57,248 bases of DNA, taken from Armatimonadota bacterium. GTDB taxonomy: Bacteria; Armatimonadota; SYMT01; JACQGL01. The position numbers were made by a program, and so were the translations under genes. Positions 1 through 57,248 of this stretch are shown here, one piece after another (the first letter of the stretch is position 1; the number at the start of each line of letters is the position of its first letter). Under the pieces are notes generated by a model. That model was not told the DNA's origin. It did no database searches and saw only the letters and a list, made by a program, of their open reading frames with translations. The stretch spans positions 1-57,248 of the forward strand of contig JACQGL010000185.1 in assembly GCA_016199525.1 (NCBI GenBank), read 5' to 3'.

Positions 1-72
1 GCGCACGCGTGACAGCTCGCTTGGAGGGCAGGAGAGATCCTCGCCCGAAGCATTATCGCACCAAGAACAGCG

Positions 73-1245
73 CTAAGCGCGCAGTTCAATCTTCGGCACC
101 GCGGGTGGGATCAGCCGGCAGGCCAGCAATGCCAGCAGGGCGACGCCAACGCCAGCCAGGTAGATCTTCTGGTAACCCAGGTGCTGCCAGATCCAGCCCG
201 CCGCCAGGGGAACCGTTACCGCGGTGACGTGGTTCATTGTCAGGCCCATCGCCAGGGTAGATGACAGGTCACGCTGCGAAGCCACATGTCGGGCATAGGT
301 GGTGATCCCCACCGCCAGGGTGAACAGCAGGTTGTCCACGGCATACAGCAGGCAGAACAGTATCGGCGCGCCTGTCGGAACCTGGGTATACAGGGCGAAC
401 ACCAGCGCCACACCGATGTAGTAAACAGACAGCGAGCGGCGCTCGCCCACACGATCCGTCCACGCTCCAGCGTGACGCGCCGCGAGCAGCATAAGGCTGG
501 TATTCAGGAGCAGCATGAAGGCGATCCACTCAATGCGCACGCCGAACTCTCGCACGAGGATGAAAACGTTGAAGGTAGCGATGACCTGCCTGCGCCCGCC
601 GTCCAGCAGGCTCAACAGGTAATACAGCGCGTACTTTCGCTCGAATAGCAGCCGCCGTTGAAGACCGCCACCCCGGTCACGGGAGATCCGGACGGCAAAG
701 AGTGCTCCCGCCAGCATGGCCGCTCCGGCGATCCCGAACTCCGCTGAGAACGCGAGCCACCGACCGACCAGGACCACGAACGCCAGGCCCGCCAGCATCG
801 CCGCCGACTGGTAGGCGTTCATCAGCCCCAGCCTGTAGCCTTGCCGGTGAGCGGGCGCCATCACCATGATGAGCGCCGGCTGCACCGTCAGCCAGATGTG
901 CAGGCCCGCACTAGCGAGGATGGAGTAGGCCACCGCCTGGGCGAAGTTCTGGGCGTGACCCAATGCGGCTACCCCCAGGCCCGTCAGGGCCGTCGCCAGC
1001 GCGGCCAAACGGGGTTCGGGCAGCCAGGCCAGAGCCCCCACCATCCCTGCCGCCAGCAGGCCCGGCACCTCCCGCAGCGCCTCGAGCTGCCCGAGCTGCA
1101 ACCGCTCGAGATGCAGCGTCTCGTTCAGGAAGTTGGCCAGCACGCCACTGTAGATGCCGAACCCGAAGAAAAAAGCGACGGTTGCCGCTACCAGTCGCCA
1201 CCAGTCGCGGCGTGCGGCAATGTTCTCGCTGCCGACGCCCTTCAC
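73..1245 (-). CDS. MFS-type multi-pass membrane transporter
   Basis: Lower part of ORF 73..1530(-). Hydrophobic helices run throughout (WWRLVAATVAFFFGFGIYSG, LLFTLAVGITTYA, LAGVGVALLALLA). The upper part of the ORF overlaps the tautomerase gene in another frame, so I placed the start at GTG 1245, which overlaps the tautomerase stop as GTGA. Confidence 0.7.
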   Translation of the reverse strand: MKGVGSENIAARRDWWRLVAATVAFFFGFGIYSGVLANFLNETLHLERLQLGQLEALREVPGLLAAGMVGALAWLPEPRLAALATALTGLGVAALGHAQNFAQAVAYSILASAGLHIWLTVQPALIMVMAPAHRQGYRLGLMNAYQSAAMLAGLAFVVLVGRWLAFSAEFGIAGAAMLAGALFAVRISRDRGGGLQRRLLFERKYALYYLLSLLDGGRRQVIATFNVFILVREFGVRIEWIAFMLLLNTSLMLLAARHAGAWTDRVGERRSLSVYYIGVALVFALYTQVPTGAPILFCLLYAVDNLLFTLAVGITTYARHVASQRDLSSTLAMGLTMNHVTAVTVPLAAGWIWQHLGYQKIYLAGVGVALLALLACRLIPPAVPKIELRA

Positions 1246-1454
1246 GAGTAGTAGGCCAGATCCCGCTTCGCTTCCAGCTCGGGGCCAACGGTTGCCGACC
1301 ATTCCTCGGGCGGGACCTCCTCGATGACGACGGGCACCAGCGAGGGCTGGCTGATACCGCACACCTCCATCACATCCTGCACAATGCGGCGCGCCAGCTC
1401 GCGCTTTTGTTCCTCCGTACGTCCAGGGTACATTTTCACGTTGATGTAAGGCAT
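1242..1454 (-). CDS. 4-oxalocrotonate tautomerase family enzyme (70 aa)
   Basis: The N-terminus MPYINVKMYPGRTEEQKRELARRI (Pro1 after Met removal) and the ~70 aa size are the tautomerase superfamily signature. Confidence 0.85.
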   Translation of the reverse strand: MPYINVKMYPGRTEEQKRELARRIVQDVMEVCGISQPSLVPVVIEEVPPEEWSATVGPELEAKRDLAYYS

Positions 1455-1519
1455 CGTTTGTCTCTGTAAGCACTGTCAAGTGACGATGACGTACGGAGGT
1501 ACTTTCGCAATCCTCTACG

Positions 1520-2512
1520 TCACCGCTCATCCGCCCGCCGCGAGAGCGAATCCCACAGTACCGCCACCAGGATCAGCACCCCCTGCACTGCCGGTTCCCA
1601 GTGCGCGCGCAGGCCGGTAACCGGCTGCAGGTAAGCCAGGCCGGGGGGGATGGTCGCCAGCAGCAGCACCCCCAGGGTGCTCCCCAGCGCCGTACCGCGG
1701 CCGCCGAAGATGTTCGTTCCTCCGACGACAACCGCGGTGATCACCACCAGCTCGAAACCCTGCCCCGGGTTTTCCTGGATGAAATCGAACCGGACGGTGA
1801 ACAGCAGGGACCCAAGACCCACCAGCGCGCCCAGCAGGACAAAGCTGCGGAACAGCACCCGCTCGGGCCGGATCCCAGCGAGCGCCGCGGCGCGCGGACT
1901 GCTCCCCACCGCGTAGCACTGCCGCCCGGGCCGCGTGGCCGCCAGGTAGAGCGCTACCGCCAGCGTAGTGGCAAAGGCGATCCACGCCGTGGCGGGGATC
2001 CCCAGCCAGATCTCCCGCCCGAAGCGTGTATAGGATGGCGGCAGGTCATGGATCCAGAAGCCGCGCGTAACCCAGGTCATGGCCCCGCGCAGGCCGCCCA
2101 TGGTCGCCAGCGTGGCCACGATGGGTGGGATGCGCAACACCGCCACCAGGAAGCCGTTCAGCGCGCCGAGCACGGCCCCCGTGCCCACAGCGGCGGCGCC
2201 TACGGCGGGCAGTGGCCAGCCCGCCTTCGCCAGGTTTCCCGCCACCACGGCGCAGACCGCCAGCGCCGACCCCACGGAGATATCGATCCCTCCCGCCACG
2301 ATCAGCGCCGTCATCCCCGCCGCAGCGACCATTGGGTGGGCAGCGTTCTGAAGGATATCGCGCAGGTTCTGGGGGGAAAGGAAACCTGGCCGGTGGAGGG
2401 AAACACCGGCCACCAGGAGGGCCAGCAGGAGGGCCAACACCGGTTCCCGCCGCTGCCACCCTCTCGAAAGCGTTCGGGATGGAGTCGGGCCGCGCGCCGG
2501 AGGTTGCTTCAC
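1520..2512 (-). CDS. Monosaccharide ABC transporter permease (RbsC/AraH-like), no partner genes nearby
   Basis: 330 aa polytopic protein with GGIDISVGS and overall RbsC-type architecture. GTG start is preceded by GGTGGAG. No ATPase or binding-protein gene is adjacent. Confidence 0.8.
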   Translation of the reverse strand: MKQPPARGPTPSRTLSRGWQRREPVLALLLALLVAGVSLHRPGFLSPQNLRDILQNAAHPMVAAAGMTALIVAGGIDISVGSALAVCAVVAGNLAKAGWPLPAVGAAAVGTGAVLGALNGFLVAVLRIPPIVATLATMGGLRGAMTWVTRGFWIHDLPPSYTRFGREIWLGIPATAWIAFATTLAVALYLAATRPGRQCYAVGSSPRAAALAGIRPERVLFRSFVLLGALVGLGSLLFTVRFDFIQENPGQGFELVVITAVVVGGTNIFGGRGTALGSTLGVLLLATIPPGLAYLQPVTGLRAHWEPAVQGVLILVAVLWDSLSRRADER

Positions 2513-2651
2513 CGCGTTAATTGCTCCACCTTTCCGCGCAGCTCGTTAACCGACGCGGCAGCAATCTCCTGCGCGGCATCCCCTGGCGCAGGCATCCCGC
2601 CGGCGTTGGAATAGAATAAGGGAGATAACTATTGCAGGCAGGAAGCGTGCG

Positions 2652-3785
2652 CTACGTGTTCCCACGGGCCGCCAGGCCGTGGCGCGGGAAGACGTGCCGC
2701 TTCACCTCGGCTACCATGTGCTCCGCGTAGGCGTGCACGCGCTCGGAGGCGCGGGGCGGCGGCGCCGTATCGCGCAGGCGCGGTGTGGCTCCCAGAGCCC
2801 TCACGGCGGGATAGCCAGCGGGCACCTCGTTGGCGAACTCCTGGCCGCTCATCACCCCGAAGGCCAGGGCCCAGGCGCGGGGGATCGTCTTCAGGTTGTA
2901 GCCGCCACCGCCCAGCGCCACCCAGCGGTCACACAGGCTGTGCAGCCAGCGGATCAGCGCCTCATAACCGGCGGTAGTCAGGTTCAGGTGGGCCAGAGGG
3001 TCCTGGAAATGCGTATCGCAGCCGATCTGGGCGACGAGGATCTGGGGCCGGAACGCCTGCGTTAGCGGGGGCACCACCTCACCGAAGGCCCAGAGGTACG
3101 TGTCGTCATCGGTGCCGGGAAAGAGAGGCACGTTGACAGAGAAACCCTCACCCTCGCCGCTGCCCGCTTCGGAGGGGAAGCCGGTCTGCGGAAAGAGCGT
3201 CTCCCCGGTCTCGTGGAGGGAGATCGTCAACACGCGGGGGTCACGGTAGAAGGCGGCCTGCACCCCGTCCCCATGGTGGGCGTCGATATCCACGTAGAGA
3301 ATGCGGTCGAACTGCTCCAGAAGGCGGTGGATGACCACCACACAGTCGTTGAAGATACAGAAGCCCGCGGCACGATCCGCGAAGGCGTGATGCAGCCCTC
3401 CCGCGGGGCTAAAGGCCACGGGAACTTTGCCTGCGGCCACCTGTTCCGCCGCCGTCAGGGCGGCGCCCGTATAACCGAGTGCCGCCTCGTACATCCCGTA
3501 GAAGGGCGGGTTATCCCCCGCCCCGAATCCGTAGCGCGCCGTTTCCGGTTGCCATTCTCCCGCGTTCAGACGCTGCACGGCGGCGATGTAGTCCGCTCGA
3601 TGTGCGGACAGGATTTCGGCTTCGGTGGCCGGCCGCGGAACCACCAGCCGCGCATGCGGCTCGTGGAAGGCCCCGTAGGCGGCCAGGAGGCGATGGGTGA
3701 GACGCAAGCGCTCGGGCCGAAGCGGATGCTCCGGACCGAAATCGTAGTCCAGCAGCTGGTCATCGTAGACGAAGACCGCCGCCAT
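2652..3785 (-). CDS. Histone deacetylase family protein (AcuC / acetylpolyamine amidohydrolase-like)
   Basis: Motifs GGLHHA, DIDAHHGDGVQAAFY and GGGGYN. Start moved to ATG 3785 (MAAVFVYDD), which has GGGGAG upstream. Confidence 0.85.
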   Translation of the reverse strand: MAAVFVYDDQLLDYDFGPEHPLRPERLRLTHRLLAAYGAFHEPHARLVVPRPATEAEILSAHRADYIAAVQRLNAGEWQPETARYGFGAGDNPPFYGMYEAALGYTGAALTAAEQVAAGKVPVAFSPAGGLHHAFADRAAGFCIFNDCVVVIHRLLEQFDRILYVDIDAHHGDGVQAAFYRDPRVLTISLHETGETLFPQTGFPSEAGSGEGEGFSVNVPLFPGTDDDTYLWAFGEVVPPLTQAFRPQILVAQIGCDTHFQDPLAHLNLTTAGYEALIRWLHSLCDRWVALGGGGYNLKTIPRAWALAFGVMSGQEFANEVPAGYPAVRALGATPRLRDTAPPPRASERVHAYAEHMVAEVKRHVFPRHGLAARGNT

Positions 3786-4051
3786 CTCCTTGCTCCCCCG
3801 TTTATTGAGAGAAGGCGATGATCGCACTGGGCCGCCTCTCCCACTCTATATCGTTGTCCCCTGAAGTCGCCGCCAGGGAGCCTATGTTGTGTTGTGCGTG
3901 GCAGGCAGCTGATGCGCGGCCGCAAAGGAGTTCCCCGGTGGCCCGGCGAACCTCGCATCAACCCCAGATCCCAAACACCTTGGGGACGCCCTCGAGAGGA
4001 CCCAGTCTCGGCTGCCTCGCTCCGCCGCCTCTGGCTTCCCGTGCTCGGCTC

Positions 4052-4729
4052 ATGCGTAAATTGATTATCGCCGTGGATGGCCCTGCCGGCTCGGGCAAGA
4101 GTACCGTCGCCCGCGGCGTGGCGACGCGACTCGGCTACACTTACATTGATAGTGGCGCCATGTACCGCGCCGTCGCCTGGAAAATGCGAGAGGAGGGCGT
4201 GGATCCCGCCGATGCCCGCGCGGTCACCTGCATCGCGCGGCAGATTCGCCTGGAATTTCGTCCTGTGGAGGGTCAGCAGCATCTGTTCGTGGACGGCGTG
4301 GATGTTTCCGAGGCGATCCGTGCGCCGGAAATCAGCCGTCTGTCCTCGATCGTCAGCGCCATCCCCGGAGTACGCCAGGCGATGGTGCAGCAGCAGCGTC
4401 GTATCGGTGCCGGCGGGGGCGTGGTGATGGAGGGGCGGGACATCGGCACGGTTGTCTTTCCGCACGCCGACCTGAAGATCTACCTGGATGCGGCCCTCGA
4501 AGAGCGCGCCCGGCGGCGCTGTGCGGAGCTACAGTCCCGCGGCACAGCGTGCAGTTACCAGGAGGTGCTTCGCGAGATGGTCGAACGCGACGCGCGGGAC
4601 AAGTCTCGCGCGCACTCGCCGCTGCGGCCCGCTCCCGATGCGGTGCGCATCGATACCACAGGCCTCACCGCGGAGCAGGTGATCGACCGGATCGTGGATC
4701 TGGCGCGTGAACGGCAGGGTAATCGCTGA
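4052..4729 (+). CDS. cmk: Cytidylate kinase
   Basis: Internal ATG of ORF 3818..4729. MRKLIIAVDGPAGSGKSTVARGVATRLGYTYIDSGAMYRAVAW is the Cmk P-loop and substrate motif. Confidence 0.9.
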   Translation: MRKLIIAVDGPAGSGKSTVARGVATRLGYTYIDSGAMYRAVAWKMREEGVDPADARAVTCIARQIRLEFRPVEGQQHLFVDGVDVSEAIRAPEISRLSSIVSAIPGVRQAMVQQQRRIGAGGGVVMEGRDIGTVVFPHADLKIYLDAALEERARRRCAELQSRGTACSYQEVLREMVERDARDKSRAHSPLRPAPDAVRIDTTGLTAEQVIDRIVDLARERQGNR

Positions 4730-4734
4730 CGCAA

Positions 4735-4795
4735 GGCAGGTTGGCAGGTTGTCGGCGGACATGTGGCGATGGTCCGGCGTGCCAACGTGCCAACG
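4735..4795. repeat. Composite imperfect palindrome built from TTGGCAGG units, immediately 3-prime of cmk
   Basis: GGCAGGTTGGCAGGTTG (4735-4751) faces CGTGCCAACGTGCCAACG (4778-4795). A related copy lies at 55141..55196. Confidence 0.6.
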
Positions 4796-4823
4796 ATGCT
4801 GACCGACGGCTGAACAACCATCC

Positions 4824-5435
4824 GTGATCTACTGGATCGCCTGGTTCATCTGCAATTGTCTGCTCATTCTACTGGGGCATCGCCGCGTTGCCGGCCTGAG
4901 GCATGTGCCCCGGCAGGGACCCGTTATCCTCGCTCCCAACCACATCAGCTATCTGGATCCCGTCGCGGTTGGCACCGGGATTCGCCGGCGACTGGCCTTT
5001 ATGGCGAAGGCAGAGGCGTTCCGCGTTCCCATCTTCGGCTGGCTCCTCCGCAAACTGCGCGCCTTTCCGGTGCGCCGGGGTGCGGCGGATCGGGCGGCGC
5101 TGAAGCGGGCGCTCGACCTGCTGGCGGCGGGGGAGGCGTTGATGATCTTCCCTGAAGGGACGCGCAGCCTCACCGGCGAGCTGCAGGCGCCGGAGATCGG
5201 CGTCGGGATGCTGGCGGTCCGCTCCGGCGCGCCGGTGGTCCCGGTGCGCGTATGGGGCACGGATCAGATGTTGCCCCGCGGCGCGCGCTTCCTTCGCCCC
5301 GCACCGGTCCGCGTCGCCTATGGCCCACCCCTCCGCTTCTCGCCGCCTGCCGGGGGGAAGCCCGGACGGGAAGAGTACGAAGCGGCGGCACGGCAGATTA
5401 TGGCCGCGATTGCCGCCCTGGAGCCGCCGAAGTGA
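4824..5435 (+). CDS. plsC: 1-acyl-sn-glycerol-3-phosphate acyltransferase
   Basis: HX4D box NHISYLDP and FPEGTRS box. GTG start. Confidence 0.85.
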   Translation: MIYWIAWFICNCLLILLGHRRVAGLRHVPRQGPVILAPNHISYLDPVAVGTGIRRRLAFMAKAEAFRVPIFGWLLRKLRAFPVRRGAADRAALKRALDLLAAGEALMIFPEGTRSLTGELQAPEIGVGMLAVRSGAPVVPVRVWGTDQMLPRGARFLRPAPVRVAYGPPLRFSPPAGGKPGREEYEAAARQIMAAIAALEPPK

Positions 5436-7249
5436 AGGCTGGGATCCCGAACGCCCCCGGGGCGCAGGAGGCGATCAAGTCTCGATGCACTCGGGACGCG
5501 CGCGTCTCTTTACGGGCGACTGGCGTCCTGGCTCTGATCGGGCTGCTCATCGCCTCTGCCGTCCTGCGCCTCTGGGGGATCGGCTGGGGCCTGCCCCACT
5601 CGGGTCGCTACTACCCCTATCATCCCGACGAATCGGTGCTCCTGCATGTCGTGTGCCAGGTGAACCCCCTGTGGGGCGACTTCGCACCCGGCTTCTACAA
5701 TTACGGCACCCTCTACATCTTCCTGTGCAGACTGGCCTACGATTGCTCTGCTCCCTTCCTGGGGTGGGGTGCCGTCCCCCGGTTCCAGGAGTCGTTCTCG
5801 CAGTGGGTGCACGACTTCGCGCACCTGCTCCTGATCGGGCGGCTGGTCACCGTGCTGCTGGGCGTGGCCACGGTGGGAGTAACGTTGCGCCTGGGGCGAC
5901 TGCTGTGGGGCGAGCGCGCGGGATGGCTGGCGGCGGCATTCCTGGCGGTGGCGCCCCTGCCGGTACTCCTCGGCCACTATATGACGGTGGATGTGCCCGC
6001 CACCTTCTTTACCACGCTGGCGCTGGCGTTCGCCGCCGCCGCCCTGCGCGCCTCCGCCGATCGAAGGCGGCTCGGGCTGATCGCCGCTGCGGGCGTGGCG
6101 GCGGGGCTGGCCACCGGTGTCAAGTATAATTCCTTCCCGGCCCTCCTGGTGGTGGCGGTGCCGCTGTGGGACACGGGGCGCGCTCCGGGCGGCCGCGGGC
6201 GCGCCGCAAGCGGCGCGTTGATCGCTGTGGCGGCGTTCGTCCTGGCCTTTTTCGTGGCGACCCCCGGCTGCCTGCTAGAGTCAGGGAAGTTCCAGATGGA
6301 CCTCTCCTACGAGATGTGGCGCAATCGGGAAGGCCAGGGATTGATCTTCCGTCACACGCCGCCCGCGGCGCTCTACCACCTGGGAATTTCGCTGCCCGTG
6401 GGGCTGGAGTGGCCGCTTTTCCTGCTCTCGGTGGCAGGCCTGGCGTGGTCGCTCCGCCACCATCGGCAGGAAGACGTGCTGCTGTGGCTGTTCATCCTGC
6501 CCTCCTTCCTGCTGCTGGCGACGGCGGAACGGAAGTTCGTTCGCTACGTCACCCCGCTGGTGCCGCCCCTGCTGGTGATGGCCGGCCGCCTGGTTGCGGA
6601 CGGGTGGGGTAGCCTGCCCACCGCCCCGGGCCGGCGCTGCCGCTGGTTCTGGGGGATCGCCGCCGCCGTGGCCGCGGGAGCGGCACTGGCGGCCACGGTG
6701 GCGCACCTGGGGGTGCTGTCCGGCCCCGATGCCCGGGATCAGGCCGCCGACTTCCTCCGCCGGCAGTCTGCGCGGCACGATATCGTCGCTCTGGGTGCAG
6801 ACGCATGGTACTACACCCTGCCCATTCATCCCACCACGGGGTGCGTCAAGGCGGCGGCACTTTACGGGGGGCCCCCGGCGTGGGACAATGTGCCGGCAGG
6901 GCAGCCTCGCCCCGATCTGTTCCCCACCGAGGCGTTCACGGTGCTGGCGCCCGCATCCCAGCCGGCGCCGAGAGGGGCGCTGCGGCTCGACCAACTTGCC
7001 CGCTACCGACCCCGGCGCGTGATCCTAACGGACTACGAGTACGAAGATCCCCAGCGCATCCACCAGGTGGATCCATCTTTCCGAAGCGGCATCCTGGATC
7101 TGCTGGCAGCGCTGGAGCGGGACTATGTTCTGGAGCGCGAGTTCCGGCCGCGCCCTTCGCTGGCGGGCTTCACCTGGTGGCGTACCGGTATCCCGCCGCA
7201 CGACTGGCGCTACTTCATGCCCACCGTGCGCATCTACCGGCGGCGGTAA
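5432..7249 (+). CDS. GT-C fold membrane glycosyltransferase (GT39 / ArnT / PMT_2-like)
   Basis: Internal GTG 5432 overlaps the plsC stop as GTGA. Many TM helices, an N-terminal LRLWGIGWGLPHSGRYYPYHPDES region and a C-terminal soluble domain ending IYRRR. Confidence 0.7.
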   Translation: MKAGIPNAPGAQEAIKSRCTRDARVSLRATGVLALIGLLIASAVLRLWGIGWGLPHSGRYYPYHPDESVLLHVVCQVNPLWGDFAPGFYNYGTLYIFLCRLAYDCSAPFLGWGAVPRFQESFSQWVHDFAHLLLIGRLVTVLLGVATVGVTLRLGRLLWGERAGWLAAAFLAVAPLPVLLGHYMTVDVPATFFTTLALAFAAAALRASADRRRLGLIAAAGVAAGLATGVKYNSFPALLVVAVPLWDTGRAPGGRGRAASGALIAVAAFVLAFFVATPGCLLESGKFQMDLSYEMWRNREGQGLIFRHTPPAALYHLGISLPVGLEWPLFLLSVAGLAWSLRHHRQEDVLLWLFILPSFLLLATAERKFVRYVTPLVPPLLVMAGRLVADGWGSLPTAPGRRCRWFWGIAAAVAAGAALAATVAHLGVLSGPDARDQAADFLRRQSARHDIVALGADAWYYTLPIHPTTGCVKAAALYGGPPAWDNVPAGQPRPDLFPTEAFTVLAPASQPAPRGALRLDQLARYRPRRVILTDYEYEDPQRIHQVDPSFRSGILDLLAALERDYVLEREFRPRPSLAGFTWWRTGIPPHDWRYFMPTVRIYRRR

Positions 7250-7433
7250 GCATCCCGCTGAGGAAACGGAAGATTCCGTGCCGGATGGACCGTAAAAGCG
7301 CCGCCGGGCACTGGCCCGCCCACAGATTGGCGCAGTACGTCTGGCTTACCTCTCGGACCGATTCTGTGGTTTGGGGTCGCCCCGCATCTGGGTACTAATA
7401 AAAGCTACGTATTAAATACACAAGAGGTGCGTT

Positions 7434-7802
7434 ATGCCGGAGCTCGCGCGGAAGAACATCGATTCCCCGGAGGAGACGCGGTTGTTCAGCCGGGGAAAGA
7501 TCGATGTCATAAGGGTTGATGGAGTCACGGTGGGACGAGCGACCCTGGAGGCAGGATGGAAGTGGTCCGAATCCGTGAAGCCGATGGCGGGGACCGACAG
7601 CTGCCAGGTTGCCCACCTGGGCTACATGGTGTCCGGGAGGATGCGCGTGGTAATGGACAGCGGCTCCGAGGAAGAATTCGGCCCCGGAGACGTGGTGGCC
7701 ATTCACCCGGGCCACGATGCCTGGGTGGTTGGCAACGAGCCTGTGGTCTTCCTGGATTTCGCCGGTGCGGAGCAGTACGCCCGCTCCCACGCACGACCAT
7801 AA
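7434..7802 (+). CDS. Cupin domain protein
   Basis: 122 aa. The pattern GRATLEAGWKW...H.GYMVSGRM...GDVVAIHPGHDAW fits a cupin_2 beta-barrel. An AT-rich promoter-like stretch and AGAGGTG lie upstream. Confidence 0.7.
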   Translation: MPELARKNIDSPEETRLFSRGKIDVIRVDGVTVGRATLEAGWKWSESVKPMAGTDSCQVAHLGYMVSGRMRVVMDSGSEEEFGPGDVVAIHPGHDAWVVGNEPVVFLDFAGAEQYARSHARP

Positions 7803-7898
7803 AACAGCGGTCGGGCAAGCGGGCTTGAACGCTGGGGACACGAGCAGGGGTGGGGCGCCGGACCCACCCCGGCGATATTACGGCTGCCGGGTGATCTA

Positions 7899-8999
7899 TT
7901 ACCCCAGCCACCCTCGCACTTCCGCCTCAAAGGCATCGATCTCTGGGCGACTGGCCAGCACGCCGAGCTCCACGTGGTACTCCACCCGCTCGCGGGGGCC
8001 AAGCACACGCACGCGGCCGGCAGCCCGCTCCGTCACACGGTCCACCGGCAGGGCGGTGGCGGGTTCCATGCCCAGCACGTAATTGCGCGGCCCCATCATC
8101 TTCCACTGGGTGAAGTGGGGCAGCTCGGCGAGCGGGTAGCGCAGGTAGACCCCGTGGCCCAGGTCGTGGTTGGCAATGGCGGTGGCCGTCCTCCCATCCG
8201 GTCCGGCAGCCAGCTCGTGGAAGTAGACCTTCTCGTGGTAGCCGGGCGTGGGCGGGTCCAGCTCGGCGTAGCGCTCCTGGCCCTCGGCGGCCTCGGGGTC
8301 ACGCGGGGTGTACCGCCGCGTGGGGGAGATCAGGCGGGCGCCCGCATCCACCGCCGGGAAGCCAATGTTGACGTGGTAGAGGATCATGTGTTCGGCGGGC
8401 TCGTAGCCCACGTTCTCCACGATGTCGTGGATCCAGAACCGGTTCTCCCCCAGGCGAGTGGAGATCTCGCGCGTGAGCACCAGATCCTCCCCGAACACGA
8501 GTGTCTCCTGGCACTTGCCGCGCACCCAGATGCGGTACTCATCTCCCTCCCAGGCGGCGTCCGCCCACACGTTCTTGGCGGGGGTATGGGAGATGTAGCC
8601 GTGCAAACCCAGGTCCCGCGGGCCCAGGCGTTTCGGCCCCGCATCCGGATCGTGCACCGGGGCGCCCATCCAGCTCAAGCCGCAGGTGAACACCAGCCCT
8701 CCGTAAAAGGTGCGCAAGAAGCCCAGCCCTTCCGGCTCGTGGAAGTGCGGGTGGGCGTCCTCCGTAGCCGAGCGCCAGGCGAGGGCGCGTCCGCAGTATT
8801 CCGCGTGGGCGATGTCCAGGCCGCGGTCGATAAGCACGGTGAACGCGAAGCCCGTCCCCGTGCGCAGTTGCGCGGCGCGCACGCCCCGCTCTTTGCCATC
8901 CGCCAGCGTCACCAGCCGGACGCCGGCGATCTGCAGCATATCGCCGACGCGTTGCTCCAGCTCGTCACGCGTCCAGTTCCGACCCCATAGTTGTGCCAT
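7899..8999 (-). CDS. DUF4432 / aldose-1-epimerase-like protein
   Basis: Start at ATG 8999 (MAQLWGRNWTRDELEQRVGD) with GGAGGA upstream. The sequence resembles the DUF4432 family of galactose-mutarotase-like folds. Confidence 0.65.
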   Translation of the reverse strand: MAQLWGRNWTRDELEQRVGDMLQIAGVRLVTLADGKERGVRAAQLRTGTGFAFTVLIDRGLDIAHAEYCGRALAWRSATEDAHPHFHEPEGLGFLRTFYGGLVFTCGLSWMGAPVHDPDAGPKRLGPRDLGLHGYISHTPAKNVWADAAWEGDEYRIWVRGKCQETLVFGEDLVLTREISTRLGENRFWIHDIVENVGYEPAEHMILYHVNIGFPAVDAGARLISPTRRYTPRDPEAAEGQERYAELDPPTPGYHEKVYFHELAAGPDGRTATAIANHDLGHGVYLRYPLAELPHFTQWKMMGPRNYVLGMEPATALPVDRVTERAAGRVRVLGPRERVEYHVELGVLASRPEIDAFEAEVRGWLG

Positions 9000-9200
9000 C
9001 GTTTCCTCCGTAAAGTGAAGGGGGTTTCGCGCCGCAGAGGTGCAGAGGGCACCGGGTGGCTGGCGATACAAGTGTTCGGGCACCAGGCGCTGAGCGTCCG
9101 GCACTGGGTGCTGGGGGTAGCTTCCTCGTGTCCCGCACCCAACGCCTAACACCCCATACCCCTCTCCCTTTCCCGCTGCGCTCTCTGCGTGCTGGCGGTT

Positions 9201-9521
9201 CTAACTGAGATCCGCCAGCGCCTCTTCGGCAAGCTGGGCGCCCGGCCGACCTGCGAGCGGCTGAAGGACGCGCGCCAGCGCCTCCGTTCTCCGCCGGCTC
9301 GTACGGGGCCAGCGCCGTAATACCTGGAGGGTGACTTCGCCCCGCGTATCCGCGAGCCGCAGCCACCGGCCGTCGAACATGATGCGCGTCAGGTCCGCGT
9401 AGCGAAGTGCGATGTGCCGTTCTCCTGCCACGGCGGATACCACCTCGGCAGCGAAGGTTGCCTTCCCACGCCGCTGCTTGCCATCCGCCCACCGCACCTG
9501 AACATCAAAGGTGACCGGCAT
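9201..9521 (-). CDS. Hypothetical protein (106 aa)
   Basis: Internal ATG (MPVTFDVQVRWADGKQ...). No recognisable motif. Coding is supported only by ORF length and position. Confidence 0.4.
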   Translation of the reverse strand: MPVTFDVQVRWADGKQRRGKATFAAEVVSAVAGERHIALRYADLTRIMFDGRWLRLADTRGEVTLQVLRRWPRTSRRRTEALARVLQPLAGRPGAQLAEEALADLS

Positions 9522-9746
9522 CGTGTCAACGACGAAAGGCCCCAAGTAAGTGTCCAGACCCGTGTGTAGGCAAGGAGATAAGGGGATGGGGACAAGCACA
9601 GGGGACGGGCGGCAAAAGACCAGGGATGATGCGGCGATCTGGTGCCATCCCCGCGTGCCGATATCTCCATGTTCCCGCGTCTCTTACGCCATCCCAGTTG
9701 TCTCCCCGTCTATCTTATTATCCTCTTTTTAAGTGCAATTGAACAA

Positions 9747-11165
9747 TTACTCCCAACGCTTCCCCAGCAACGCCCGCCAGGGCAGGTCGGGGACCAGAAT
9801 CGCTCGCGGTCGGCCCAAGGCCGACAGGATGAGCTCTGCGCTGCGGTAACCACTCCGGACAGCCCCCTCCATGGTCGCCGGCCATCCCGTCTGCACCCAG
9901 TCCCCCGCCAGGAAAAGGCCACGCACCGGGGTAGCGGGTGGGGGGCGCAGAGCGTCCACGCCCGGTCGTGCGGAGAAGGTGGCGCGCGCTTCCTTGATTA
10001 CCGCGGCATTGACGACCCGCGCCTCCCGTGCGGCGGGGAAAGCGGCTCGCACCTCCCGTTCCGCAATCTCCAGGATTTCTCCTCGGCCACGTGGCAACCA
10101 ATCTCGGGAAGCGCTCACCACGAGGCCCAGGTGGGTCCCTGCATCATCCGGCAAACCGTAATGCCGCGTCTTGTTGAACACCCAGTGTACGGGGCGATCC
10201 ACGAGCGCAGCGTGGTCCAGGTGGGTGATCGGGCGGTCGAACCAGAGGTGGACGCCGCTGATGGGAGAGGTCTCCAGGCGGCCGCAGGCCCTGAAGAACG
10301 GATGGGCGCGAAGGCTCTCGGGCAGCAGGGAGCCTAAAACGTCGGCGGGGACGGCGGCCACCACGTAGTCGGCGGGCAGAACTTCCCCATCCGCCGTACG
10401 CACCCCCCCGATGCAATCGGGGCCGTCCCCGTTAAGGGACAGGCCCACGACGCGCACCCGCAGGCGCACCGCCCCTCCCCGTGCCTCCACCTGGCGCACG
10501 CACGGGTTGTAGAGCTCGCTGAGCGGCACGGCGGGGATGCCCATCTCGTAGGCGCGCGGATGGGAAAGGAAGCCCTCGCGGAACACCTGGAACGCATAGC
10601 TGGCGGCGCAGCGTTCCGGTTCCTCGTTCAGGGCGCTCACCAGGATCGGCCGCCAGAATCGGGCGATGGCCCCGGGCGTCTGGCCATCTGCTTTTAACCA
10701 TTCCAGTGCCGTCTGATCTGCCAGGTCCTGCGGCCAGACGCGGAGCATCCGCAGCAGGCCGCGAGCGATGGCGGCCTTGTCCGCCGCGCTCAGGAACCGC
10801 AGACGCAGAAAAGAGGGGAACAGGTGCAGCGGTGCAGGGAGGGGGGCTCCCTGGAGGACGGAGAGGCGTCCCGCGCGATCCAGGAAGTAAATACGGCGGG
10901 TCCAGCGAATCCGATCCGCCACCCCCGCGCGCCGGTAGAAGTCCTGAAGGTTCGTGCAGCCGCCCATGAGGATGTGCTGGCAGTTATCCACCAACTCCTC
11001 GGACTCCTGGGCGACAAAGGAGGAGGCACGCCCGCCGGGGAAGGAGCGCCGCTCCAGGAGCGTGACGGGGAGACCCTCTTCCACCAACGCCAGGGCGGCA
11101 GCCAGCCCGGCCAGCCCCGCTCCAATCACCACCACGCGCGGCTGCGTTCCAGAAGGTATAGCCAT
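9747..11165 (-). CDS. hpnE: FAD-dependent desaturase/oxidase, hydroxysqualene dehydroxylase (HpnE)-like
   Basis: Rossmann motif VVVIGAGLAGLAAA, GGRASS, and DNCQHILMGGCTNL followed by DFYRR, as in HpnE/phytoene-desaturase-type amine oxidases. Start chosen at ATG 11165. Confidence 0.65.
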   Translation of the reverse strand: MAIPSGTQPRVVVIGAGLAGLAAALALVEEGLPVTLLERRSFPGGRASSFVAQESEELVDNCQHILMGGCTNLQDFYRRAGVADRIRWTRRIYFLDRAGRLSVLQGAPLPAPLHLFPSFLRLRFLSAADKAAIARGLLRMLRVWPQDLADQTALEWLKADGQTPGAIARFWRPILVSALNEEPERCAASYAFQVFREGFLSHPRAYEMGIPAVPLSELYNPCVRQVEARGGAVRLRVRVVGLSLNGDGPDCIGGVRTADGEVLPADYVVAAVPADVLGSLLPESLRAHPFFRACGRLETSPISGVHLWFDRPITHLDHAALVDRPVHWVFNKTRHYGLPDDAGTHLGLVVSASRDWLPRGRGEILEIAEREVRAAFPAAREARVVNAAVIKEARATFSARPGVDALRPPPATPVRGLFLAGDWVQTGWPATMEGAVRSGYRSAELILSALGRPRAILVPDLPWRALLGKRWE

Positions 11166-11401
11166 ACAAACGGATAAGGGAAACCGCCAGGATGCCAGGG
11201 ACACCAGGATTCAGAACGACGACCACGTCATCCGGTCGTAAGCGGGCGTAGAAAACCCTGCCCAGCCGATGAGCCAACCGATCCGCCTGGTTAAGACCAC
11301 CTACTGGCCACGCCACGTATTGCCGCTTATGCGGGTGAAACCCCAGTATTTGAACGATATTGCCCCCCAGCGCCAACGCCCATCCTCCCTGCGCCGGGCG
11401 G

Positions 11402-11632
11402 CTATCCGTCCTCCCCCCGTCCCCGCGCCACCACGATGAGGGCGATCGTGGACACGAGCGCCAGGCCGGCAAAGATCACGGAGCAGCGCCCCAGCACCTG
11501 GAAGCCGAGCAGAGGCAGCGCGCCAAACACCAGGATGGCGGCCAGCAACGCCGGTTCCGGCCAGCGCGGCAACGGCTGAGAGCGCCGCCGGATCAGGGAA
11601 CCACGTGGCGAGGTACGCGTGCGCCGCAGCAT
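11402..11632 (-). CDS. Small two-helix membrane protein (76 aa), hypothetical
   Basis: ATG 11632 lies 4 nt after the aminotransferase stop. Arg-rich N-terminus, then ALLAAILVFGALPLLGF and VIFAGLALVSTIALIVV. Confidence 0.35.
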   Translation of the reverse strand: MLRRTRTSPRGSLIRRRSQPLPRWPEPALLAAILVFGALPLLGFQVLGRCSVIFAGLALVSTIALIVVARGRGEDG

Positions 11633-11636
11633 AACG

Positions 11637-12890
11637 CTACCCCAGATACGCCTGCGCCACCTTCCGAATGGCCAGGGCGCGTTCATCGCACTCCTGCTCG
11701 GTAAGGCCATCAGGAAGTCCGATGGCCACCGCACGGCCGAGATAACCCAGTGTCTGCGGGCACATGTCTTTGCTGTACTGCACGTTGCCGCGATAATGCT
11801 CGCAGGTCCAGGGGCAGCCGTGTGGGGTGTAGCCCTTCTTGGCCAGGATGTGGTCCCAGTTATAGTAGATATGCCGATCAGGGATCTCAGAATCGTACAT
11901 CGTGCCGGCGCCACAGCCCTCGGCGCGCAACGCCGCCGCGAACCGGTGCGCGGTAGCCGCATCCGGCAGGAAGATGGCGAGCGAGATGCCGCAGTCGCCT
12001 GCCTCATCAGGAATGCGCTGCAGCTGAAGGCCGGGGACATCCCGGATCTGCGCCACGAGGCGCGCCTTCGCCGCCCGCTGGCGCGCCAGGATGTCATCAA
12101 GCTTGCCGATCTGGGCCCGACCCATGGCTCCTGCCAGCTCGCTCATACGATAACCGACCCCGGGGATCACCTCCCCTTCGTACCCCTCCCAGAAGGGGCG
12201 GCCGGAATCGTGGTACATCACCGCCCGCCCAAACACTTGCAGGTTGGTGGTCACCACCGCGCCACCCTCGCCCGTGGTGATGATCTTGAAGTGCTGCAGG
12301 CTGAAGCAGCCGACGTGTCCCAGGGTGCCCAGCCGGCGGCCCCGGTAGCTGCCACCACACGCCTGCGCGGTATCCTCGATCACCAGCAGGTTGTGCTGCT
12401 CCGCCAGTGCCAACAGCTCTTCCATCTGCGCGGGCGTGCCGCGCATGTGGACGGGCATAATCGCCCGCGTCCAGGGAGTGATCTTCCGCTGCACGTCCGC
12501 GGGGTCGAGGGTGAGGGTGTCATCCACCTCGGCGATCACGGGCACGGCGCGGGCGTTGATGATCGCTGCGGCGGAAGCAATGTAGGTGTAGCCAGGCACA
12601 ATTACCTCGTCGCCGGGGCCGATCCCCAAGCCAATCAGCCCGCAGGTAAGCGCCGTCGTGCCGGAACTCACCGCCAGGGCGTAGGGCACGCCCATCTTCC
12701 GCGCGAACAGCTGCTCAAAGACCCGCACCTGCGATTCGTCTTCCCGCAGATAGCGGAACAGATTCTCGCTCTCCAGAACCTGAAGAAGCGCCTCGCGCTC
12801 GGCAGCGTCGAACCGCCGGTACGGCGGGCGCGGGGTGGTGACGGCCCTGGAGCCGCCGTCGATCGCCAGTGTATCGGTGACGGAGGACAT
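11637..12890 (-). CDS. DegT/DnrJ/EryC1/StrS family PLP-dependent aminotransferase
   Basis: 417 aa with family-typical layout. Candidate PLP lysine lies in FSLQHFKIITTGEGG. Confidence 0.85.
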   Translation of the reverse strand: MSSVTDTLAIDGGSRAVTTPRPPYRRFDAAEREALLQVLESENLFRYLREDESQVRVFEQLFARKMGVPYALAVSSGTTALTCGLIGLGIGPGDEVIVPGYTYIASAAAIINARAVPVIAEVDDTLTLDPADVQRKITPWTRAIMPVHMRGTPAQMEELLALAEQHNLLVIEDTAQACGGSYRGRRLGTLGHVGCFSLQHFKIITTGEGGAVVTTNLQVFGRAVMYHDSGRPFWEGYEGEVIPGVGYRMSELAGAMGRAQIGKLDDILARQRAAKARLVAQIRDVPGLQLQRIPDEAGDCGISLAIFLPDAATAHRFAAALRAEGCGAGTMYDSEIPDRHIYYNWDHILAKKGYTPHGCPWTCEHYRGNVQYSKDMCPQTLGYLGRAVAIGLPDGLTEQECDERALAIRKVAQAYLG

Positions 12891-13142
12891 CGTTAGCTCC
12901 TATGACGTAATACGTGACACGTAGTGCGTTACGCATTGCTCCGCTGGAGCCCTGCGCGGGTTTTAACCCCTCTACCGCATTCACCGCCATCGAGGCGAAC
13001 GCGAGGGTCGGCGTGATTGCCTGCCGCATCAGGGTAGGAAGCGGCTACGGGGGAGCCGCCGCGCATCAGGCTGGCTGCCGCCCGCGCCGCCCGGCGCTGG
13101 CGGAGGTGCGTCCTGGACCGGTCTGCTGGCGCGTGCTACACT

Positions 13143-14171
13143 ATGCGCGTGGCGGCGGGAAAACGTAACGCATCGGGGCGCAGGCGGCGGAAGGTCCTAC
13201 GCGGGATTTGCGGGGGCTACCTGTTGGCACTGCTGGGCGTCTGGGCAGTATCCCGCCTTGAGGCTGAGCACTGGTGGTTCAGCAATCTGCTGCTCTATCT
13301 GCCCCAGCTCCTGTACGGCATTCCGCTGCTGGGGCTCTTGCCGATCTGTCTGCTCCGCAAGGAGGGCTACGGGCTGCTTGCGTGCCTGGCGGCCGCCGCC
13401 CTGGTGCTGGGGCCGATGATGGGCTTCCATCTGCCGCGGGTAGGCGCCGCACCCCAGGGGGCTACGCTCCGGATAATGACCTACAACATCTGGCAGGCGG
13501 CGACCGGCGTAGAGCGGACGCTTGCCGTTATCCAGAAGGAGGCGCCGGACGTGCTCGCCCTTCAGGAGACCGCCGGCGGCCCGCGGGGGGAAGAGTTTGC
13601 CGCTGCCCTCCAGAAGCTGTTCCCCGGCTACAGCTTCCTGCGCGCCAGCGAGTATCTGATCGCCAGCCGATACCGCATCCTTGCTTCCGAAATGCGTCGT
13701 CTGGACAGCCGCGGGCGGCGGCAAACGCTCTGGGCGCAGCTGGACGGCCCTACCGGGCCCTTCAACCTGTTCGTGGTGCATCTGTATACCGCCATGCACG
13801 GAGACAACGTGGTGCTGACGCCGAGTGACCTGCCGGATTACCTGGGCCGGACCGCCAGCCTGCGCCTGCGCGAGGCTTACACCCTCGTCGGTGCGCTCGC
13901 CGACTGCCAGGGGCCGGTGGTAGTGGTGGGCGATCTGAACACGCCGCCTTATGGTCTGGTTTACTCCATCCTGACCCGCGGCCTCCGGGATGCGTTCGAC
14001 GTGGGCGGGTTCGCCTGGGGGTTCACCTACCCCGCACACGTGCCTCTCCTGCGCATCGACCATATTCTGGTGAGCGCTCGCTGGCACGTGCGACGCGCCT
14101 GGGTGGGCGGCGGTAAGGGATCGGACCACCGGCCGGTGGTAGCCGATCTCGTCCTGCCGGCGGATCATTGA
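13143..14171 (+). CDS. Membrane-anchored endonuclease/exonuclease/phosphatase (EEP) family protein
   Basis: N-terminal TM helices, then LRIMTYNIW, DVLALQE and a terminal GSDHRPVVADL motif. Confidence 0.8.
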   Translation: MRVAAGKRNASGRRRRKVLRGICGGYLLALLGVWAVSRLEAEHWWFSNLLLYLPQLLYGIPLLGLLPICLLRKEGYGLLACLAAAALVLGPMMGFHLPRVGAAPQGATLRIMTYNIWQAATGVERTLAVIQKEAPDVLALQETAGGPRGEEFAAALQKLFPGYSFLRASEYLIASRYRILASEMRRLDSRGRRQTLWAQLDGPTGPFNLFVVHLYTAMHGDNVVLTPSDLPDYLGRTASLRLREAYTLVGALADCQGPVVVVGDLNTPPYGLVYSILTRGLRDAFDVGGFAWGFTYPAHVPLLRIDHILVSARWHVRRAWVGGGKGSDHRPVVADLVLPADH

Positions 14172-14302
14172 GCGGTCGGGCGCGCCCGGAGGAAGGCGGG
14201 GGGGCCCGGAGAACTGCTAACTGCCTGCCGGCAACTCGCCCCGGCGGCCGACCGTCTTACTGGTACCGGCCAGTAATCCGTTGGCACAGTGAGGGGGGAC
14301 GG

Positions 14303-14905
14303 ATGCGGCTACGGATCCGGATGCGCAGAGCGGGTCCGCTGTTCATCGGGGCGTTGTGCCTGCTGGCGGTGCTCGCGACGCCTCTGGTGGACCCGGTCTG
14401 GTTTGGCAAGGGGCGCCAAACTGTGGCGCGGGGCCGCGGGACTACGCTAGCGGAGCAGGACCGGGATCGGGCGCGGCCCGTGCTGCCAGCGAATCTCCCC
14501 GTACCGCCGCCGCGCCGCACACCAGAGATCTTCCTATCCAGCGCGGAGCCGCCCGCCAGGGGACCGGAGACCGGGCTGGCCCGGTTCATCCTCGCTCTTC
14601 AAGCAAACCAGTGGGAGCGAGCTGCCGGTTGCCTGGCAACCACGGTGCCCGCGCGCGAGCGCAACCAGCTGCGCCACGGCCGCTGGCTGCACCCGCCGCG
14701 AGATCCTCGGGATCCGGCGTGGGTGTTCTATATGCCCCGGATCCGCCTGCGGGCGGAATCCGTCACCGACACCCAGGCAACGGTCCAGCTGATGCCGGAC
14801 AGAAACAACCCGCCGGGGGTGCCTGCCGGGGTGATGCGAGTCACCATGGTGCGGGAGGGCTCAGTGTGGCGGGTCCACCTGCGCCTCCTGGACACGGAAT
14901 CGTAG
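14303..14905 (+). CDS. Hypothetical secreted protein
   Basis: Internal ATG after GAGGGGGG. Signal-like MRLRIRMRRAGPLFIGALCLLAVLA. No known motif. Confidence 0.5.
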   Translation: MRLRIRMRRAGPLFIGALCLLAVLATPLVDPVWFGKGRQTVARGRGTTLAEQDRDRARPVLPANLPVPPPRRTPEIFLSSAEPPARGPETGLARFILALQANQWERAAGCLATTVPARERNQLRHGRWLHPPRDPRDPAWVFYMPRIRLRAESVTDTQATVQLMPDRNNPPGVPAGVMRVTMVREGSVWRVHLRLLDTES

Positions 14906-14916
14906 TAGGGGGGAGC

Positions 14917-15846
14917 ATGGGGATGGCTGGCGCCCGAGTGATGGTGGTCGGTTCATCGAATACGGATATGATCGTCCAGGTGCCGCGGCTGCCCGCGCCG
15001 GGGGAAACCATCCTGGGCGGCCGGTTCAGCGTGGCGCCCGGGGGCAAGGGAGCCAACCAGGCGGTCGGGGCGGCACGGCTGGGGGCAGCGGTGACGTTCA
15101 TCGGGCGGGTGGGCGACGATGAGTTCGGGCGCGCGCGCCTGGCGGAGCTGGCGGCGGAGGGAATCGATACCAGCGGCGTGGTGGTCGATCCCGAGGTGGC
15201 CAGCGGGGTGGCGCTAATCTTCGTGGAGGAGAGCGGGGAGAATGCGATTGCCGTGGCCCCTGGCGCCAACTGTCGCGTCAGCGTCGCGCAGGTAGAACAG
15301 GCGCGGGAGGCGTGTCGCGCTGCCGATGTGGTCTTGCTCCAGTTGGAAGTGCCGCTGCCCGCTGTTGAGCGCGCGATAGCCCTGGCGCAGGAACTCGGAA
15401 AGCCGGTAATCCTGGACCCCGCTCCCGCCCGCACAGTACCAGACGCGCTGCTGGCAGGGGTGGATTATGTGACACCGAACGAAACGGAGGCGGAGACGCT
15501 GCTGGGCGGCGGCGTGGCGGGCCTGGGAGGGGTGGCAGCGACGGCAGAGGCATTGCTGCACCAGGGCCCGGGATGCGTCATCATTACCCTGGGCAAGGAG
15601 GGCGCACTGGTGGCTACCACGAGCGAGCAGTTCCACATCCCCGGACGTAAGGTGGAGGCGGTAGATACCACGGCGGCGGGCGATGCGTTCGCCGCCGCCC
15701 TCGCCGTGAGCCTGGGTGAGGGAAAGCCGCTGCGGGAGGCGCTTCGCTTTGCGGTGGCGGCATCGGCCCTGAGCGTGACTCGCCTGGGTGCGCAGCCTTC
15801 TCTGCCCCGGCGCGCCGAGGTGGATCGTTTTCTGGCGAGCGGGTAG
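14917..15846 (+). CDS. rbsK: Ribokinase
   Basis: Internal ATG. VMVVGSSNTDM, GGKGANQAV and DTTAAGDAF motifs of the PfkB/ribokinase family. Confidence 0.85.
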   Translation: MGMAGARVMVVGSSNTDMIVQVPRLPAPGETILGGRFSVAPGGKGANQAVGAARLGAAVTFIGRVGDDEFGRARLAELAAEGIDTSGVVVDPEVASGVALIFVEESGENAIAVAPGANCRVSVAQVEQAREACRAADVVLLQLEVPLPAVERAIALAQELGKPVILDPAPARTVPDALLAGVDYVTPNETEAETLLGGGVAGLGGVAATAEALLHQGPGCVIITLGKEGALVATTSEQFHIPGRKVEAVDTTAAGDAFAAALAVSLGEGKPLREALRFAVAASALSVTRLGAQPSLPRRAEVDRFLASG

Positions 15847-15859
15847 ACCCCCGCAGAGG

Positions 15860-16720
15860 ATGCTAATGATTCAATTACGCTCGTTTGTGGTCGGTTTTGC
15901 GGCAGCGGTAGCGCTGGCGAGCGCCATCGCCGTGGCGCAGCAGAAGAGCTTCGACGACACCGTGGTGACGACGGTCAACGGGGAGCCGATCACCCGACGG
16001 CAGATGGTGGAACGCCTGCTGGAATACCACGGCGAGGCCGCGCTGCAAGCCATGGTGAACCAGGCCCTCACTCGCCAGGCCGCTAGCCAGCGAGAGGTGG
16101 CGGTCACCGATGCGGAGGTGGAGCAGAAGCTGAACGAGGTGAAGTCCAAGATCGGTAAGGATTTTAATGCGTTCCTGGTGAGCAGCAGCCTGACCGAGGC
16201 TCTGTATCGCGAGCAGATCCGCTACACCCTGCTGGCCGAGAAGACGGCGCTGAAGATTGATCCGATAAAGAGCGAAGACCTGGATCAGATCCAGGTCCGC
16301 GTGATCCTTTGCCGTGATGAGAACCACGCGAAAGCGGTGGTGCGGCAGTTGAGCGCCCCGAATATCGACTTCGGGGTGATTGCGCTTCAGGAATCGCAGG
16401 ATCCTGCTTCCAAGGGCGAAGGGGGACTCTTGCCGCCCTTCTTCCGCATCGACTACCAGGACATCTGGCACTTTGCCAGCAAGCTCCAGCCCAGCCAGTT
16501 CACGCGGGAGCCGGCGCCCGTACAGGGAGGGCAGTTCCTGATCATCAAGCTGGAGAAGCGCATCCCCGCCGCCCAGGTGAAGCCCCAGGAGAAAGAGCGC
16601 GCCATTGCCCGGATCAAGTCCTACAAGATCGACCGGCTGCTGGAGGAGCTTCATGAGCGAGCGAAGATCGAGTATCCCGTGGCCCTGAAAGACATTATCC
16701 GCGAGCCTGCTCCCAAGTAA
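15860..16720 (+). CDS. Secreted parvulin-type peptidyl-prolyl isomerase (SurA/PrsA-like)
   Basis: Signal peptide MLMIQLRSFVVGFAAAVALASAIAVA, SurA_N-like helical region, then a rotamase-like segment (VILCRDENHAKAVVRQL...GGLLPPF...GGQFLIIK). Confidence 0.7.
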   Translation: MLMIQLRSFVVGFAAAVALASAIAVAQQKSFDDTVVTTVNGEPITRRQMVERLLEYHGEAALQAMVNQALTRQAASQREVAVTDAEVEQKLNEVKSKIGKDFNAFLVSSSLTEALYREQIRYTLLAEKTALKIDPIKSEDLDQIQVRVILCRDENHAKAVVRQLSAPNIDFGVIALQESQDPASKGEGGLLPPFFRIDYQDIWHFASKLQPSQFTREPAPVQGGQFLIIKLEKRIPAAQVKPQEKERAIARIKSYKIDRLLEELHERAKIEYPVALKDIIREPAPK

Positions 16721-16795
16721 ACGAAGCGCGGAGCGCAGAATGGATGGCGGACGAGCACCGGGGGAGGGAAGTCAACGGGGTACTGCCCGCCAGGG

Positions 16796-17329
16796 TCATT
16801 CGTTTTCCGTCTCCCGTCCACCCCGTTCCGCAGTGGCGAGGCCGGCCACCATACAGCGCACATACTGAATCTGTCCGGTGTGGTAGAGGGTGTGCTCCAG
16901 GAGCATCTCAAACAGCTCCACCGGGCGGCACCGCCGCCCGTCCGCGCCCTGGCGGCGCCGGGCCAGCTCGGGATCGGTAAACCCCTCCAGAGCCGCCCGC
17001 ACGGCGGCGCACCCCTCATGGCAGAGCTGGCGGGCAGCCGCCAGATTGCCGCCCCGCCCGGCATAGCGCGCCTCGATGCGCTCCCAAGCCCAGGAGGCGT
17101 CGCCCAGGACACGGTTGATCTGGAACAGGTAGTCACCCCCAAGGTGGAAGAGGATCTCCCGGATCGAGCCGCGCATCCAGGAGAAGCCTGCGTAGGCAGG
17201 TGGAGTCCAGGCCGCTTCCTCCTCGGTGAGCCCGTCCAGAACGGCGCGCAGGGAGTGCCAGCGGCTGCCTTCCCAGGCCTGGTGGAATTGCCATAACAGG
17301 TGTTCGACCAGGGCGCGTGGTTCGCTCAT
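16796..17329 (-). CDS. DinB family protein
   Basis: Internal ATG (MSEPRALVEHLLWQF). Four-helix-bundle pattern with His residues (FHLGGD, EHTLYHTGQI) typical of DinB/YfiT. Confidence 0.75.
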   Translation of the reverse strand: MSEPRALVEHLLWQFHQAWEGSRWHSLRAVLDGLTEEEAAWTPPAYAGFSWMRGSIREILFHLGGDYLFQINRVLGDASWAWERIEARYAGRGGNLAAARQLCHEGCAAVRAALEGFTDPELARRRQGADGRRCRPVELFEMLLEHTLYHTGQIQYVRCMVAGLATAERGGRETENE

Positions 17330-17341
17330 TAATGTTGTCCA

Positions 17342-17361
17342 GTCCCGAAAGCTTTCGGGAC
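17342..17361. repeat. Perfect 20-nt palindrome GTCCCGAAAGCTTTCGGGAC
   Basis: Self-complementary. Lies between the folD stop and the DinB start (12 nt before the ATG). The 16-nt core CCCGAAAGCTTTCGGG recurs at 25215..25234. Confidence 0.7.
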
Positions 17362-17451
17362 GCGAACGAGGCAACGATGGGCGACGCATCTCCAAGCCTT
17401 GCGTTCGTCCCTTCGTTCCCTTATCCTGTGGTTCTGCCGGCCGCTGCCCCA

Positions 17452-18312
17452 TCAGGCGGATTTGAGGCCGGATTGCAGCGCCGCGGCGGTGAGCGTGCTC
17501 TTCATCAGCATGGTGATCGTCATCGGCCCCACGCCCCCCGGAACCGGCGTGATCGCGCCCGCCACGTGGCGCACCGTCTCGAAGTCCACATCGCCCACCA
17601 GGCGACCATTCTCGCGGTTGATGCCCACATCGATCACTACCGCGCCGGGGCGGACGTACTCATCGGTGACCATGCGGGCACGCCCGATGGCCACCACCAG
17701 CACCTCGGCGCGGCGGCAGACAGCGGGCAGATCACGCGTACGGGAGTGGCAGATGGTGACGGTGGCGTGCTCGTGCAGTAGGAGGAACGCTACCGGCTTC
17801 CCCACAATGTTGCTGCGGCCCACCACCACCGCTTCCTTCCCTTTCAACTCCACCCCCGCGCGCCGCAGAATTTCCATGATCCCTGCGGGAGTGCAGGGTG
17901 GCATCGGGGTGGGTCCCATCATCAGCCGTCCCAGGTTCATCGGGTGGAACCCGTCCACGTCCTTCTCGGGGGCTACCGCGCCCAGAACGCGGGCGGTGTT
18001 GATCGACTCCGGCAGCGGCAGCTGAACCAGGATGCCGTGCACCGCCGGATCATCGTTCAGCCGCCGAATGAGCGCCAGCACCTCCTCCTCGGGGGTGTCC
18101 CCGGCCAGGATATGGTCCCGCGAGGCAATCCCCAGCGACTGGGCGACGCGGAGCTTGCTACGGACATAGGTATGGGAGGCGGGGTTGTCTCCCACGAGCA
18201 GTACGGCGAGGCACGGATTGACGCCCTGCGATTGAAGATTCGTGACCTCGTCTTTCAAGTCGGCCTGGATTTGCGCCGAGATTTCCCGTCCGTCCAGAAT
18301 GACCGCTGCCAT
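17452..18312 (-). CDS. folD: Bifunctional methylenetetrahydrofolate dehydrogenase/cyclohydrolase
   Basis: 286 aa. MAAVILDGREISAQIQADLKDEV, PASHTYV..K, VQLPLP and GGVGPMTI motifs. Confidence 0.93.
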   Translation of the reverse strand: MAAVILDGREISAQIQADLKDEVTNLQSQGVNPCLAVLLVGDNPASHTYVRSKLRVAQSLGIASRDHILAGDTPEEEVLALIRRLNDDPAVHGILVQLPLPESINTARVLGAVAPEKDVDGFHPMNLGRLMMGPTPMPPCTPAGIMEILRRAGVELKGKEAVVVGRSNIVGKPVAFLLLHEHATVTICHSRTRDLPAVCRRAEVLVVAIGRARMVTDEYVRPGAVVIDVGINRENGRLVGDVDFETVRHVAGAITPVPGGVGPMTITMLMKSTLTAAALQSGLKSA

Positions 18313-18453
18313 CGGTGTTCCTTTCCGCTTGAAAGTGCGCCCTGGGGAGGCGTTCCCCGAGGGGAGAGCAGGCTATGTACAGGAGTCGCGGCGGTGCGCG
18401 CCGAAGCAAACCGGCGGGGGCGCGCCCTGGCTCCCCCCTGCTGTGCTACCGCC

Positions 18454-19629
18454 ATGCAGCCGAGATCCGGGCTTCCCGCTACCGCATCCCTGAGCCGCCT
18501 GCGCGAGATCACCGCGCTGTTCCTGAAGCTGGGCTGCATCGGCTTCGGCGGGCCGCAGGCGCACATCGCCATGATGGAGGACGAGTGCGTCCGCCGCCGC
18601 CGCTGGCTGGATCATGATGCCTTTCTGGAGGGTCTGGGGGTCTGCAACATGCTCCCCGGTCCCGCCAGCACCCAGCTGGGAATCTGGATTGGCTATGTGC
18701 GCGCCGGCTGGCCCGGGGCGATCCTGGCGGGGCTCTGCTTCCTGCTGCCCGCGTTCCTCCTGTTGCTCGCCGCCTCCTGGGCCTATTTTACTTATCGCGC
18801 CCGGTGGGACCTCGGCGCGTGGTTTTTCGGAATCAACGCCGCAGTGATAGCGCTGATTCTGCACTCGTGCTACCGACTGTCACGCAGCTCGGTGCGCCGC
18901 CCCTGGCACTGGCTGCTGGTGGGATTCGGGCTGGCGGCAACACTGGCGGGAGCGGAGATCGCGCTTACGCTGGCGCTGGCAGGGCTGGTATCGATCCTCG
19001 TGGAGCACTGGGCAAAGCAACGAGTCCGCCCTGCGGGGTTGGCGGTCGCCCCCGGGGGACTGGTGGCGCTGGCGCAGCTGGCGGCGTTCTTCCTCAAGGT
19101 AGGGGCGTTTATCTACGGCGGCGGACTGGTAATCATCCCGTTCATCCAGCAGGAAGTGGTCCGCGGGCACGGCTGGCTAACCGCGCCAGAGTTCGCGGAC
19201 GGCGTGGCGCTGGGGCAGGTAACGCCCGGGCCGGTGGTGATCACCGCGGCGTTCATCGGCTACCGGGTGGCCCAGACGCACGGCCTCTCCGGGCCCCTGG
19301 GGGCGATGGTGGCCACGGCGGCGATCTTCCTGCCGTCGTTTGCTTTCATCCTGGCGGCGGCCCCATTCCTCAAGCGCGTCCGGCGCGCGCGCATGATCCA
19401 GGCGTTCCTGGCAGGCGTGAATCCCGCCGTGGTAGGGGCCATCCTGGGCGCCACCCTGCCCCTGGCGATGGGCGTCCTGCGCGGCGTGGGTCTCCCGGCG
19501 ATCGCCGGATGGCTGGCGCTCGTCATTCTGGCGTTACTGGCGCTGCTGCGCACCCGCGTCTCCACGCCAGCGCTGGTCTTGGTCGCAGCAGCGATAGGAC
19601 ACGTGGTGCGGATGGCGGCAGGGTCATAG
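18454..19629 (+). CDS. chrA: Chromate transporter (CHR family, two-domain)
   Basis: Internal ATG. LFLKLGCIGFGGPQAHIAMM in the first half, repeated as FLKVGAFIYGGGLVIIPF in the second half. Confidence 0.85.
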   Translation: MQPRSGLPATASLSRLREITALFLKLGCIGFGGPQAHIAMMEDECVRRRRWLDHDAFLEGLGVCNMLPGPASTQLGIWIGYVRAGWPGAILAGLCFLLPAFLLLLAASWAYFTYRARWDLGAWFFGINAAVIALILHSCYRLSRSSVRRPWHWLLVGFGLAATLAGAEIALTLALAGLVSILVEHWAKQRVRPAGLAVAPGGLVALAQLAAFFLKVGAFIYGGGLVIIPFIQQEVVRGHGWLTAPEFADGVALGQVTPGPVVITAAFIGYRVAQTHGLSGPLGAMVATAAIFLPSFAFILAAAPFLKRVRRARMIQAFLAGVNPAVVGAILGATLPLAMGVLRGVGLPAIAGWLALVILALLALLRTRVSTPALVLVAAAIGHVVRMAAGS

Positions 19630-21293
19630 GCTCCCGCTCGCTGGCCCGTCTTTGCCCTCCTTCTGTGGTCCGTTCGTCTTTCTTCTTCCCTGCTTCGTGC
19701 TTCGTATTGCCGGCGGTAGATCACAAACTGGTAGTCGTGAAACAGGCGCGGCGGCGCGGCGCGGGATGTGTAGTGAAGCAGCGGCTGGTAGTGGGCAAAG
19801 AAGGCCCGCCGCTCCGCCTCGGAGCGGAACATTGGCACGCCGGTGTTGATAGTGCGATTCTGGTAGAGATAGCTGGGCCGCTCCACCACATAATCAGGCT
19901 GAAAACGGCGCAGGCTCTCCGCGAACCAGCCCGCGCCAGCGCGGTTGAGGGGCACGTACTGCGGTGAGACCAGCCCCACCTCGTCGAGGATCACCCGCCG
20001 GGAGAAATAGCCGATGTAGCCGATCGGCTCGGTAGCCACGCGGGTGCCGGGTGGGGTGTGGGTGGCCAGCCAGCTGCCGATAGCGCGCCGGACCCCGTTC
20101 TCGGCGGCCTGGATCTGCCTCGCCTGCACGGCGGCGAGCCGCAGCCAGGCTAGCAGCCACACGGCCAGCACGGCAGGAAGCAAACGCGGCAGCCATCGCC
20201 ACTCTTCCCACCCCTCCTCCACCCAGCGCCCCAGGCCGGCGGCGGCCATCAGGTAGGCGGGGAGCAGCAGCGGGGGGAAATACCAGCGGAAGAGCAGCGT
20301 GCGGGGCAGCACCAGGTAGGCCCACCAGACCACGAACAGCAAAGGCACCACCCGGCCCGATCCATTCCGGCCCCGATGGTATCCGGACCACCACCAGCCC
20401 AGTCCCGCCAGCATGAGCGGCAGCAGGGCGGCGTTCACGCACCGCTGGGGTAGGGGACCACCCGTGGGTGTGAAGTAGTCTAGGGAGTACCAGAAGTTGG
20501 GTGAGAACCACTTCCGGTGCTGGTTGTAGGCGGCAGCCTTGGCCACCACGGAATGGGGCAGCGGTGTCCCGTAGTACAGCGTCGCGCCGATCAGCCAGGG
20601 GGCGAGCACCAGACCCATCATCAGGAGGCTCCGCCAGGGCACCTCGAGGCGCGGGGACCGGCGGGTGCGGAGGCCCAGCAGGAGCGCCGCCGCCAGCAGC
20701 CCATCGGGCCGCGTGAGGATGAGGAGACCCAGACAGCCCCCGGTAAGCCATTCGCGCCCCGCCTGCGCCGCCAGAAGGGCCGCGGTGAGGAAGAAGAGCG
20801 CCAGCGAGGTCTCCATCCCGCTCACCGCCGTTTCGACCAGGAAAGGGGAAAGGCCAAACAGGAGGACGAACAAGAGGCCCGCCCAGGGAGTGCGGAATTG
20901 CTCCCGGAGCAGCCGCACCCAGAGGATGGCGGTGACGCCATCCGCCGTGACCAGCAGCAACTTGGCGATGAGCAGTGGGTCCGGCGCTCCCAGCCGGGCG
21001 AGGGCGGCGATCAGGAGCACGTGCAGCGGCGTGGAGGCGCCGAAGACCCGCTCCCCGGGGTTGTAAACCAGGCCGAGCCCGTGAGCCAAGTTCTCCCCGT
21101 AGCGGAGCGAGATGTAGGCGTCCTCATAGGTGATGTGGGTGGCTGCCAGATATAGGAGCCGCGTCGCGGCCACCAGGACGAATACCCCGGCGGCTTCCGC
21201 CCACGCGGGCGCGGGTGGGCCTGCGCCAGGCGCGGCTTTCGAGACGCCAGTGGAGGGCTGCATCCGGCAGGTTCCGGGCGGATCCCGATGCAA
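19260..21293 (-). CDS. GT-C fold membrane glycosyltransferase with an abnormal C-terminal extension antisense to chrA
   Basis: Polytopic N-terminal half (YEDAYISLRYGENLAHGLGLVYNPGERVFG) and a soluble C-terminal domain ending FVIYRRQ near 19707. The ORF then continues ~147 Arg/Ala-rich codons to 19260. The likely functional end is near 19704. Confidence 0.6.
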   Translation of the reverse strand: MHRDPPGTCRMQPSTGVSKAAPGAGPPAPAWAEAAGVFVLVAATRLLYLAATHITYEDAYISLRYGENLAHGLGLVYNPGERVFGASTPLHVLLIAALARLGAPDPLLIAKLLLVTADGVTAILWVRLLREQFRTPWAGLLFVLLFGLSPFLVETAVSGMETSLALFFLTAALLAAQAGREWLTGGCLGLLILTRPDGLLAAALLLGLRTRRSPRLEVPWRSLLMMGLVLAPWLIGATLYYGTPLPHSVVAKAAAYNQHRKWFSPNFWYSLDYFTPTGGPLPQRCVNAALLPLMLAGLGWWWSGYHRGRNGSGRVVPLLFVVWWAYLVLPRTLLFRWYFPPLLLPAYLMAAAGLGRWVEEGWEEWRWLPRLLPAVLAVWLLAWLRLAAVQARQIQAAENGVRRAIGSWLATHTPPGTRVATEPIGYIGYFSRRVILDEVGLVSPQYVPLNRAGAGWFAESLRRFQPDYVVERPSYLYQNRTINTGVPMFRSEAERRAFFAHYQPLLHYTSRAAPPRLFHDYQFVIYRRQYEARSREEERRTDHRRRAKTGQRAGAYDPAAIRTTCPIAAATKTSAGVETRVRSSASNARMTSASHPAIAGRPTPRRTPIARGRVAPRMAPTTAGFTPARNAWIMRARRTRLRNGAAARMKANDGRKIAAVATIAPRGPERPCVWATR

Positions 21294-21375
21294 TCGGGAT
21301 CGGGGTCCAGGGGATTGTAGGGAGATTGTCCGGGCGCGTCAAGGGGCAACCTCCACTCCTGGCGCCCCCGGGTAG

Positions 21376-21666
21376 TGTCAAGAGTTCTGTGTAAATCCAG
21401 AGGCATGCCTCGGCGTGCGGCAGGCTATCCTGGTGACCCAGGCCTTTCATCTGCCCCGCGCCCTGTTTACGGCCCGCCAGCTGGGAATGGACGCCGTCGG
21501 GCTGGCAGTTCCCCCCGGCGTGCCCAAGCCCATGCTCTGCAAGCTGGAGCTGCGGGAGATCGTCGCCCGACCGGTGGCAGTGCTGGATACCCTCATCCTG
21601 CGATCCAGGCCCAGGTACCTCGGCCGTCGTGAACCGCTTTTCGGGGATGAGCGGGAGGACCGGTAG
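21376..21666 (+). pseudogene. 3-prime remnant of a SanA/YdcF (DUF218) gene
   Basis: Open frame from 21376. VRQAILVTQAFHLPRALFTARQLGMDAVG...REIVARPVAVLD...RPRYLG resembles only the last ~85 aa of SanA-type proteins. No room or frame exists for the N-terminal ~130 aa. Confidence 0.45.
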
Positions 21667-21793
21667 GTTTCCGTACGCACCAGAACGGGTTTCCGCTCCG
21701 CTTGCTTGCGGCGCCCCGCCCGCGTACGCTGGTTCCTGCGGCGCGGAGGGACCGTATGGCGTAACGATCTCGGCCCATCGTGCCACGGCGGCG

Positions 21794-22645
21794 CTATGCC
21801 GGGGCGGACGTCGACTCTCCTCCCCACGCCTCGAATACCCGCCGGCTCACCGCGGAGATGAAGTGACTGCCCTCGTGGTCACAGGTGATGGTAGGGTCGG
21901 GACAGTCCTTCGTCATCACGCACAGGGCGTAGGTGGCCTGCGGTACGCCGACCAGTCCCGCCTCGCACCGGACCCCCTTCAGACCCCCCGTCTTGCTGGC
22001 AATCCAGATCCGCTGTGTCTCCCCAAACTCCTCCGCGTAGGGGCTATAGGGCAGGTGGCGTCGTATCGGCTCAATGTACTTCTGGATGCGCATGATGGCC
22101 AGCATCTCCGCCACACTGCCCGCGGAGATCAGCTCCCCACGCCAGAGGTGCGAGAGAAAGTCGCAGAAGTCTCGCGGCGTCCCCACCGCCAGGTTATCGT
22201 TTGACTGCCGAATGAGGTCGAAATCGATCCGGTGTCGCAGCTCGGTGTCGAAAAGCCCTGCTTCGCGGATCGCCACATTGATGGCGTGCCGGCCCAGCCG
22301 GTCGATAAGGAGGTTGGTAGCGGTGTTGTCGCTGATCGCCATCATGAACACCGCCAGGTCCCGGAGAGTGGGATTGAGACCTTCGTCGCTGCTGACCAGC
22401 AGGCCGGACCCCTGCGTCCGGTCCTGATTCCGCAACGTAACCCGCTCCCAGAGCTGGGCGCTGCCGCGTTCATGCTGGCGGAATAGCTCAAAGAGGATCA
22501 GGATCTTGATTATGCTGGCGGTGGGGAAGCGCTCGCGGTCGTTATAGATCGCTTCCTCACCGGTGGTCAGGTTGCGCGCCGCGATCCCCGCCCGTCCGGA
22601 GAACGCCTCCGCCAGCGCGGCAAGATCCGTAGCCAGATCACTCAT
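21794..22645 (-). CDS. Class A beta-lactamase-related serine hydrolase, no signal peptide
   Basis: Start at ATG 22645 (MSDLATDL). SxxK as SIIK, SDN box (ISDNTA), KTG box (SKTGG). The upper 267 codons of ORF 21794..23446 overlap the next gene and were discarded. Confidence 0.75.
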   Translation of the reverse strand: MSDLATDLAALAEAFSGRAGIAARNLTTGEEAIYNDRERFPTASIIKILILFELFRQHERGSAQLWERVTLRNQDRTQGSGLLVSSDEGLNPTLRDLAVFMMAISDNTATNLLIDRLGRHAINVAIREAGLFDTELRHRIDFDLIRQSNDNLAVGTPRDFCDFLSHLWRGELISAGSVAEMLAIMRIQKYIEPIRRHLPYSPYAEEFGETQRIWIASKTGGLKGVRCEAGLVGVPQATYALCVMTKDCPDPTITCDHEGSHFISAVSRRVFEAWGGESTSAPA

Positions 22646-22692
22646 CGTCACCTCATCATCAGCAAGCCGCGCGGAAAGCAGGGAGCGCGCCG

Positions 22693-23742
22693 TTACAGCC
22701 CCTCGGGAAACTGCTGCGTCTCCCCGGTGGCGATAGCTCGCTGTACCGCATCCAGGAACGCCACCCCGCGAGCGGCCTCCTCCGGCTTTACCGCCGGTTC
22801 GGCGCCCGCCAGAATCGCGTCGGCGATATTTCGATAGTATTGCTTCCAATCCCCCCGTTGGGTCTGAAGCCGCATTTCTGCGAGGGTGCCCCCAATCTCC
22901 GTTACCACGTGCGCGTAGTGGGCAGGATCCTCGCGCGCCGCGTCGATGTCGCCCGCAAGCATGGCTGCCTCCTGCGGATCGACCCCTTCCTTCCGCAGCG
23001 CCCCGCGCTCTCCCACGATGTACCAGTGCGGCTTGCCCACGCGCGCGCGGTTGCATAGCTCGATACGGTAGATCACCCCGTTGTCGAACTGCGCCTCCGC
23101 GCTGATGTAGCTCTCGACGTCCAGGTGCTGCCAGTCGTACTGGGCGCGGGCCGTCACATGTGTAACGCGGCCAGGGACGAGCTGAAACATCTGGTCCACA
23201 AAGTGGGCGCCCCAGTCGTGCATAATGGTGCCCATCGATGCCTTTTCCGCTCGCCAGCCGCGGGGCGGGCTGTAGCGCCATATGCCAATTTCGAATAAGC
23301 GTGGAGCGCCGATGAGACCCTCCGCCAGCGCCTGGCGGAGGGTGAGGAAGTCGCCATCCCAGCGGCGGTTGTGGAACACGCTCAGCAACACCCCGTTGCG
23401 GTCCCGAGCGGCCAGCATAGCGCGGGCCTCGCTGGACGTCAGGCACATCACCTTGTCCACCACGCAGTGCTTGCCCGCGTCCATAATGGCGATTGCCTGC
23501 TCCGCGTGCCCGTGATGCGGGGTGGCAACGATCACCAGGTCCACCTCATCGGCGGCCAGCATCTCGGACAGAGTGGCGTAGGTCGCGCAGCCGTACTCCT
23601 GGTGCGCGCGCTCCCGGCGGGCAGGATTGCGAGTCGCCACCGCGTTCAGGGCGATGCGAGGTTCGTGAGTGAGCAGATGGGCGTGGAAGCCGCGTCCAGC
23701 AAAGCCGTAGCCCAGGATGCCGGCGCGGATGGGTGGGCGCAT
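22693..23742 (-). CDS. Gfo/Idh/MocA family oxidoreductase
   Basis: N-terminal Rossmann IRAGILGYGFAGRGFH, ATPHHGHAEQA, and a C-terminal alpha/beta domain. Confidence 0.85.
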   Translation of the reverse strand: MRPPIRAGILGYGFAGRGFHAHLLTHEPRIALNAVATRNPARRERAHQEYGCATYATLSEMLAADEVDLVIVATPHHGHAEQAIAIMDAGKHCVVDKVMCLTSSEARAMLAARDRNGVLLSVFHNRRWDGDFLTLRQALAEGLIGAPRLFEIGIWRYSPPRGWRAEKASMGTIMHDWGAHFVDQMFQLVPGRVTHVTARAQYDWQHLDVESYISAEAQFDNGVIYRIELCNRARVGKPHWYIVGERGALRKEGVDPQEAAMLAGDIDAAREDPAHYAHVVTEIGGTLAEMRLQTQRGDWKQYYRNIADAILAGAEPAVKPEEAARGVAFLDAVQRAIATGETQQFPEGL

Positions 23743-23919
23743 AAGACTGAGAACCCTTCAACCTCGAACATGTTCAACATCGCTTCCAGGGCAACTCCGC
23801 TCTTGCAGGGCCGCGCTCCTTGCTCGGCAGACCGTCCTGCTGCCCGGCGACCCTTCAGTGGCGCCGGGTATGGATGCGGGGCCAGCGGCAGCGCGGGGCT
23901 CGCGCCACCACCAATCGAG

Positions 23920-25002
23920 CTAACCTTCGGCTGCCTCGACGATGGAAATAATCTCGGGTGCAACGTAGATACGTCCTCGCGCCTGGCCGGTTGCTTCTCT
24001 CAAGATACCCATCGCCTCAAGCTTGGCGACATTGAGAGACGCAGCCCGGTAAGTAACCTTGAGACTCCGTTGAGCCCGGGCCACCGTGATAGCGGGATAG
24101 GCAAACAAGTCATCTACTATCTGAAGCGGACGACTGGAAGAGCCGGAGGACTGAAGTCTGCGCCGATAATCCTGCCAGAGATCGAGCAGCCGCTGCGAAC
24201 GACGGATGGCGTCGTTCGACTGCTGCGCAACCCCTTGTAGGAAGAAGTGAATCCACGCCGCCCAGTCGCCCCGCTGACTGACCCGGAGGAGATGGTCCAT
24301 GTATGCCTGGCGATAACGCTCGAAGTAAGCACTGAGGTACAACAATGGGCCGGGGAGATGTTTCCTCTCGCATAGTTGCAGTACGATCAACAGCCGACCC
24401 ATACGGCCGTTGCCATCTCTGAAAGGGTGTATTGCCTCGAATTGATAGTGAACCAACGCGAGCTGGACCAGGACGGGTAGCTCGCTCTCGGACGTCATAG
24501 AACGCTCCAGATCCGCCAGGGTTTGGTCGAGCTCTGATGGCGGCGGCGGAATGAACCTCGCTTCTTCTACAGGTTGTCCCCGCTGAGCAATATAGTTTTG
24601 GGTGCGTCGGAACTCCCCGGGCTGGTGATCTTCACCCCGAACGCCGGCAAGCAATCGCTCGTGCACCTCCCGAATCAGCCGCAAGCATACGGGAAGGTCC
24701 TGCAAGCGTTTCAGGCCATATTCCATCGCCCGTACATAGTTGAATACCTCCCTGACATCAGTTGATTCTGGTTCGCTCGAGGGATCGACCTCAAACAAGA
24801 GTAGCTGCTCAAGACGAGCAATCGTGCCCTCGATGCGCGTCGACAGAACTGCCTCGTGCCGCAGAAACGGGCCAATAAGCAGATGTGGATTCGGCAGCAT
24901 CCTCCCGACGCCTGCCAGTTCGCCCAGGGCGCGTTCCGCTTGCGCGAGAAGCTTCACTGCTTGCAGGTTTAAGTCCAGCTTGGGCGGCAGGAGATCTGGC
25001 AC
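23920..25002 (-). CDS. Fic family protein (class II, N-terminal auto-inhibitory helix, C-terminal wHTH-like domain)
   Basis: Fic motif HPFRDGNGRMGRLL. Inhibitory motif S-T-R-I-E-G (SxxxEG) in LSTRIEGT. GTG start. GC content is visibly lower than the surroundings. Confidence 0.9.
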   Translation of the reverse strand: MPDLLPPKLDLNLQAVKLLAQAERALGELAGVGRMLPNPHLLIGPFLRHEAVLSTRIEGTIARLEQLLLFEVDPSSEPESTDVREVFNYVRAMEYGLKRLQDLPVCLRLIREVHERLLAGVRGEDHQPGEFRRTQNYIAQRGQPVEEARFIPPPPSELDQTLADLERSMTSESELPVLVQLALVHYQFEAIHPFRDGNGRMGRLLIVLQLCERKHLPGPLLYLSAYFERYRQAYMDHLLRVSQRGDWAAWIHFFLQGVAQQSNDAIRRSQRLLDLWQDYRRRLQSSGSSSRPLQIVDDLFAYPAITVARAQRSLKVTYRAASLNVAKLEAMGILREATGQARGRIYVAPEIISIVEAAEG

Positions 25003-25214
25003 GAAGGCCCATTACCCTTCCCGGGTCTTCACGAGCCTGCCAGGAGCGTCTCCGCTGAAGTCTGAGGGTTGCACCATCGGATCCACTGGTATGGATACCG
25101 GGGTATCATAACGGTAACCCGGTTATACTTTTCATATCGCAAGTATGATACGTCAATTCATATACATTGTATCATCGACGCTAACCGCCTCCGGTCTTCA
25201 GCCGTGAGGAGCCT

Positions 25215-25234
25215 GCCCCGAAAGCTTTCGGGGC
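25215..25234. repeat. Perfect 20-nt palindrome GCCCCGAAAGCTTTCGGGGC (terminator-like hairpin after the SLT gene)
   Basis: Self-complementary. Lies 70 nt 3-prime of the minus-strand stop at 25305. Shares a 16-nt core with 17342..17361. Confidence 0.7.
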
Positions 25235-25304
25235 CTGCAGGGACGCTCCTTCACTCCGAATGGGGCCCCTGGCAGCGCGGCCCAGAGGCGTAGAGGCGGC
25301 AGCC

Positions 25305-26948
25305 CTACCCCTCTGTTGCCCGGGGCGCCGGGCAATAGGCTGCCTGCTCCTCCCGGTAGGCGGGGTTGGGCACTACGTGGATCCGCTCGGGACCCAGGAT
25401 GCGCTCCACCAGCCAGTTGATCCGCTGCCCATCCGCCAGCCGGGACAGCGCGTAGAACAGCACCTTTCGGTCCCAGTCCCGCGCGGGCAAGCGCAGATCG
25501 AAGCACAGCCCTGTGGGGTGGTAGTCGAGGGTCGGCTCCCACTCGTTCGGATCGGTCCCTGGAGGCGGCACCTGGGGGAACTTCTCGTTGAGCGCGCGGG
25601 AATAGACCTCCGTGGAGGTCATGCCGATCACAGTGAGCGCGCCTTTCCCCCCATTGCGCCGGTAAAGGCGGGCCACGCGCAGCAGCGTCTCCATCGCCTC
25701 TGGGCGGAGGCCCTTGTACGTCCCCGCCTCCTTAGGGTCGAGAGGGGCCAGGTCAGCGGTGTGCAGTCCGAGGCGCTTCGCCGCTGGGGGAAGAGGGACC
25801 AGCTCTCGCCGTGCGTACGCCGCCCGCAGCGCCCCCTTATCCGCGAACGTCCACCGCTCGCGGTCGGGGTACCAGACCGCCTCGGTGCGTTGCCCGGGGC
25901 GCAAGGCTTCCCACTGCCGGCGGAACGCCGCGGGATCCCGCCGGTAAGCGGTGATGGCGCGCTCTGCCATCCGTACCTTCCACCAGTAGTAGCGGTGGTC
26001 GTCCGCGCGGCCATACAGGTAATTGAACACCGAAGGCGCCTCCAGCGGGGAGACCTGCAGGTAGAGGCGCTCGTAGGAGAGGCGGTTCGGACCCCGCAGC
26101 CGTGTCCGCACCCAGTCCGGCAGCAGACTCATGGAGCGAGAGCCGCGCACGAACAGATTGGCCGTGCGGTTCACGCCACCCTCGCCGCCATGGTAGGCCT
26201 GGAGCGCCCAGTCGAGACCCCCGTAGTGGCGGGCTAGGCGCAGCAGGTAGCGCGTCTGCGCGGCGATGGCGCGGGCCGGATCGAAGCGCTCGTCCCAGCG
26301 GCGGCGCTCCTGGTAGTCCTCCTCCCAGCGGCGCTGGTGGAACGCGCGCCACTGGTCCCGCGACCATGGAATGCCGCCCGCCCAATCGGGCGCAGGCTTG
26401 CAGAATGATTCCGGCTGGGCATCCAGCCAGCGGAGCGCCTCCCGGTGGCGCGCCATCCGGCGGGTGCAGGCACGAGCGGCGGCCTCGTTCACGCGCAAAC
26501 CGCACCGTCGCCCTGTACCCGCCAGAAACTGCGCCACCCCCACCGCGTTCGAGACGGAGATTGCATCCGGGTTGCCGCCCGATTCCAGCAATAGATCCGC
26601 CTCTTGCTTCGCCTGGAAGTAACGGCGGTAGGCATCTACGTCGGTACCCACCGCTGCGGCGAGCGCCCGCAGGTCGGTCTGGACCTCGGGGGAGCGGAGG
26701 ACGCGTTCAATCAGCGGGCTGATCTCTGCCACGATGCGTCGCACATCCCGCAGCGAGGTACGGCGGCCCATGATCCGTTTACGCTGGGATTCGATCAGCA
26801 GATCGATGGACGGCGAGAGTTCATCCAGCTCCCGCCCCGGGGCGGCAAAGGCGCTGGTCACCCCCTCTTCCCGGCTCGATCGGCACCCTCCCACCGCCAG
26901 AAGGGCGATGCCTGCCAGCACTCCACACACCACGCCAAATGACTTCAT
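25305..26948 (-). CDS. Lipoprotein with a lytic transglycosylase (SLT) domain and a C-terminal VanY/M15-like peptidase region
   Basis: Start at ATG 26948. Lipobox in MKSFGVVCGVLAGIALLAVGGC. SLT motifs ESGGNPDAISVSNAVGVAQF and AYHGGEGGV. The C-terminal YHPTGLCFDL and PERIHVVP resemble the HxxxxxxD...ExxH zinc ligands of M15 peptidases. Confidence 0.7.
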   Translation of the reverse strand: MKSFGVVCGVLAGIALLAVGGCRSSREEGVTSAFAAPGRELDELSPSIDLLIESQRKRIMGRRTSLRDVRRIVAEISPLIERVLRSPEVQTDLRALAAAVGTDVDAYRRYFQAKQEADLLLESGGNPDAISVSNAVGVAQFLAGTGRRCGLRVNEAAARACTRRMARHREALRWLDAQPESFCKPAPDWAGGIPWSRDQWRAFHQRRWEEDYQERRRWDERFDPARAIAAQTRYLLRLARHYGGLDWALQAYHGGEGGVNRTANLFVRGSRSMSLLPDWVRTRLRGPNRLSYERLYLQVSPLEAPSVFNYLYGRADDHRYYWWKVRMAERAITAYRRDPAAFRRQWEALRPGQRTEAVWYPDRERWTFADKGALRAAYARRELVPLPPAAKRLGLHTADLAPLDPKEAGTYKGLRPEAMETLLRVARLYRRNGGKGALTVIGMTSTEVYSRALNEKFPQVPPPGTDPNEWEPTLDYHPTGLCFDLRLPARDWDRKVLFYALSRLADGQRINWLVERILGPERIHVVPNPAYREEQAAYCPAPRATEG

Positions 26949-27203
26949 CAGCTCTCGGCAGCGACGCGGACAAGGCGACGCACTCAGCCGAGCACCCGGC
27001 GGAGGAGCGGTGGATAACCGGGGAAGGAGGCAACGGTCCACCCGTCCCTCCCTCATCCTATCCCTCTCCTTTCCTCCGTCGGCTCGTGGCCACACGCGAG
27101 CGCCCGCGATCGGGAGTACCCGTTTCGTGGGCGGACGAACGGTCGCGGTTCAATGCGCTACTGTCGGTACATACGTGGGCAAAGAGCATGCGGCCGTCGC
27201 CAA

Positions 27204-28436
27204 CTACCTCAGCCCCCATGCCGCGTCAATCTCCCGCTGGTAGGCGTCCACTCGGCCGGCCAGCACGTCCGCTACCCGCACCGGCTGGCCGGAGATGTGG
27301 GACTCGAAGAAGGCGGTCACCACTGCCTGGGCGCGCAGGCCGGCGAAGCCGTCCAGCTCCGGTGGGCGGCCGGTCCGCACCGCCTCCAGAAAGTCGTACA
27401 CCTCCAGCTCCACCCCGTGGTCGCCGCTTAGGGAAGCGGGGTCAGGGAACAGGGCAGCAGGGAACAGACACTCCCGTTCTTCGGCACCCAGGCTGGCGAG
27501 AAACCGTCGGATCAGCTCCTCATAGGGAACGACCTCCCCGTTCCACCATTGCAGCTCGGGATGGGTGGGGTAGATACCCTCACTGTAAACGCTGCCGTGG
27601 GAGCCGTGGTAGACGGTGTAGTTGATGCCCCGGCCAGGGGCCGCGCCCGTCCAGGTCCAGGTGCCGACCACGCCATCGGCGAACGTCAGGTGCGCAACGC
27701 AGGTATCCTCCACGCTGATCCGCCGCGTGCCACCGTCGGGAAGCGGCCATTCCCAGGCGTTCACGTCGCCCACGAATGCGTAGACGGTCTCCACATCGCC
27801 GAAGAAATAGAGCAGCACGTCGGCGTAGTGGACGCCGCCGTCGAAGATGAATCCCCCACCCCCCGTGAGCTTGTCCTGCCGCCAGGTGAATGGAAGCGGG
27901 CTACGGCGCTCGTCGGGGTGGGCATGGCGATCGCCGCCGCTGTTCTGAGCAAAGAAGAGGCGGGGAGCGCCAATGAGCCCTGCTTCTTGCAACGCCCAGC
28001 GGGTGGCCCGGGGACCGATCCAGCGGCGGACCTGCTCGGCGGTAGCCAGCGTGCGGCCCGTGCGCTGGGCGGCCTCGATCATCCGGCGCGCGGCGCGGAT
28101 CGTCACCCCGAGCGGCTTCTCGATCAGCACGTGCGCTCCCGCCTCCAGGCAGGCAATGGCGGTCGTGTGGTGCAAGTGGTGGGGAGTGGTCACGTCCACC
28201 GCGTCCGGGGGACGGTCGCGCAGTAGCGCCTCCAGATCCGCGTAAACGGTCGGGCGGTCGCCCCATTCTGCGGCGAGTGCGGCGAATTGCTCCGCGCGGT
28301 CCAGGGCAGGATCGCAGACGGCGGTGATCTCGAATGTCTGGATCCCCTTTTGCTTCAGGCTGCCGTAGGCGTTCAGATGGATGCGTGCCATCCCGCCACA
28401 GCCGATCAGGGCAAGCCGAACGGGAGTTGAAGGCAT
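27204..28436 (-). CDS. Gfo/Idh/MocA family oxidoreductase
   Basis: VRLALIGCGGMARIHL Rossmann motif, TTPHHLHHTTAIA, EKPL. 410 aa. Confidence 0.85.
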   Translation of the reverse strand: MPSTPVRLALIGCGGMARIHLNAYGSLKQKGIQTFEITAVCDPALDRAEQFAALAAEWGDRPTVYADLEALLRDRPPDAVDVTTPHHLHHTTAIACLEAGAHVLIEKPLGVTIRAARRMIEAAQRTGRTLATAEQVRRWIGPRATRWALQEAGLIGAPRLFFAQNSGGDRHAHPDERRSPLPFTWRQDKLTGGGGFIFDGGVHYADVLLYFFGDVETVYAFVGDVNAWEWPLPDGGTRRISVEDTCVAHLTFADGVVGTWTWTGAAPGRGINYTVYHGSHGSVYSEGIYPTHPELQWWNGEVVPYEELIRRFLASLGAEERECLFPAALFPDPASLSGDHGVELEVYDFLEAVRTGRPPELDGFAGLRAQAVVTAFFESHISGQPVRVADVLAGRVDAYQREIDAAWGLR

Positions 28437-28480
28437 AGGTGTATTGTTCCTCTGTCACCACAGAAACACGGAGGGCCGGT

Positions 28481-28574
28481 AGCCTATCAAGCGTCCAGTG
28501 AATCGTTCAAGGGTCAACAAAATATTATGAGTGCGGCGTTGACCCGTTGACCGTTCGCCGCGCGCTTGATAGAC
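28481..28574. promoter_or_regulatory. Mirror-image divergent promoter pair
   Basis: Plus strand: TTGACC (28546-28551), 17 nt spacer, TAGACT (28569-28574). Minus strand: TTGAAC, 18 nt spacer, TAGGCT. The two 37-nt arms (28481-28517 and 28537-28573) are inverted repeats matching at 27 of 37 positions around an AT-rich centre. Confidence 0.45.
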
Positions 28575-28843
28575 TACCAAAAGTGCGGGCATTGGGCGTT
28601 GAGCGTTAGGATCCCAGATCCGTACGCTGCCACACTCCCCCCACATCGCGCGTTCCCACGGCGGATGTCTACCGGCAGATTGGTTCGCATCCAGGACGCG
28701 ATTGCCCTGCCCGCCCTGTCTCTGATTCCATGAACTCCCGGCGGTGGCTCTGCGTCCACGGGCATGGAAGTACAGCTTTCGTCTTTCCCCTTACGGACGC
28801 TTCGTCTTCCGGCTGGTTCGTCTTCCGATATAGGAGGGATCGC

Positions 28844-29569
28844 GTGCACAGAATGAAGCAAGCCGCCCTGGTGGTGGTAACTCTGAGTAGCGTAGCGCTG
28901 GTGAGTGGCGCCCTGGCTCAACCACAACAGCCGCAGCGCCGCGGTCGGGGAGCCATAGGACGGATTATCGCGGTCAATGAGACCGGTTTCGACCTGGCGA
29001 TGGGCCGCGGGAACAACCCGCAGCCGGTGAGGGTCTCCGTGAACCACGAGACGCGCTACTTCGATCTAAAGCGGGGAGCGGTCGCCGACCTGAAAGCCGA
29101 GCAGCGCGTGGTGGTGTTCGGTCAGCAGGCCGAGGGGAAGGTGACGGCGCGCGCCATCGTGAGGCTGGGTGGTCTGGGCTCCCAGCCAGGCGAGCGCGGT
29201 ATGAAGGGCCTGCTAGGTTTGCTGCGCGGCCTCGGCGGCCAACAGCGCGGGCCCCGGAACCAGGGGAGCGCGCCCGCCCCGAAGGTCCCCCATCGCCCGG
29301 CCGTGGGCAAGATCACCAGCACGAGCCCGCTCCAGGTAACCACGCGCGATGGCCAGACGCTGGAGGTGGCCACGACCCCGCAGACGGCGGTGCTCTCCCT
29401 GCAGCCCATCGCGTTGCCGGACCTGAAAACGGGCGACTTCGTCCGCGTGATGGGCGAGCGCCAGGGGGGAGTGGGGCAGCCAGTCTCCGTCACCGCGACG
29501 GCAGTGGCCAAGGTGCCCGCCCCGGCCCGCGGAGGCCGCCGGGGCCGGCGCGCCGGAGCCGGCGGCTGA
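28844..29569 (+). CDS. Secreted protein with two tandem beta-rich repeats (DUF5666-like)
   Basis: GTG 28844 lies 5 nt after AGGAGGG (ATG 28853 is the alternative). Signal peptide MKQAALVVVTLSSVALVSGALA. Two similar modules (GRIIAVNETGFDL...VTARAIV and GKITSTSPLQVTT...VTATAVAKV). Confidence 0.55.
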   Translation: MHRMKQAALVVVTLSSVALVSGALAQPQQPQRRGRGAIGRIIAVNETGFDLAMGRGNNPQPVRVSVNHETRYFDLKRGAVADLKAEQRVVVFGQQAEGKVTARAIVRLGGLGSQPGERGMKGLLGLLRGLGGQQRGPRNQGSAPAPKVPHRPAVGKITSTSPLQVTTRDGQTLEVATTPQTAVLSLQPIALPDLKTGDFVRVMGERQGGVGQPVSVTATAVAKVPAPARGGRRGRRAGAGG

Positions 29570-29595
29570 TCGGCCGTCCAGAATTCCGAAACGCG

Positions 29596-29625
29596 GAAGC
29601 CCGCCTGCATGAGGCGGGCTTCTTT
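29596..29625 (+). terminator. Rho-independent terminator
   Basis: GAAGCCCGCC - TGCATGA - GGCGGGCTTC followed by TTT, 27 nt after the stop at 29569. Confidence 0.75.
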
Positions 29626-29980
29626 CGTACGCGACAGGGCAGCGTCGCGGCGCCCCCGGCACACGCCCAGACGTACGGGGGGCGTGCGCACGGTTCCCGC
29701 CGCCTGGGGCGCCGTGGGATAGCCGCCCCAGATGTTCCGGAAAGCGTGCCGGCCACAGAAGGAGCGGGCGCCGGCTACTGTCCCTACAGGGGTTTCTCAG
29801 GCCGAACAGGAAACATGGCCGGAGAGCGACTAACCGGTGGAGGAACTGCTCCCTGCGGGATGAGCCGGCCACCGGGCGACGGCGCCTGCTTCGGCCTCGC
29901 CCGCGACGCGCTGTTTCCTCCCCGATTTCATCGGGATTTCGCTGCGCTCAACTCTCCGCCGGCATAGAGGCGCATCCAGG

Positions 29981-32899
29981 ATGACCACCCGCCAGAACCT
30001 TCGCCCGTTCGGCGCGCTGCTGCTCGTGCTCTGCCTGGCAACCGGTCCGCTGGAGCTGTCTGCCGGAGGCCGGCCAGGCGGTGCGCACCGCCTGGCCGGG
30101 ATGGCGCCGCCGCGCCTGGCTTTCGAGGGTCTGCCGCCGGTGATCGGCGCCCGTACGGGGGACAGGGGCGATTTCGAGCGCGAGTACTGGTACTGGTATC
30201 AGAGGTCGCTGCCCGGCGGCGTCTTCCCCCGCGAGGCAGAGTACGCGGCGCGGCTGCGGGCCACCGCCTTCGCCGCCCGAGCGCGCCGGGCGCTTGCCGA
30301 TGGCCGGCTTCCACGGGCCGCCGCCCGCCTCCTCTCCTCGAGATGGACAGAACTGGGTCCGCGCGGCGTGGTGGCGTGGGGATACGGGACCGGCATCTCC
30401 GCCGGCCGGGCCTCGTGCCTGTTATTACAGAAGGAGCTGAATCGCATTCTCCTCGGCGGCGCCGCGGGCGGCATCTGGAAGCGCGCTCTCACCCCGGGGA
30501 CCGAGTTTACCCCGCAATCGGACTACGCCGACAGCCTGGCCATCGGGTCCCTGGCTGCAGATCCGCACGATCCCCAGGTGCTTTACGCCGGCACCGGCGA
30601 GGCCGGCCTCTACATCGGCTCCTTCAACGGCGCGGGGTTGCTCCGATCCACGGACGGGGGCGATAGCTGGCAGCGGATTGACAACGGCAGCCTGTCCGCC
30701 AGGAAGATTTCACAGGTATGGGTGGACCCCACCAATTCCTCCCGGCTCCTGGTGAGCGTTCTCTACGACGGTCTGTACGAATCGCTCGACGGCGGGATCC
30801 ACTGGGTGAAGCGGCTCGCCGGCGCCGCCATGGGGTTTGCCGTCTCCCCTGCGGATCGCCACCGCATTCTTTTCTCGAACAGCGAGCCGTGGGGTGACCC
30901 TAATGCCGATCTGCTGCTCTCCACGGATGGCGGCCGCACCTTCACCCCCGTCAATGGTCCCTGGCGAGGGCCGGGGACCACCGTCGGCCGGATCTCCGTT
31001 GCCTTCGCGCCGTCCGATCCCCGCGTCGTCTGGGCTTCCGTGGCGCCACCCCTCCTCGGCACGGACGCGGAACGCGCAGGCATCTACCGCTCGACCGACG
31101 GCGGCGCCTCGTTCTCGCCGGTGTTCTCCCGCAGCCACGTGGATACGAACTGGCGCGGTAATCCCATTGCCGTGTCGCCCGTGGCCCCGGATGTGATCTA
31201 CTTCGGCGGCCTGAACCTCTACCGGGGGACCGCGGCGGGCCAGCTGACGCAGCTCACAAACTGGTACGCCACCCCCGGGGTTTCGTTCGTGCACGCCGAC
31301 CAGCACGCTATCGTCTTTGATCCCGACAACCCGGACTCGATCTATGTCGCCAACGACGGCGGCCTCTACGCCACTACCGATGGCGGTGCCACCTGGAGTG
31401 ATAGGAACGCCGGATTGGGGACCATCCAGTTCTACGCCGGCTGCGTCGGCACCGGCAACGGGCTGAACAGCCTCTTCGGGGGCACCCAGGATAACGGCTC
31501 CGCCCGGCCCACGAATGGGAGAGAATGGACGGAAACGATCGGCGGCGACGGCTTCCAGTGCGCGGTGGATCCACAAGCCGACTACATCATCTACGGCACC
31601 AGCTACGATGCGACTTACTACCTTTCTACCGATGCGGGCTTCTCGTTCGTGGCTCTCGCCCCTGTGCCCATCCTCTTGGGTGAGCAGCGGCCGTTCCGCA
31701 CACCGCTGGCCATCGATCCTGGCGATGGCGCGCGGATCTACGGCGGCGCCCAGCGCGTCTATCGTGGTACCAGCAACCGGATCAACGCCGCGGTCTGGAC
31801 CCCGACGAGCGCCGGCCTCCTCTTCCCGGACGAGCCTGTGTACCGGATTGCCGTGGCCAGAACGGACGGCAACTGCCTCTATGCCTCGGGCGGGCCGCAC
31901 CTGGCTCGCACGACCACTGGCGGTGACCCGTGGACGGCTATCGATCCGCCCGGCAGCCAGTTCATTACCGGCGTGGCGGTTCATCCTGCGGCAGCGAACT
32001 CCATCGTCTGCTCGCGCTCCGGCTACGTCGGGGGACAGGTGGTGCGCACGCTGGACGGTGGTCGCACCTGGACGGACATTACTGCCAATCTGCCCAACGT
32101 CCCCGCGAACAACGTGGTGCTGCGCGCCGCCGGCAGCCGTCTGGATACCTACCTGGCTACCGATACAGGGGTCTACTACGCGGACTTGAACGCGCCCACC
32201 ATCTTCTGGTCCCCGGTGGGCGCCGGCCTGCCCAACATGCCCGTCTTCGATCTCCTCCTGGCGGACGCCGGCAACCGCATCGTGGCCGTCACCCACGGGC
32301 GCGGGATGTGGTTGCTGGGCAGAGGCCCGGTCAACCTCAGCGCGCTCGCGGTGTCCCGCAGCGCCATCCAGCTCTCCTGGACCGACAACGACGCCGATGA
32401 GACCGGCCTCCGGATCGAGCGCAAGACGACGGGGGGCTCCTTCAGCGAGATGGGTGGCGTAGATCCCAACATTAGCACGTTCATCAACACGGCCCTGATC
32501 CCTGGCACCACGTATACCTACCGTGTACGATCCACCGGCCCGGGTGGCGATTCGTTCTATTCGAACGAGGCCAGCGCCACCACGCACGGCGGCAGGCTGC
32601 GGGTCGCGCGGCGGGTGAATTTCGGCGCTGTTCGTGTGGGGGATTTCCGCACGCGGTCGCTTCTCATTCGTAACCTCAGCAAGGCCGAAAGCTTGATGGT
32701 GACGGTGACCGATCCGACAGGCCCCTACGCCCTCGCCACCCGCACCCGATTTCTACTCATTCCCCCGCATGGCCGACGCGCCGTGACGCTCGGCTTCTTC
32801 CCTCGGGAGCAGGGCCGGCGGCCGGGCATCCTGACGATCCACAGCGGCGATCCGTCCCGAAGTACGGCCAGCGTCGCCCTGGTCGGCACCGGCCGCTAA
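29981..32899 (+). CDS. Large secreted BNR/Asp-box repeat protein with FN3 and a C-terminal Ig-like domain
   Basis: Signal peptide. At least six Asp-boxes (STDGGDSW, SLDGGIHW, STDGGRTF, STDGGASF, TTDGGATW, TLDGGRTW). FN3-like segment (LSWTDNDADETGLRIERK...TTYTYRVRS). C-terminal PapD/HYDIN-like sandwich (NFGAVRVGDFRTRSLLIRN). Confidence 0.8.
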   Translation: MTTRQNLRPFGALLLVLCLATGPLELSAGGRPGGAHRLAGMAPPRLAFEGLPPVIGARTGDRGDFEREYWYWYQRSLPGGVFPREAEYAARLRATAFAARARRALADGRLPRAAARLLSSRWTELGPRGVVAWGYGTGISAGRASCLLLQKELNRILLGGAAGGIWKRALTPGTEFTPQSDYADSLAIGSLAADPHDPQVLYAGTGEAGLYIGSFNGAGLLRSTDGGDSWQRIDNGSLSARKISQVWVDPTNSSRLLVSVLYDGLYESLDGGIHWVKRLAGAAMGFAVSPADRHRILFSNSEPWGDPNADLLLSTDGGRTFTPVNGPWRGPGTTVGRISVAFAPSDPRVVWASVAPPLLGTDAERAGIYRSTDGGASFSPVFSRSHVDTNWRGNPIAVSPVAPDVIYFGGLNLYRGTAAGQLTQLTNWYATPGVSFVHADQHAIVFDPDNPDSIYVANDGGLYATTDGGATWSDRNAGLGTIQFYAGCVGTGNGLNSLFGGTQDNGSARPTNGREWTETIGGDGFQCAVDPQADYIIYGTSYDATYYLSTDAGFSFVALAPVPILLGEQRPFRTPLAIDPGDGARIYGGAQRVYRGTSNRINAAVWTPTSAGLLFPDEPVYRIAVARTDGNCLYASGGPHLARTTTGGDPWTAIDPPGSQFITGVAVHPAAANSIVCSRSGYVGGQVVRTLDGGRTWTDITANLPNVPANNVVLRAAGSRLDTYLATDTGVYYADLNAPTIFWSPVGAGLPNMPVFDLLLADAGNRIVAVTHGRGMWLLGRGPVNLSALAVSRSAIQLSWTDNDADETGLRIERKTTGGSFSEMGGVDPNISTFINTALIPGTTYTYRVRSTGPGGDSFYSNEASATTHGGRLRVARRVNFGAVRVGDFRTRSLLIRNLSKAESLMVTVTDPTGPYALATRTRFLLIPPHGRRAVTLGFFPREQGRRPGILTIHSGDPSRSTASVALVGTGR

Positions 32900-33045
32900 G
32901 CGGCGCCAGCAGCGACCGGTCCGTGTTGCCGTGCGGTTGCGGCTGTTGCGGCTTGCGGAGCAGGATTTCGCCCCCTCATCGCGCATGGGAAACTATCCGC
33001 TCTTCGCCGCCGTGCATCTCGCAACGTACTGCAGAGGAAGCATTA

Positions 33046-33082
33046 TGGTATAATCGGGCGCCGGCGGCGGGGACCGCCGGCG
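33046..33082 (+). promoter_or_regulatory. Extended -10 promoter (TGGTATAAT) plus GC hairpin in the hflX leader
   Basis: TG-n-TATAAT at 33046-33054. A 9-bp hairpin CGCCGGCGG/CCGCCGGCG at 33059-33082 lies just upstream of GGAAGGA and the TTG start. Confidence 0.45.
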
Positions 33083-33097
33083 GAAGGACAACAGAAT

Positions 33098-34252
33098 TTG
33101 GCCGCAAGAACGCAGGCAGTCCAGCACATAGAACGCGCGGTCCTGGCAGCGGTGGACACTACCGGCAACGGCGCCGCTCACGACCTGGAAGAGCTGCGGC
33201 AGCTGGTGGACACTGCCGGGGCCCAGGTGGTCGGGGAGTTAACCCAGCGGCGGGACGCCCCCAACCCCGTGCGCTACTTTGGCAAGGGCAAAATCGAGGA
33301 GCTGGCGGAGCTGGTGCGGCAGTCGCGGGCCGATCTGGTGATCGTGGACGACGATCTCTCCGCGGTACAGCAGCACAACATCGTCGAGGTGGTGGATGCC
33401 CGGGTTATCGACCGCACCGAGCTAATCCTGGACATCTTCGCGCAGCGCGCCCGCACGCGCGAGGGCAAGCTCCAGGTGGAGCTGGCCCAACACAAGTATC
33501 TGCTGCCGCGGATTACATCCGTCTACACGCGCTTCGAGCAGCAGCGCGGCGGCATCGGCCTGCGCGGCCCCGGCGAGACGAAGATGGAAGCGGATCGATC
33601 TCGCATCCGGCGCCGGATCGCGGACCTGGAACGCCAGATCGCCGAAGTGGCCCGGCACCGGCGCATCGCCCGTGCCAAACGGGAGCGGCTGGGGCTGCCC
33701 ACCGCCGCCCTGGTCGGCTACACCAGCGCCGGGAAATCCACCTTGCTCAACGCCCTTACCGGCGCGGACGTCTACACGGACCCGAAGCTGTTCGCCACCC
33801 TGGATCCCACCACGCGCCGCGTCGATCTGCCCAGCGGCCGGGTAGCGCTGGTTTCGGACACGGTCGGCTTCATCCGCAAGCTGCCACACCACTTAGTGGC
33901 CGCCTTCCGCGCCACCCTGGAGGAGACGGTGCAGTCCACCGTCCTGCTACACGTGGTGGACGTCAGCCATCCGCAGATGCGCGCGCAGATGGAGGCCGTC
34001 CTCGGTGTGCTCAACGATCTCCACGTCGGGGAGCGGCCCATCCTCACGGTGCTTAACAAGATCGATCTGGTGAAGGATACCTACACCCTGCGGGAGATGG
34101 TGGCGAAGTACCCTGATACCGTCTACCTTTCGGCGCTGACCGGCAACGGGCTCATCCAGCTCCTGCGCAAGCTGGAGCAGGTGCTGGCGCGGGAAGAGCG
34201 CCGCGCCGAAGCGCGACGGTGGGAAGAGCGGCGTGCGTACGGAGCTGTTTGA
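33098..34252 (+). CDS. hflX: GTPase HflX
   Basis: HflX N-domain (YFGKGKIEEL, DRTELILDIFAQRARTREGKLQVELAQ). G1 GYTSAGKST, DTVGF, NKID. TTG start. Confidence 0.9.
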   Translation: MAARTQAVQHIERAVLAAVDTTGNGAAHDLEELRQLVDTAGAQVVGELTQRRDAPNPVRYFGKGKIEELAELVRQSRADLVIVDDDLSAVQQHNIVEVVDARVIDRTELILDIFAQRARTREGKLQVELAQHKYLLPRITSVYTRFEQQRGGIGLRGPGETKMEADRSRIRRRIADLERQIAEVARHRRIARAKRERLGLPTAALVGYTSAGKSTLLNALTGADVYTDPKLFATLDPTTRRVDLPSGRVALVSDTVGFIRKLPHHLVAAFRATLEETVQSTVLLHVVDVSHPQMRAQMEAVLGVLNDLHVGERPILTVLNKIDLVKDTYTLREMVAKYPDTVYLSALTGNGLIQLLRKLEQVLAREERRAEARRWEERRAYGAV

Positions 34253-35270
34253 TTACCCCCTGCCACCCGAGCGCATCGCCCAGACGCCGATTGAGCCGCG
34301 CGACGCCTCTCGCCTGCTCGTCTTGCGCCGCGAGACGGGCTGCATCGAGCACCGTGCCTTTCGCGACCTCCCCGAGTATGCCCGCCCCGGCGACCTGTTC
34401 GTGTTCAACGACACGCGGGTGCTGCCCGCGCGCCTCTACGGGGAGAAGGAGACCGGAGCGCGGGTGGAAGCGCTCCTGCTCCAGCGCCTGGGTGGCGGAC
34501 GATGGGAGGCGCTCGTCTCCCCCGGGCGAAGGCTGCCGGTGGGAGCGGAGATTGCCTTCGGCCCGCAGTTGCGCGCGGTGATTGAAGACCGCCGGCCAGA
34601 TGGCGCGCGCCAGCTGCGATTCGAGACGCCGGATGGGGGGCCGGAGGCGGTGGACGAGGCGATCCATCGCCTCGGCAAGGTGCCGCTGCCGCCCTACATC
34701 CACACCGAGCTCTCTGATCCAGAGCGCTACCAGACCATGTTCGCCCGCGTGGAGGGGAGCGCCGCGGCGCCTACCGCCGCCCTGCACTTCACCCCCGCCG
34801 TGCTGGACACGTTGCGCGAGAAAGGCGCCCGCTTCGCCTTCGTCACGCTGCACATCGGCATCGCCACCTTCCGTCCCGTGCGCGCAGCGCACATCGAAGA
34901 GCACGAAATGCACGCCGAGTGGTATTCCCTCCCCCCGGAAACCGTGGACGCGATCCGGCGGTGCGAGGGGCGCGTGGTAGCAGTGGGGACCACCGTGGTC
35001 CGCTGTCTGGAATCAGCGGCGGAGGGGAAGGAGGAGTCCCGACCGGTCGGGATGCGCGCCGGCTCCGGTCTGACGAACCTCTACATCACCCCCGGGCACC
35101 ACTTCCGCGTGGTGGATGCCCTGCTGACCAATTTCCATATGCCACGCAGCAGCCTGCTGGTATTGGTGAGCGCCTTCGCGGGACGGGAGCAGATCCTGCG
35201 CACCTACCAGGAGGCGCTGGCGCGGGGGTACCGCTTCCTGTCGTTGGGGGATGCGATGTGGGTGGAGTAG
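34233..35270 (+). CDS. queA: S-adenosylmethionine:tRNA ribosyltransferase-isomerase
   Basis: MRTELFDYPLPPERIAQTPIEPRDASRLLVL and the C-terminal GYRFLSLGDAMWV are QueA hallmarks. Overlaps hflX by 20 nt. Confidence 0.93.
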   Translation: MRTELFDYPLPPERIAQTPIEPRDASRLLVLRRETGCIEHRAFRDLPEYARPGDLFVFNDTRVLPARLYGEKETGARVEALLLQRLGGGRWEALVSPGRRLPVGAEIAFGPQLRAVIEDRRPDGARQLRFETPDGGPEAVDEAIHRLGKVPLPPYIHTELSDPERYQTMFARVEGSAAAPTAALHFTPAVLDTLREKGARFAFVTLHIGIATFRPVRAAHIEEHEMHAEWYSLPPETVDAIRRCEGRVVAVGTTVVRCLESAAEGKEESRPVGMRAGSGLTNLYITPGHHFRVVDALLTNFHMPRSSLLVLVSAFAGREQILRTYQEALARGYRFLSLGDAMWVE

Positions 35271-35281
35271 GAGAGGCGGCG

Positions 35282-35316
35282 CCCCCTCAACCCCGACGCA
35301 GTCGGGGTTGAGGGGG
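35282..35316. terminator. 16-bp perfect GC-rich hairpin between convergent genes (no U-tract)
   Basis: CCCCCTCAACCCCGAC - GCA - GTCGGGGTTGAGGGGG, 12 nt after the queA stop. Confidence 0.5.
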
Positions 35317-35513
35317 CAATCCCCACCGATGTCGCACGCGACGGCCCGCCGGCGGCGATCTCCCGCGTGCACCGACGAGGAGGCTGCATCCCGCGCCGCT
35401 CGCGGCACATTGGCACCGCAAACGAACACTAACCACAGGTGGCGGACGCCGTCTCGGCGCGAAAAACCGGCCTTCCGGCCGGCTTTTCGTGTACAGGGGC
35501 GAGGGACGGATGG

Positions 35514-35684
35514 TTACTGCGCGCGCTTGCCCTGCTCAATCAGCTGCTTGACCTTCTGGCCGCCCTTGCGACCGATCTCTTCGTAGAACTGGGGGCCGTG
35601 CCGGCGCGCGGTTACCTCTCCGCCTTTACGACCCGCCTCCCGCACCGTCATACTCCCCTTCTCGGTTTTCTTACGCTCTGCCAT
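35514..35684 (-). CDS. KGG-repeat general stress protein (YciG-like, 56 aa)
   Basis: MAERKKTEKGS...GRKGGE...GRKGGQ repeats. ATG 35684 is preceded by AGGAGA. The longer start at 35774 cannot be excluded. Confidence 0.6.
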   Translation of the reverse strand: MAERKKTEKGSMTVREAGRKGGEVTARRHGPQFYEEIGRKGGQKVKQLIEQGKRAQ

Positions 35685-36125
35685 CAGGTGTTTCTCCTGG
35701 CGGCGCTCCGCGCGGATGGGCCGGTCGAAAGAGCGCCGGTCCTGATCGGGGCCCAGATGCCGGGCTTGCCCCATAACCAGAGGAGCCTCCGGACTCCGAG
35801 CGATGCGTCTAGAGGCTGTTTACCCCAACGAAGTGGAAGCTAAACCCTGGGAGAGCAAGGCCCTGCCGTACGGCGGCGGGGTGCTGAGAGTGCGGAATAA
35901 AGACCGCCGGATGCCGCATGCTACGCGGGGAGGGTGGGATGGGACACGGCAGATCGGGGACCCGGGCGGTCCCGATATCTACAGGTGGGGGATGGTTGCG
36001 CGTCGAAGAGAGAGATCAGGGTCACCCCGGTAGAGGGGTGTGGCCCCACATCCGCTGTGCCACCGGGGCGAGCAGCGCTGCCGCCCCGGAGCGGCGCCTC
36101 GATCCACAGAGAATGGCAGCGTAAG

Positions 36126-36962
36126 ATGGTTCTGGAAAACGTCCGTGTGGGACTGATGGTGGGCGGTGCTATGCCCGAGGCGTTGCGCGCCGCCGCGGAA
36201 GCGGCCCGCGCCGCCGGTGTCCGGCACTGCCAGTTGATGCTGCGGGTTAGCGATCTGACCCCGGACGCCCTCCGGTCGGCGGGCGACATTCTGAATCGTG
36301 CGGGGCTGGAGAACGTTGCCACCAGTTGCTACCTGAACCCGCTGGACCCGAACAACGGCGCTTTCATGGGCTACGACGGCGCCGCCCTGGCATCGATGGC
36401 GCAGCACGCCGATGCGCTCGGCGCCCGCGCCTTCACCACGTGGAGCGGCGGCTACGGCCGCGTCTGGAGCGACGCAGACGAGCGGAACGCCTCGGCAGAG
36501 GCGCTGCACGTGCTGGTGCAGGCCGCCCGCTCGCTGCTCGCCCTCCTCGATCAGTGCGAGGGCCAGATCCTGTTCGAACCGTTCCATCGGCACATCCTGG
36601 GATCACCGGAGCGCTGCCGTGCCTTTTTCGACCTGGCCAACGAGCCGCGTCTGCAGCTGGTTATGGACCCGCCCAACTTCGTCCCCGACGGCCAGATCGA
36701 CTCTCTTCCCACGCTCATGAACCGCGCCTTCGATCTTCTCGGCGACCGGGTGGGCCTGGCGCACCTGAAGGACATCTCCCAGGGCCCCGATCGCCGCGTC
36801 GGTTACCCGGGCCCGGGCGACGGCGTGATGGACTACCCGGTTTACCTGCGCCGCCTGCGGAACCTGAACCGGCCTGTGGACGCCATCATCGAGCACGTGT
36901 CGCCGGACGAGTACGCAAAGGCGGTTGCCTTCGTGCGGGAGCAGTGGGAGCAAGCGACTTAA
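36126..36962 (+). CDS. Sugar phosphate isomerase/epimerase (xylose isomerase-like TIM barrel)
   Basis: Internal ATG. 278 aa. Pattern of conserved E/H/D residues (ILFEPFHRH, HLKD, IIEHV) typical of the AP_endonuc_2 family. Confidence 0.7.
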   Translation: MVLENVRVGLMVGGAMPEALRAAAEAARAAGVRHCQLMLRVSDLTPDALRSAGDILNRAGLENVATSCYLNPLDPNNGAFMGYDGAALASMAQHADALGARAFTTWSGGYGRVWSDADERNASAEALHVLVQAARSLLALLDQCEGQILFEPFHRHILGSPERCRAFFDLANEPRLQLVMDPPNFVPDGQIDSLPTLMNRAFDLLGDRVGLAHLKDISQGPDRRVGYPGPGDGVMDYPVYLRRLRNLNRPVDAIIEHVSPDEYAKAVAFVREQWEQAT

Positions 36963-36976
36963 GGTTTCTGGTTCTC

Positions 36977-37023
36977 GTTTCCGGTTTCGGGATGGCCTGC
37001 TTTCCTGACCTGGAACCGGAAAC
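36977..37023. terminator. Hairpin between convergent isomerase and folC genes
   Basis: GTTTCCGGTTTC (36977-36988) pairs with GGAACCGGAAAC (37012-37023): 12 bp including one G-U, with a 23-nt loop. Confidence 0.35.
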
Positions 37024-37029
37024 CAGCAG

Positions 37030-38331
37030 CTAGCAACTACCGTCGGGCGGCAGTCCGGCCAGAGTATAGAACGATCCCGTGACGCAGATCAGATCCTGCG
37101 GACCCGCTGTCGCCAGGGCCTCCGCCACCGCATCGCGCGTATTGTGAGCGGTGGTGACCGGGACGCTTCTCTCCCGCACTATGCTCGCCAGCTCCTCGGG
37201 TGAGAGAGCCTGCGGGTGGGCGTTGGTAGTGGCAATCACGCGGCTTGCCAGGGGCACGAGCGCATCCACGACCGGGCCCACCGCGTGCGCGCGCGTTACC
37301 CCGAGGATGAGGATCAGCCGCCGCTCCGGAACGGCGGGGAGCAGCAGGTTGCGCAGCGTGCGCGCCAGGGCGCGGGCTTTGTCTCCATTGTGGGCCGCGT
37401 CGATCACCAGGTCGGGCAAGCGGCGTAAGAACTGGAGCCGCCCCGGCAGCCGCGCCGCGGCCACGCCGCGGCGGATCGCCTCCTCGGTGAGCGCCGGTTC
37501 CTGCTCGCGCAGCCACAGGGCCGCAGCGGTGGCCAGAGCCGCATTGCGAATCTGGTGTTCGCCCAGCATGCCGATCTCCAGCCCTGATATTGTCCCCGCC
37601 GGGCAGCGCACGTCGAAGCGCCCGCCGTCCACCGTGACCGCCACCCGCTCGAGCCTGATCTCCCGGCCCAGCCGCCAGAGGGCGGCGGAGCGCTCCGCCG
37701 CCACGCGCTCGACGACTTCCAGCGCCTCGCCCGTTGCTCCGGTGATCAGCCGGCCTTGCCGCTTGATGATCCCCGCCTTCTCAAAGGCGATTTCCGGGAT
37801 CGTCTCGCCCAGTCGGTCGGTGTGGTCCAGGCCCACGTCGGTGATGATGCACAGCCCGGCGTCCAGGATGTTCGTGGCGTCGAACCGGCCGCCCAGCCCC
37901 ACCTCTACCACCGCCCAGTCTAGCCCCGTACGGGCAAACCACAGGAACGCCAGGAAGGTCATCACCTCGAAGTAGGTGGGACAGTGGGCCGCAGGATGGG
38001 CGGCAACCTGCTCGACCAGCGGCTGCGCCTGGGTGACGAGTACGGCGAAATCTGCCTCGGAAACGATCTCCTCACCCACCTGAAGGCGCTCACAGGGAGT
38101 GTACAGGTGTGGCTTGGGAGCCATCCCCACGCGCAGGCCCGCGGCCCGCAAAGCGGCGGCCAGAAAGGCGGCGGTGGAGCCCTTCCCATTGGTCCCGCCC
38201 ACGAGCACGGCGGGGAACTTGCGTTCGGGGTGGCCCGCCAGCGCGCAGAGACGCTCTATGCGCTCCAGTCCGAGCCGGATGGTGGGGGGATGTAAGGACT
38301 CAATGTAAGCAAGGGCTTCGAGGTAAGTCAC
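37030..38331 (-). CDS. folC: Dihydrofolate synthase / folylpolyglutamate synthase
   Basis: MTYLEALAYIESL, GGTNGKGST P-loop, Mur-ligase middle and C-terminal domains. Confidence 0.88.
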   Translation of the reverse strand: MTYLEALAYIESLHPPTIRLGLERIERLCALAGHPERKFPAVLVGGTNGKGSTAAFLAAALRAAGLRVGMAPKPHLYTPCERLQVGEEIVSEADFAVLVTQAQPLVEQVAAHPAAHCPTYFEVMTFLAFLWFARTGLDWAVVEVGLGGRFDATNILDAGLCIITDVGLDHTDRLGETIPEIAFEKAGIIKRQGRLITGATGEALEVVERVAAERSAALWRLGREIRLERVAVTVDGGRFDVRCPAGTISGLEIGMLGEHQIRNAALATAAALWLREQEPALTEEAIRRGVAAARLPGRLQFLRRLPDLVIDAAHNGDKARALARTLRNLLLPAVPERRLILILGVTRAHAVGPVVDALVPLASRVIATTNAHPQALSPEELASIVRERSVPVTTAHNTRDAVAEALATAGPQDLICVTGSFYTLAGLPPDGSC

Positions 38332-38471
38332 TTTAGAGTGTGGCGGCTTGCCGTTTGGGAGTGCGGCGGTGAGCCGCCGCTTTGGAGCGCCGGGGGTGCC
38401 CTCTGGGCCCTACCGCCGCTCTTACTCCCGGTCAGCCTTGCAGATGGTCCGTTAGCGTGCCGACGATAGGT

Positions 38472-39527
38472 CTACTCCCGCCGGAGGGCCGCCGGCAGGC
38501 CCGAGAGCGCCTGCTCCCGGCTGCACAGCTGATCGCTGGGGCCGCCGTAGTGGGCGCGGACCAATCGCCGGTCGCGGTCTACCCAGTAGGTATATCCCAG
38601 TTCGCCGTAGCGATACTGCTCAAAACGCGACGCGCGGAGGGTACCCCTGGGAAGCGCCAGCGTGTCCTCCCCGGCGCAGTACAGTTCACAGCCCCGTACC
38701 AGTCGCATCTCCGTCTCTTCCAGGCGCGTGAAGTGGATGCAGGTACCCCGCTTCTGCGGCAGGATGCGCGCCATTGTGCCCAGGGCGAGATTGGGCAGCA
38801 CGGTGGCCGATAGGCGAAGGCGCACTTCCCGGTCACCCACCTTGCCGATCCACTCCTCCCCCTGGCGCCGCCCTTCGGCGAACAGCGTGCCGTTTCGCTC
38901 CACCTTCAGGGACTGCAGGTCCAGGACCTCCGCGCGCCGGAAAGTGCCAGTGATCAGAAGATCTACGTCCTGCCCCGCGCCCGTGGCGCGCAGGTATGAT
39001 TCCAGGTGCAGCAACTCCCCTTCAGGCTTCCACTGCTCGCGGCTGTAGCCCACCTTGCTGCGGCCGAGGAAGAACTCGCGCCAGGCATCCCCCTCCTGAG
39101 CGAGGACGCCGTAGTCCGGCTGGCTCCGCGTGGGCCGGTGGAACGGCTCGCTGCCCTTGCCTTTCACCACCGCGCGCCCCTCAATCCCCAGCGGGTCAGT
39201 GGAAAGCGTGGCCTGGAACGCCTCCTTGCCGCGGTAGACCACCGCCGACACCTCTCGCAGGTTCCGGCTGTCGCGCAGGGACTGTTCCAGTTGCTGAAGG
39301 GTAGGCACGTCGCGCTCGTTATAGGAGGCGATGATGTCCCCGAGCGCGATATGAGCTTTATCCGCGGGGCTGCCTGGAGCGACGTCGATCACCAGGATGC
39401 CCGTCGCCAGAGGCTGGCGCAGCGCTACCACCACGGGATCTTCCGCTTGAGGCCGGCGCTTCGCCTCTCCCGGCACCCGGATGAGCAGCGCCAGGCCCGC
39501 AAGCAGCAACGTTGCCAGGATTCGCAT
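38472..39527 (-). CDS. Secreted PDZ domain protein
   Basis: Signal peptide MRILATLLLAGLALLIRVPG. PDZ-like GILVIDVAPGSPADKAHIALGDIIASYNERDV. The remaining ~230 aa are unassigned. Confidence 0.65.
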   Translation of the reverse strand: MRILATLLLAGLALLIRVPGEAKRRPQAEDPVVVALRQPLATGILVIDVAPGSPADKAHIALGDIIASYNERDVPTLQQLEQSLRDSRNLREVSAVVYRGKEAFQATLSTDPLGIEGRAVVKGKGSEPFHRPTRSQPDYGVLAQEGDAWREFFLGRSKVGYSREQWKPEGELLHLESYLRATGAGQDVDLLITGTFRRAEVLDLQSLKVERNGTLFAEGRRQGEEWIGKVGDREVRLRLSATVLPNLALGTMARILPQKRGTCIHFTRLEETEMRLVRGCELYCAGEDTLALPRGTLRASRFEQYRYGELGYTYWVDRDRRLVRAHYGGPSDQLCSREQALSGLPAALRRE

Positions 39528-39911
39528 CGTTTCACCTGGAAATCAGCAGGCAGGCGTTCGGTTTCCCCTGATCATAGTCGGCCGCACAGAGCGCGCCCGC
39601 AAGCGCCACCTGCCACGCGGGAGAAAAAGGATAAATCGTGAGCGTCTCTTCTGCTCCCCAGAGAGGGGCACTCCGCCGAGTTGTTCCGCGACTGCAAGCG
39701 GTCGGTCCTCCCTGGGACCACCGATGAGCTGCAGCGGTAGAAGGTGCCCTGTAACAACTGGCAGACCGCGCCGTCCCACTCTTGGGGCGTGACGAGGTTC
39801 GCGTTCTGCGACGATAATCAAATGGAGGCGTCTCTCGGTTAGCGAACCTGAATAGGACCCGTCGCACGGCGGGCGCGGGCGCCCATCGCGCGGTGCGGAG
39901 GAGAGAAGAGG

Positions 39912-41063
39912 ATGGCTACTCTGGAGCGAACCGGCACCCGGGTGCAGCCGAAAGGCATCCGCCGCCCGCGTCCGCTGGTGGCGGTGGTAAGAACGCGCCC
40001 CGAGACGGTGCTGGAGGATACCGCCCGGCTGATGGAGATGGCGGGTGCCGCGCAGGCTCTCGATCTCGAAGCGGTTACCATCCTCAAAGACAACATCTCC
40101 TGGCACTTCCCCTTCCCCGGCGCCAATACCACCCCCTGGCAGCTGGAGGGTACCATTCTGGGCCTGAAGCGGCTCGGCTACGAGGACCTGGTCTGCGTCC
40201 AGAACAAGACCGTGGTCACCAACGCCTTTAAGGGCGAGGACCTGAACCGCTACGTGCCGATCTTCCGCAAGTACGGCATCCCCGTCCTCTATAACTTCAA
40301 AGCGGAGGACATGACATGGGAGAAGTACGAGCCGCGCGGTGCGATGCTCGTGCTGGACAAGGTCTACCCGGACGGGATTTACGTGCCGGATTTCTTCTTC
40401 GGCAAGAACATTGTCCACCTCCCCACGGTGAAGTGCCACATCTACGCCACTACCACAGGCGCAATGAAGAACGCCTTCGGCGGCTTGCTGAACGTCAACC
40501 GCCACTGGACACACAGCGTCATCCACGAGACGCTGGTGGACCTGTTGCAGATCCAGCACGAGATCCACAACGGCTTGTTTGCGGTGATGGATGGTACGAC
40601 GGCGGGCAATGGCCCCGGGCCGCGCACCATGATCCCCGTGGTCAAGGACATAATGCTGGCGAGCGCGGATCAGGTGGCGATCGACGCGGTGGCTGCCAAG
40701 CTGATGGGTTTCGATCCAATGAGCATCCCCTATATCCGCCTCGCGCACGAGCGCGGTCTAGGCACCGGGCGCTTCGAGGAGATCGAGGTGGTGGGGACAG
40801 ATATCCGCGGCGAAAGCTGGAACTTCCGCGTGGGGGACAATGGCGCCAGCCGCGTGGGGGATCTGCTCTGGTTCGGCCCGCTCAAGCGGTTTCAGAACTT
40901 CTTCTTTCGCACCCCGCTCGTGAACCTGTTCATCTTCGGCTCCGAGGTCTACCACGACTACTACCGCTGGCCTACGCGGGACCGCCGCGTGTTCGAAAAG
41001 TGGCGACGGGACACGGCGTGGGGCCGGCTGTTCGATCGGTACGCGGAGCAGGGGGAGCAGTAG
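39912..41063 (+). CDS. DUF362 domain protein
   Basis: 383 aa. ILKDNISW, VKCHIYATTTGAMKNAFGGLL and MDGTTAGNGPGP resemble the DUF362 family. Confidence 0.75.
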   Translation: MATLERTGTRVQPKGIRRPRPLVAVVRTRPETVLEDTARLMEMAGAAQALDLEAVTILKDNISWHFPFPGANTTPWQLEGTILGLKRLGYEDLVCVQNKTVVTNAFKGEDLNRYVPIFRKYGIPVLYNFKAEDMTWEKYEPRGAMLVLDKVYPDGIYVPDFFFGKNIVHLPTVKCHIYATTTGAMKNAFGGLLNVNRHWTHSVIHETLVDLLQIQHEIHNGLFAVMDGTTAGNGPGPRTMIPVVKDIMLASADQVAIDAVAAKLMGFDPMSIPYIRLAHERGLGTGRFEEIEVVGTDIRGESWNFRVGDNGASRVGDLLWFGPLKRFQNFFFRTPLVNLFIFGSEVYHDYYRWPTRDRRVFEKWRRDTAWGRLFDRYAEQGEQ

Positions 41064-41095
41064 GGGTACCACTCCGTGGTTCAGGTTCCTGGCCG

Positions 41096-44014
41096 CTACT
41101 TGAACCGCGGCGGCTCCACACGGCGCACGAAAGGCAGCGCGATGAGCGCTTCCAGCCGTTCCACCGACAGGGTGCCCAGGAGGAGCTTGCCGGGGCGGAG
41201 GGTGGCCGCCAGCTCGAAACCAAGCGCCTGGAGCTGCTTCAGGCCGTCCGGGGGTAGCTCGTTGAGCCAGATCTGCACCCCAACGCGGCCGTTCACCACC
41301 TCCGGCAGGCCTGGCTGGCGCAGAGAGCCATTCACGCCGTGCTTGCACACTTGTTCCGCCAGGCGCTGCAGCGGGGGCGCCAGCTTGGCGCGGGCCAGCA
41401 GGGCGCGGCGCTGCTCCGGCTTCATCGCCTCCAGGCGCTTCAGCCCCTCCGGCGTGCCCGCGGCGATCTCCATCTCGCCCGAGGTGGCGGGCACGTCCAG
41501 GTCGAAGACGGCATCCGCCTGCCGGTTGGCACGGAAGCCGACGTTCAGCTGCCCGGTAATCCTGGGCAGCCGTCGCAGCTTAACTGGGGACGGCCCGGGA
41601 GGCCTCACGCCCCGCGGCGCCAGAGTGGCCGCAGGCGAGAAAGGCGCCGCCGTGGCTGCCGGCGGTGAGGCAGGGGCCCCCCCCATTCCGCCCGGCGCGC
41701 CCGCCCACCCGCCGGCATCCGTGACTATGTTGTGGCTTAATCTCATCTCCTTCGCCTCCAACAGGCGCGCCGCCTCTGCGCTCTCATCCCCGAAGATCCC
41801 CTCGTAGGAAACGCCCTCCGGCATCTCCACGGGCACGTCCACCGTGCGCTGGCGGCCGCCCACGTTGACTATCCGCTCCTCCACCGCCACGAAGGAGGTG
41901 TACTGGCTCATCAGGCGGTACTCCAGGGCCGTGGCGACGATCTGCTCCTGTACCTTCGGATCGGGCCGGCCGAGCTGCGCGCCCAGCCAGTCCTGCGACT
42001 GCAGCGCCTCGATCTTCTCCCGCGCCCAGAGAGTGGGGAGGGCGCTGTTCTCCTGCTGCACGGAGGGGAAGGAGACGTGGATCGTCTGGCTCCACGGCCG
42101 GCCGCGCAGGAGACCGTGCACGGTAATGTCTCCCTCTGCCGCCCTCGTGTAGCGTCCCTTCAGGATGAGGGGCCGGGCGCTGAACAGGTCGGGGAGGTGC
42201 TTCGGGTAGACTTCATCCACCGGTAGGCCGTGCCAATCCACTCCCACATCCAGCAACAGCGGGTGGGAGACGCGGCGATAGAACCGGGCGGCGGCTTCCT
42301 CACCCGGCGTGTTGAGGGTGACGAGCTCCGCCACCCCGCGCCCCTCCTTCGCCATCCCTTCGATCAGGAACCGGTTCACGGAGTTGCCGATGCCGAACGG
42401 GAACATCCGCGCCCGGCCGCGGTGCTTCCGGACGTAAGCGATGATCTGCATGTCGTTGCCGACATAGCCATCGGTCATGTAGCAGATCATCCGCAGGCGC
42501 TCGGGGTCATCGGGGAGGCGAAGGGCGTAGTCCACGGCCCTGAGGATGTCCGTGCCGCCCTCGCCCTCCAGCGGCTCCAGGAAGCGCATCGCCTTCGCCA
42601 CGTTTTCCGGCGTGTTGGGCACCGGCGCGGGGAAGCAGGGGTTGAGGTTCAGGTTGAAGCCGATGAGCTGGAAGGTGTCCCCCGGATTCAGGTGGCGGAT
42701 GCAGTAGCGCATCGTCTCCTTGGCCTTGCGGATCGGCCAGCCCATCTGGGAGCCGCTCTGATCAATGACGAACACCATCTCCTTGGCGGAGACCTGGCTC
42801 TGCGGCGGGGCTTGAGGCGGCTGGAGGATAAGGGTGAAGTAGCCGAACCCGTCCCCCACGGCGTGGGCCAGCACGCCCGTCTGGATCTCCGACCCCGCCA
42901 CCGCGTAGCGCAGGACGAAGTCTTTGTTGGGGAGCGTGTCCTGATTCTGCAATCGAATGATGCGCCGCGTGGGGCCGCTCGCTTCGGTGGCAATGGGATG
43001 GAGCTGCGAGCGCACGTCCTGCACAGGCAGGCCCGCGTCCAGGTTCACGGTGACAGAGATGTTGTGGCCCGTGCGTGTGGCGGGAGGGGTGATGGGCGGA
43101 GTGATCCGGTCCGCGTCGGTCACCACGGAGGTGGCGCCGGGGTCGCCTTCGATGGCCTGGGGCGGGCTGGGATCGCCGCGCTGGCCGGGCACCGTGTAGC
43201 CGCCGCCCGGCGTGAAGCGCGGCCCGACCACCATCGGGAAGGTGAACTCGTACTCGCCCTCATCGTACTTCAGCAGGTTAACATAGCTGATGACGACCGT
43301 GACCCTTTCGCCCGGCATGATGTTTGCCACCGACTGGGTGAAGATATTGGGCCGCTCCTGGTCGAGCAACGCAGCGGCCTGCCCGGCGGCTCTGGCGGCC
43401 TCGTAAATCTCCCGCGCCTCCTCCCGGCGCTTGATCTCTCCCCGGATGACACGGCTACCGATACTCATCGTCATCTCGTCTACCGCCGCATCTTCGGGCA
43501 ACGGGAAGGTGTAGACCGCCTCGACAGGCGCTTCGGTGGGGTTGTGGAACTCCTGCCTTAGCTGGACACGCGCCACGAACCCAGCGATATCCGCTATGAC
43601 GTCGGTGTGCTTAAGGGGGCACAGCCCGATCGCCTTGCCCTTATCGTCCACGATGGTGAGCTGCCCTGCCGTGGGCGCCTCTTCGGCGTAGGCGCTCCCC
43701 GAGCGCTTCTCGGACGACCACAGCGACCAGACGAGCAGCAGGCCCACTGCGGCGAATGGTACCAGCCGGTAGGATAGCCCTATCGTCCGATGCCACCGGG
43801 CGGCCCGGCTTGCGGCGGCGCGGCGCGCTACCGCGCTACCCGTCTGGCAGATCCTGGCGACGCGAACACGCAGCGCCCCCGGAGCGGTGGATAGTGGGAA
43901 GGCCGCCTGCATCAGACGGGCGAACTCGGGCGTGATGGGGTCGGCGTCCAGTGATGCGTCTTTCTGGGGGCGCCGGCGGCGAGCGCAGAGCAGGTTAGAG
44001 AGTCGGTCCCACAT
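41096..44014 (-). CDS. Single-pass membrane protein with extracytoplasmic VIT and von Willebrand A domains (candidate anti-sigma/sensor)
   Basis: ATG 44014 overlaps the sigma gene stop by 20 nt. ~80 aa cytoplasmic region, then TM LVPFAAVGLLLVWSLWS. VIT region (AVYTFPLPEDAAVDEMTM...). vWA MIDAS VIDQSGS. TSFVAVE motif. 972 aa. Confidence 0.8.
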   Translation of the reverse strand: MWDRLSNLLCARRRRPQKDASLDADPITPEFARLMQAAFPLSTAPGALRVRVARICQTGSAVARRAAASRAARWHRTIGLSYRLVPFAAVGLLLVWSLWSSEKRSGSAYAEEAPTAGQLTIVDDKGKAIGLCPLKHTDVIADIAGFVARVQLRQEFHNPTEAPVEAVYTFPLPEDAAVDEMTMSIGSRVIRGEIKRREEAREIYEAARAAGQAAALLDQERPNIFTQSVANIMPGERVTVVISYVNLLKYDEGEYEFTFPMVVGPRFTPGGGYTVPGQRGDPSPPQAIEGDPGATSVVTDADRITPPITPPATRTGHNISVTVNLDAGLPVQDVRSQLHPIATEASGPTRRIIRLQNQDTLPNKDFVLRYAVAGSEIQTGVLAHAVGDGFGYFTLILQPPQAPPQSQVSAKEMVFVIDQSGSQMGWPIRKAKETMRYCIRHLNPGDTFQLIGFNLNLNPCFPAPVPNTPENVAKAMRFLEPLEGEGGTDILRAVDYALRLPDDPERLRMICYMTDGYVGNDMQIIAYVRKHRGRARMFPFGIGNSVNRFLIEGMAKEGRGVAELVTLNTPGEEAAARFYRRVSHPLLLDVGVDWHGLPVDEVYPKHLPDLFSARPLILKGRYTRAAEGDITVHGLLRGRPWSQTIHVSFPSVQQENSALPTLWAREKIEALQSQDWLGAQLGRPDPKVQEQIVATALEYRLMSQYTSFVAVEERIVNVGGRQRTVDVPVEMPEGVSYEGIFGDESAEAARLLEAKEMRLSHNIVTDAGGWAGAPGGMGGAPASPPAATAAPFSPAATLAPRGVRPPGPSPVKLRRLPRITGQLNVGFRANRQADAVFDLDVPATSGEMEIAAGTPEGLKRLEAMKPEQRRALLARAKLAPPLQRLAEQVCKHGVNGSLRQPGLPEVVNGRVGVQIWLNELPPDGLKQLQALGFELAATLRPGKLLLGTLSVERLEALIALPFVRRVEPPRFK

Positions 44015-44651
44015 TGGCAGCCTCCGGCGCCAGACCAGGCGCATTGGGAGATGCGTCCTCGGCGGCCAGTCGTTCCAGCACCGTGCTCTTGGCGCGATGC
44101 AAGAGCGCTTTGACCGCGTTCTCGGAACGGCAGAGGAACCGCGCGATCTCTGCCAGGGAGAGCTGGTCCACGCAGCGCAGCCAGAGCGCCTCCCGCTGCG
44201 CCTCTGGCAGTTGCAGCACGAGGCGGCGGATGCACGCGATGGTCTCCTGGCGCTCCAGCTCGGCCTCCGGGCTGTCTGCCATCGCCCTTCCGGCGGCGAG
44301 TGCTGACGGACGGTCATCTGCCGCCGGCCCCCACAGATCGGCTTCCAGGACCTCGGGGCGCCGGCGGCGCCGGCGTGTGGCATCCAGCAGCTTGCGGCGC
44401 GCGATCCCGATCAGCCACGTGCTCACAGTTGCCTCCCCCCGGAAGCCATCGATGGAGGCGACTGCGGTGGCGAACACCTCGGCAGTGACATCCTCCGCTT
44501 CCTCCCGCCTGCGGCAGTGAACACAGACGTAAGCGTAGACGCGGTCCAGGGTAAGCCGCTGGAGTCGATCCCAGGCCCATTCCTCCCGATGTTTCAGGGC
44601 GCGCACCCAGTCTGCGTCTGTCACGCTGGAGGAATCTCGCAGCTCGATCAC
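43995..44651 (-). CDS. ECF-type RNA polymerase sigma-70 factor
   Basis: Region 2 (AEDVTAEVFATAVASIDGFRGEATVSTWLIGIARRKLLD) and region 4 (LSLAEIARFLCRSENAVKALLHRA). GTG start after GGAAGGAG. Confidence 0.85.
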   Translation of the reverse strand: MIELRDSSSVTDADWVRALKHREEWAWDRLQRLTLDRVYAYVCVHCRRREEAEDVTAEVFATAVASIDGFRGEATVSTWLIGIARRKLLDATRRRRRRPEVLEADLWGPAADDRPSALAAGRAMADSPEAELERQETIACIRRLVLQLPEAQREALWLRCVDQLSLAEIARFLCRSENAVKALLHRAKSTVLERLAAEDASPNAPGLAPEAANVGPTL

Positions 44652-44841
44652 CTCACAGGCTCCTTCCTTTCGTCGAGCCCGCTGTGAAGCCTCTGCTGGT
44701 TAGTTCGTCGCGCGGCGCAAAAGGAGTCGGCCAGTTTGGTGCGAGGGGCCGCCTGTGTGCCCCGCCACTGCTTTGCGCCCGCGCGTTGAATGCCACAGTT
44801 CTGATGGAATTCAACGGCGAAGATTATTCACTGCCTCGCGG

Positions 44842-44873
44842 CCGGTAGGGAATGGTTCCGGTAGGGAATGGTT
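44842..44873. repeat. Perfect tandem duplication of a 16-bp unit CCGGTAGGGAATGGTT
   Basis: Units at 44842-44857 and 44858-44873 are identical. They lie ~190 nt upstream of the ECF sigma start on the minus strand, where they read AACCATTCCCTACCGG x2. Confidence 0.85.
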
Positions 44874-45004
44874 GCGGCGAGGAAGCTTGCCGTAGCGCTC
44901 CCGTGTCGCGTGAGAGAAGCAGCGTCTGGTCCGCGCACCTGTGGTGGAGAACGGCACGGCAGCCACCGGTAGAGAACGCTCGCCGTGCCATTGCCAGCGG
45001 CCAC

Positions 45005-45034
45005 AAAAGGGGCGACATGCGGGGGTACGCCCCC
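45005..45034 (-). terminator. Possible intrinsic terminator of the BON gene
   Basis: On the minus strand, GGGGCG (45033-45028) and CGCCCC (45014-45009) form a stem followed by TTTT (45008-45005), 50 nt after the stop. Confidence 0.35.
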
Positions 45035-45082
45035 TGCGCCAGCAGATTGCCGAGCGTTGAACCGGGCGTCCTCGCCTGCCGC

Positions 45083-45793
45083 TTACCGGGTGTCCGTCCG
45101 CGGCGAGGGGGGCGCTTCCGCCGTGGCCTCCCCGCAGGGAGCGACCTCCAGCTCGTTGATAACTTCGCGGACGCCGTCCACCGACCGGGCGACCTCCTCC
45201 GCCTGCCGTCGCCGCGCCTCGTCCGCCACGTGCCCCACAAGCCGGATGATCCCACCCGGCTCGCCAAGCGGCCGGAGGGTGTGCGCCTCCAGGCCGGGGG
45301 CCAGATCGAGAGCATCCGCCACGCGGTTGGCCAGATCCAACGGATCCTTTGGCGCCTTGGGAGCAATCCGCTCTGCGTGAATGATGCTGCTGATGCCAGG
45401 CACGGTGGCAGCCACTTCAGCGGCGCGCTCCATCGCCGCAGCGTTGTCCGGATGGCCAACGAGCACTGCCACGCCACCTTGCACGCGGGCGCCGATCTCC
45501 CGCACGTCCGTCAGTGGGTCGGCGGCGAGGGCGGCGGTGAGCGCCTCGGTGCGCTCCGTGTCGGTACGGGCAAACGGCTCCTCCACCGCCAGGCGGTTGT
45601 CCACCGCCACAATCCCGGATACGGAGCGCGCCGCGCGTTCAGCAGCTTCCTTGGCGGCCAGCGTGCGCACCACGCCATCCAGGTGCGCGATCCCGCCTGC
45701 AACGCGGATGCGTAGATCCAGCAGGTCCACTTCCGGCAGGTTGCCGAGCGCGCGCTCTAATTCCCCTGCCAGCAGATCATCTCGCGGGGGCAT
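45083..45793 (-). CDS. Protein with three BON domains
   Basis: Start at ATG 45793. Three repeats of the BON pattern (IRVAGGIAHLDGVV...VSGIVAVDNRLAV; ARVQGGVAVLVGH...VPGISSI; IIRLVGHV...VDGVREVINELEV). Confidence 0.75.
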   Translation of the reverse strand: MPPRDDLLAGELERALGNLPEVDLLDLRIRVAGGIAHLDGVVRTLAAKEAAERAARSVSGIVAVDNRLAVEEPFARTDTERTEALTAALAADPLTDVREIGARVQGGVAVLVGHPDNAAAMERAAEVAATVPGISSIIHAERIAPKAPKDPLDLANRVADALDLAPGLEAHTLRPLGEPGGIIRLVGHVADEARRRQAEEVARSVDGVREVINELEVAPCGEATAEAPPSPRTDTR

Positions 45794-45940
45794 GGGCTTC
45801 CCTCCCGGGGCTCCCCCGTACATCGGGCCCCTCCGGCTTCAGCCTACCCTGTAGCAGGGGGACGCAAAACGACCGCCGGTTGCGAAGCACGGAGCGCCGG
45901 CTTCTCGCCGGCATAGGGAGGAGAGAGTGCGCCGCGATCC

Positions 45941-47209
45941 TCAGCCCGCCGAGGCGACATCCGGCACGGAGAGCGGCGTGCCCTGGCGCATGAGTTCCCG
46001 CAGCAGGCCCACCACGCGGGCTTCCAGCGCCGCCGTCAGCCGGTTCACGGTGGCGCGGCGGTCCTGGCGGTAGGCATCAAACTGCTCCGCCAGCTCCATC
46101 GGCTCGCCGATACGGACGATCGCCTCCCGGGGCACAGACGTGCGCGACTTGCCAAGGATCTCGAACTCCAGGCGATTGATCACTTCCAGGAAGCGCTCGC
46201 AGGTGAGGTGGCGAGCCACATAGTCATCCGAGACGGCCACAAACTGGTACAGGCGCCACAGCTCGTCGTGCAGCGGTTCGGCCAGTTCAAGCCGCCGCTG
46301 GTGGAGCCGGCGCTCATAGTCGGTCTTGGCGTCCTCGTACTCCGAAACGAAGGCGTGCACGGCGTTGAACCCTGCTCGCAGGCGCTCGGCGTAGGTCTTC
46401 CCTGGAAAGGGGGGCAGCCGGAGCGTCTCCGCCACCCGCTGGAGGAGGTGCTCCTTCAGGGCGATGATGCGCTCGCCCAGGCTCGCGCCTTCGGGCGGCT
46501 TCCACCCCACTTCCGCTTCCGCCGCCGCCACCACCCGCTCGCCGATGCGCCGCAGCCGGCCGTACAGCGTGGGGAGTGGATCCCCGCTCAGGGAAAGCGC
46601 TGCTTCCAGCCGCCCCAGAGCGGCACGGATGTGCCTCTCGGCATGGCACAGGCAGCGGTACTTGATCGCCATCGGCACGATCGGCAGGCTTAACGGCTTG
46701 CCCAGCCGCTGCAGGTCCTCCAGTGCCCAGAACCCCATCGCTACCACGCCCGCCTGGAACGGCAGGGTGATGTCGTTCAACTGGTAGACCTCACCTTCGG
46801 GGAAGATGACCACCTGGCGATCCTGCTCCGCGAGCAGGCGGCGGGTGGTGCGGATTGCCTCGCGATCCGGCACCCCGCGCATGATGGAGTAGCAGCCCGC
46901 CGCGGGGAGCAGCCAGCGCTTGAAGCCGACGAACACATCACGCGCCGCCAGGTAGTTGAATCGGCGGCCCAGGCGCCGCGCCATCCAGAACGCCACCAGC
47001 GGATCGCACCCGCCCGGGTGGTTGCCGGACAGAATCAACCGCTGGTCCCGCAGCCGCTCCAGCCGTGCCCATTCCTCGGGATAGACGGTGACTTTGACGG
47101 TCTGGCTCAGCCGGCGCAAGACCAGCGGCAAAAAGCGTTCCCCTAGCCAGATCACCCACAGTGTCTCACGCGGGGGAATAAAGGGCGGCTTCAGGGAGGG
47201 TGGCTTCAT
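45941..47209 (-). CDS. Lysophospholipid acyltransferase (PlsC/LPLAT) family protein with a long C-terminal extension
   Basis: HX4D box as NHPGGCDP, plus FPEGEV. 422 aa. The start overlaps the HAD stop as ATGA. Confidence 0.75.
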   Translation of the reverse strand: MKPPSLKPPFIPPRETLWVIWLGERFLPLVLRRLSQTVKVTVYPEEWARLERLRDQRLILSGNHPGGCDPLVAFWMARRLGRRFNYLAARDVFVGFKRWLLPAAGCYSIMRGVPDREAIRTTRRLLAEQDRQVVIFPEGEVYQLNDITLPFQAGVVAMGFWALEDLQRLGKPLSLPIVPMAIKYRCLCHAERHIRAALGRLEAALSLSGDPLPTLYGRLRRIGERVVAAAEAEVGWKPPEGASLGERIIALKEHLLQRVAETLRLPPFPGKTYAERLRAGFNAVHAFVSEYEDAKTDYERRLHQRRLELAEPLHDELWRLYQFVAVSDDYVARHLTCERFLEVINRLEFEILGKSRTSVPREAIVRIGEPMELAEQFDAYRQDRRATVNRLTAALEARVVGLLRELMRQGTPLSVPDVASAG

Positions 47210-47820
47210 CGGAGTGGCGGTGATAACCCGCGCTCGGCCAGCGCCCGCGCCAGCGCCTCGGATCCCGTGTGGGCGATGGCGTCCATGCCGACTGCACGGG
47301 CGGCGAGGACGTTCTCTTCCATGTCATCGATGAACAGATGCCGATTCGGTGGCAGGCCCGTCTCCGCGATTACCCGCCGGAAGATGGCGGGGTCCGGCTT
47401 GCGCAGGCCGCACTGGTGGGACACCAGGCAGCGATCGAACGGGGTGAGCACGTGCCCGTAGCGCTCGCGGATGAAATCCCAGTGGATGCAGTTGGTGTTG
47501 GAGAGCAGGATCCGCCAGCGCACGGGCGCCTGGTGGATCAGGCGAATGACGTCACGGTCCTCCCAGAACATATCCGACCAAGCGGTACAGAACTGCTCGT
47601 ACGAGAGCCGCAGGCCGCACCGTTCCACCAGGCGTGCGTGGAATGCCTCTCCCGAGCAGCCGCCGATGTCGAAGCGGAGGGCGCGGAATGCCTCATTGTG
47701 CTCACGGCGCATCTCCTCCTCGGAAACGGAGCAGGCGGCCAGGAGACGCTCCCAGACCCGCCGCGTGTCGAACGGCAGCAACACCTGCCCGAGGTCGGAA
47801 ACCATGGCCTCTATCGGCAA
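47206..47820 (-). CDS. HAD superfamily hydrolase (subfamily IA-like)
   Basis: TTG start 5 nt after GGAGGAGGG. Motif I MVSDLGQVLL, C-terminal FIDDMEENVLAARAVGMDAI. Confidence 0.8.
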   Translation of the reverse strand: MPIEAMVSDLGQVLLPFDTRRVWERLLAACSVSEEEMRREHNEAFRALRFDIGGCSGEAFHARLVERCGLRLSYEQFCTAWSDMFWEDRDVIRLIHQAPVRWRILLSNTNCIHWDFIRERYGHVLTPFDRCLVSHQCGLRKPDPAIFRRVIAETGLPPNRHLFIDDMEENVLAARAVGMDAIAHTGSEALARALAERGLSPPLR

Positions 47821-48072
47821 AGCACCCTCCTCCTACCCGTTTCATATCCACTCTGGAAGGGGTTTCAACCCGCGGGACCACTGGCGACCCCGCACGGAGG
47901 GGCCCACGCGGCCACACGGTATACCTTCACCCGTACGGGCGTGCCGCAGATCCGCGGGCGATGCCGCTTTCATCTATCGCGGACGCGGTAAAGCAACCTC
48001 ACCCACACCGTGGTCGCCATCCGGATTTGCTCACCCATTCGGCGCGCTGCCGATCGATCCCTGCGCTCCCCC

Positions 48073-49113
48073 TCACCGGCTGCCGCGGCTGGATACCTGG
48101 CGGAGCGCAAAGCGCGGCTGCCGTGTACTGGGGATTATCTGCACCCAGATGGGCCCCGGCTTGGCCGCCATCGGGCTGCCGTCCTCGGCGAACAGATCGA
48201 ACGGAGCAAAGTCATCCGTGCGAGACCAGGTACCGCGCACCAGGCGCCCGTCGCGCAGTAGCCAGGCGTTGCCCGTGCCCAGTACCTGGACTTCCAGCTC
48301 CCCCGTCGTGGCCAGTCGGAGTTGTGTCGGCGTCTGCAGCAGATAGATGGTGTTGGCGACGAGCTGCCTGCCCGTTACCGCATCGGTGTGCGGAGCGCCG
48401 TTGATGAAGCGCCGGTAGAAACCGCTGCTGGGGTCATAGCGCCAGCGAACCTCGTAGCGTTCGCCGTAGTGGTAGCCGATGTCCACACCGAGCGCCGGCT
48501 CGCCTGCTGGCGGGACGGACTCCACTGTGAACGGCAGGCGCACGGGAGAACGCTGGTAGGCCAGTCGCTCCGCGTAGCGCCAGAGGCGTTCGGTGCTTGT
48601 ATAAAGATTGTGCGGCTTGCGCCGCCGGTGATCGCGCCAGAAGGCGCCGGCGTACAGCATCTGATCCAGGTCGGCAACGCCGGCGTCTTGAATAGCACGA
48701 ATGCCGGAGTTACTCTCCCCACAGTGAACGTAGATCGGATCGAACGGCTGCGCCAGGGAGACAAAGTAGGGACGCGCGCTGCGCACAGGACCGATCACCG
48801 GCGCGTCGTCGCGGGAGTAGATCGCCAGAAAGCGCGTGATGCCCCCCTCCACCAGCGCTTCAAACACCACATCGGCGCGATCCAGGCCGCTCTGCGGTCG
48901 CGCGGCGCGGTGATTCTCCACCATAACCGCCAGCAGCCGGCCGCCCGGTGGCCGAACGTCAGGGGCGCTCACCTGCTCGGGTGGAAATGGCGCGGGCGGA
49001 GAGGCGGGTTGCCGGGCGCACCCTGCCAGTCCCGATAACATCAAGATCAGGAGCGCCATCGCCGGCCAGGCGCGCCGCCACGAGCGCCTCGGGAGGGCAG
49101 GGTCAGAGAGCAT
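48073..49113 (-). CDS. DUF3048 (YerB-like) lipoprotein
   Basis: Start at ATG 49113. Lipobox LSGLAGC. VMVENHRAARPQSGLDRADVVFEALVEGGITRFLAIY is the DUF3048 core. Confidence 0.75.
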   Translation of the reverse strand: MLSDPALPRRSWRRAWPAMALLILMLSGLAGCARQPASPPAPFPPEQVSAPDVRPPGGRLLAVMVENHRAARPQSGLDRADVVFEALVEGGITRFLAIYSRDDAPVIGPVRSARPYFVSLAQPFDPIYVHCGESNSGIRAIQDAGVADLDQMLYAGAFWRDHRRRKPHNLYTSTERLWRYAERLAYQRSPVRLPFTVESVPPAGEPALGVDIGYHYGERYEVRWRYDPSSGFYRRFINGAPHTDAVTGRQLVANTIYLLQTPTQLRLATTGELEVQVLGTGNAWLLRDGRLVRGTWSRTDDFAPFDLFAEDGSPMAAKPGPIWVQIIPSTRQPRFALRQVSSRGSR

Positions 49114-49254
49114 CAGGCAGGCTCCGGTCGGTCGATACTGTCCACAGGCTCCGAAAATAGTCGGCAATGGACGGGCGGCCATCCACATTTCATAAGCGAA
49201 TCATTCCGCAACCAGCCAGAGTATTGTACCGCTGCGTTGCGAGGACAGGGCGGC

Positions 49255-50799
49255 TCACAACAGCCGCAGCCCGCGGGGGATGGCCACCCGATCCATAAGG
49301 TCGAAGACCCACTGCACGAGCAGTGCCAGCAGGGCGGCCGGAATCGCGCCGTGCAGGATGATGTTCGGATCGTTCAGGGTCAGGCCTGTGCTGATTCGTT
49401 CCCCAAAACCGCCCGCGCCGATGAACGCTGCCAGGGTCGCCGTACCGACGTTGATCACCGCGGACGTCTTGATCCCTGCCAGAATGGTTCGGGACGCCAT
49501 CGGCAGGCGGATCAGGAAAAGCTGGGCGAGTGAGGACAGCCCCAGCGCCGCAGCGGACTCCCGCAAAGGCGGCGGCATCTCCTCCAGTCCCGTATAGGTG
49601 TTGCGCACGATCGGCAGCAGGCTGTAGAGGAATAGCGCTGCCAGTGCGGGAACCGGCCCCGTGCCCATCACCGGGATGAAAAAGCAGAGCAGCGCCAGCG
49701 AGGGAATCGTCTGGATCAGACCGGTCAGGGAGAGCACCGTCTGCGCCAGCATCCGCGAGTGAGTGGCCAGAATGCCCATCGGAATGCCGACCAGGATGGC
49801 CAGCGCCAGCGACACGAGCACTAGATAGAGGTGCTGGGGGCCCTGGACGCGGATCGCCTGCCAGGTGCCGCGCGCCAGCTGGGCCAGCTCGTGACGCAGT
49901 GACTGGCGAGCGGCCTCGGGGCTCGGGGCGGCGGTGAGCGCAAGCCCGTTAGTGACGAATTCCTGCGCCACCTGGGCAAACGGCAGGCCGTCCAGCTCCG
50001 CACGGCCGTTCAACTCGATCATCGTTGCCTCATTCAGCCGGCCGGCCAGCGACTGGAGCTTCTGCCAGGTGCGGGGATAACGCTGCGGGAGTGAGTCGCG
50101 GTAGAGGAAGACGGCCTGGTAGGGCGGAAAGAAGCGCCGGTCATCTTCGAGCACCCGCAGGTGGTACTTCTTGAGCTTGGCGTCCGTGGTGTAGACATCC
50201 ATCACGTCGATGGCGCCCCGCTGGATCGCCTCGTACGCCAGCCCGTGGTCCAGGCCCTGCACGTGCGGCATCTGCAGGCGGTAGTGCGCCACCAGCCCGG
50301 GCCATCCATCTTGGCGACCGAGAAACTCGTGGCTCAGGCCCACCCTCAGTTCGGGGTGGCGTGCCAGGTCCGAGACGGTGCGCAGGTTCAGACGCTCCGC
50401 CAGGGCGGCGGGCACAGCCAGGGCGTACTTGTTCTCGAATCCCAGCGGATCGCTGATCCCGATCCCCCGCGGCGCGAGCGCGCGGCGGAGCGTCTCCAGA
50501 TCCGGGCGTCCGCTACTCTTCAGGATCGCCTCCGCGATAGTGCCGGTGTATTCCGGGTAGAGATCGATCGAGCCCTGTTCGAGCGCTCGGAAGACGATCG
50601 CCGTGGCGCCCAGCCCCTGCTCGTGCGTGACCGGCGCCTCCCCGGTGGCGCGGGCCAGAGCGACAGCGATTTCGCCCAGAATGAATGATTCCGTGAAGCG
50701 CTTAGAGCCGACCCGTAACGGCGGCTTCTCTTGTGCGTGGACCGGGCTACCGGAGACCAGGATCAGGCTGGCGAGGATCAGGTAGAACGCGCGTCTCAT
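49255..50799 (-). CDS. Betaine/choline/carnitine-type ABC transporter, fused substrate-binding domain (N-terminal) and permease (C-terminal)
   Basis: Signal peptide. OpuAC-type binding domain (GSKRFTESFILGEI...LYPEYTGTI) followed by an OpuBB/OpuCB-like permease (IQTIPSLALL...LPIVRNT...). The start overlaps the ATPase stop as ATGA. Confidence 0.85.
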   Translation of the reverse strand: MRRAFYLILASLILVSGSPVHAQEKPPLRVGSKRFTESFILGEIAVALARATGEAPVTHEQGLGATAIVFRALEQGSIDLYPEYTGTIAEAILKSSGRPDLETLRRALAPRGIGISDPLGFENKYALAVPAALAERLNLRTVSDLARHPELRVGLSHEFLGRQDGWPGLVAHYRLQMPHVQGLDHGLAYEAIQRGAIDVMDVYTTDAKLKKYHLRVLEDDRRFFPPYQAVFLYRDSLPQRYPRTWQKLQSLAGRLNEATMIELNGRAELDGLPFAQVAQEFVTNGLALTAAPSPEAARQSLRHELAQLARGTWQAIRVQGPQHLYLVLVSLALAILVGIPMGILATHSRMLAQTVLSLTGLIQTIPSLALLCFFIPVMGTGPVPALAALFLYSLLPIVRNTYTGLEEMPPPLRESAAALGLSSLAQLFLIRLPMASRTILAGIKTSAVINVGTATLAAFIGAGGFGERISTGLTLNDPNIILHGAIPAALLALLVQWVFDLMDRVAIPRGLRLL

Positions 50800-51548
50800 A
50801 ACCGCCTTTCCGCGTCCTCCACCCAGAGCCGCCGCTGGGCGCGGATGAACTCGGCCACGAACGGGTCGGCGGGCCGCTCAAGCAGGTCGCGCGCGCTGCC
50901 CCGCTGGAGGATCACGCCGTCGCGCATCAGAGCGATCTCGTCGCCCAGGTAGGCAGCTTCGCCCATATCGTGGGTGACCAGGAGCACCGTCTTCTTGAGG
51001 CGCTGGAAGATCTGCTTCAGGTCCTCCTGGAGTCGGGAGCGGATAATCGGATCGAGTGCGCCGAGCGGCTCGTCCATCAGCAGCACTTCCGGATCGAGCA
51101 TCAGGGCGCGCATCAGCCCCACGCGCTGTCGCTGCCCGCCGCTCAGTTGCACCGGGTAGCGGTTCAGCAGCTCCAGCGGCAGCTGCGTGAGTTCAGCCAG
51201 CTCTGCCAGCCGCTTCCGCAGCCGCTCCCGCTCCCATCCCAGGTGGCGCGCCATGAGGGTAACGTTTCCCGCCGCCGTCAGGTGGGGGAAGAGGCCGCCG
51301 TCCTGGATCACATAGCCCATACGCAGGCGGAGGGCGCGGCACGTCTGCGGCGTCATCGGCGTGTCACCGATCTTAATGCGTCCGGAATCCGGCGTGATCA
51401 GACCGGCTACGAGGCGTAGCAGTGTGGATTTCCCGCACCCGCTCGGGCCGATAAGGACCTGGCAGCGTTCCGGCGCCAGGTCCAGCGTGGTGTGAGCCAG
51501 GGCTATCTTCCCGTCGTAGCTCTTGCTGATGTCTTCCAGCGTGATCAC
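50796..51548 (-). CDS. ABC transporter ATP-binding protein (250 aa, no CBS tail)
   Basis: Walker A GPSGCGKST, signature LSGGQRQRV, Walker B LLMDEP. Confidence 0.9.
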   Translation of the reverse strand: MITLEDISKSYDGKIALAHTTLDLAPERCQVLIGPSGCGKSTLLRLVAGLITPDSGRIKIGDTPMTPQTCRALRLRMGYVIQDGGLFPHLTAAGNVTLMARHLGWERERLRKRLAELAELTQLPLELLNRYPVQLSGGQRQRVGLMRALMLDPEVLLMDEPLGALDPIIRSRLQEDLKQIFQRLKKTVLLVTHDMGEAAYLGDEIALMRDGVILQRGSARDLLERPADPFVAEFIRAQRRLWVEDAERRL

Positions 51549-51774
51549 GGCCGCCTCACGGGAAAGTCTACCACGTCCGCTGTCGCACCGTCGGAAAGGC
51601 GGGGCACGGATTCCGTTTGTCGCTCACCAAGCCCGCTCCTCCAGCGACCGACCCTTACGGCGGGCGCAGGTTTAGACCGAGACCGATTGGCGTAAGTAAC
51701 AAGAGAGCCTCCCACCGGCCACACCGTTGCGTCGGTGAAGGAGTCAGTTTCTTAACCCGCACGCTGAGCTTGCT

Positions 51775-53103
51775 TTGCTACCGATGACCAATCCGGATCC
51801 CTTGTCCCCCGCTCAGCTCGCCGAAGCCGTGTTTGACGCCCGCGAGCGCACCTGGGAGCTGGTCGCCGACCTCACCGACGAGCAGTTGATGGGGCCGCGA
51901 CTGGCGATCATCAATCCCCTGCTGTGGGAGATCGGCCACGTGGCGTGGTTTCAGGAGAAGTGGGTCCTGCGCCACGGCGGCGCGCTGCCGTCCATTCGTG
52001 CCGATGCGGACGCGCTTTACGATTCGATGGCGATCCCCCACGACATCCGGTGGGACCTGCCGCTGCCTTCCCGTAAGGAGACGCTAGCCTATCTGCGGGC
52101 CGTGCGCAGCGGCGTGCTGATGCGAATCGGCCGGGGTGATCTGACGAAGGAGGAAGCTTACTTCATCCTGCTGGCCGCCTTCCACGAGGATATGCACACA
52201 GAAGCGTTCACTTATACCCGGCAAACCCTGGGCTACCCGGCGCCACGCCTCTTTGTTCCCCCCGCCGACACGGCGGACGTCGCCGGGGGTGGGCCGTTGC
52301 CGGGCGACGCCGCCATCCCAGGGGGCAGATTTCTGCTGGGGGCCACACCGGACGAGCCGTTCGTATTTGATAACGAGAAGTGGGCGCATCCTGTGGAGGT
52401 GCCGCCGTTCGCCATCGCCCGCGCGGCAGTCACCCAATCTGAGTTCGCGGCGTTTGTGGCCGACAGCGGCTATCGCCGGCGGGAGCTGTGGCGCGAAGAG
52501 GGCTGGCGGTGGCGCCAGTCGGTGGGTGCGGAGCACCCGGTCTACTGGCGACGCGATTCCGCAGGGAACTGGGAGCGACGGGATTTCGATCGCTGGGTGC
52601 CGCTGGAGCCGCAGCGTCCCGTTCTCCACGTCTGCTGGTACGAGGCAGATGCCTACTGCCGCTGGTCGGGCCGGCGACTGCCCACAGAGGCGGAGTGGGA
52701 AATGGCGGCCGCCGCCGATCCCACCCCGGACGGCCGCGGCATCACCGCGCGCCAGCGTCGCTTCCCCTGGGGCGATGCGCCTCCCACTCCCGAGCGCGCC
52801 AACCTGGACTGGCAGGCTATGGGGTGCCTGGACGTGGGCGCCCTGCCCGCGGGCGATAGCGCCTTCGGCTGTCGCCAGATGATCGGCAACGTCTGGGAGT
52901 GGACGAGCAGCGAGTTCGGTCCCTACCCGGGATTTGTGGCAGATCCGTACAAGGAGTACTCCGAGCCGTGGTTCAAAACGCACCAGGTGCTGCGCGGCGG
53001 CGGCTGGATGACGCGCTCCCGCCTGCTCCGCAATACCTGGCGTAACTTCTACCGGCCGGATCGACGAGACGTCTGGGCAGGTTTCCGCACCTGCGCCCTG
53101 TAG
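51775..53103 (+). CDS. senA: EgtB-fold C-S/C-Se bond-forming sulfoxide/selenoxide synthase; by context selenoneine synthase SenA-like
   Basis: DinB_2-like N-domain (PLLWEIGHVAWFQEKW, FHEDMHTEAF) plus an FGE-sulfatase domain (GNVWEWTSSEFGPYPGF...VLRGGGW...AGFRTC). Followed 1 nt later by the SenB-like gene. Start is TTG 51775 or ATG 51784. Confidence 0.7.
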   Translation: MLPMTNPDPLSPAQLAEAVFDARERTWELVADLTDEQLMGPRLAIINPLLWEIGHVAWFQEKWVLRHGGALPSIRADADALYDSMAIPHDIRWDLPLPSRKETLAYLRAVRSGVLMRIGRGDLTKEEAYFILLAAFHEDMHTEAFTYTRQTLGYPAPRLFVPPADTADVAGGGPLPGDAAIPGGRFLLGATPDEPFVFDNEKWAHPVEVPPFAIARAAVTQSEFAAFVADSGYRRRELWREEGWRWRQSVGAEHPVYWRRDSAGNWERRDFDRWVPLEPQRPVLHVCWYEADAYCRWSGRRLPTEAEWEMAAAADPTPDGRGITARQRRFPWGDAPPTPERANLDWQAMGCLDVGALPAGDSAFGCRQMIGNVWEWTSSEFGPYPGFVADPYKEYSEPWFKTHQVLRGGGWMTRSRLLRNTWRNFYRPDRRDVWAGFRTCAL

Positions 53104-53104
53104 A

Positions 53105-54136
53105 ATGAAGATCCGTATCATCACCCCCGCGCCACCCCGCTCCCGGAAGGGCAACCGGGTGACTGCTCTCCGGTGGGCCCGCATCCTGCGGGCGCTGGGC
53201 CATCACGTGGAGATCGAGCAGCAGTACCAGGGTGGGTGGTGCGACCTGCTGGTGGCCCTCCACGCCCGCCGCAGCTTTGCCTCCATCCGCCATTTCCGGT
53301 GCGAGCACCCGCAGTTACCCCTGATCGTCGCCCTGACGGGAACAGACGTCTACCAGGATCTACGCACCAGTCCGCTGGCCCGGCAGTCGCTGGAGATGGC
53401 GACACGGCTGATCGTGCTGCAGCCGCTGGCAATTGCCGAGATTCCGGAGCGCGTGCGCCCGAAGGCCCGCGTCATCTATCAATCCGCAGAGCCGATACGA
53501 CGGCGGGCAGCGCCGGCGAAGAGTACGTTTGATGTGTGCGTTCTGGGCCACCTTCGCCCTGTGAAGGATCCGTTCCGCACCGCGCTGGCGGCCCGGCTGC
53601 TGCCCGCCTCTTCGCGCCTCCAGGTGCTTCAGGTGGGGGCGGCGCTCAGCCAGGAGATGGCGGAACGCGCCCGTACGGAGGCGGCGTGCAATCCGCGCTA
53701 CCGCTGGCTGGGGGAGCTACCCCGCTGGCGGGCGCGGCACACGCTGGCGCGCAGCCGGCTTCTCGTTCTCACATCCAAGCTGGAGGGCGGCGCAAACGTG
53801 GTCTCCGAGGCCCTGGCCGCCGCCGTACCGGTCCTTTCCTCGCGCATCCCCGGCTCGGTGGGAATCCTTGGGGAGGAGTACCCGGGATACTTCCCGTTCG
53901 GAGAAGCGCGTCTGCTGGCGGCACTGCTGCACCGCGCGGAGACAGACACAGGCTTCTACGAGGAGCTCCGCGCCTGGTGCCAGCGGCTGGCGCCGCTCAT
54001 TGATCCCGCCCGCGAGCGGCAATCCTGGGAAAGCCTGCTGCGGGAACTCTCCCCACGAGAGGCCAGGCCGGGGCAGCCGCAGTTGCGCGGCGCCGGGCCG
54101 TCCTGTCCTTTGCCTGGTTTTCCGACGTCACCCTAA
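53105..54136 (+). CDS. senB: GT-B glycosyltransferase, selenosugar synthase SenB-like
   Basis: MKIRIITPAPPRSRKGNRVTALRWARILRALGHHV N-terminus, a GT1/GT4-like C-terminal half (EGGANVVSEALAAAVPVL), and a position between the EgtB-like and EgtD genes. Confidence 0.6.
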   Translation: MKIRIITPAPPRSRKGNRVTALRWARILRALGHHVEIEQQYQGGWCDLLVALHARRSFASIRHFRCEHPQLPLIVALTGTDVYQDLRTSPLARQSLEMATRLIVLQPLAIAEIPERVRPKARVIYQSAEPIRRRAAPAKSTFDVCVLGHLRPVKDPFRTALAARLLPASSRLQVLQVGAALSQEMAERARTEAACNPRYRWLGELPRWRARHTLARSRLLVLTSKLEGGANVVSEALAAAVPVLSSRIPGSVGILGEEYPGYFPFGEARLLAALLHRAETDTGFYEELRAWCQRLAPLIDPARERQSWESLLRELSPREARPGQPQLRGAGPSCPLPGFPTSP

Positions 54137-54142
54137 GAACCA

Positions 54143-55138
54143 ATGCCAACCGCCAGAACGCTCAAGCGCCCCGAGCTGATCGCCGATAACCCCGACGAAC
54201 ACCTGGCCGCGTTCGCCCGCGATGTGGCCGCGGGGCTGACCGCGCATCCCAAGTGCCTTTCGTGCTGCTACTTCTACGACCATCAGGGGTCGCTGCTCTT
54301 TGAAGAAATCTGCCAACTAGAGGAGTACTACCTCACCCGCGCGGAGCGGGAGATCCTGCTGGCACGCGCCGCCGAGATCGCCGCGCTCTTCCCCGGGGAG
54401 ATCGCCCTCGTGGAACTGGGCAGCGGGAGCGCCACGAAGACGCGCATCCTCATCGAGGCGTTCCTGCGCCAACGTGGCGCGTTGCGCTACGTGCCGGTGG
54501 ACATCTCCCGCACAATGTTGGAGGAAAGCACCCTGGCGTTGCGGGACGAGTACCCGGAACTGGAGATCGTGGCCGTAGCGGCGGAATATACTCAGGGACT
54601 TCGCCATCTGGCGGCGGAGTCCGCTCGCCCGAAGCTGGTCCTCTGGCTGGGATCAAACATCGGTAACTTCGATCGGCCAGAAGCGGCCCGCTTTCTGCGC
54701 CAGGTACGGGAAACCATGGCGCCCTGTGATCGGCTGCTGGTCGGCGTTGATCTGCGCAAAGAGGCCGTCGTTCTGGAGCGTGCCTATGATGATGCGCGCG
54801 GCGTTACGGCCCAGTTCAATCTGAACCTGCTTGCCCGCATCAACCGCGAGATGGGCGGGCACTTCGATCTTGCCATGTTCCGGCACCGGGCTCTCTACGA
54901 CGAGGAGATGGGTCGCGTGGAGATGTATCTGGATAGCCTCGTCGACCAGCAGGTACGCATCGACCGCCTTGGCCTGGAGGTGTCGTTCGCCGCCGGCGAA
55001 CCAATCCATACCGAGAACTCCTATAAGTACTCCGGTGAGGAAATCCAGGCCCTGGCCCGGAGCGCCGGGGTGCGGATCGAGCGCCAGTGGTTCGATGGCG
55101 CGCGCCGCTTCAGCGTGAATCTGCTGGCGCCGGAGTGA
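54143..55138 (+). CDS. egtD: L-histidine N-alpha-methyltransferase (hercynine synthase)
   Basis: Alignable by eye over its full length to mycobacterial EgtD: YFYD..GS.LFE.I..L.EYY.TR.E, LVELGSGSATKTR, LGSNIGNF, AYDDARGVTAQFNLN, ENSYKY. Confidence 0.9.
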   Translation: MPTARTLKRPELIADNPDEHLAAFARDVAAGLTAHPKCLSCCYFYDHQGSLLFEEICQLEEYYLTRAEREILLARAAEIAALFPGEIALVELGSGSATKTRILIEAFLRQRGALRYVPVDISRTMLEESTLALRDEYPELEIVAVAAEYTQGLRHLAAESARPKLVLWLGSNIGNFDRPEAARFLRQVRETMAPCDRLLVGVDLRKEAVVLERAYDDARGVTAQFNLNLLARINREMGGHFDLAMFRHRALYDEEMGRVEMYLDSLVDQQVRIDRLGLEVSFAAGEPIHTENSYKYSGEEIQALARSAGVRIERQWFDGARRFSVNLLAPE

Positions 55139-55140
55139 AT

Positions 55141-55196
55141 GTTGGCAGGTCGGCAGGTTTGCAAGCTAGCGCCTGCCGACGTGCGAACCTGCCAAC
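55141..55196. repeat. Composite palindrome built from TTGGCAGG units between convergent egtD and dehydrogenase genes
   Basis: GTTGGCAGG TCGGCAGG ... CCTGCCGA ... CCTGCCAAC begins 3 nt after the egtD stop. Related to 4735..4795. Confidence 0.6.
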
Positions 55197-55209
55197 GTGC
55201 GCAGGCGCT

Positions 55210-56250
55210 TCATCCGCCCGTGTTAAGCGCCACCACATCCGGTCGGAGCACGCACTCGAGCGGCTGGCCCGCGAAGAAACGCTGGAAGTCCGCCACCAGG
55301 AGCTCAGCCATCCGGTTGCGCGCATCCTGGTTGCGGCCGGCGATATGGGGGTAATGAACCACGTTGGCACGGCCGCGCAGGAGGTCGTCCGCGGGCAGGG
55401 GCTCGACGTCGAATACGTCCGCGCCCAGGTAGATCTCATTCGCGAGGACCCGCTGCCGCACCGCCGCCATATCGACGGGAAACGCGCGCGTGATCAGCAC
55501 CAGGATGCTGCCGCGCGGCAGCAGCTGCACACGCCGCGCGTCGAGCAGGCCCTTGCTGCTTGGATTGGGTGGCACGCAGACTGCCACCAGCTGGGAGGAG
55601 GAAAGGAGCTCGTCCAGCGCCATCTGCTCTACGCTGGCGGCGGCGAACACCTCGTCGGGGACGAAGGGGTCGTAGGCGAAGGTGCGCGTGGGGAAGGCGG
55701 AAAGCAGGCGCGCCAGGGCTCGTCCGATGGCGCCGAGCCCCACCAGCCCCACCCGTTTGCCCGCCAGTTCCCCGTTCACGAACGCCGGGTTGTCGCTGAA
55801 CTGACCCCCTGGCCAGCGCCCTCCGTCCGCTCCCGTGGCCAGAAGGGTGTGCCACCACGCGCTTTGCCGGAGGCAGGCAAGCATCAGACTCAGGCCCGTT
55901 TCCGCCACGCTCTGCGCCCAGCCCCGCGTGGTATCCACCAGAGGTACGCCGCGCGCCTGAAGAGACCTATAATCCACCCGGTAGGCGCGGTTATCGAAGA
56001 TGCCCCCCACCAGCCGGAGCCGGGGCGCGGCGGCAACGCAATCCGCAGTGAGCCGCCCCGCATAAAGGGCGATCGCGTCCACGTCTGCCAGCGGCAGAAT
56101 CTGTGACAGCACGGCGTTCTCCTGGCCGGTTAGGTCCAGCAGCCGGATGTCACCCAGCGGCGCCAGTCCAGTGCGCAGGCGGGGCAGGAATGTTTCGCCC
56201 CACTCGGAGGCGGTGCCTGTGCTGCAGGAGATCAGGATGTTGGTTTCCAT
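55210..56250 (-). CDS. D-isomer-specific 2-hydroxyacid dehydrogenase family protein
   Basis: NAD motif GKRVGLVGLGAIGRALARLL. A catalytic-type R...E...H arrangement (ITRAF, ...HIAG). Confidence 0.85.
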   Translation of the reverse strand: METNILISCSTGTASEWGETFLPRLRTGLAPLGDIRLLDLTGQENAVLSQILPLADVDAIALYAGRLTADCVAAAPRLRLVGGIFDNRAYRVDYRSLQARGVPLVDTTRGWAQSVAETGLSLMLACLRQSAWWHTLLATGADGGRWPGGQFSDNPAFVNGELAGKRVGLVGLGAIGRALARLLSAFPTRTFAYDPFVPDEVFAAASVEQMALDELLSSSQLVAVCVPPNPSSKGLLDARRVQLLPRGSILVLITRAFPVDMAAVRQRVLANEIYLGADVFDVEPLPADDLLRGRANVVHYPHIAGRNQDARNRMAELLVADFQRFFAGQPLECVLRPDVVALNTGG

Positions 56251-56580
56251 TCTGGTAAGCCCTCAGGTTTGCAGGGCTAGTTTCCACGCTGCCGCCGTGC
56301 CGTCCTTCCGGACGGGCCACCCGGGTACGCGCCTGCGAGCGCCGCGCCGGAGCCGACGTGGTAATCCCTCATCAGGCGGAACCAGATGGCCCCAGCGGCG
56401 TCTGAGTAGTGACGGACATCGCGCGGCTTCGGATCGCCGGATCCGCCGGGCGGTCTGCCCGCAGGCTCGGCGTGCGCGGGAGGGTTCGTGTCTGCGGCCA
56501 CGCGGCCGGTAAGGGATACCTGCACGGGCGACTTCAGGGGGCGGTATCCATTGAGGTTCAACGAACGGAGGAAGCGGCAC

Positions 56581-57123
56581 ATGCGTAGTGCACTGCGGTG
56601 GGTGATGGCCGCCGCGTTCATCATTCTCCTCGGGTCGCCGGCCCGCGCGCAGGTCACCCAGCCCGAACTGGAAAAGAAACTGCTCCCGGTGGGCGATCCC
56701 GCGCCGGACTTCGATCTGCCCCAGGTCGGCGGCGATCGGGTGCGGCTGTCCGAGTTGACCCGGAAGAACGTGGTGCTGGTGACCTTCTGGTTCTATGGGT
56801 GTGAGGCCTGCCGGACCGAGTTTCCGCACCTGCAGAAGATGTACGATGAGCTCAAGGCCAGGGGTTTGGAAGTGGTGGCCATCAACGCCATCGACAGCCG
56901 CGAGCGGATCGAATCCTACCAGCAGGAAGGCAAATTCACGTTCCGACTGCTCCAGGCGCCGCGCGCCGATGGCCAGCCGGTGTCCGAGGTGGTGAAGAAA
57001 TACCGCGTCTCTGCCTACCCCACAAACTACCTCATTGGCAAGGATGGGAAGGTGCTGGCGCGCTTCGTGGGCTTCAACGAGAAAGCCGTTCGGGACGCCA
57101 TCGAGCGGGCGGGGGTCAAGTAG
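56581..57123 (+). CDS. TlpA/ResA-like periplasmic thiol-disulfide oxidoreductase
   Basis: Internal ATG. Signal peptide MRSALRWVMAAAFIILLGSPARA. Thioredoxin-fold FWFYGCEACRTEFP with CxxC. Confidence 0.85.
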   Translation: MRSALRWVMAAAFIILLGSPARAQVTQPELEKKLLPVGDPAPDFDLPQVGGDRVRLSELTRKNVVLVTFWFYGCEACRTEFPHLQKMYDELKARGLEVVAINAIDSRERIESYQQEGKFTFRLLQAPRADGQPVSEVVKKYRVSAYPTNYLIGKDGKVLARFVGFNEKAVRDAIERAGVK

Positions 57124-57146
57124 TCTGCCTATCCCGCGGTCGCAGC

Positions 57147-57171
57147 GCCCGCCCTCAAGTTGAGGGCGGGC
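57147..57171 (+). terminator. Terminator-like hairpin after the redoxin gene
   Basis: GCCCGCCCTCA - AGT - TGAGGGCGGGC, 24 nt after the stop. The downstream T-tract is weak. Confidence 0.5.
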
Positions 57172-57248
57172 CTTGTCACCTCTGAAAACGACAGGAGTAT
57201 ACCGGCAGAAATCGGGCAAAACCGGAATCAGGTCACGGAGAAGAAGGA

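Follow-up and report, generated by a model that had tools for sequence, protein, structure and literature searches.

A binding-domain-first, betaine-type ABC importer beside a selenoneine gene cluster, and the case for hercynine as its candidate ligand

What does a betaine-type ABC transporter carry when it is encoded head to head with genes for selenoneine synthesis? Such an arrangement occurs on a 57,248-nucleotide stretch of DNA from an Armatimonadota bacterium, the whole of which is referred to here as the window. A first-pass annotation proposed that the transporter salvages or exchanges hercynine, ergothioneine or selenoneine rather than acting as a generic osmoprotectant system. The layout it described is present in the sequence in every part: a two-gene operon separated from its neighbor by a 226-bp head-to-head gap, a 250-aa ATPase without CBS domains, and an OpuAC domain fused to a permease, with the start of the fused gene overlapping the ATPase stop as ATGA. 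The features of the locus, including the domains of the fused subunit, are as follows.

50796-51548, minus strand: ABC ATPase subunit, first gene of the operon (250 aa, GTG start)
49255-50799, minus strand: fused binding-domain/permease subunit, second gene of the operon (514 aa; PF04069 and PF00528)
50734-50799, minus strand: predicted signal peptide, residues 1-22 (MRR, hydrophobic core, VHA/Q; hydropathy peak at residues 4-22)
49951-50721, minus strand: OpuAC-type (cluster F-III) solute-binding domain, residues 27-283 (phmmer, residue map, Foldseek)
49258-49842, minus strand: permease domain, residues 320-514, with five predicted TM helices (hydropathy, AF2 helices, BPD_transp_1)
51549-51774, no strand: divergent intergenic region between the ATPase gene and senA (226 bp)
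51775-53103, plus strand: senA, selenoneine synthase, EgtB-like (NF041186, 526 bits, cut-off 420)
53105-54136, plus strand: senB, selenosugar synthase (TIGR04348, 407 bits, cut-off 300)
54143-55138, plus strand: egtD, histidine N-alpha-methyltransferase yielding hercynine (TIGR03438, 376 bits, cut-off 291)

The calls for SenA, SenB and EgtD were based on NCBIfam equivalog cut-offs, all three of which were passed, and the core of the sen cluster in the window is complete for these enzymes. No AIRS/SelD-type ORF that would represent SenC, the SelD-type selenophosphate synthetase, flanked the cluster or was found among 10 other window ORFs tested; a SelD gene may lie elsewhere in the genome. The transporter operon is divergent from senA-senB-egtD, with a gap of 226 bp if the 442-aa senA starts at TTG; the true start is possibly the ATG at 51784, which would widen the gap to 235 bp. 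Within the 226-bp region, we found no Rfam match or riboswitch, sigma-70-like promoter, terminator or inverted repeat. GC3 of both transporter ORFs (0.84-0.85) was the same as that of the surrounding genes. The sequence is held by, or related to, three groundwater DNA runs only, with no RNA runs among the matches.

Together, the genes of the operon specify a type I ABC importer of the betaine/choline kind (OpuC/ProU, solute-binding protein cluster F-III), and all of the domains and motifs that define this kind were found. The ATPase matched PF00005 (E = 6e-33), and its translation contains Walker A (GPSGCGKST), signature (LSGGQRQRV) and Walker B (LLMDEP) motifs. Its match to the proV subfamily model TIGR01186 (223 bits) ran from the start of the 363-position profile to position 242 only, which indicates that the CBS or regulatory tail is absent. 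In osmoregulated systems of the OpuA/OpuC type, the CBS module serves ionic-strength or c-di-AMP control; the OpuA ATPase has CBS domains, whereas the window ATPase does not. OpuF and OpuA resemble the window system in combining a betaine-type binding domain and a permease in a single chain, but their binding domain is C-terminal, rather than N-terminal as it is here.

In the 514-aa protein, OpuAC (PF04069) spans residues 27-283 (E = 2e-58) and BPD_transp_1 spans residues 338-504 (E = 8e-23). TM helices are predicted at approximately 324-346, 354-376, 380-400, 445-466 and 480-503, and an EAA-type coupling loop (ESAAALG, residues 414-420) contains E414, A416 and G420, which are invariant in homologs. 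The AlphaFold2 model of the fused subunit had a mean pLDDT of 84, dropping to under 50 over residues 17-22; the fold of the binding domain begins at residue 28, and the signal peptide is presumably cleaved. Foldseek comparison gave TM scores of 0.88-0.91 to apo HpEgtU (0.90-0.91), Lmo1422 and AfProX (0.88). AlphaFold2 and Foldseek together confirm the fold, with the model in the open state, and do not tell ligands apart.

Among proteins of known structure, the closest in sequence is an ergothioneine binder. In phmmer searches against the PDB, SpEgtUC was the best match (162 bits, E = 2e-46, 36% identity over 267 aa), followed by BilEB and HpEgtU (138 bits), AfProX (122 bits) and OpuCC/OpuBC (about 105 bits). 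We note that six SpEgtUC variants or AfProX entries score above 8dp6 in the PDB searches. The known EgtU/EgtUV systems (SPD_1642-1643 of S. pneumoniae, EgtUV of H. pylori and BilE of L. monocytogenes) are found in bacteria unable to make ergothioneine, and they reject hercynine. The window family shares with them the cluster F-III fold, the two-gene layout with a separate ATPase, the fusion of binding domain to permease, and the proposed ligand class of histidine betaines. It also keeps the equivalents of SpEgtUC residues K242, T275, T296, N339, Y341, E375, R379, Y419 and Y443.

The differences from EgtU are equally clear. In EgtU, a 6-TM permease forms the N-terminal part and the binding domain the C-terminal part, whereas here a signal peptide and binding domain precede a 5-TM permease, the reversed order that the first-pass annotation had pointed out (binding domain at residues 27-283, permease at 320-514). 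EgtU occurs in Firmicutes unable to make ergothioneine, whereas the window family occurs in producers and environmental Gram-negative phyla. Zhang et al. identified three positions that divide ergothioneine from glycine-betaine binders, G244, F293 and Y337 in SpEgtUC. Phe 293 and Tyr 337 form the "Y-to-F switch" of EgtU, and the invariant G244 adjoins a water network at the thioimidazole; the G244F substitution lowers ergothioneine affinity about 100-fold. The window protein has F35 for G244, Y84 for F293 and F121 for Y337, which is the AfProX state at all three positions and was counted against a histidine-betaine ligand. It also has R34 for I243 and A65 for T274, the two alkyl CH...S donors (P296 and G327 in H. 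pylori, where pocket features were taken from published statements), and H185 for P401. The absence of SpEgtU determinants is still compatible with a thio-histidine betaine ligand, because HpEgtU imports ergothioneine and yet subclusters of SSN cluster 2 outside the SpEgtU-like one drop these determinants. As its binding domain lacks the EgtU specificity determinants, the window transporter is not an EgtU but belongs to a separate, binding-domain-first subfamily.

Residues aligned to the ligand residues of SpEgtUC and AfProX form a putative onium box (Y84, Y125, Y203, Y227 and N123) and a putative carboxylate clamp (K33, T87 and R162). Further pocket residues are E158 and T66, together with the family-specific R34, F35, D184 and H185. 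Across 160 homologs, the cage and clamp residues are invariant (160/160), with the four-Tyr box complete in all. The fold and the head-group site are of the quaternary-ammonium-binder type, which supports a betaine ligand. F35 and H185 are invariant as well, and the pocket varies most at position 34 (R in 119, K in 27, S in 4 and A in 3 of the 160).

We compared gene neighborhoods across ~170 homologous loci drawn from a genome scan, a metagenome scan and contig look-ups. Genes for EgtD, EgtB, SenA/SenB or MES-like enzymes adjoin the transporter in 23 of these loci, in at least seven phyla and in several gene orders. Apart from egtD, the sole specific neighbors to recur widely were genes for enzymes that modify hercynine, of three kinds (EgtB, SenA/SenB and MES-like). 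After the ATPase, egtD was the top specific neighbor (20 loci by clustering, in 9 of 21 transporter clades), and every egtD tested at homologous loci passed its equivalog cut-off. PntA, SDR, ECF sigma and ABC exporter genes were considered as partners and rejected, as they recur only in narrow clades or belong to generic families.

The linkage was concentrated in loci whose transporter has Gly or Ala rather than Asn at position 65, a subset that includes the window protein (A65). Linkage of the egtD type was found in 17 of 62 such loci compared with 3 of 98 with Asn (p = 8e-6). Position 65 was rejected as a specificity switch, being neither absolute nor separable from taxonomy (Asn is mostly in Burkholderiales). 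In the non-Asn-65 subset, the gene families present in at least four loci within 5 kb were the ATPase (42), EgtD (15), EgtB/SenA (6) and an MES-like fusion (4), with no others. The 17 loci with adjacent egtD span at least seven phyla, often with both genes in the same operon; by a rough estimate, the chance expectation for a single-copy gene within 5 kb is well under 1%.

The partner enzymes differ among loci. EgtB accompanies the transporter at six (L001, L037, L057, L100, L121 and L167), SenA with or without SenB at the window and four others (L066, L094, L104 and L124), and MES-like enzymes at four (L030, L122, L123 and L157). Pocket make-up does not follow the chalcogen type of the partner enzyme among the 160 homologs, and this pattern, together with the differing partners, indicates that the hercynine core is the shared element. 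The closest relatives with visible context keep the link: at L001 (73% identity) the transporter shares an operon with EgtB, and at L167 (64% identity) it is divergent from egtB-egtD. A second cluster of the window's kind is found at L124, where the transporter is co-directional with senA-senB-egtD. Locus L076, in the window's clade, has in order the ATPase, the fused transporter, thiourocanate hydratase (NF058530, 947.8 bits, cut-off 930) and thiohydantoin desulfurase (incomplete at the contig end), and is an ergothioneine catabolic operon. The first-pass annotation had named a lack of conserved adjacency in any related genome as one result that would refute its proposal. The adjacency proved to be conserved, and the number and phylum range of the linked loci, the closest relatives and the catabolic operon all uphold a connection to histidine-betaine metabolism.

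A link specific to selenoneine was not borne out. The constant partner is egtD, whatever the chalcogen enzyme, and none of five independently sampled sen clusters carried the transporter (0/5), which makes it an optional accessory of sen clusters. This absence was counted against a histidine-betaine importer, as was the finding that about 85% of loci have no histidine-related neighbor. SelD is present at L094 and L104. We downgraded L094 as evidence for hercynine import; it contains senA and senB-senC-ATPase-transporter, and egtD is absent from the surrounding 10 kb. In the related loci L088 and L093, SelD adjoins the transporter and both senA and senB are missing, which means that the sen genes of L094 may simply have come to lie next to SelD.

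Overall, we see the transporter as an importer of histidine betaines, most likely of hercynine, that tolerates sulfur and selenium forms, and we lean modestly towards this reading. The complex would comprise two fused subunits and two ATPase subunits, a stoichiometry that we infer, with each fused subunit tethering its extracytoplasmic binding domain to the N-terminus of the 5-TM permease. The binding domain would close on a ligand whose alpha-carboxylate is adjacent to the onium nitrogen, with the carboxylate held by K33, T87 and R162, and the nitrogen enclosed by Y84, Y125, Y203, Y227 and N123. The ligand side chain would enter a sub-pocket formed by R34, F35, A65, T66, E158, D184 and H185. 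Among histidine betaines, which the ligand would be, hercynine (trimethylhistidine) is favored because no other metabolite is shared by all the pathways found alongside this transporter family; ergothioneine (2-thio) and selenoneine (2-seleno) would probably be accepted as well. In the host, the system may scavenge external hercynine or ergothioneine, or may recapture leaked or oxidized product, the direction in either case being presumably one of salvage. The salvaged compound would then feed SenA or top up the pool.

The family's own gene contexts also raise L-histidine as a ligand, since it is the sole compound that serves as a substrate for both EgtD and Hut. In four Oxalobacteraceae loci (L022, L063, L073 and L081), the fused gene lies at the end of the hut operon, in the same orientation as the preceding hutU-hutH-hutG-hutF-hutD-hutI, and is the sole transporter gene seen there, without an adjacent ATPase. 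At these loci, the hut genes encode bona fide enzymes (hutU 925 bits, a true urocanase; hutH 680 bits, an MIO-type HutH). These members have the same pocket, and they were counted against the histidine-betaine reading as pointing to histidine, not a betaine. Counted with them was the usual role of an importer co-transcribed with an enzyme, which is to supply its substrate; for EgtD, the constant partner regardless of the hercynine-acting enzyme, that substrate is histidine. The transporter would then be a fused analog of HutXWV that feeds EgtD here and Hut in Oxalobacteraceae, with betaines secondary at most. HutXWV, a ProU/OpuAC-type ABC system that participates in Pseudomonas histidine uptake, resembles the Oxalobacteraceae members by description and gene context, as a betaine-type ABC importer within histidine-utilization operons. 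The Hut system of S. meliloti transports histidine plus betaines. However, HutXWV consists of three separate proteins, and the window copy lies beside sen/egt rather than hut genes; no hut genes were found near the window transporter, so a HutXWV-type placement in a hut operon does not apply there.

Several observations make L-histidine an unlikely main ligand. Linkage to hut genes is seen only in one family of the Asn-65 clade, at loci lacking the adjacent ATPase. The four-Tyr box is complete in every one of the 160 members. Import of histidine would be senseless in the ergothioneine catabolic operon of the window's own clade, and SpEgtUC binds histidine only very weakly. The PDB entry titles of Foldseek matches name glycine betaine, proline betaine, carnitine, arsenobetaine and ergothioneine. 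To our knowledge, all natural ligands solved in this structural subcluster are onium compounds.

A generic osmoprotectant importer for glycine or proline betaine, placed beside sen/egt genes by stress co-regulation or chance, is less probable still. AfProX of Archaeoglobus fulgidus, which binds these two compounds, has the same four-Tyr box, Phe at 15 and 107, and the K13/T66/R149/E145 set, all of whose equivalents are present in the window protein. The window pocket thus equals AfProX at every residue of the cage and clamp as well as at F15, Y63 and F107; public annotations label all relatives osmoprotectant or glycine-betaine transporters, most loci lack a histidine-related neighbor, and the closest sen clusters lack the transporter. 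AfProX differs, however, in being unfused to a permease and in four residues, with P14 replaced by R34, P172 by H185, E171 by D184 and D109 by N123 in the window protein. The two replaced prolines are at the positions that contact the imidazole C2 substituent in EgtU, and the family has invariant H185 and R or K at position 34 (146/160) in their place. We know of no link between AfProX and histidine-betaine pathway genes. The osmoprotectant reading is quite improbable given egtD adjacency in 17 of 62 non-Asn-65 loci, far above the estimated chance level, the lack of any recurring glycine-betaine or choline catabolic or synthetic genes near the transporter in ~170 loci, and an ATPase without a CBS module. 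Gene context thus favors a pathway transporter over a generic osmoprotectant system, as first proposed, but the same-pocket hut members keep L-histidine in contention.

A more ambitious form of the histidine-betaine reading can be offered only as speculation, and we think it rather doubtful. The binding-domain-first subfamily as a whole would be a dedicated hercynine salvage importer of ergothioneine and selenoneine producers in many phyla. The thiol or selenol would be spent outside the cytoplasm and decay to hercynine, which would be recovered and re-charged by EgtB, MES or SenA. If true, this would be the first hercynine transporter and, among bacteria, the first transporter with a tie to selenoneine; it would also provide evidence for an extracytoplasmic redox cycle of ergothioneine and selenoneine.

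According to the first-pass annotation, no transporter genetically linked to a selenoneine cluster is known to have been characterized, and our survey agrees: the searchable literature describes no bacterial transporter linked to selenoneine, and it yielded no transporter linked to a sen/egt cluster, no hercynine transporter and no link between HutX and betaines. Nor did it yield anything on producers exchanging, recapturing or sharing hercynine, ergothioneine or selenoneine. If the ligand is histidine or glycine betaine, the system would be a conventional importer of a nutrient or osmoprotectant whose domain order is unusual. Hundreds of members of the subfamily occur in phyla of soil, groundwater and the sea, with a different, nearly invariant pocket. 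Its genes are found with those of three unrelated enzyme types that place sulfur or selenium on hercynine, and with one pathway of ergothioneine breakdown. Should the subfamily bind a histidine betaine, these transporters would represent a second, independent structural solution for histidine-betaine recognition, a tool for supplying hercynine to production strains, and a genomic marker for the environmental trafficking of these antioxidants.

The transporter is encoded by a two-gene operon on the minus strand, and the layout described in the first-pass annotation was borne out in every detail by sequence and domain matches.

50796–51548, minus strand: ABC ATPase, 250 aa, first of the two genes
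49255–50799, minus strand: fused binding-domain/permease protein, 514 aa, downstream of the ATPase
Residues 4–22 of the 514-aa protein: hydrophobic N-terminal signal sequence
Residues 27–283: OpuAC binding domain (E 2e-58)
Between binding domain and permease: linker, partly helical by prediction
Permease: BPD_transp_1, predicted to have five membrane-spanning helices, plus an EAA loop

The ATPase stop and the start of the fused gene overlap in an ATGA. Walker A, signature, and Walker B motifs are clear in the ATPase, whose matches to ProV-type models are limited to the nucleotide-binding part; it therefore carries no CBS tail. The predicted topology of the fused protein is an outside binding domain feeding an N-out, C-in five-helix core.

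Opposite this pair, on the plus strand and separated by the described 226 bp, lies a three-gene operon whose first gene had been called EgtB-like. Its products score above the NCBIfam equivalog cut-offs for SenA (526 versus 420), SenB (407 versus 300), and EgtD (376 versus 291), making the cluster (51775–55138) senA-senB-egtD without a SelD-type senC. No SelD-type SenC or AIRS-family open reading frame (ORF) was found in the flanking genes or in 10 other window ORFs tested, whereas the sen clusters of two homologous loci, L094 and L104, have SelD inside. The contig derives from a groundwater metagenome. As listed, senA starts with TTG at 51775; an in-frame ATG three codons on, at 51784 (MTNPDP...), may be the true start, giving a 235-bp intergenic region. 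Adjoining egtD at 55210–57123 are a minus-strand D-2-hydroxyacid dehydrogenase homologue and, on the plus strand, a secreted thioredoxin-like protein of AhpC/TSA type; at other loci the transporter has neither as a recurrent neighbour (dehydrogenase, 0 tblastn hits). Further away, at 41096–44651, an ECF-sigma-like ORF (43995–44651) is followed immediately downstream by a 1095-aa protein with VIT and von Willebrand A domains; both are unrelated to the transporter finding.

Placement of the binding domain in the betaine-type/EgtU family proved correct by both sequence and predicted structure. The closest sequence was the ergothioneine-binding domain of Streptococcus pneumoniae EgtU (SpEgtUC; E 2e-46, 36% identity over 267 residues), followed by Listeria BilEB and Helicobacter pylori EgtU, then AfProX, then OpuCC/OpuBC, with YehZ far behind. 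An AlphaFold2 model of the 514-aa protein (pLDDT 84) superposed best on open forms of HpEgtU (TM 0.90–0.91), Lmo1422 (0.89), and AfProX (0.88). The binding domain comes first here, confirming a domain order opposite to that of EgtU.

Overall similarity favours EgtU, but the pocket residues give a different picture. We mapped them from alignments to SpEgtUC and AfProX and from published ligand contacts.

Table. Equivalent pocket residues in SpEgtUC; AfProX; window protein
Carboxylate clamp: K242, T296, R379; K13, T66, R149; K33, T87, R162
Cage: Y341, Y419, Y443, N339; Y111, Y190, Y214, D109; Y125, Y203, Y227, N123
Imidazole contacts: E375, T275; E145, T45; E158, T66
Specificity marker: G244; F15; F35
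Specificity marker: F293; Y63; Y84
Specificity marker: Y337; F107; F121
Near thione sulfur: I243; P14; R34
Near thione sulfur: P401 (H. pylori I451); P172; H185, preceded by D184

From this map, the head-group site is fully conserved in the window protein. Three positions (G244, F293, and Y337) separate ergothioneine binders from glycine-betaine binders (Zhang et al.), and the window protein has the AfProX state at all three. The two positions nearest the thione sulfur, R34 and H185, are unlike both references. We therefore rejected the identification of the window protein as EgtU.

A very large number of proteins have the binding domain first, and without exception they carry the annotation of osmoprotectant permease. 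Among 160 full-length homologues (47%–77% identity), the pocket was almost frozen: K33, F35, Y84, T87, F121, E158, R162, D164, H185, Y203, T205, D206, and Y227 were invariant, and variation was found at positions 34 (R, K, S, A), 59, 65 (N, G, A), 123 (N, D), and 184 (D, E, Q). Such conservation argues for what would be one ligand class across the family. Pocket residues also did not follow the chalcogen chemistry of neighbouring enzymes.

The link between transporter and sen/egt genes recurs at loci of homologous transporters. We sampled 80 genome loci, 80 metagenome loci (without taxonomy, many of them short), and 10 loci belonging to the nearest relatives in the databases, and clustered all neighbouring ORFs. 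We note that ORF calls outside the window are approximate, some merged or mis-called; key calls were checked by tblastn and profile searches. After the partner ATPase, egtD was the commonest specific neighbour (20 loci by clustering, in 9 of 21 transporter clades, median gap 0.8 kb), often co-operonic, lying either ahead of the ATPase or after the fused gene. With the window counted, egt or sen genes were present in 23 loci, and the named genomes belong to Poribacteria, Planctomycetota (Scalindua), Myxococcota, Acidobacteriota, Armatimonadota, and Verrucomicrobiota. Where at least 5 kb was available on each side, 12 of 67 loci were linked. Linkage was found in 17 of 62 loci without Asn at position 65, the window's subset, versus 3 of 98 with Asn-65, mostly Burkholderiales (Fisher p = 8e-6). 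In the former subset, the only families within 5 kb in at least four loci were the ATPase, EgtD, EgtB/SenA, and an MES-like protein. Other recurrent neighbours were set aside as generic families or as confined to one narrow clade. Glycine-betaine/choline metabolic genes did not recur among the clustered neighbours.

Enzymes accompanying egtD varied by locus. The EgtB model passed in L001, L037, L057, L100, L121, and L167, and the SenA model in the window, L066, L094, and L124; L104 scored just under the SenA cut-off, but SenB and SelD adjoin. SenB was present in L094, L104, and L124. Four loci, one of them in a Candidatus Scalindua MAG, instead carried a ~1130-aa fusion with MES architecture, in which a molybdopterin oxidoreductase domain is joined to a class-V aminotransferase/cysteine desulfurase domain; the fusion gene directly adjoins both the transporter and egtD.

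L030, 13172–16538: MES-like fusion
L122, 603–4091: MES-like fusion
L123, 12505–15900: MES-like fusion
L157, 3814–7200: MES-like fusion

The window's senA-senB-egtD string recurs in L124 (66%, 64%, and 57% identity), co-directional and downstream of the transporter. In L167, a 64%-identical transporter is divergent from egtB-egtD, and in L001 a 73%-identical one lies inside the EgtB operon.

Several further genes were observed beside these transporters. A ~460-aa FAD pyridine-nucleotide-disulfide oxidoreductase (best NCBIfam match PRK06370-type, related to mycothione and glutathione reductases) recurs beside transporter and egt/sen genes, and it could serve to reduce oxidised ergothioneine or selenoneine; the window has no such gene near its transporter.

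L088, 12738–14123: FAD oxidoreductase
L093, 9874–11526: FAD oxidoreductase
L094, 14265–15656: FAD oxidoreductase
L100, 7233–8510: FAD oxidoreductase
L109, ~5420–6772: FAD oxidoreductase (tblastn match)
L124, 7821–9200: FAD oxidoreductase

In three metagenome loci that are related to one another (L088:6155–7207, L093:5708–6778, L094:7685–8737), SelD closely precedes the transporter. Because only L094 has senA and senB, this suggests that sen genes were inserted beside a pre-existing SelD-transporter neighbourhood. In three loci, egt-linked or related, the transporter is immediately followed by a ~245-aa protein; they include L001 (5237–5983; a VanX-like Peptidase_M15) and L109 (11523–12257).

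Viewed from the sen side, the transporter was absent from the clusters sampled. None of the five closest SenB homologues with long contigs (68%–71% identity) had an OpuAC transporter within 8 kb, two of the five being cut on one side; the transporter is thus an optional accessory, not a core sen component. These relatives are probably Planctomycetota, judging by public names of other close SenB homologues and signature neighbour genes at one locus. Near the senA-senB pair of one of them (homologue P0167), a SulP-family sulfate permease (4131–5852) is a possible selenium oxyanion uptake route.

Two catabolic contexts also bear on the substrate. In a Vulcanimicrobiota MAG (JAEXNA010000146.1; L076:9204–13968), the ATPase and fused gene precede thiourocanate hydratase (NF058530, 947.8 versus a cut-off of 930) and thiohydantoin desulfurase, the latter truncated at the contig edge. 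These are two steps in ergothioneine degradation, and the locus resembles an operon for ergothioneine catabolism that has its own importer from the window transporter's family. In four Oxalobacteraceae genomes (Janthinobacterium, Massilia; L022, L063, L073, L081), the fused gene comes last in a classical hutU-H-G-F-D-I string.

~800–11450: amidohydrolase, hutU, hutH, hutG, hutF, hutD, hutI, and terminal fused gene

The urocanase is genuine, scoring 925 bits on hutU against 654 with the thiourocanate model, and the HutH belongs to the MIO type. No ATPase gene adjoins the fused gene in these four loci, so the fused gene is either an orphan or dependent on an ATPase from another place in the genome.

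We lean towards import of histidine betaines by the window transporter, with hercynine as the likeliest ligand. This reading is favoured because the onium box shows perfect conservation, members of the family occur alongside three unrelated hercynine-modifying routes and one apparent ergothioneine degradation operon, the pocket does not track sulfur versus selenium, and the family-specific R/K34 and H185 are placed where the imidazole C2 substituent would be. It also draws on the precedent of ergothioneine transport by H. pylori EgtU, even though the SpEgtU determinants are not kept in subclusters other than the SpEgtU-like one. The first-pass annotation had proposed such a role over generic osmoprotection; recurrent egt/sen linkage partly supports this, but the EgtU specificity markers are absent and the pocket is AfProX-like there.

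Import of L-histidine is unlikely. An importer in an operon usually brings the pathway substrate, and on that rule L-histidine would account for both egtD and hut contexts, with HutXWV as precedent; the invariant aromatic box and the L076 context fit it poorly. Still less probable is generic uptake of glycine betaine or proline betaine, which agrees with the AfProX-like residues and the public annotations of relatives but leaves the neighbourhood pattern unexplained. Binding-protein-dependent type I ABC systems are importers, so export of the pathway product was rejected.

Under the histidine-betaine reading, salvage of hercynine would be plausible because ergothioneine oxidation yields hercynine. 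Searches of the accessible literature, which did not extend to the key selenoneine paper, turned up neither an account of this subfamily nor a transporter associated with sen/egt biosynthetic clusters. What is new is an ABC importer of betaine type whose domain order is reversed and whose pocket is distinct, and which histidine-betaine pathways have recruited repeatedly.

Follow-up and report, generated by a model that had tools for sequence, protein, structure and literature searches.

A probable senA-senB-egtD operon for selenoneine biosynthesis in an Armatimonadota bacterium

Three closely spaced genes near one end of a 57,248-nt contig from an uncultured Armatimonadota bacterium (GCA_016199525.1, JACQGL010000185.1; this whole stretch is referred to below as the window) raise the question of whether they encode synthesis of selenoneine, as originally predicted from the DNA alone, or of a related product such as ergothioneine or ovoselenol. 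Selenoneine is a selenium antioxidant and hercynine is its precursor. To our knowledge, selenoneine is among only a few selenium-containing small molecules with dedicated pathways, and all characterized producers that we know of are cultured proteobacteria or actinomycetes. We conclude that the locus probably serves selenoneine biosynthesis as an operon of three genes, senA-senB-egtD, a reading built on three family identities, on conserved residues that act in catalysis or define the substrate, and on the gene arrangement seen here, from which the product is predicted. The locus is new; the pathway was already described in 2022, and the operon is not a new kind of system. The trio and the adjacent transporter genes are as follows.

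49255..50799, minus strand: fused solute-binding (OpuAC, ProX-type betaine pocket) and permease gene (Pfam OpuAC and BPD_transp_1)
50796..51548, minus strand: ATP-binding subunit of an ABC transporter, oriented divergently to senA (Pfam ABC_tran)
51775..53103, plus strand: gene 1, senA, predicted selenoneine synthase (non-heme-iron selenoxide synthase); open reading frame (ORF) from TTG 51775 (442 aa); NCBIfam SenA NF041186
53105..54136, plus strand: gene 2, senB, predicted selenosugar synthase (GT-B Se-glycosyltransferase); 343 aa, N-terminus MKIRIITPAPPRSRKGNRVTALRWARIL; TIGR04348
54143..55138, plus strand: gene 3, egtD, predicted L-histidine N-alpha-trimethyltransferase (hercynine synthase); 331 aa; TIGR03438, Pfam Methyltransf_33

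The same-strand arrangement with minimal gaps noted in the original prediction was recovered: the junctions read TAG-A-ATG between genes 1 and 2 (1 nt) and TAA-GAACCA-ATG between genes 2 and 3 (6 nt), spacing that suggests co-transcription and coupled translation of the trio. Given that the gene 1 product is present in a public protein collection as a 439-aa protein, senA likely starts at ATG 51784 (439 aa) instead of TTG 51775. Third-position GC is 0.80-0.81 in all three ORFs, as in the real genes of this contig (67% GC), and the matches of the three genes to NCBIfam models cannot be put down to chance (E-values 1e-112 to 1e-158). Scans for promoters and terminators, tRNAs and Rfam families yielded nothing informative.

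Gene 3 was thought to align with EgtD from end to end, and it does: Pfam Methyltransf_33 covers 1-302/304, the score against the EgtD model TIGR03438 is 375.8 bits (cut-off 290.9), and the Mycolicibacterium smegmatis EgtD structures are matched with 234 bits. In the alignment to 4uy6, residues Y45, F53, Y62, G170, N175, Y215, T222, M261, E291, and S293 are identical (10/10) to those of what we take to be the histidine pocket of the M. smegmatis enzyme (Y39, F47, Y56, G161, N166, Y206, T213, M252, E282, and S284). Judged by family model and pocket residues, gene 3 is an EgtD and not an ovothiol-type OvsM. Gene 2, for which a SenB-like function had been preferred to that of a generic GT4 glycosyltransferase, contains the Pfam domain Glycos_transf_1 and scores 407.5 bits with the SenB model TIGR04348 (cut-off 300), and its best PDB matches are the SenB structures 8jjq/8fbx (224 bits). 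Its residues N17, T20, H53, T78, T80, and D81 correspond to N20, T23, H58, T83, T85, and D86 of Variovorax paradoxus SenB, and R151, V153, K154, E227, and E235 to R155, V157, K158, E231, and E239, so that the catalytic lysine (K158, here K154) and the SeP-pocket residues are kept; the SenB motif EGGAHV reads EGGANV. Gene 2 is not a generic GT4. The best match in the genome scan with gene 2 is 65% identical.

Gene 1 has the predicted EgtB architecture, namely, Pfam domains DinB_2 and FGE-sulfatase with the motifs GNVWEWT (371-377) and RGGGW (407-411), and contains the Fe ligands H55/H137/H141 and the active-site Tyr392. It nevertheless passes the SenA model NF041186 (526.3 bits, cut-off 420, model positions 4-382/382) and remains below the cut-off of the EgtB model TIGR03440 (342.3 bits against 360). 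In the alignment to 4x8b, the thiol-binding residues R87 and D416 of EgtB are replaced with H89 and Y426; V. paradoxus SenA has H and F in these columns, and substitution of His for Arg87 and of Phe or Tyr for Asp416 has been reported for all SenA proteins (Kayrouz 2022, bioRxiv 10.1101/2022.04.13.486033). The hercynine motif of SenA is present as well (Y395/N424/F425) and is common to 120/120 of the closest homologs, several of which are named SenA by NCBI. In a neighbor-joining (NJ) tree, gene 1 belongs to a SenA-motif clade (96% support) together with SenA proteins that adjoin senB and selD (loci L003, L005, L015, and L022).

These features bear directly on the possibility of an ordinary ergothioneine cluster, in which gene 1 would be an EgtB acting on cysteine or gamma-glutamylcysteine, gene 3 an EgtD, and gene 2 an unrelated GT4. 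The EgtB architecture, an EgtB score only 18 bits under the cut-off, older annotations that term close homologs EgtB, and the absence of selD nearby are all compatible with this reading, and the type I enzymes (Mycolicibacterium thermoresistibile EgtB 4x8b; M. smegmatis EgtD 4pim/4uy6) share the fold, the Fe triad, and the hercynine-binding Tyr and Asn with gene 1, with an orthologous EgtD that has an identical pocket. However, gene 1 fails the EgtB cut-off but passes that of SenA by >100 bits, carries the His/Tyr pair in place of Arg87/Asp416, and is partnered with an Se-glycosyltransferase that passes the SenB equivalog model and keeps SenB-specific residues, with no egtA, egtC, or egtE near the trio. 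The true EgtBs, those of L026 (365/307 bits with the EgtB/SenA models) and L030-L032 (561-581/344-367), have Arg at the R87 position and fall outside the gene 1 clade in the NJ tree; the SenA proteins of L016 and L025 score 526-536 bits. Thus, the expectation that gene 1 does not group with EgtBs using cysteine or gamma-glutamylcysteine held, and we regard the ergothioneine cluster as exceedingly unlikely. A nearer structural relative, OvsA, was not considered in the original prediction and had to be excluded. OvsA tops the PDB matches of gene 1 over the full length (356 bits for the OvsA-YNF variant 8ux5 and 346 bits for the wild type 8u41), above V. paradoxus SenA (232 bits), and is the sister of the gene 1-containing clade in the NJ tree (100% support), which would fit an ovoselenol-type cluster with gene 1 acting on C5 of free histidine and gene 3 as a follow-up methyltransferase. 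That V. paradoxus SenA scores so much lower is explained by a loop of ~55 residues that is kept in gene 1 and OvsA but is missing from the V. paradoxus enzyme. The histidine-specifying residues M401/Q430/A431 of OvsA are Y/N/F in gene 1, the motif for hercynine and C2. With these three residues introduced, OvsA acts as a SenA, selenylating hercynine at C2 (bioRxiv 10.1101/2024.04.10.588772), and gene 1 matches this YNF variant better than it does wild-type OvsA. Furthermore, OvsM is an ovothiol-type N-pi-methyltransferase, and egtD is mostly missing from organisms with ovs (bioRxiv 10.1101/2024.04.10.588772), whereas gene 3 passes the EgtD equivalog model and retains the complete histidine N-alpha pocket. 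The ovs clusters (ovsA, ovsM, and senB/senC homologs), in which a SenB-made selenosugar is used as in the selenoneine pathway, occur almost exclusively in aquatic gammaproteobacteria (Kayrouz et al. 2024, bioRxiv 10.1101/2024.04.10.588772). On the grounds of the Y/N/F residues in gene 1, the EgtD assignment of gene 3, and what has been published on OvsM, we reject the ovoselenol reading, to which we assign a practically negligible probability. By sequence, then, gene 1 is a SenA, of a long form that resembles OvsA more than it does V. paradoxus SenA.

The remaining alternatives concern selenium supply. No Pfam match to AIRS or AIRS_C was found among ~40 probable genes of the 57-kb contig, picked by third-position GC, and selA, selB, and selU were likewise not found among the scanned genes. 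SelD tblastn with E. coli SelD (an approximate sequence) and L022 SelD as probes found nothing in the window; the same probing detects selD in L003, L005, L014, L015, and L022. The tRNA scan of the contig identified no tRNA genes at all, and so no tRNA-Sec. Because neither selD nor senC is on the contig, we infer that the genome provides selenophosphate through a selD/senC gene at another site. Such separation is the normal state: both an egtB and a selD homolog are encoded within 5 kb in 827/2,353 TIGR04348 loci (Kayrouz et al. 2022, bioRxiv 10.1101/2022.04.13.486033), that is, selD is that close in about one-third of these loci at most, and ovs clusters split over the chromosome, as they sometimes are, still yield ovoselenol (Kayrouz et al. 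2024, bioRxiv 10.1101/2024.04.10.588772). Of the 8 distinct contexts in the close SenA clade, only 1 has a linked selD, and the close relatives mostly have the same trio without selD. A SenA homolog with egtD, and no senB within reach, is encoded in L016 and L025; the dependence of the gene 1 clade on SenB and SelD is assumed here. A genome without selD might draw on a different chalcogen source, such as a thiosugar, to make ergothioneine or a glycosylated hercynyl sulfoxide; the absence of selD from the contig and from the neighborhoods of most close relatives is in line with this possibility, as is the literature report that slow thioglucose turnover is possible for V. paradoxus SenA. We consider such a selenium-independent variant highly improbable nonetheless: according to the literature, SenA accepts thioglucose very poorly, with the reaction stalling at the sulfoxide and giving no ergothioneine, and SenC does not make thiophosphate from sulfide; in addition, gene 2 keeps the SeP pocket, and an unlinked selD is not exceptional. 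The lack of selD on the contig could also mean that the operon, although intact, is idle for selenium, such that only hercynine is made and senA and senB are remnants. This is very doubtful as well, considering that none of the three ORFs is truncated, that their catalytic residues are conserved, and that the trio is kept at 60-75% identity over several lineages, which implies that each of the genes is under purifying selection.

The selenoneine reading was thus upheld, with the SenA, SenB, and EgtD models all passed. By homology to the reconstituted V. paradoxus pathway, EgtD would trimethylate L-histidine with SAM to form hercynine, and SenB would combine selenophosphate with a UDP-sugar (UDP-GlcNAc or UDP-Glc), with hydrolysis of the Se-P bond, to yield a 1-seleno-beta-sugar. 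SenA, a selenoxide synthase that depends on O2 and Fe(II), would then attach the selenosugar to C2 of the hercynine imidazole, and the resulting selenoxide would undergo spontaneous elimination to selenoneine. The SenA signature residues, the SenB functional residues, and the adjacency of senA and senB are the same as in the sen clusters of V. paradoxus and Amycolatopsis palatopharyngis (Kayrouz et al. 2022, bioRxiv 10.1101/2022.04.13.486033). Unlike the senA-senB-senC cluster, the present one lacks senC/selD and contains egtD as an integral third gene, and it differs from that of V. paradoxus also in the long form of SenA and in a SenB that is ~45-50% identical. The inclusion of egtD in the operon, as originally proposed, is not a novelty, because some of the known sen clusters were already reported to have a co-localized egtD (Kayrouz et al. 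2022, bioRxiv 10.1101/2022.04.13.486033).

The senA-senB-egtD trio was also found in L018, L020, L021, and L023, and compact operons of this kind are common among uncultured lineages of soil and sediment (Armatimonadota-like, Acidobacteriota, Methylomirabilales, and Nitrospinota). The Aminotran_5 gene that L018, L020, and L023 have close to the trio is SerC and was therefore dismissed as a candidate EgtE-like or selenocysteine-lyase partner.

Divergently from senA, at a distance of 226-235 nt, lies the gene for the transporter ATPase, which overlaps the gene for the fused binding protein and permease by 4 nt; the two transporter genes are possible accessories of the cluster. The best NCBIfam match of the ATPase, below the cut-off, is the proV-type betaine/proline/choline ATPase, and it is 82% identical to the ATPase of the egtD/egtB locus L026. 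The best PDB match of the fused permease is EgtUC (163 bits). Like EgtUV (Streptococcus pneumoniae EgtU, 7txl; Zhang et al. 2022, PMC9732360), it is a type I importer with the binding domain and permease in one chain and an F-III betaine-binding fold, and the cage residues N, Y, Y, Y and the carboxylate/imidazole contacts K, T, E, R are kept. The ergothioneine determinants of EgtU are not: G244 is replaced with F35, F293 with Y84, and Y337 with F121, a Phe/Tyr/Phe combination that is the glycine-betaine pattern of Archaeoglobus fulgidus ProX. In addition, the binding domain, at residues ~23-290, is N-terminal here but C-terminal in EgtU, and the importer is found in producers beside egtD, whereas EgtU is found in non-producing Firmicutes. 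The three specificity residues and the domain order rule out EgtU orthology. The pocket residues were tried as a marker of cluster-linked transporters and discarded; they are the same in linked and unlinked family members, so we make no substrate call.

Homologs of the fused importer adjoin egtD and either EgtB or SenA in L025, L026, L030, L031, L032, and L003. A search for a transporter in egt or sen clusters found nothing in the literature covered, which is not proof of novelty. That a ProX-type importer recurs within both egtB/egtD and senA/egtD clusters suggests that producers have a transport step connected with their histidine-betaine metabolism. A bolder combination, in which the trio operates in selD-less genomes with a chalcogen donor other than SelD-made selenophosphate and the linked importer is dedicated to histidine betaines (hercynine, ergothioneine, or selenoneine) as a specificity class apart from EgtU, is conceivable but distinctly unlikely.

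The selenoneine operon described here would be self-sufficient for hercynine but not for selenophosphate. It could aid annotation, given that older records still label such proteins, including close homologs of gene 1, EgtB or "iron(II)-dependent oxidoreductase," and this locus and its relatives could help in the choice of enzymes for selenoneine production. The recurrent linkage of the importer to these clusters may be a more original lead than the operon itself.

The three genes proposed in the original prediction as an EgtB-like, SenB-like and EgtD operon were located, together with their immediate neighbors, as follows.

49255-50799, reverse strand: fused solute-binding domain (SBD) and permease of an ABC importer, overlapping the ATPase gene by 4 nt
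50796-51548, reverse strand: ABC importer ATPase, divergent from senA
51775-53103, forward strand: gene 1 (senA), open reading frame
53105-54136, forward strand: gene 2 (senB), open reading frame
54143-55138, forward strand: gene 3 (egtD), open reading frame
55210-56250, reverse strand: 2-hydroxyacid dehydrogenase, converging on egtD across a 71-nt gap

The junctions between genes 1 and 2 (TAG-A-ATG, 1 nt) and genes 2 and 3 (TAA-GAACCA-ATG, 6 nt) agree with the predicted spacing, and third-position GC is high in all three, as in genuine genes of this 67% GC sequence. In the public protein collection, the gene 1 product is 439 aa long and comes from a contig of exactly 57,248 bp; translation thus likely starts at the ATG at 51784 rather than at the TTG at 51775, and the window corresponds to an entire metagenomic contig. 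Given the convergent dehydrogenase gene, the transcription unit ends with gene 3; promoter-like, terminator-like, tRNA, and Rfam scans yielded no feature adding information on the operon. About 1.3 kb downstream of egtD (56488-57123, forward strand), there is a gene for a TlpA/ResA-like thiol-disulfide oxidoreductase whose sequence includes a hydrophobic N-terminal segment and the motif CEAC. This protein, which contains Cys, not Sec, showed weak, sub-threshold matches to selenoprotein-related redox families (WAxxUGC, SelL-related), and its gene is not conserved beside the trio in relatives.

Compared with NCBIfam equivalog models, gene 1 passed the cut-off for SenA (526.3 bits; cut-off 420) and fell below that for EgtB (342.3 bits; cut-off 360), gene 2 passed that for SenB/TIGR04348 (407.5 bits; cut-off 300), and gene 3 that for EgtD/TIGR03438 (375.8 bits; cut-off 290.9). 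The profile searches proposed with the original prediction thus identify gene 1 as SenA, and Pfam reproduces the predicted domain architectures of all three products. This pair of models separates SenA and EgtB well in practice: among other loci holding homologs of the window genes, the sulfoxide synthases of L026, L030, L031, and L032 passed EgtB (365-581 bits) and failed SenA (307-367 bits), and the enzymes of L016 and L025 passed SenA and failed EgtB.

In every SenA protein, His and Phe/Tyr stand in place of the thiol-binding pair of EgtB, Arg87/Asp416 (Kayrouz et al. 2022, 10.1101/2022.04.13.486033). An alignment to Mycolicibacterium thermoresistibile EgtB (4x8b, whose chain numbers exceed the native ones by 1) places H89 and Y426 of gene 1 opposite this pair; the iron ligands H55, H137, and H141 and Tyr392 of the active site are retained. 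Among the 120 closest homologs, the first position is His in all and the second is Tyr or Phe in 119. In a neighbor-joining tree (422 columns, 100 bootstraps), built as a rough check only, gene 1 belongs, with 96% support, to a clade of enzymes with the SenA motif that includes those adjoining both senB and selD (L003, L005, L015, L022); OvsA is the sister of this clade, Variovorax paradoxus SenA is the next branch, and EgtB enzymes carrying the Arg fall outside, so that the placement apart from EgtB that the prediction requires was recovered. A stand-alone protein of the DinB_2 superfamily (218 aa; 16796-17452, reverse strand), which shares the fold of the N-terminal domain of SenA and EgtB, is encoded 35 kb from the operon, with no apparent link to it.

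In a plain sequence search of solved structures, the best match of gene 1 was the ovoselenol enzyme OvsA (346-356 bits, full length), followed by type I EgtB (277 bits); V. paradoxus SenA matched as two segments, scoring 232 bits. The OvsA match had to be resolved, since the product of an ovs cluster, ovoselenol, is a different molecule. The ranking reflects a segment of about 55 residues (52717-52884, approximately residues 315-370) that is common to gene 1, OvsA, and EgtB but missing from the characterized V. paradoxus SenA. OvsA acts on free histidine, which it selenylates at C5, and is partnered by OvsM, an N-pi-methyltransferase of the ovothiol type; egtD is absent from most ovs organisms, and with the substitutions M401Y/Q430N/A431F, OvsA becomes a SenA-like enzyme that uses hercynine and selenylates C2 (Kayrouz et al. 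2024, 10.1101/2024.04.10.588772). Exactly at these three positions, gene 1 has Y395, N424, and F425; its score is higher with the engineered OvsA-YNF entry (8ux5) than with the wild type (8u41), and its signature residues are shared by V. paradoxus SenA (H ... Y, Y ... N, F, F). These residues and the identity of gene 3 as EgtD, not OvsM, led us to reject an ovoselenol pathway.

The active sites of the other two enzymes are similarly conserved. Aligned to V. paradoxus SenB (8jjq), gene 2 retains the sugar-selectivity residues N20/T23/E231 (N17/T20/E227), the selenophosphate-pocket residues T83/T85 (T78/T80), H58/D86 and R155/V157 (H53/D81 and R151/V153), the ribose contact E239 (E235), and K158 (K154), which has been shown to drive Se-P cleavage; within the EGGAHV motif, only the His is changed, to Asn. 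Gene 3 aligns to Mycolicibacterium smegmatis EgtD over its whole length and is identical to it at ten pocket positions known from EgtD structural work.

The canonical sen cluster includes senC, encoding a SelD-type selenophosphate synthetase. A Pfam scan of the approximately 40 probable genes covering the contig detected no AIRS/AIRS_C protein, and a SelD tblastn probe that finds selD in L003, L005, L014, L015, and L022 found nothing in the window; therefore, the selenium-activating step is not encoded within these 57 kb. A sen locus without a linked senC is not unusual; only 827 of the 2,353 TIGR04348 genes have both egtB and selD homologs within 5 kb (Kayrouz et al. 2022, 10.1101/2022.04.13.486033), and ovoselenol genes split across a chromosome are still functional (Kayrouz et al. 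2024, 10.1101/2024.04.10.588772). A selenium-free route for the trio is unlikely in light of biochemistry already published: SenA accepts thioglucose only very poorly, the reaction going no further than the sulfoxide, and SenC makes no thiophosphate.

Relatives with a SenA at least 68% identical to that of the window represent eight distinct contexts, with egtD linked in all eight and selD in one. Four of these (L018/L019, L020, L021, and L023/L024) contain senA-senB-egtD without selD within 10 kb; L001 has the order egtD ... senA-senB; in L022, selD adjoins senA-senB and egtD is 5 kb away. In the remaining two (L016/L017, with L017 repeating the L016 context over a shorter stretch, and L025), enzymes with the SenA motif (526-536 bits) adjoin egtD.

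L016, 10001-12323: SenA-model-positive enzyme and egtD
L017, 4482-6804: SenA-model-positive enzyme and egtD
L025, 7770-11323: SenA-model-positive enzyme and egtD

No senB was found in L016 and L025 within the 7-10 kb covered to either side; either these genomes carry senB elsewhere or a different selenium donor can serve this clade. In L022 (8723-12270 of an 8.08 Mb contig), selD is divergent from senA, and gene calling splits senB into two fragments (138 and 179 aa), although in tblastn it aligns as a single stretch at 66% identity. Kayrouz et al. mention a "selenate transporter", and the phosphonate-binding-type ABC system flanking this selD may be of that type.

The importer divergent from senA (49255-51548, reverse strand) is of the ProX betaine-importer type, with an N-terminal OpuAC domain fused to the permease. 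The best PDB match of its binding domain is EgtUC (163 bits vs approximately 140 for other betaine binders), the ergothioneine-specific binder with the determinants G244, F293, and Y337 (Zhang et al. 2022, PMC9732360). All three are replaced in the window protein (Phe35, Tyr84, and Phe121, respectively), the resulting Phe/Tyr/Phe pattern is that of the glycine-betaine-binding Archaeoglobus fulgidus ProX, and the domain order is reversed relative to EgtU. These differences in specificity residues and domain order rule out an EgtU ortholog. In seven contexts, including those below, members of this importer family (44-100% identity) adjoin egtD together with EgtB or SenA.

L025, 11416-13655: senA, then directly ATPase and SBD-permease; egtD upstream
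L026, 2709-5224: egtD, true EgtB, then ATPase and SBD-permease
L030, 2190-4894: importer flanked by EgtD and strong EgtB
L031, 7156-9527: importer flanked by EgtD and strong EgtB
L032, 7198-9467: importer flanked by EgtD and strong EgtB

The L026 proteins are 82% (ATPase) and 73% (SBD-permease) identical to those of the window, and the L030, L031, and L032 transporters only 44-48%; in L003, a permease fragment ends 160 nt before egtD. The L027-L029 homologs (approximately 63% identity) adjoin proS, with no egt or sen genes beside them, and the pocket residues are alike in cluster-linked and unlinked family members. No published account of this linkage was found in the literature searched.

The QueA protein of the window has its closest named matches, at approximately 66%, in Armatimonadota MAGs (unnamed metagenomic proteins reach 74%), and one SenA homolog, 75% identical to that of the window, is labeled Armatimonadota; these similarities tentatively suggest an Armatimonadota affinity of the contig. 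Elsewhere in the window, the stretch with the lowest GC (24001-26000; 0.62 vs approximately 0.67 elsewhere) holds a gene for an HTH-containing Fic/DOC protein (23920-25002, reverse strand) that may have been horizontally acquired. An ECF-type sigma-70 gene (43995-44651, reverse strand) overlaps the start of a gene for a 1,095-aa VIT and VWA domain protein (41096-44383, reverse strand); this pair (41096-44651) may combine a sigma factor with a large anti-sigma-like or surface protein.

The SenA, SenB, and EgtD model scores and the conserved signature residues favor the predicted selenoneine-type function, and a four-step model, which we consider quite probable, is the best-supported reading of senA-senB-egtD. 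EgtD would produce hercynine; SenB would convert selenophosphate, presumably from a source outside the contig, and a UDP-sugar into a selenosugar; SenA would join the selenosugar and hercynine at imidazole C2; and spontaneous selenoxide elimination would then release selenoneine, the putative product. The family assignments and the residue conservation underlying this model are direct observations. Given that NCBI names close homologs SenA and that co-localization of egtD with sen genes was already published in 2022 (Kayrouz et al. 2022, 10.1101/2022.04.13.486033), the locus is a further instance of an established pathway, sen, rather than a novel type of system. The lack of a linked selD and the transporter linkage merit further attention. 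In the clade of the window, the third gene is regularly egtD rather than senC.
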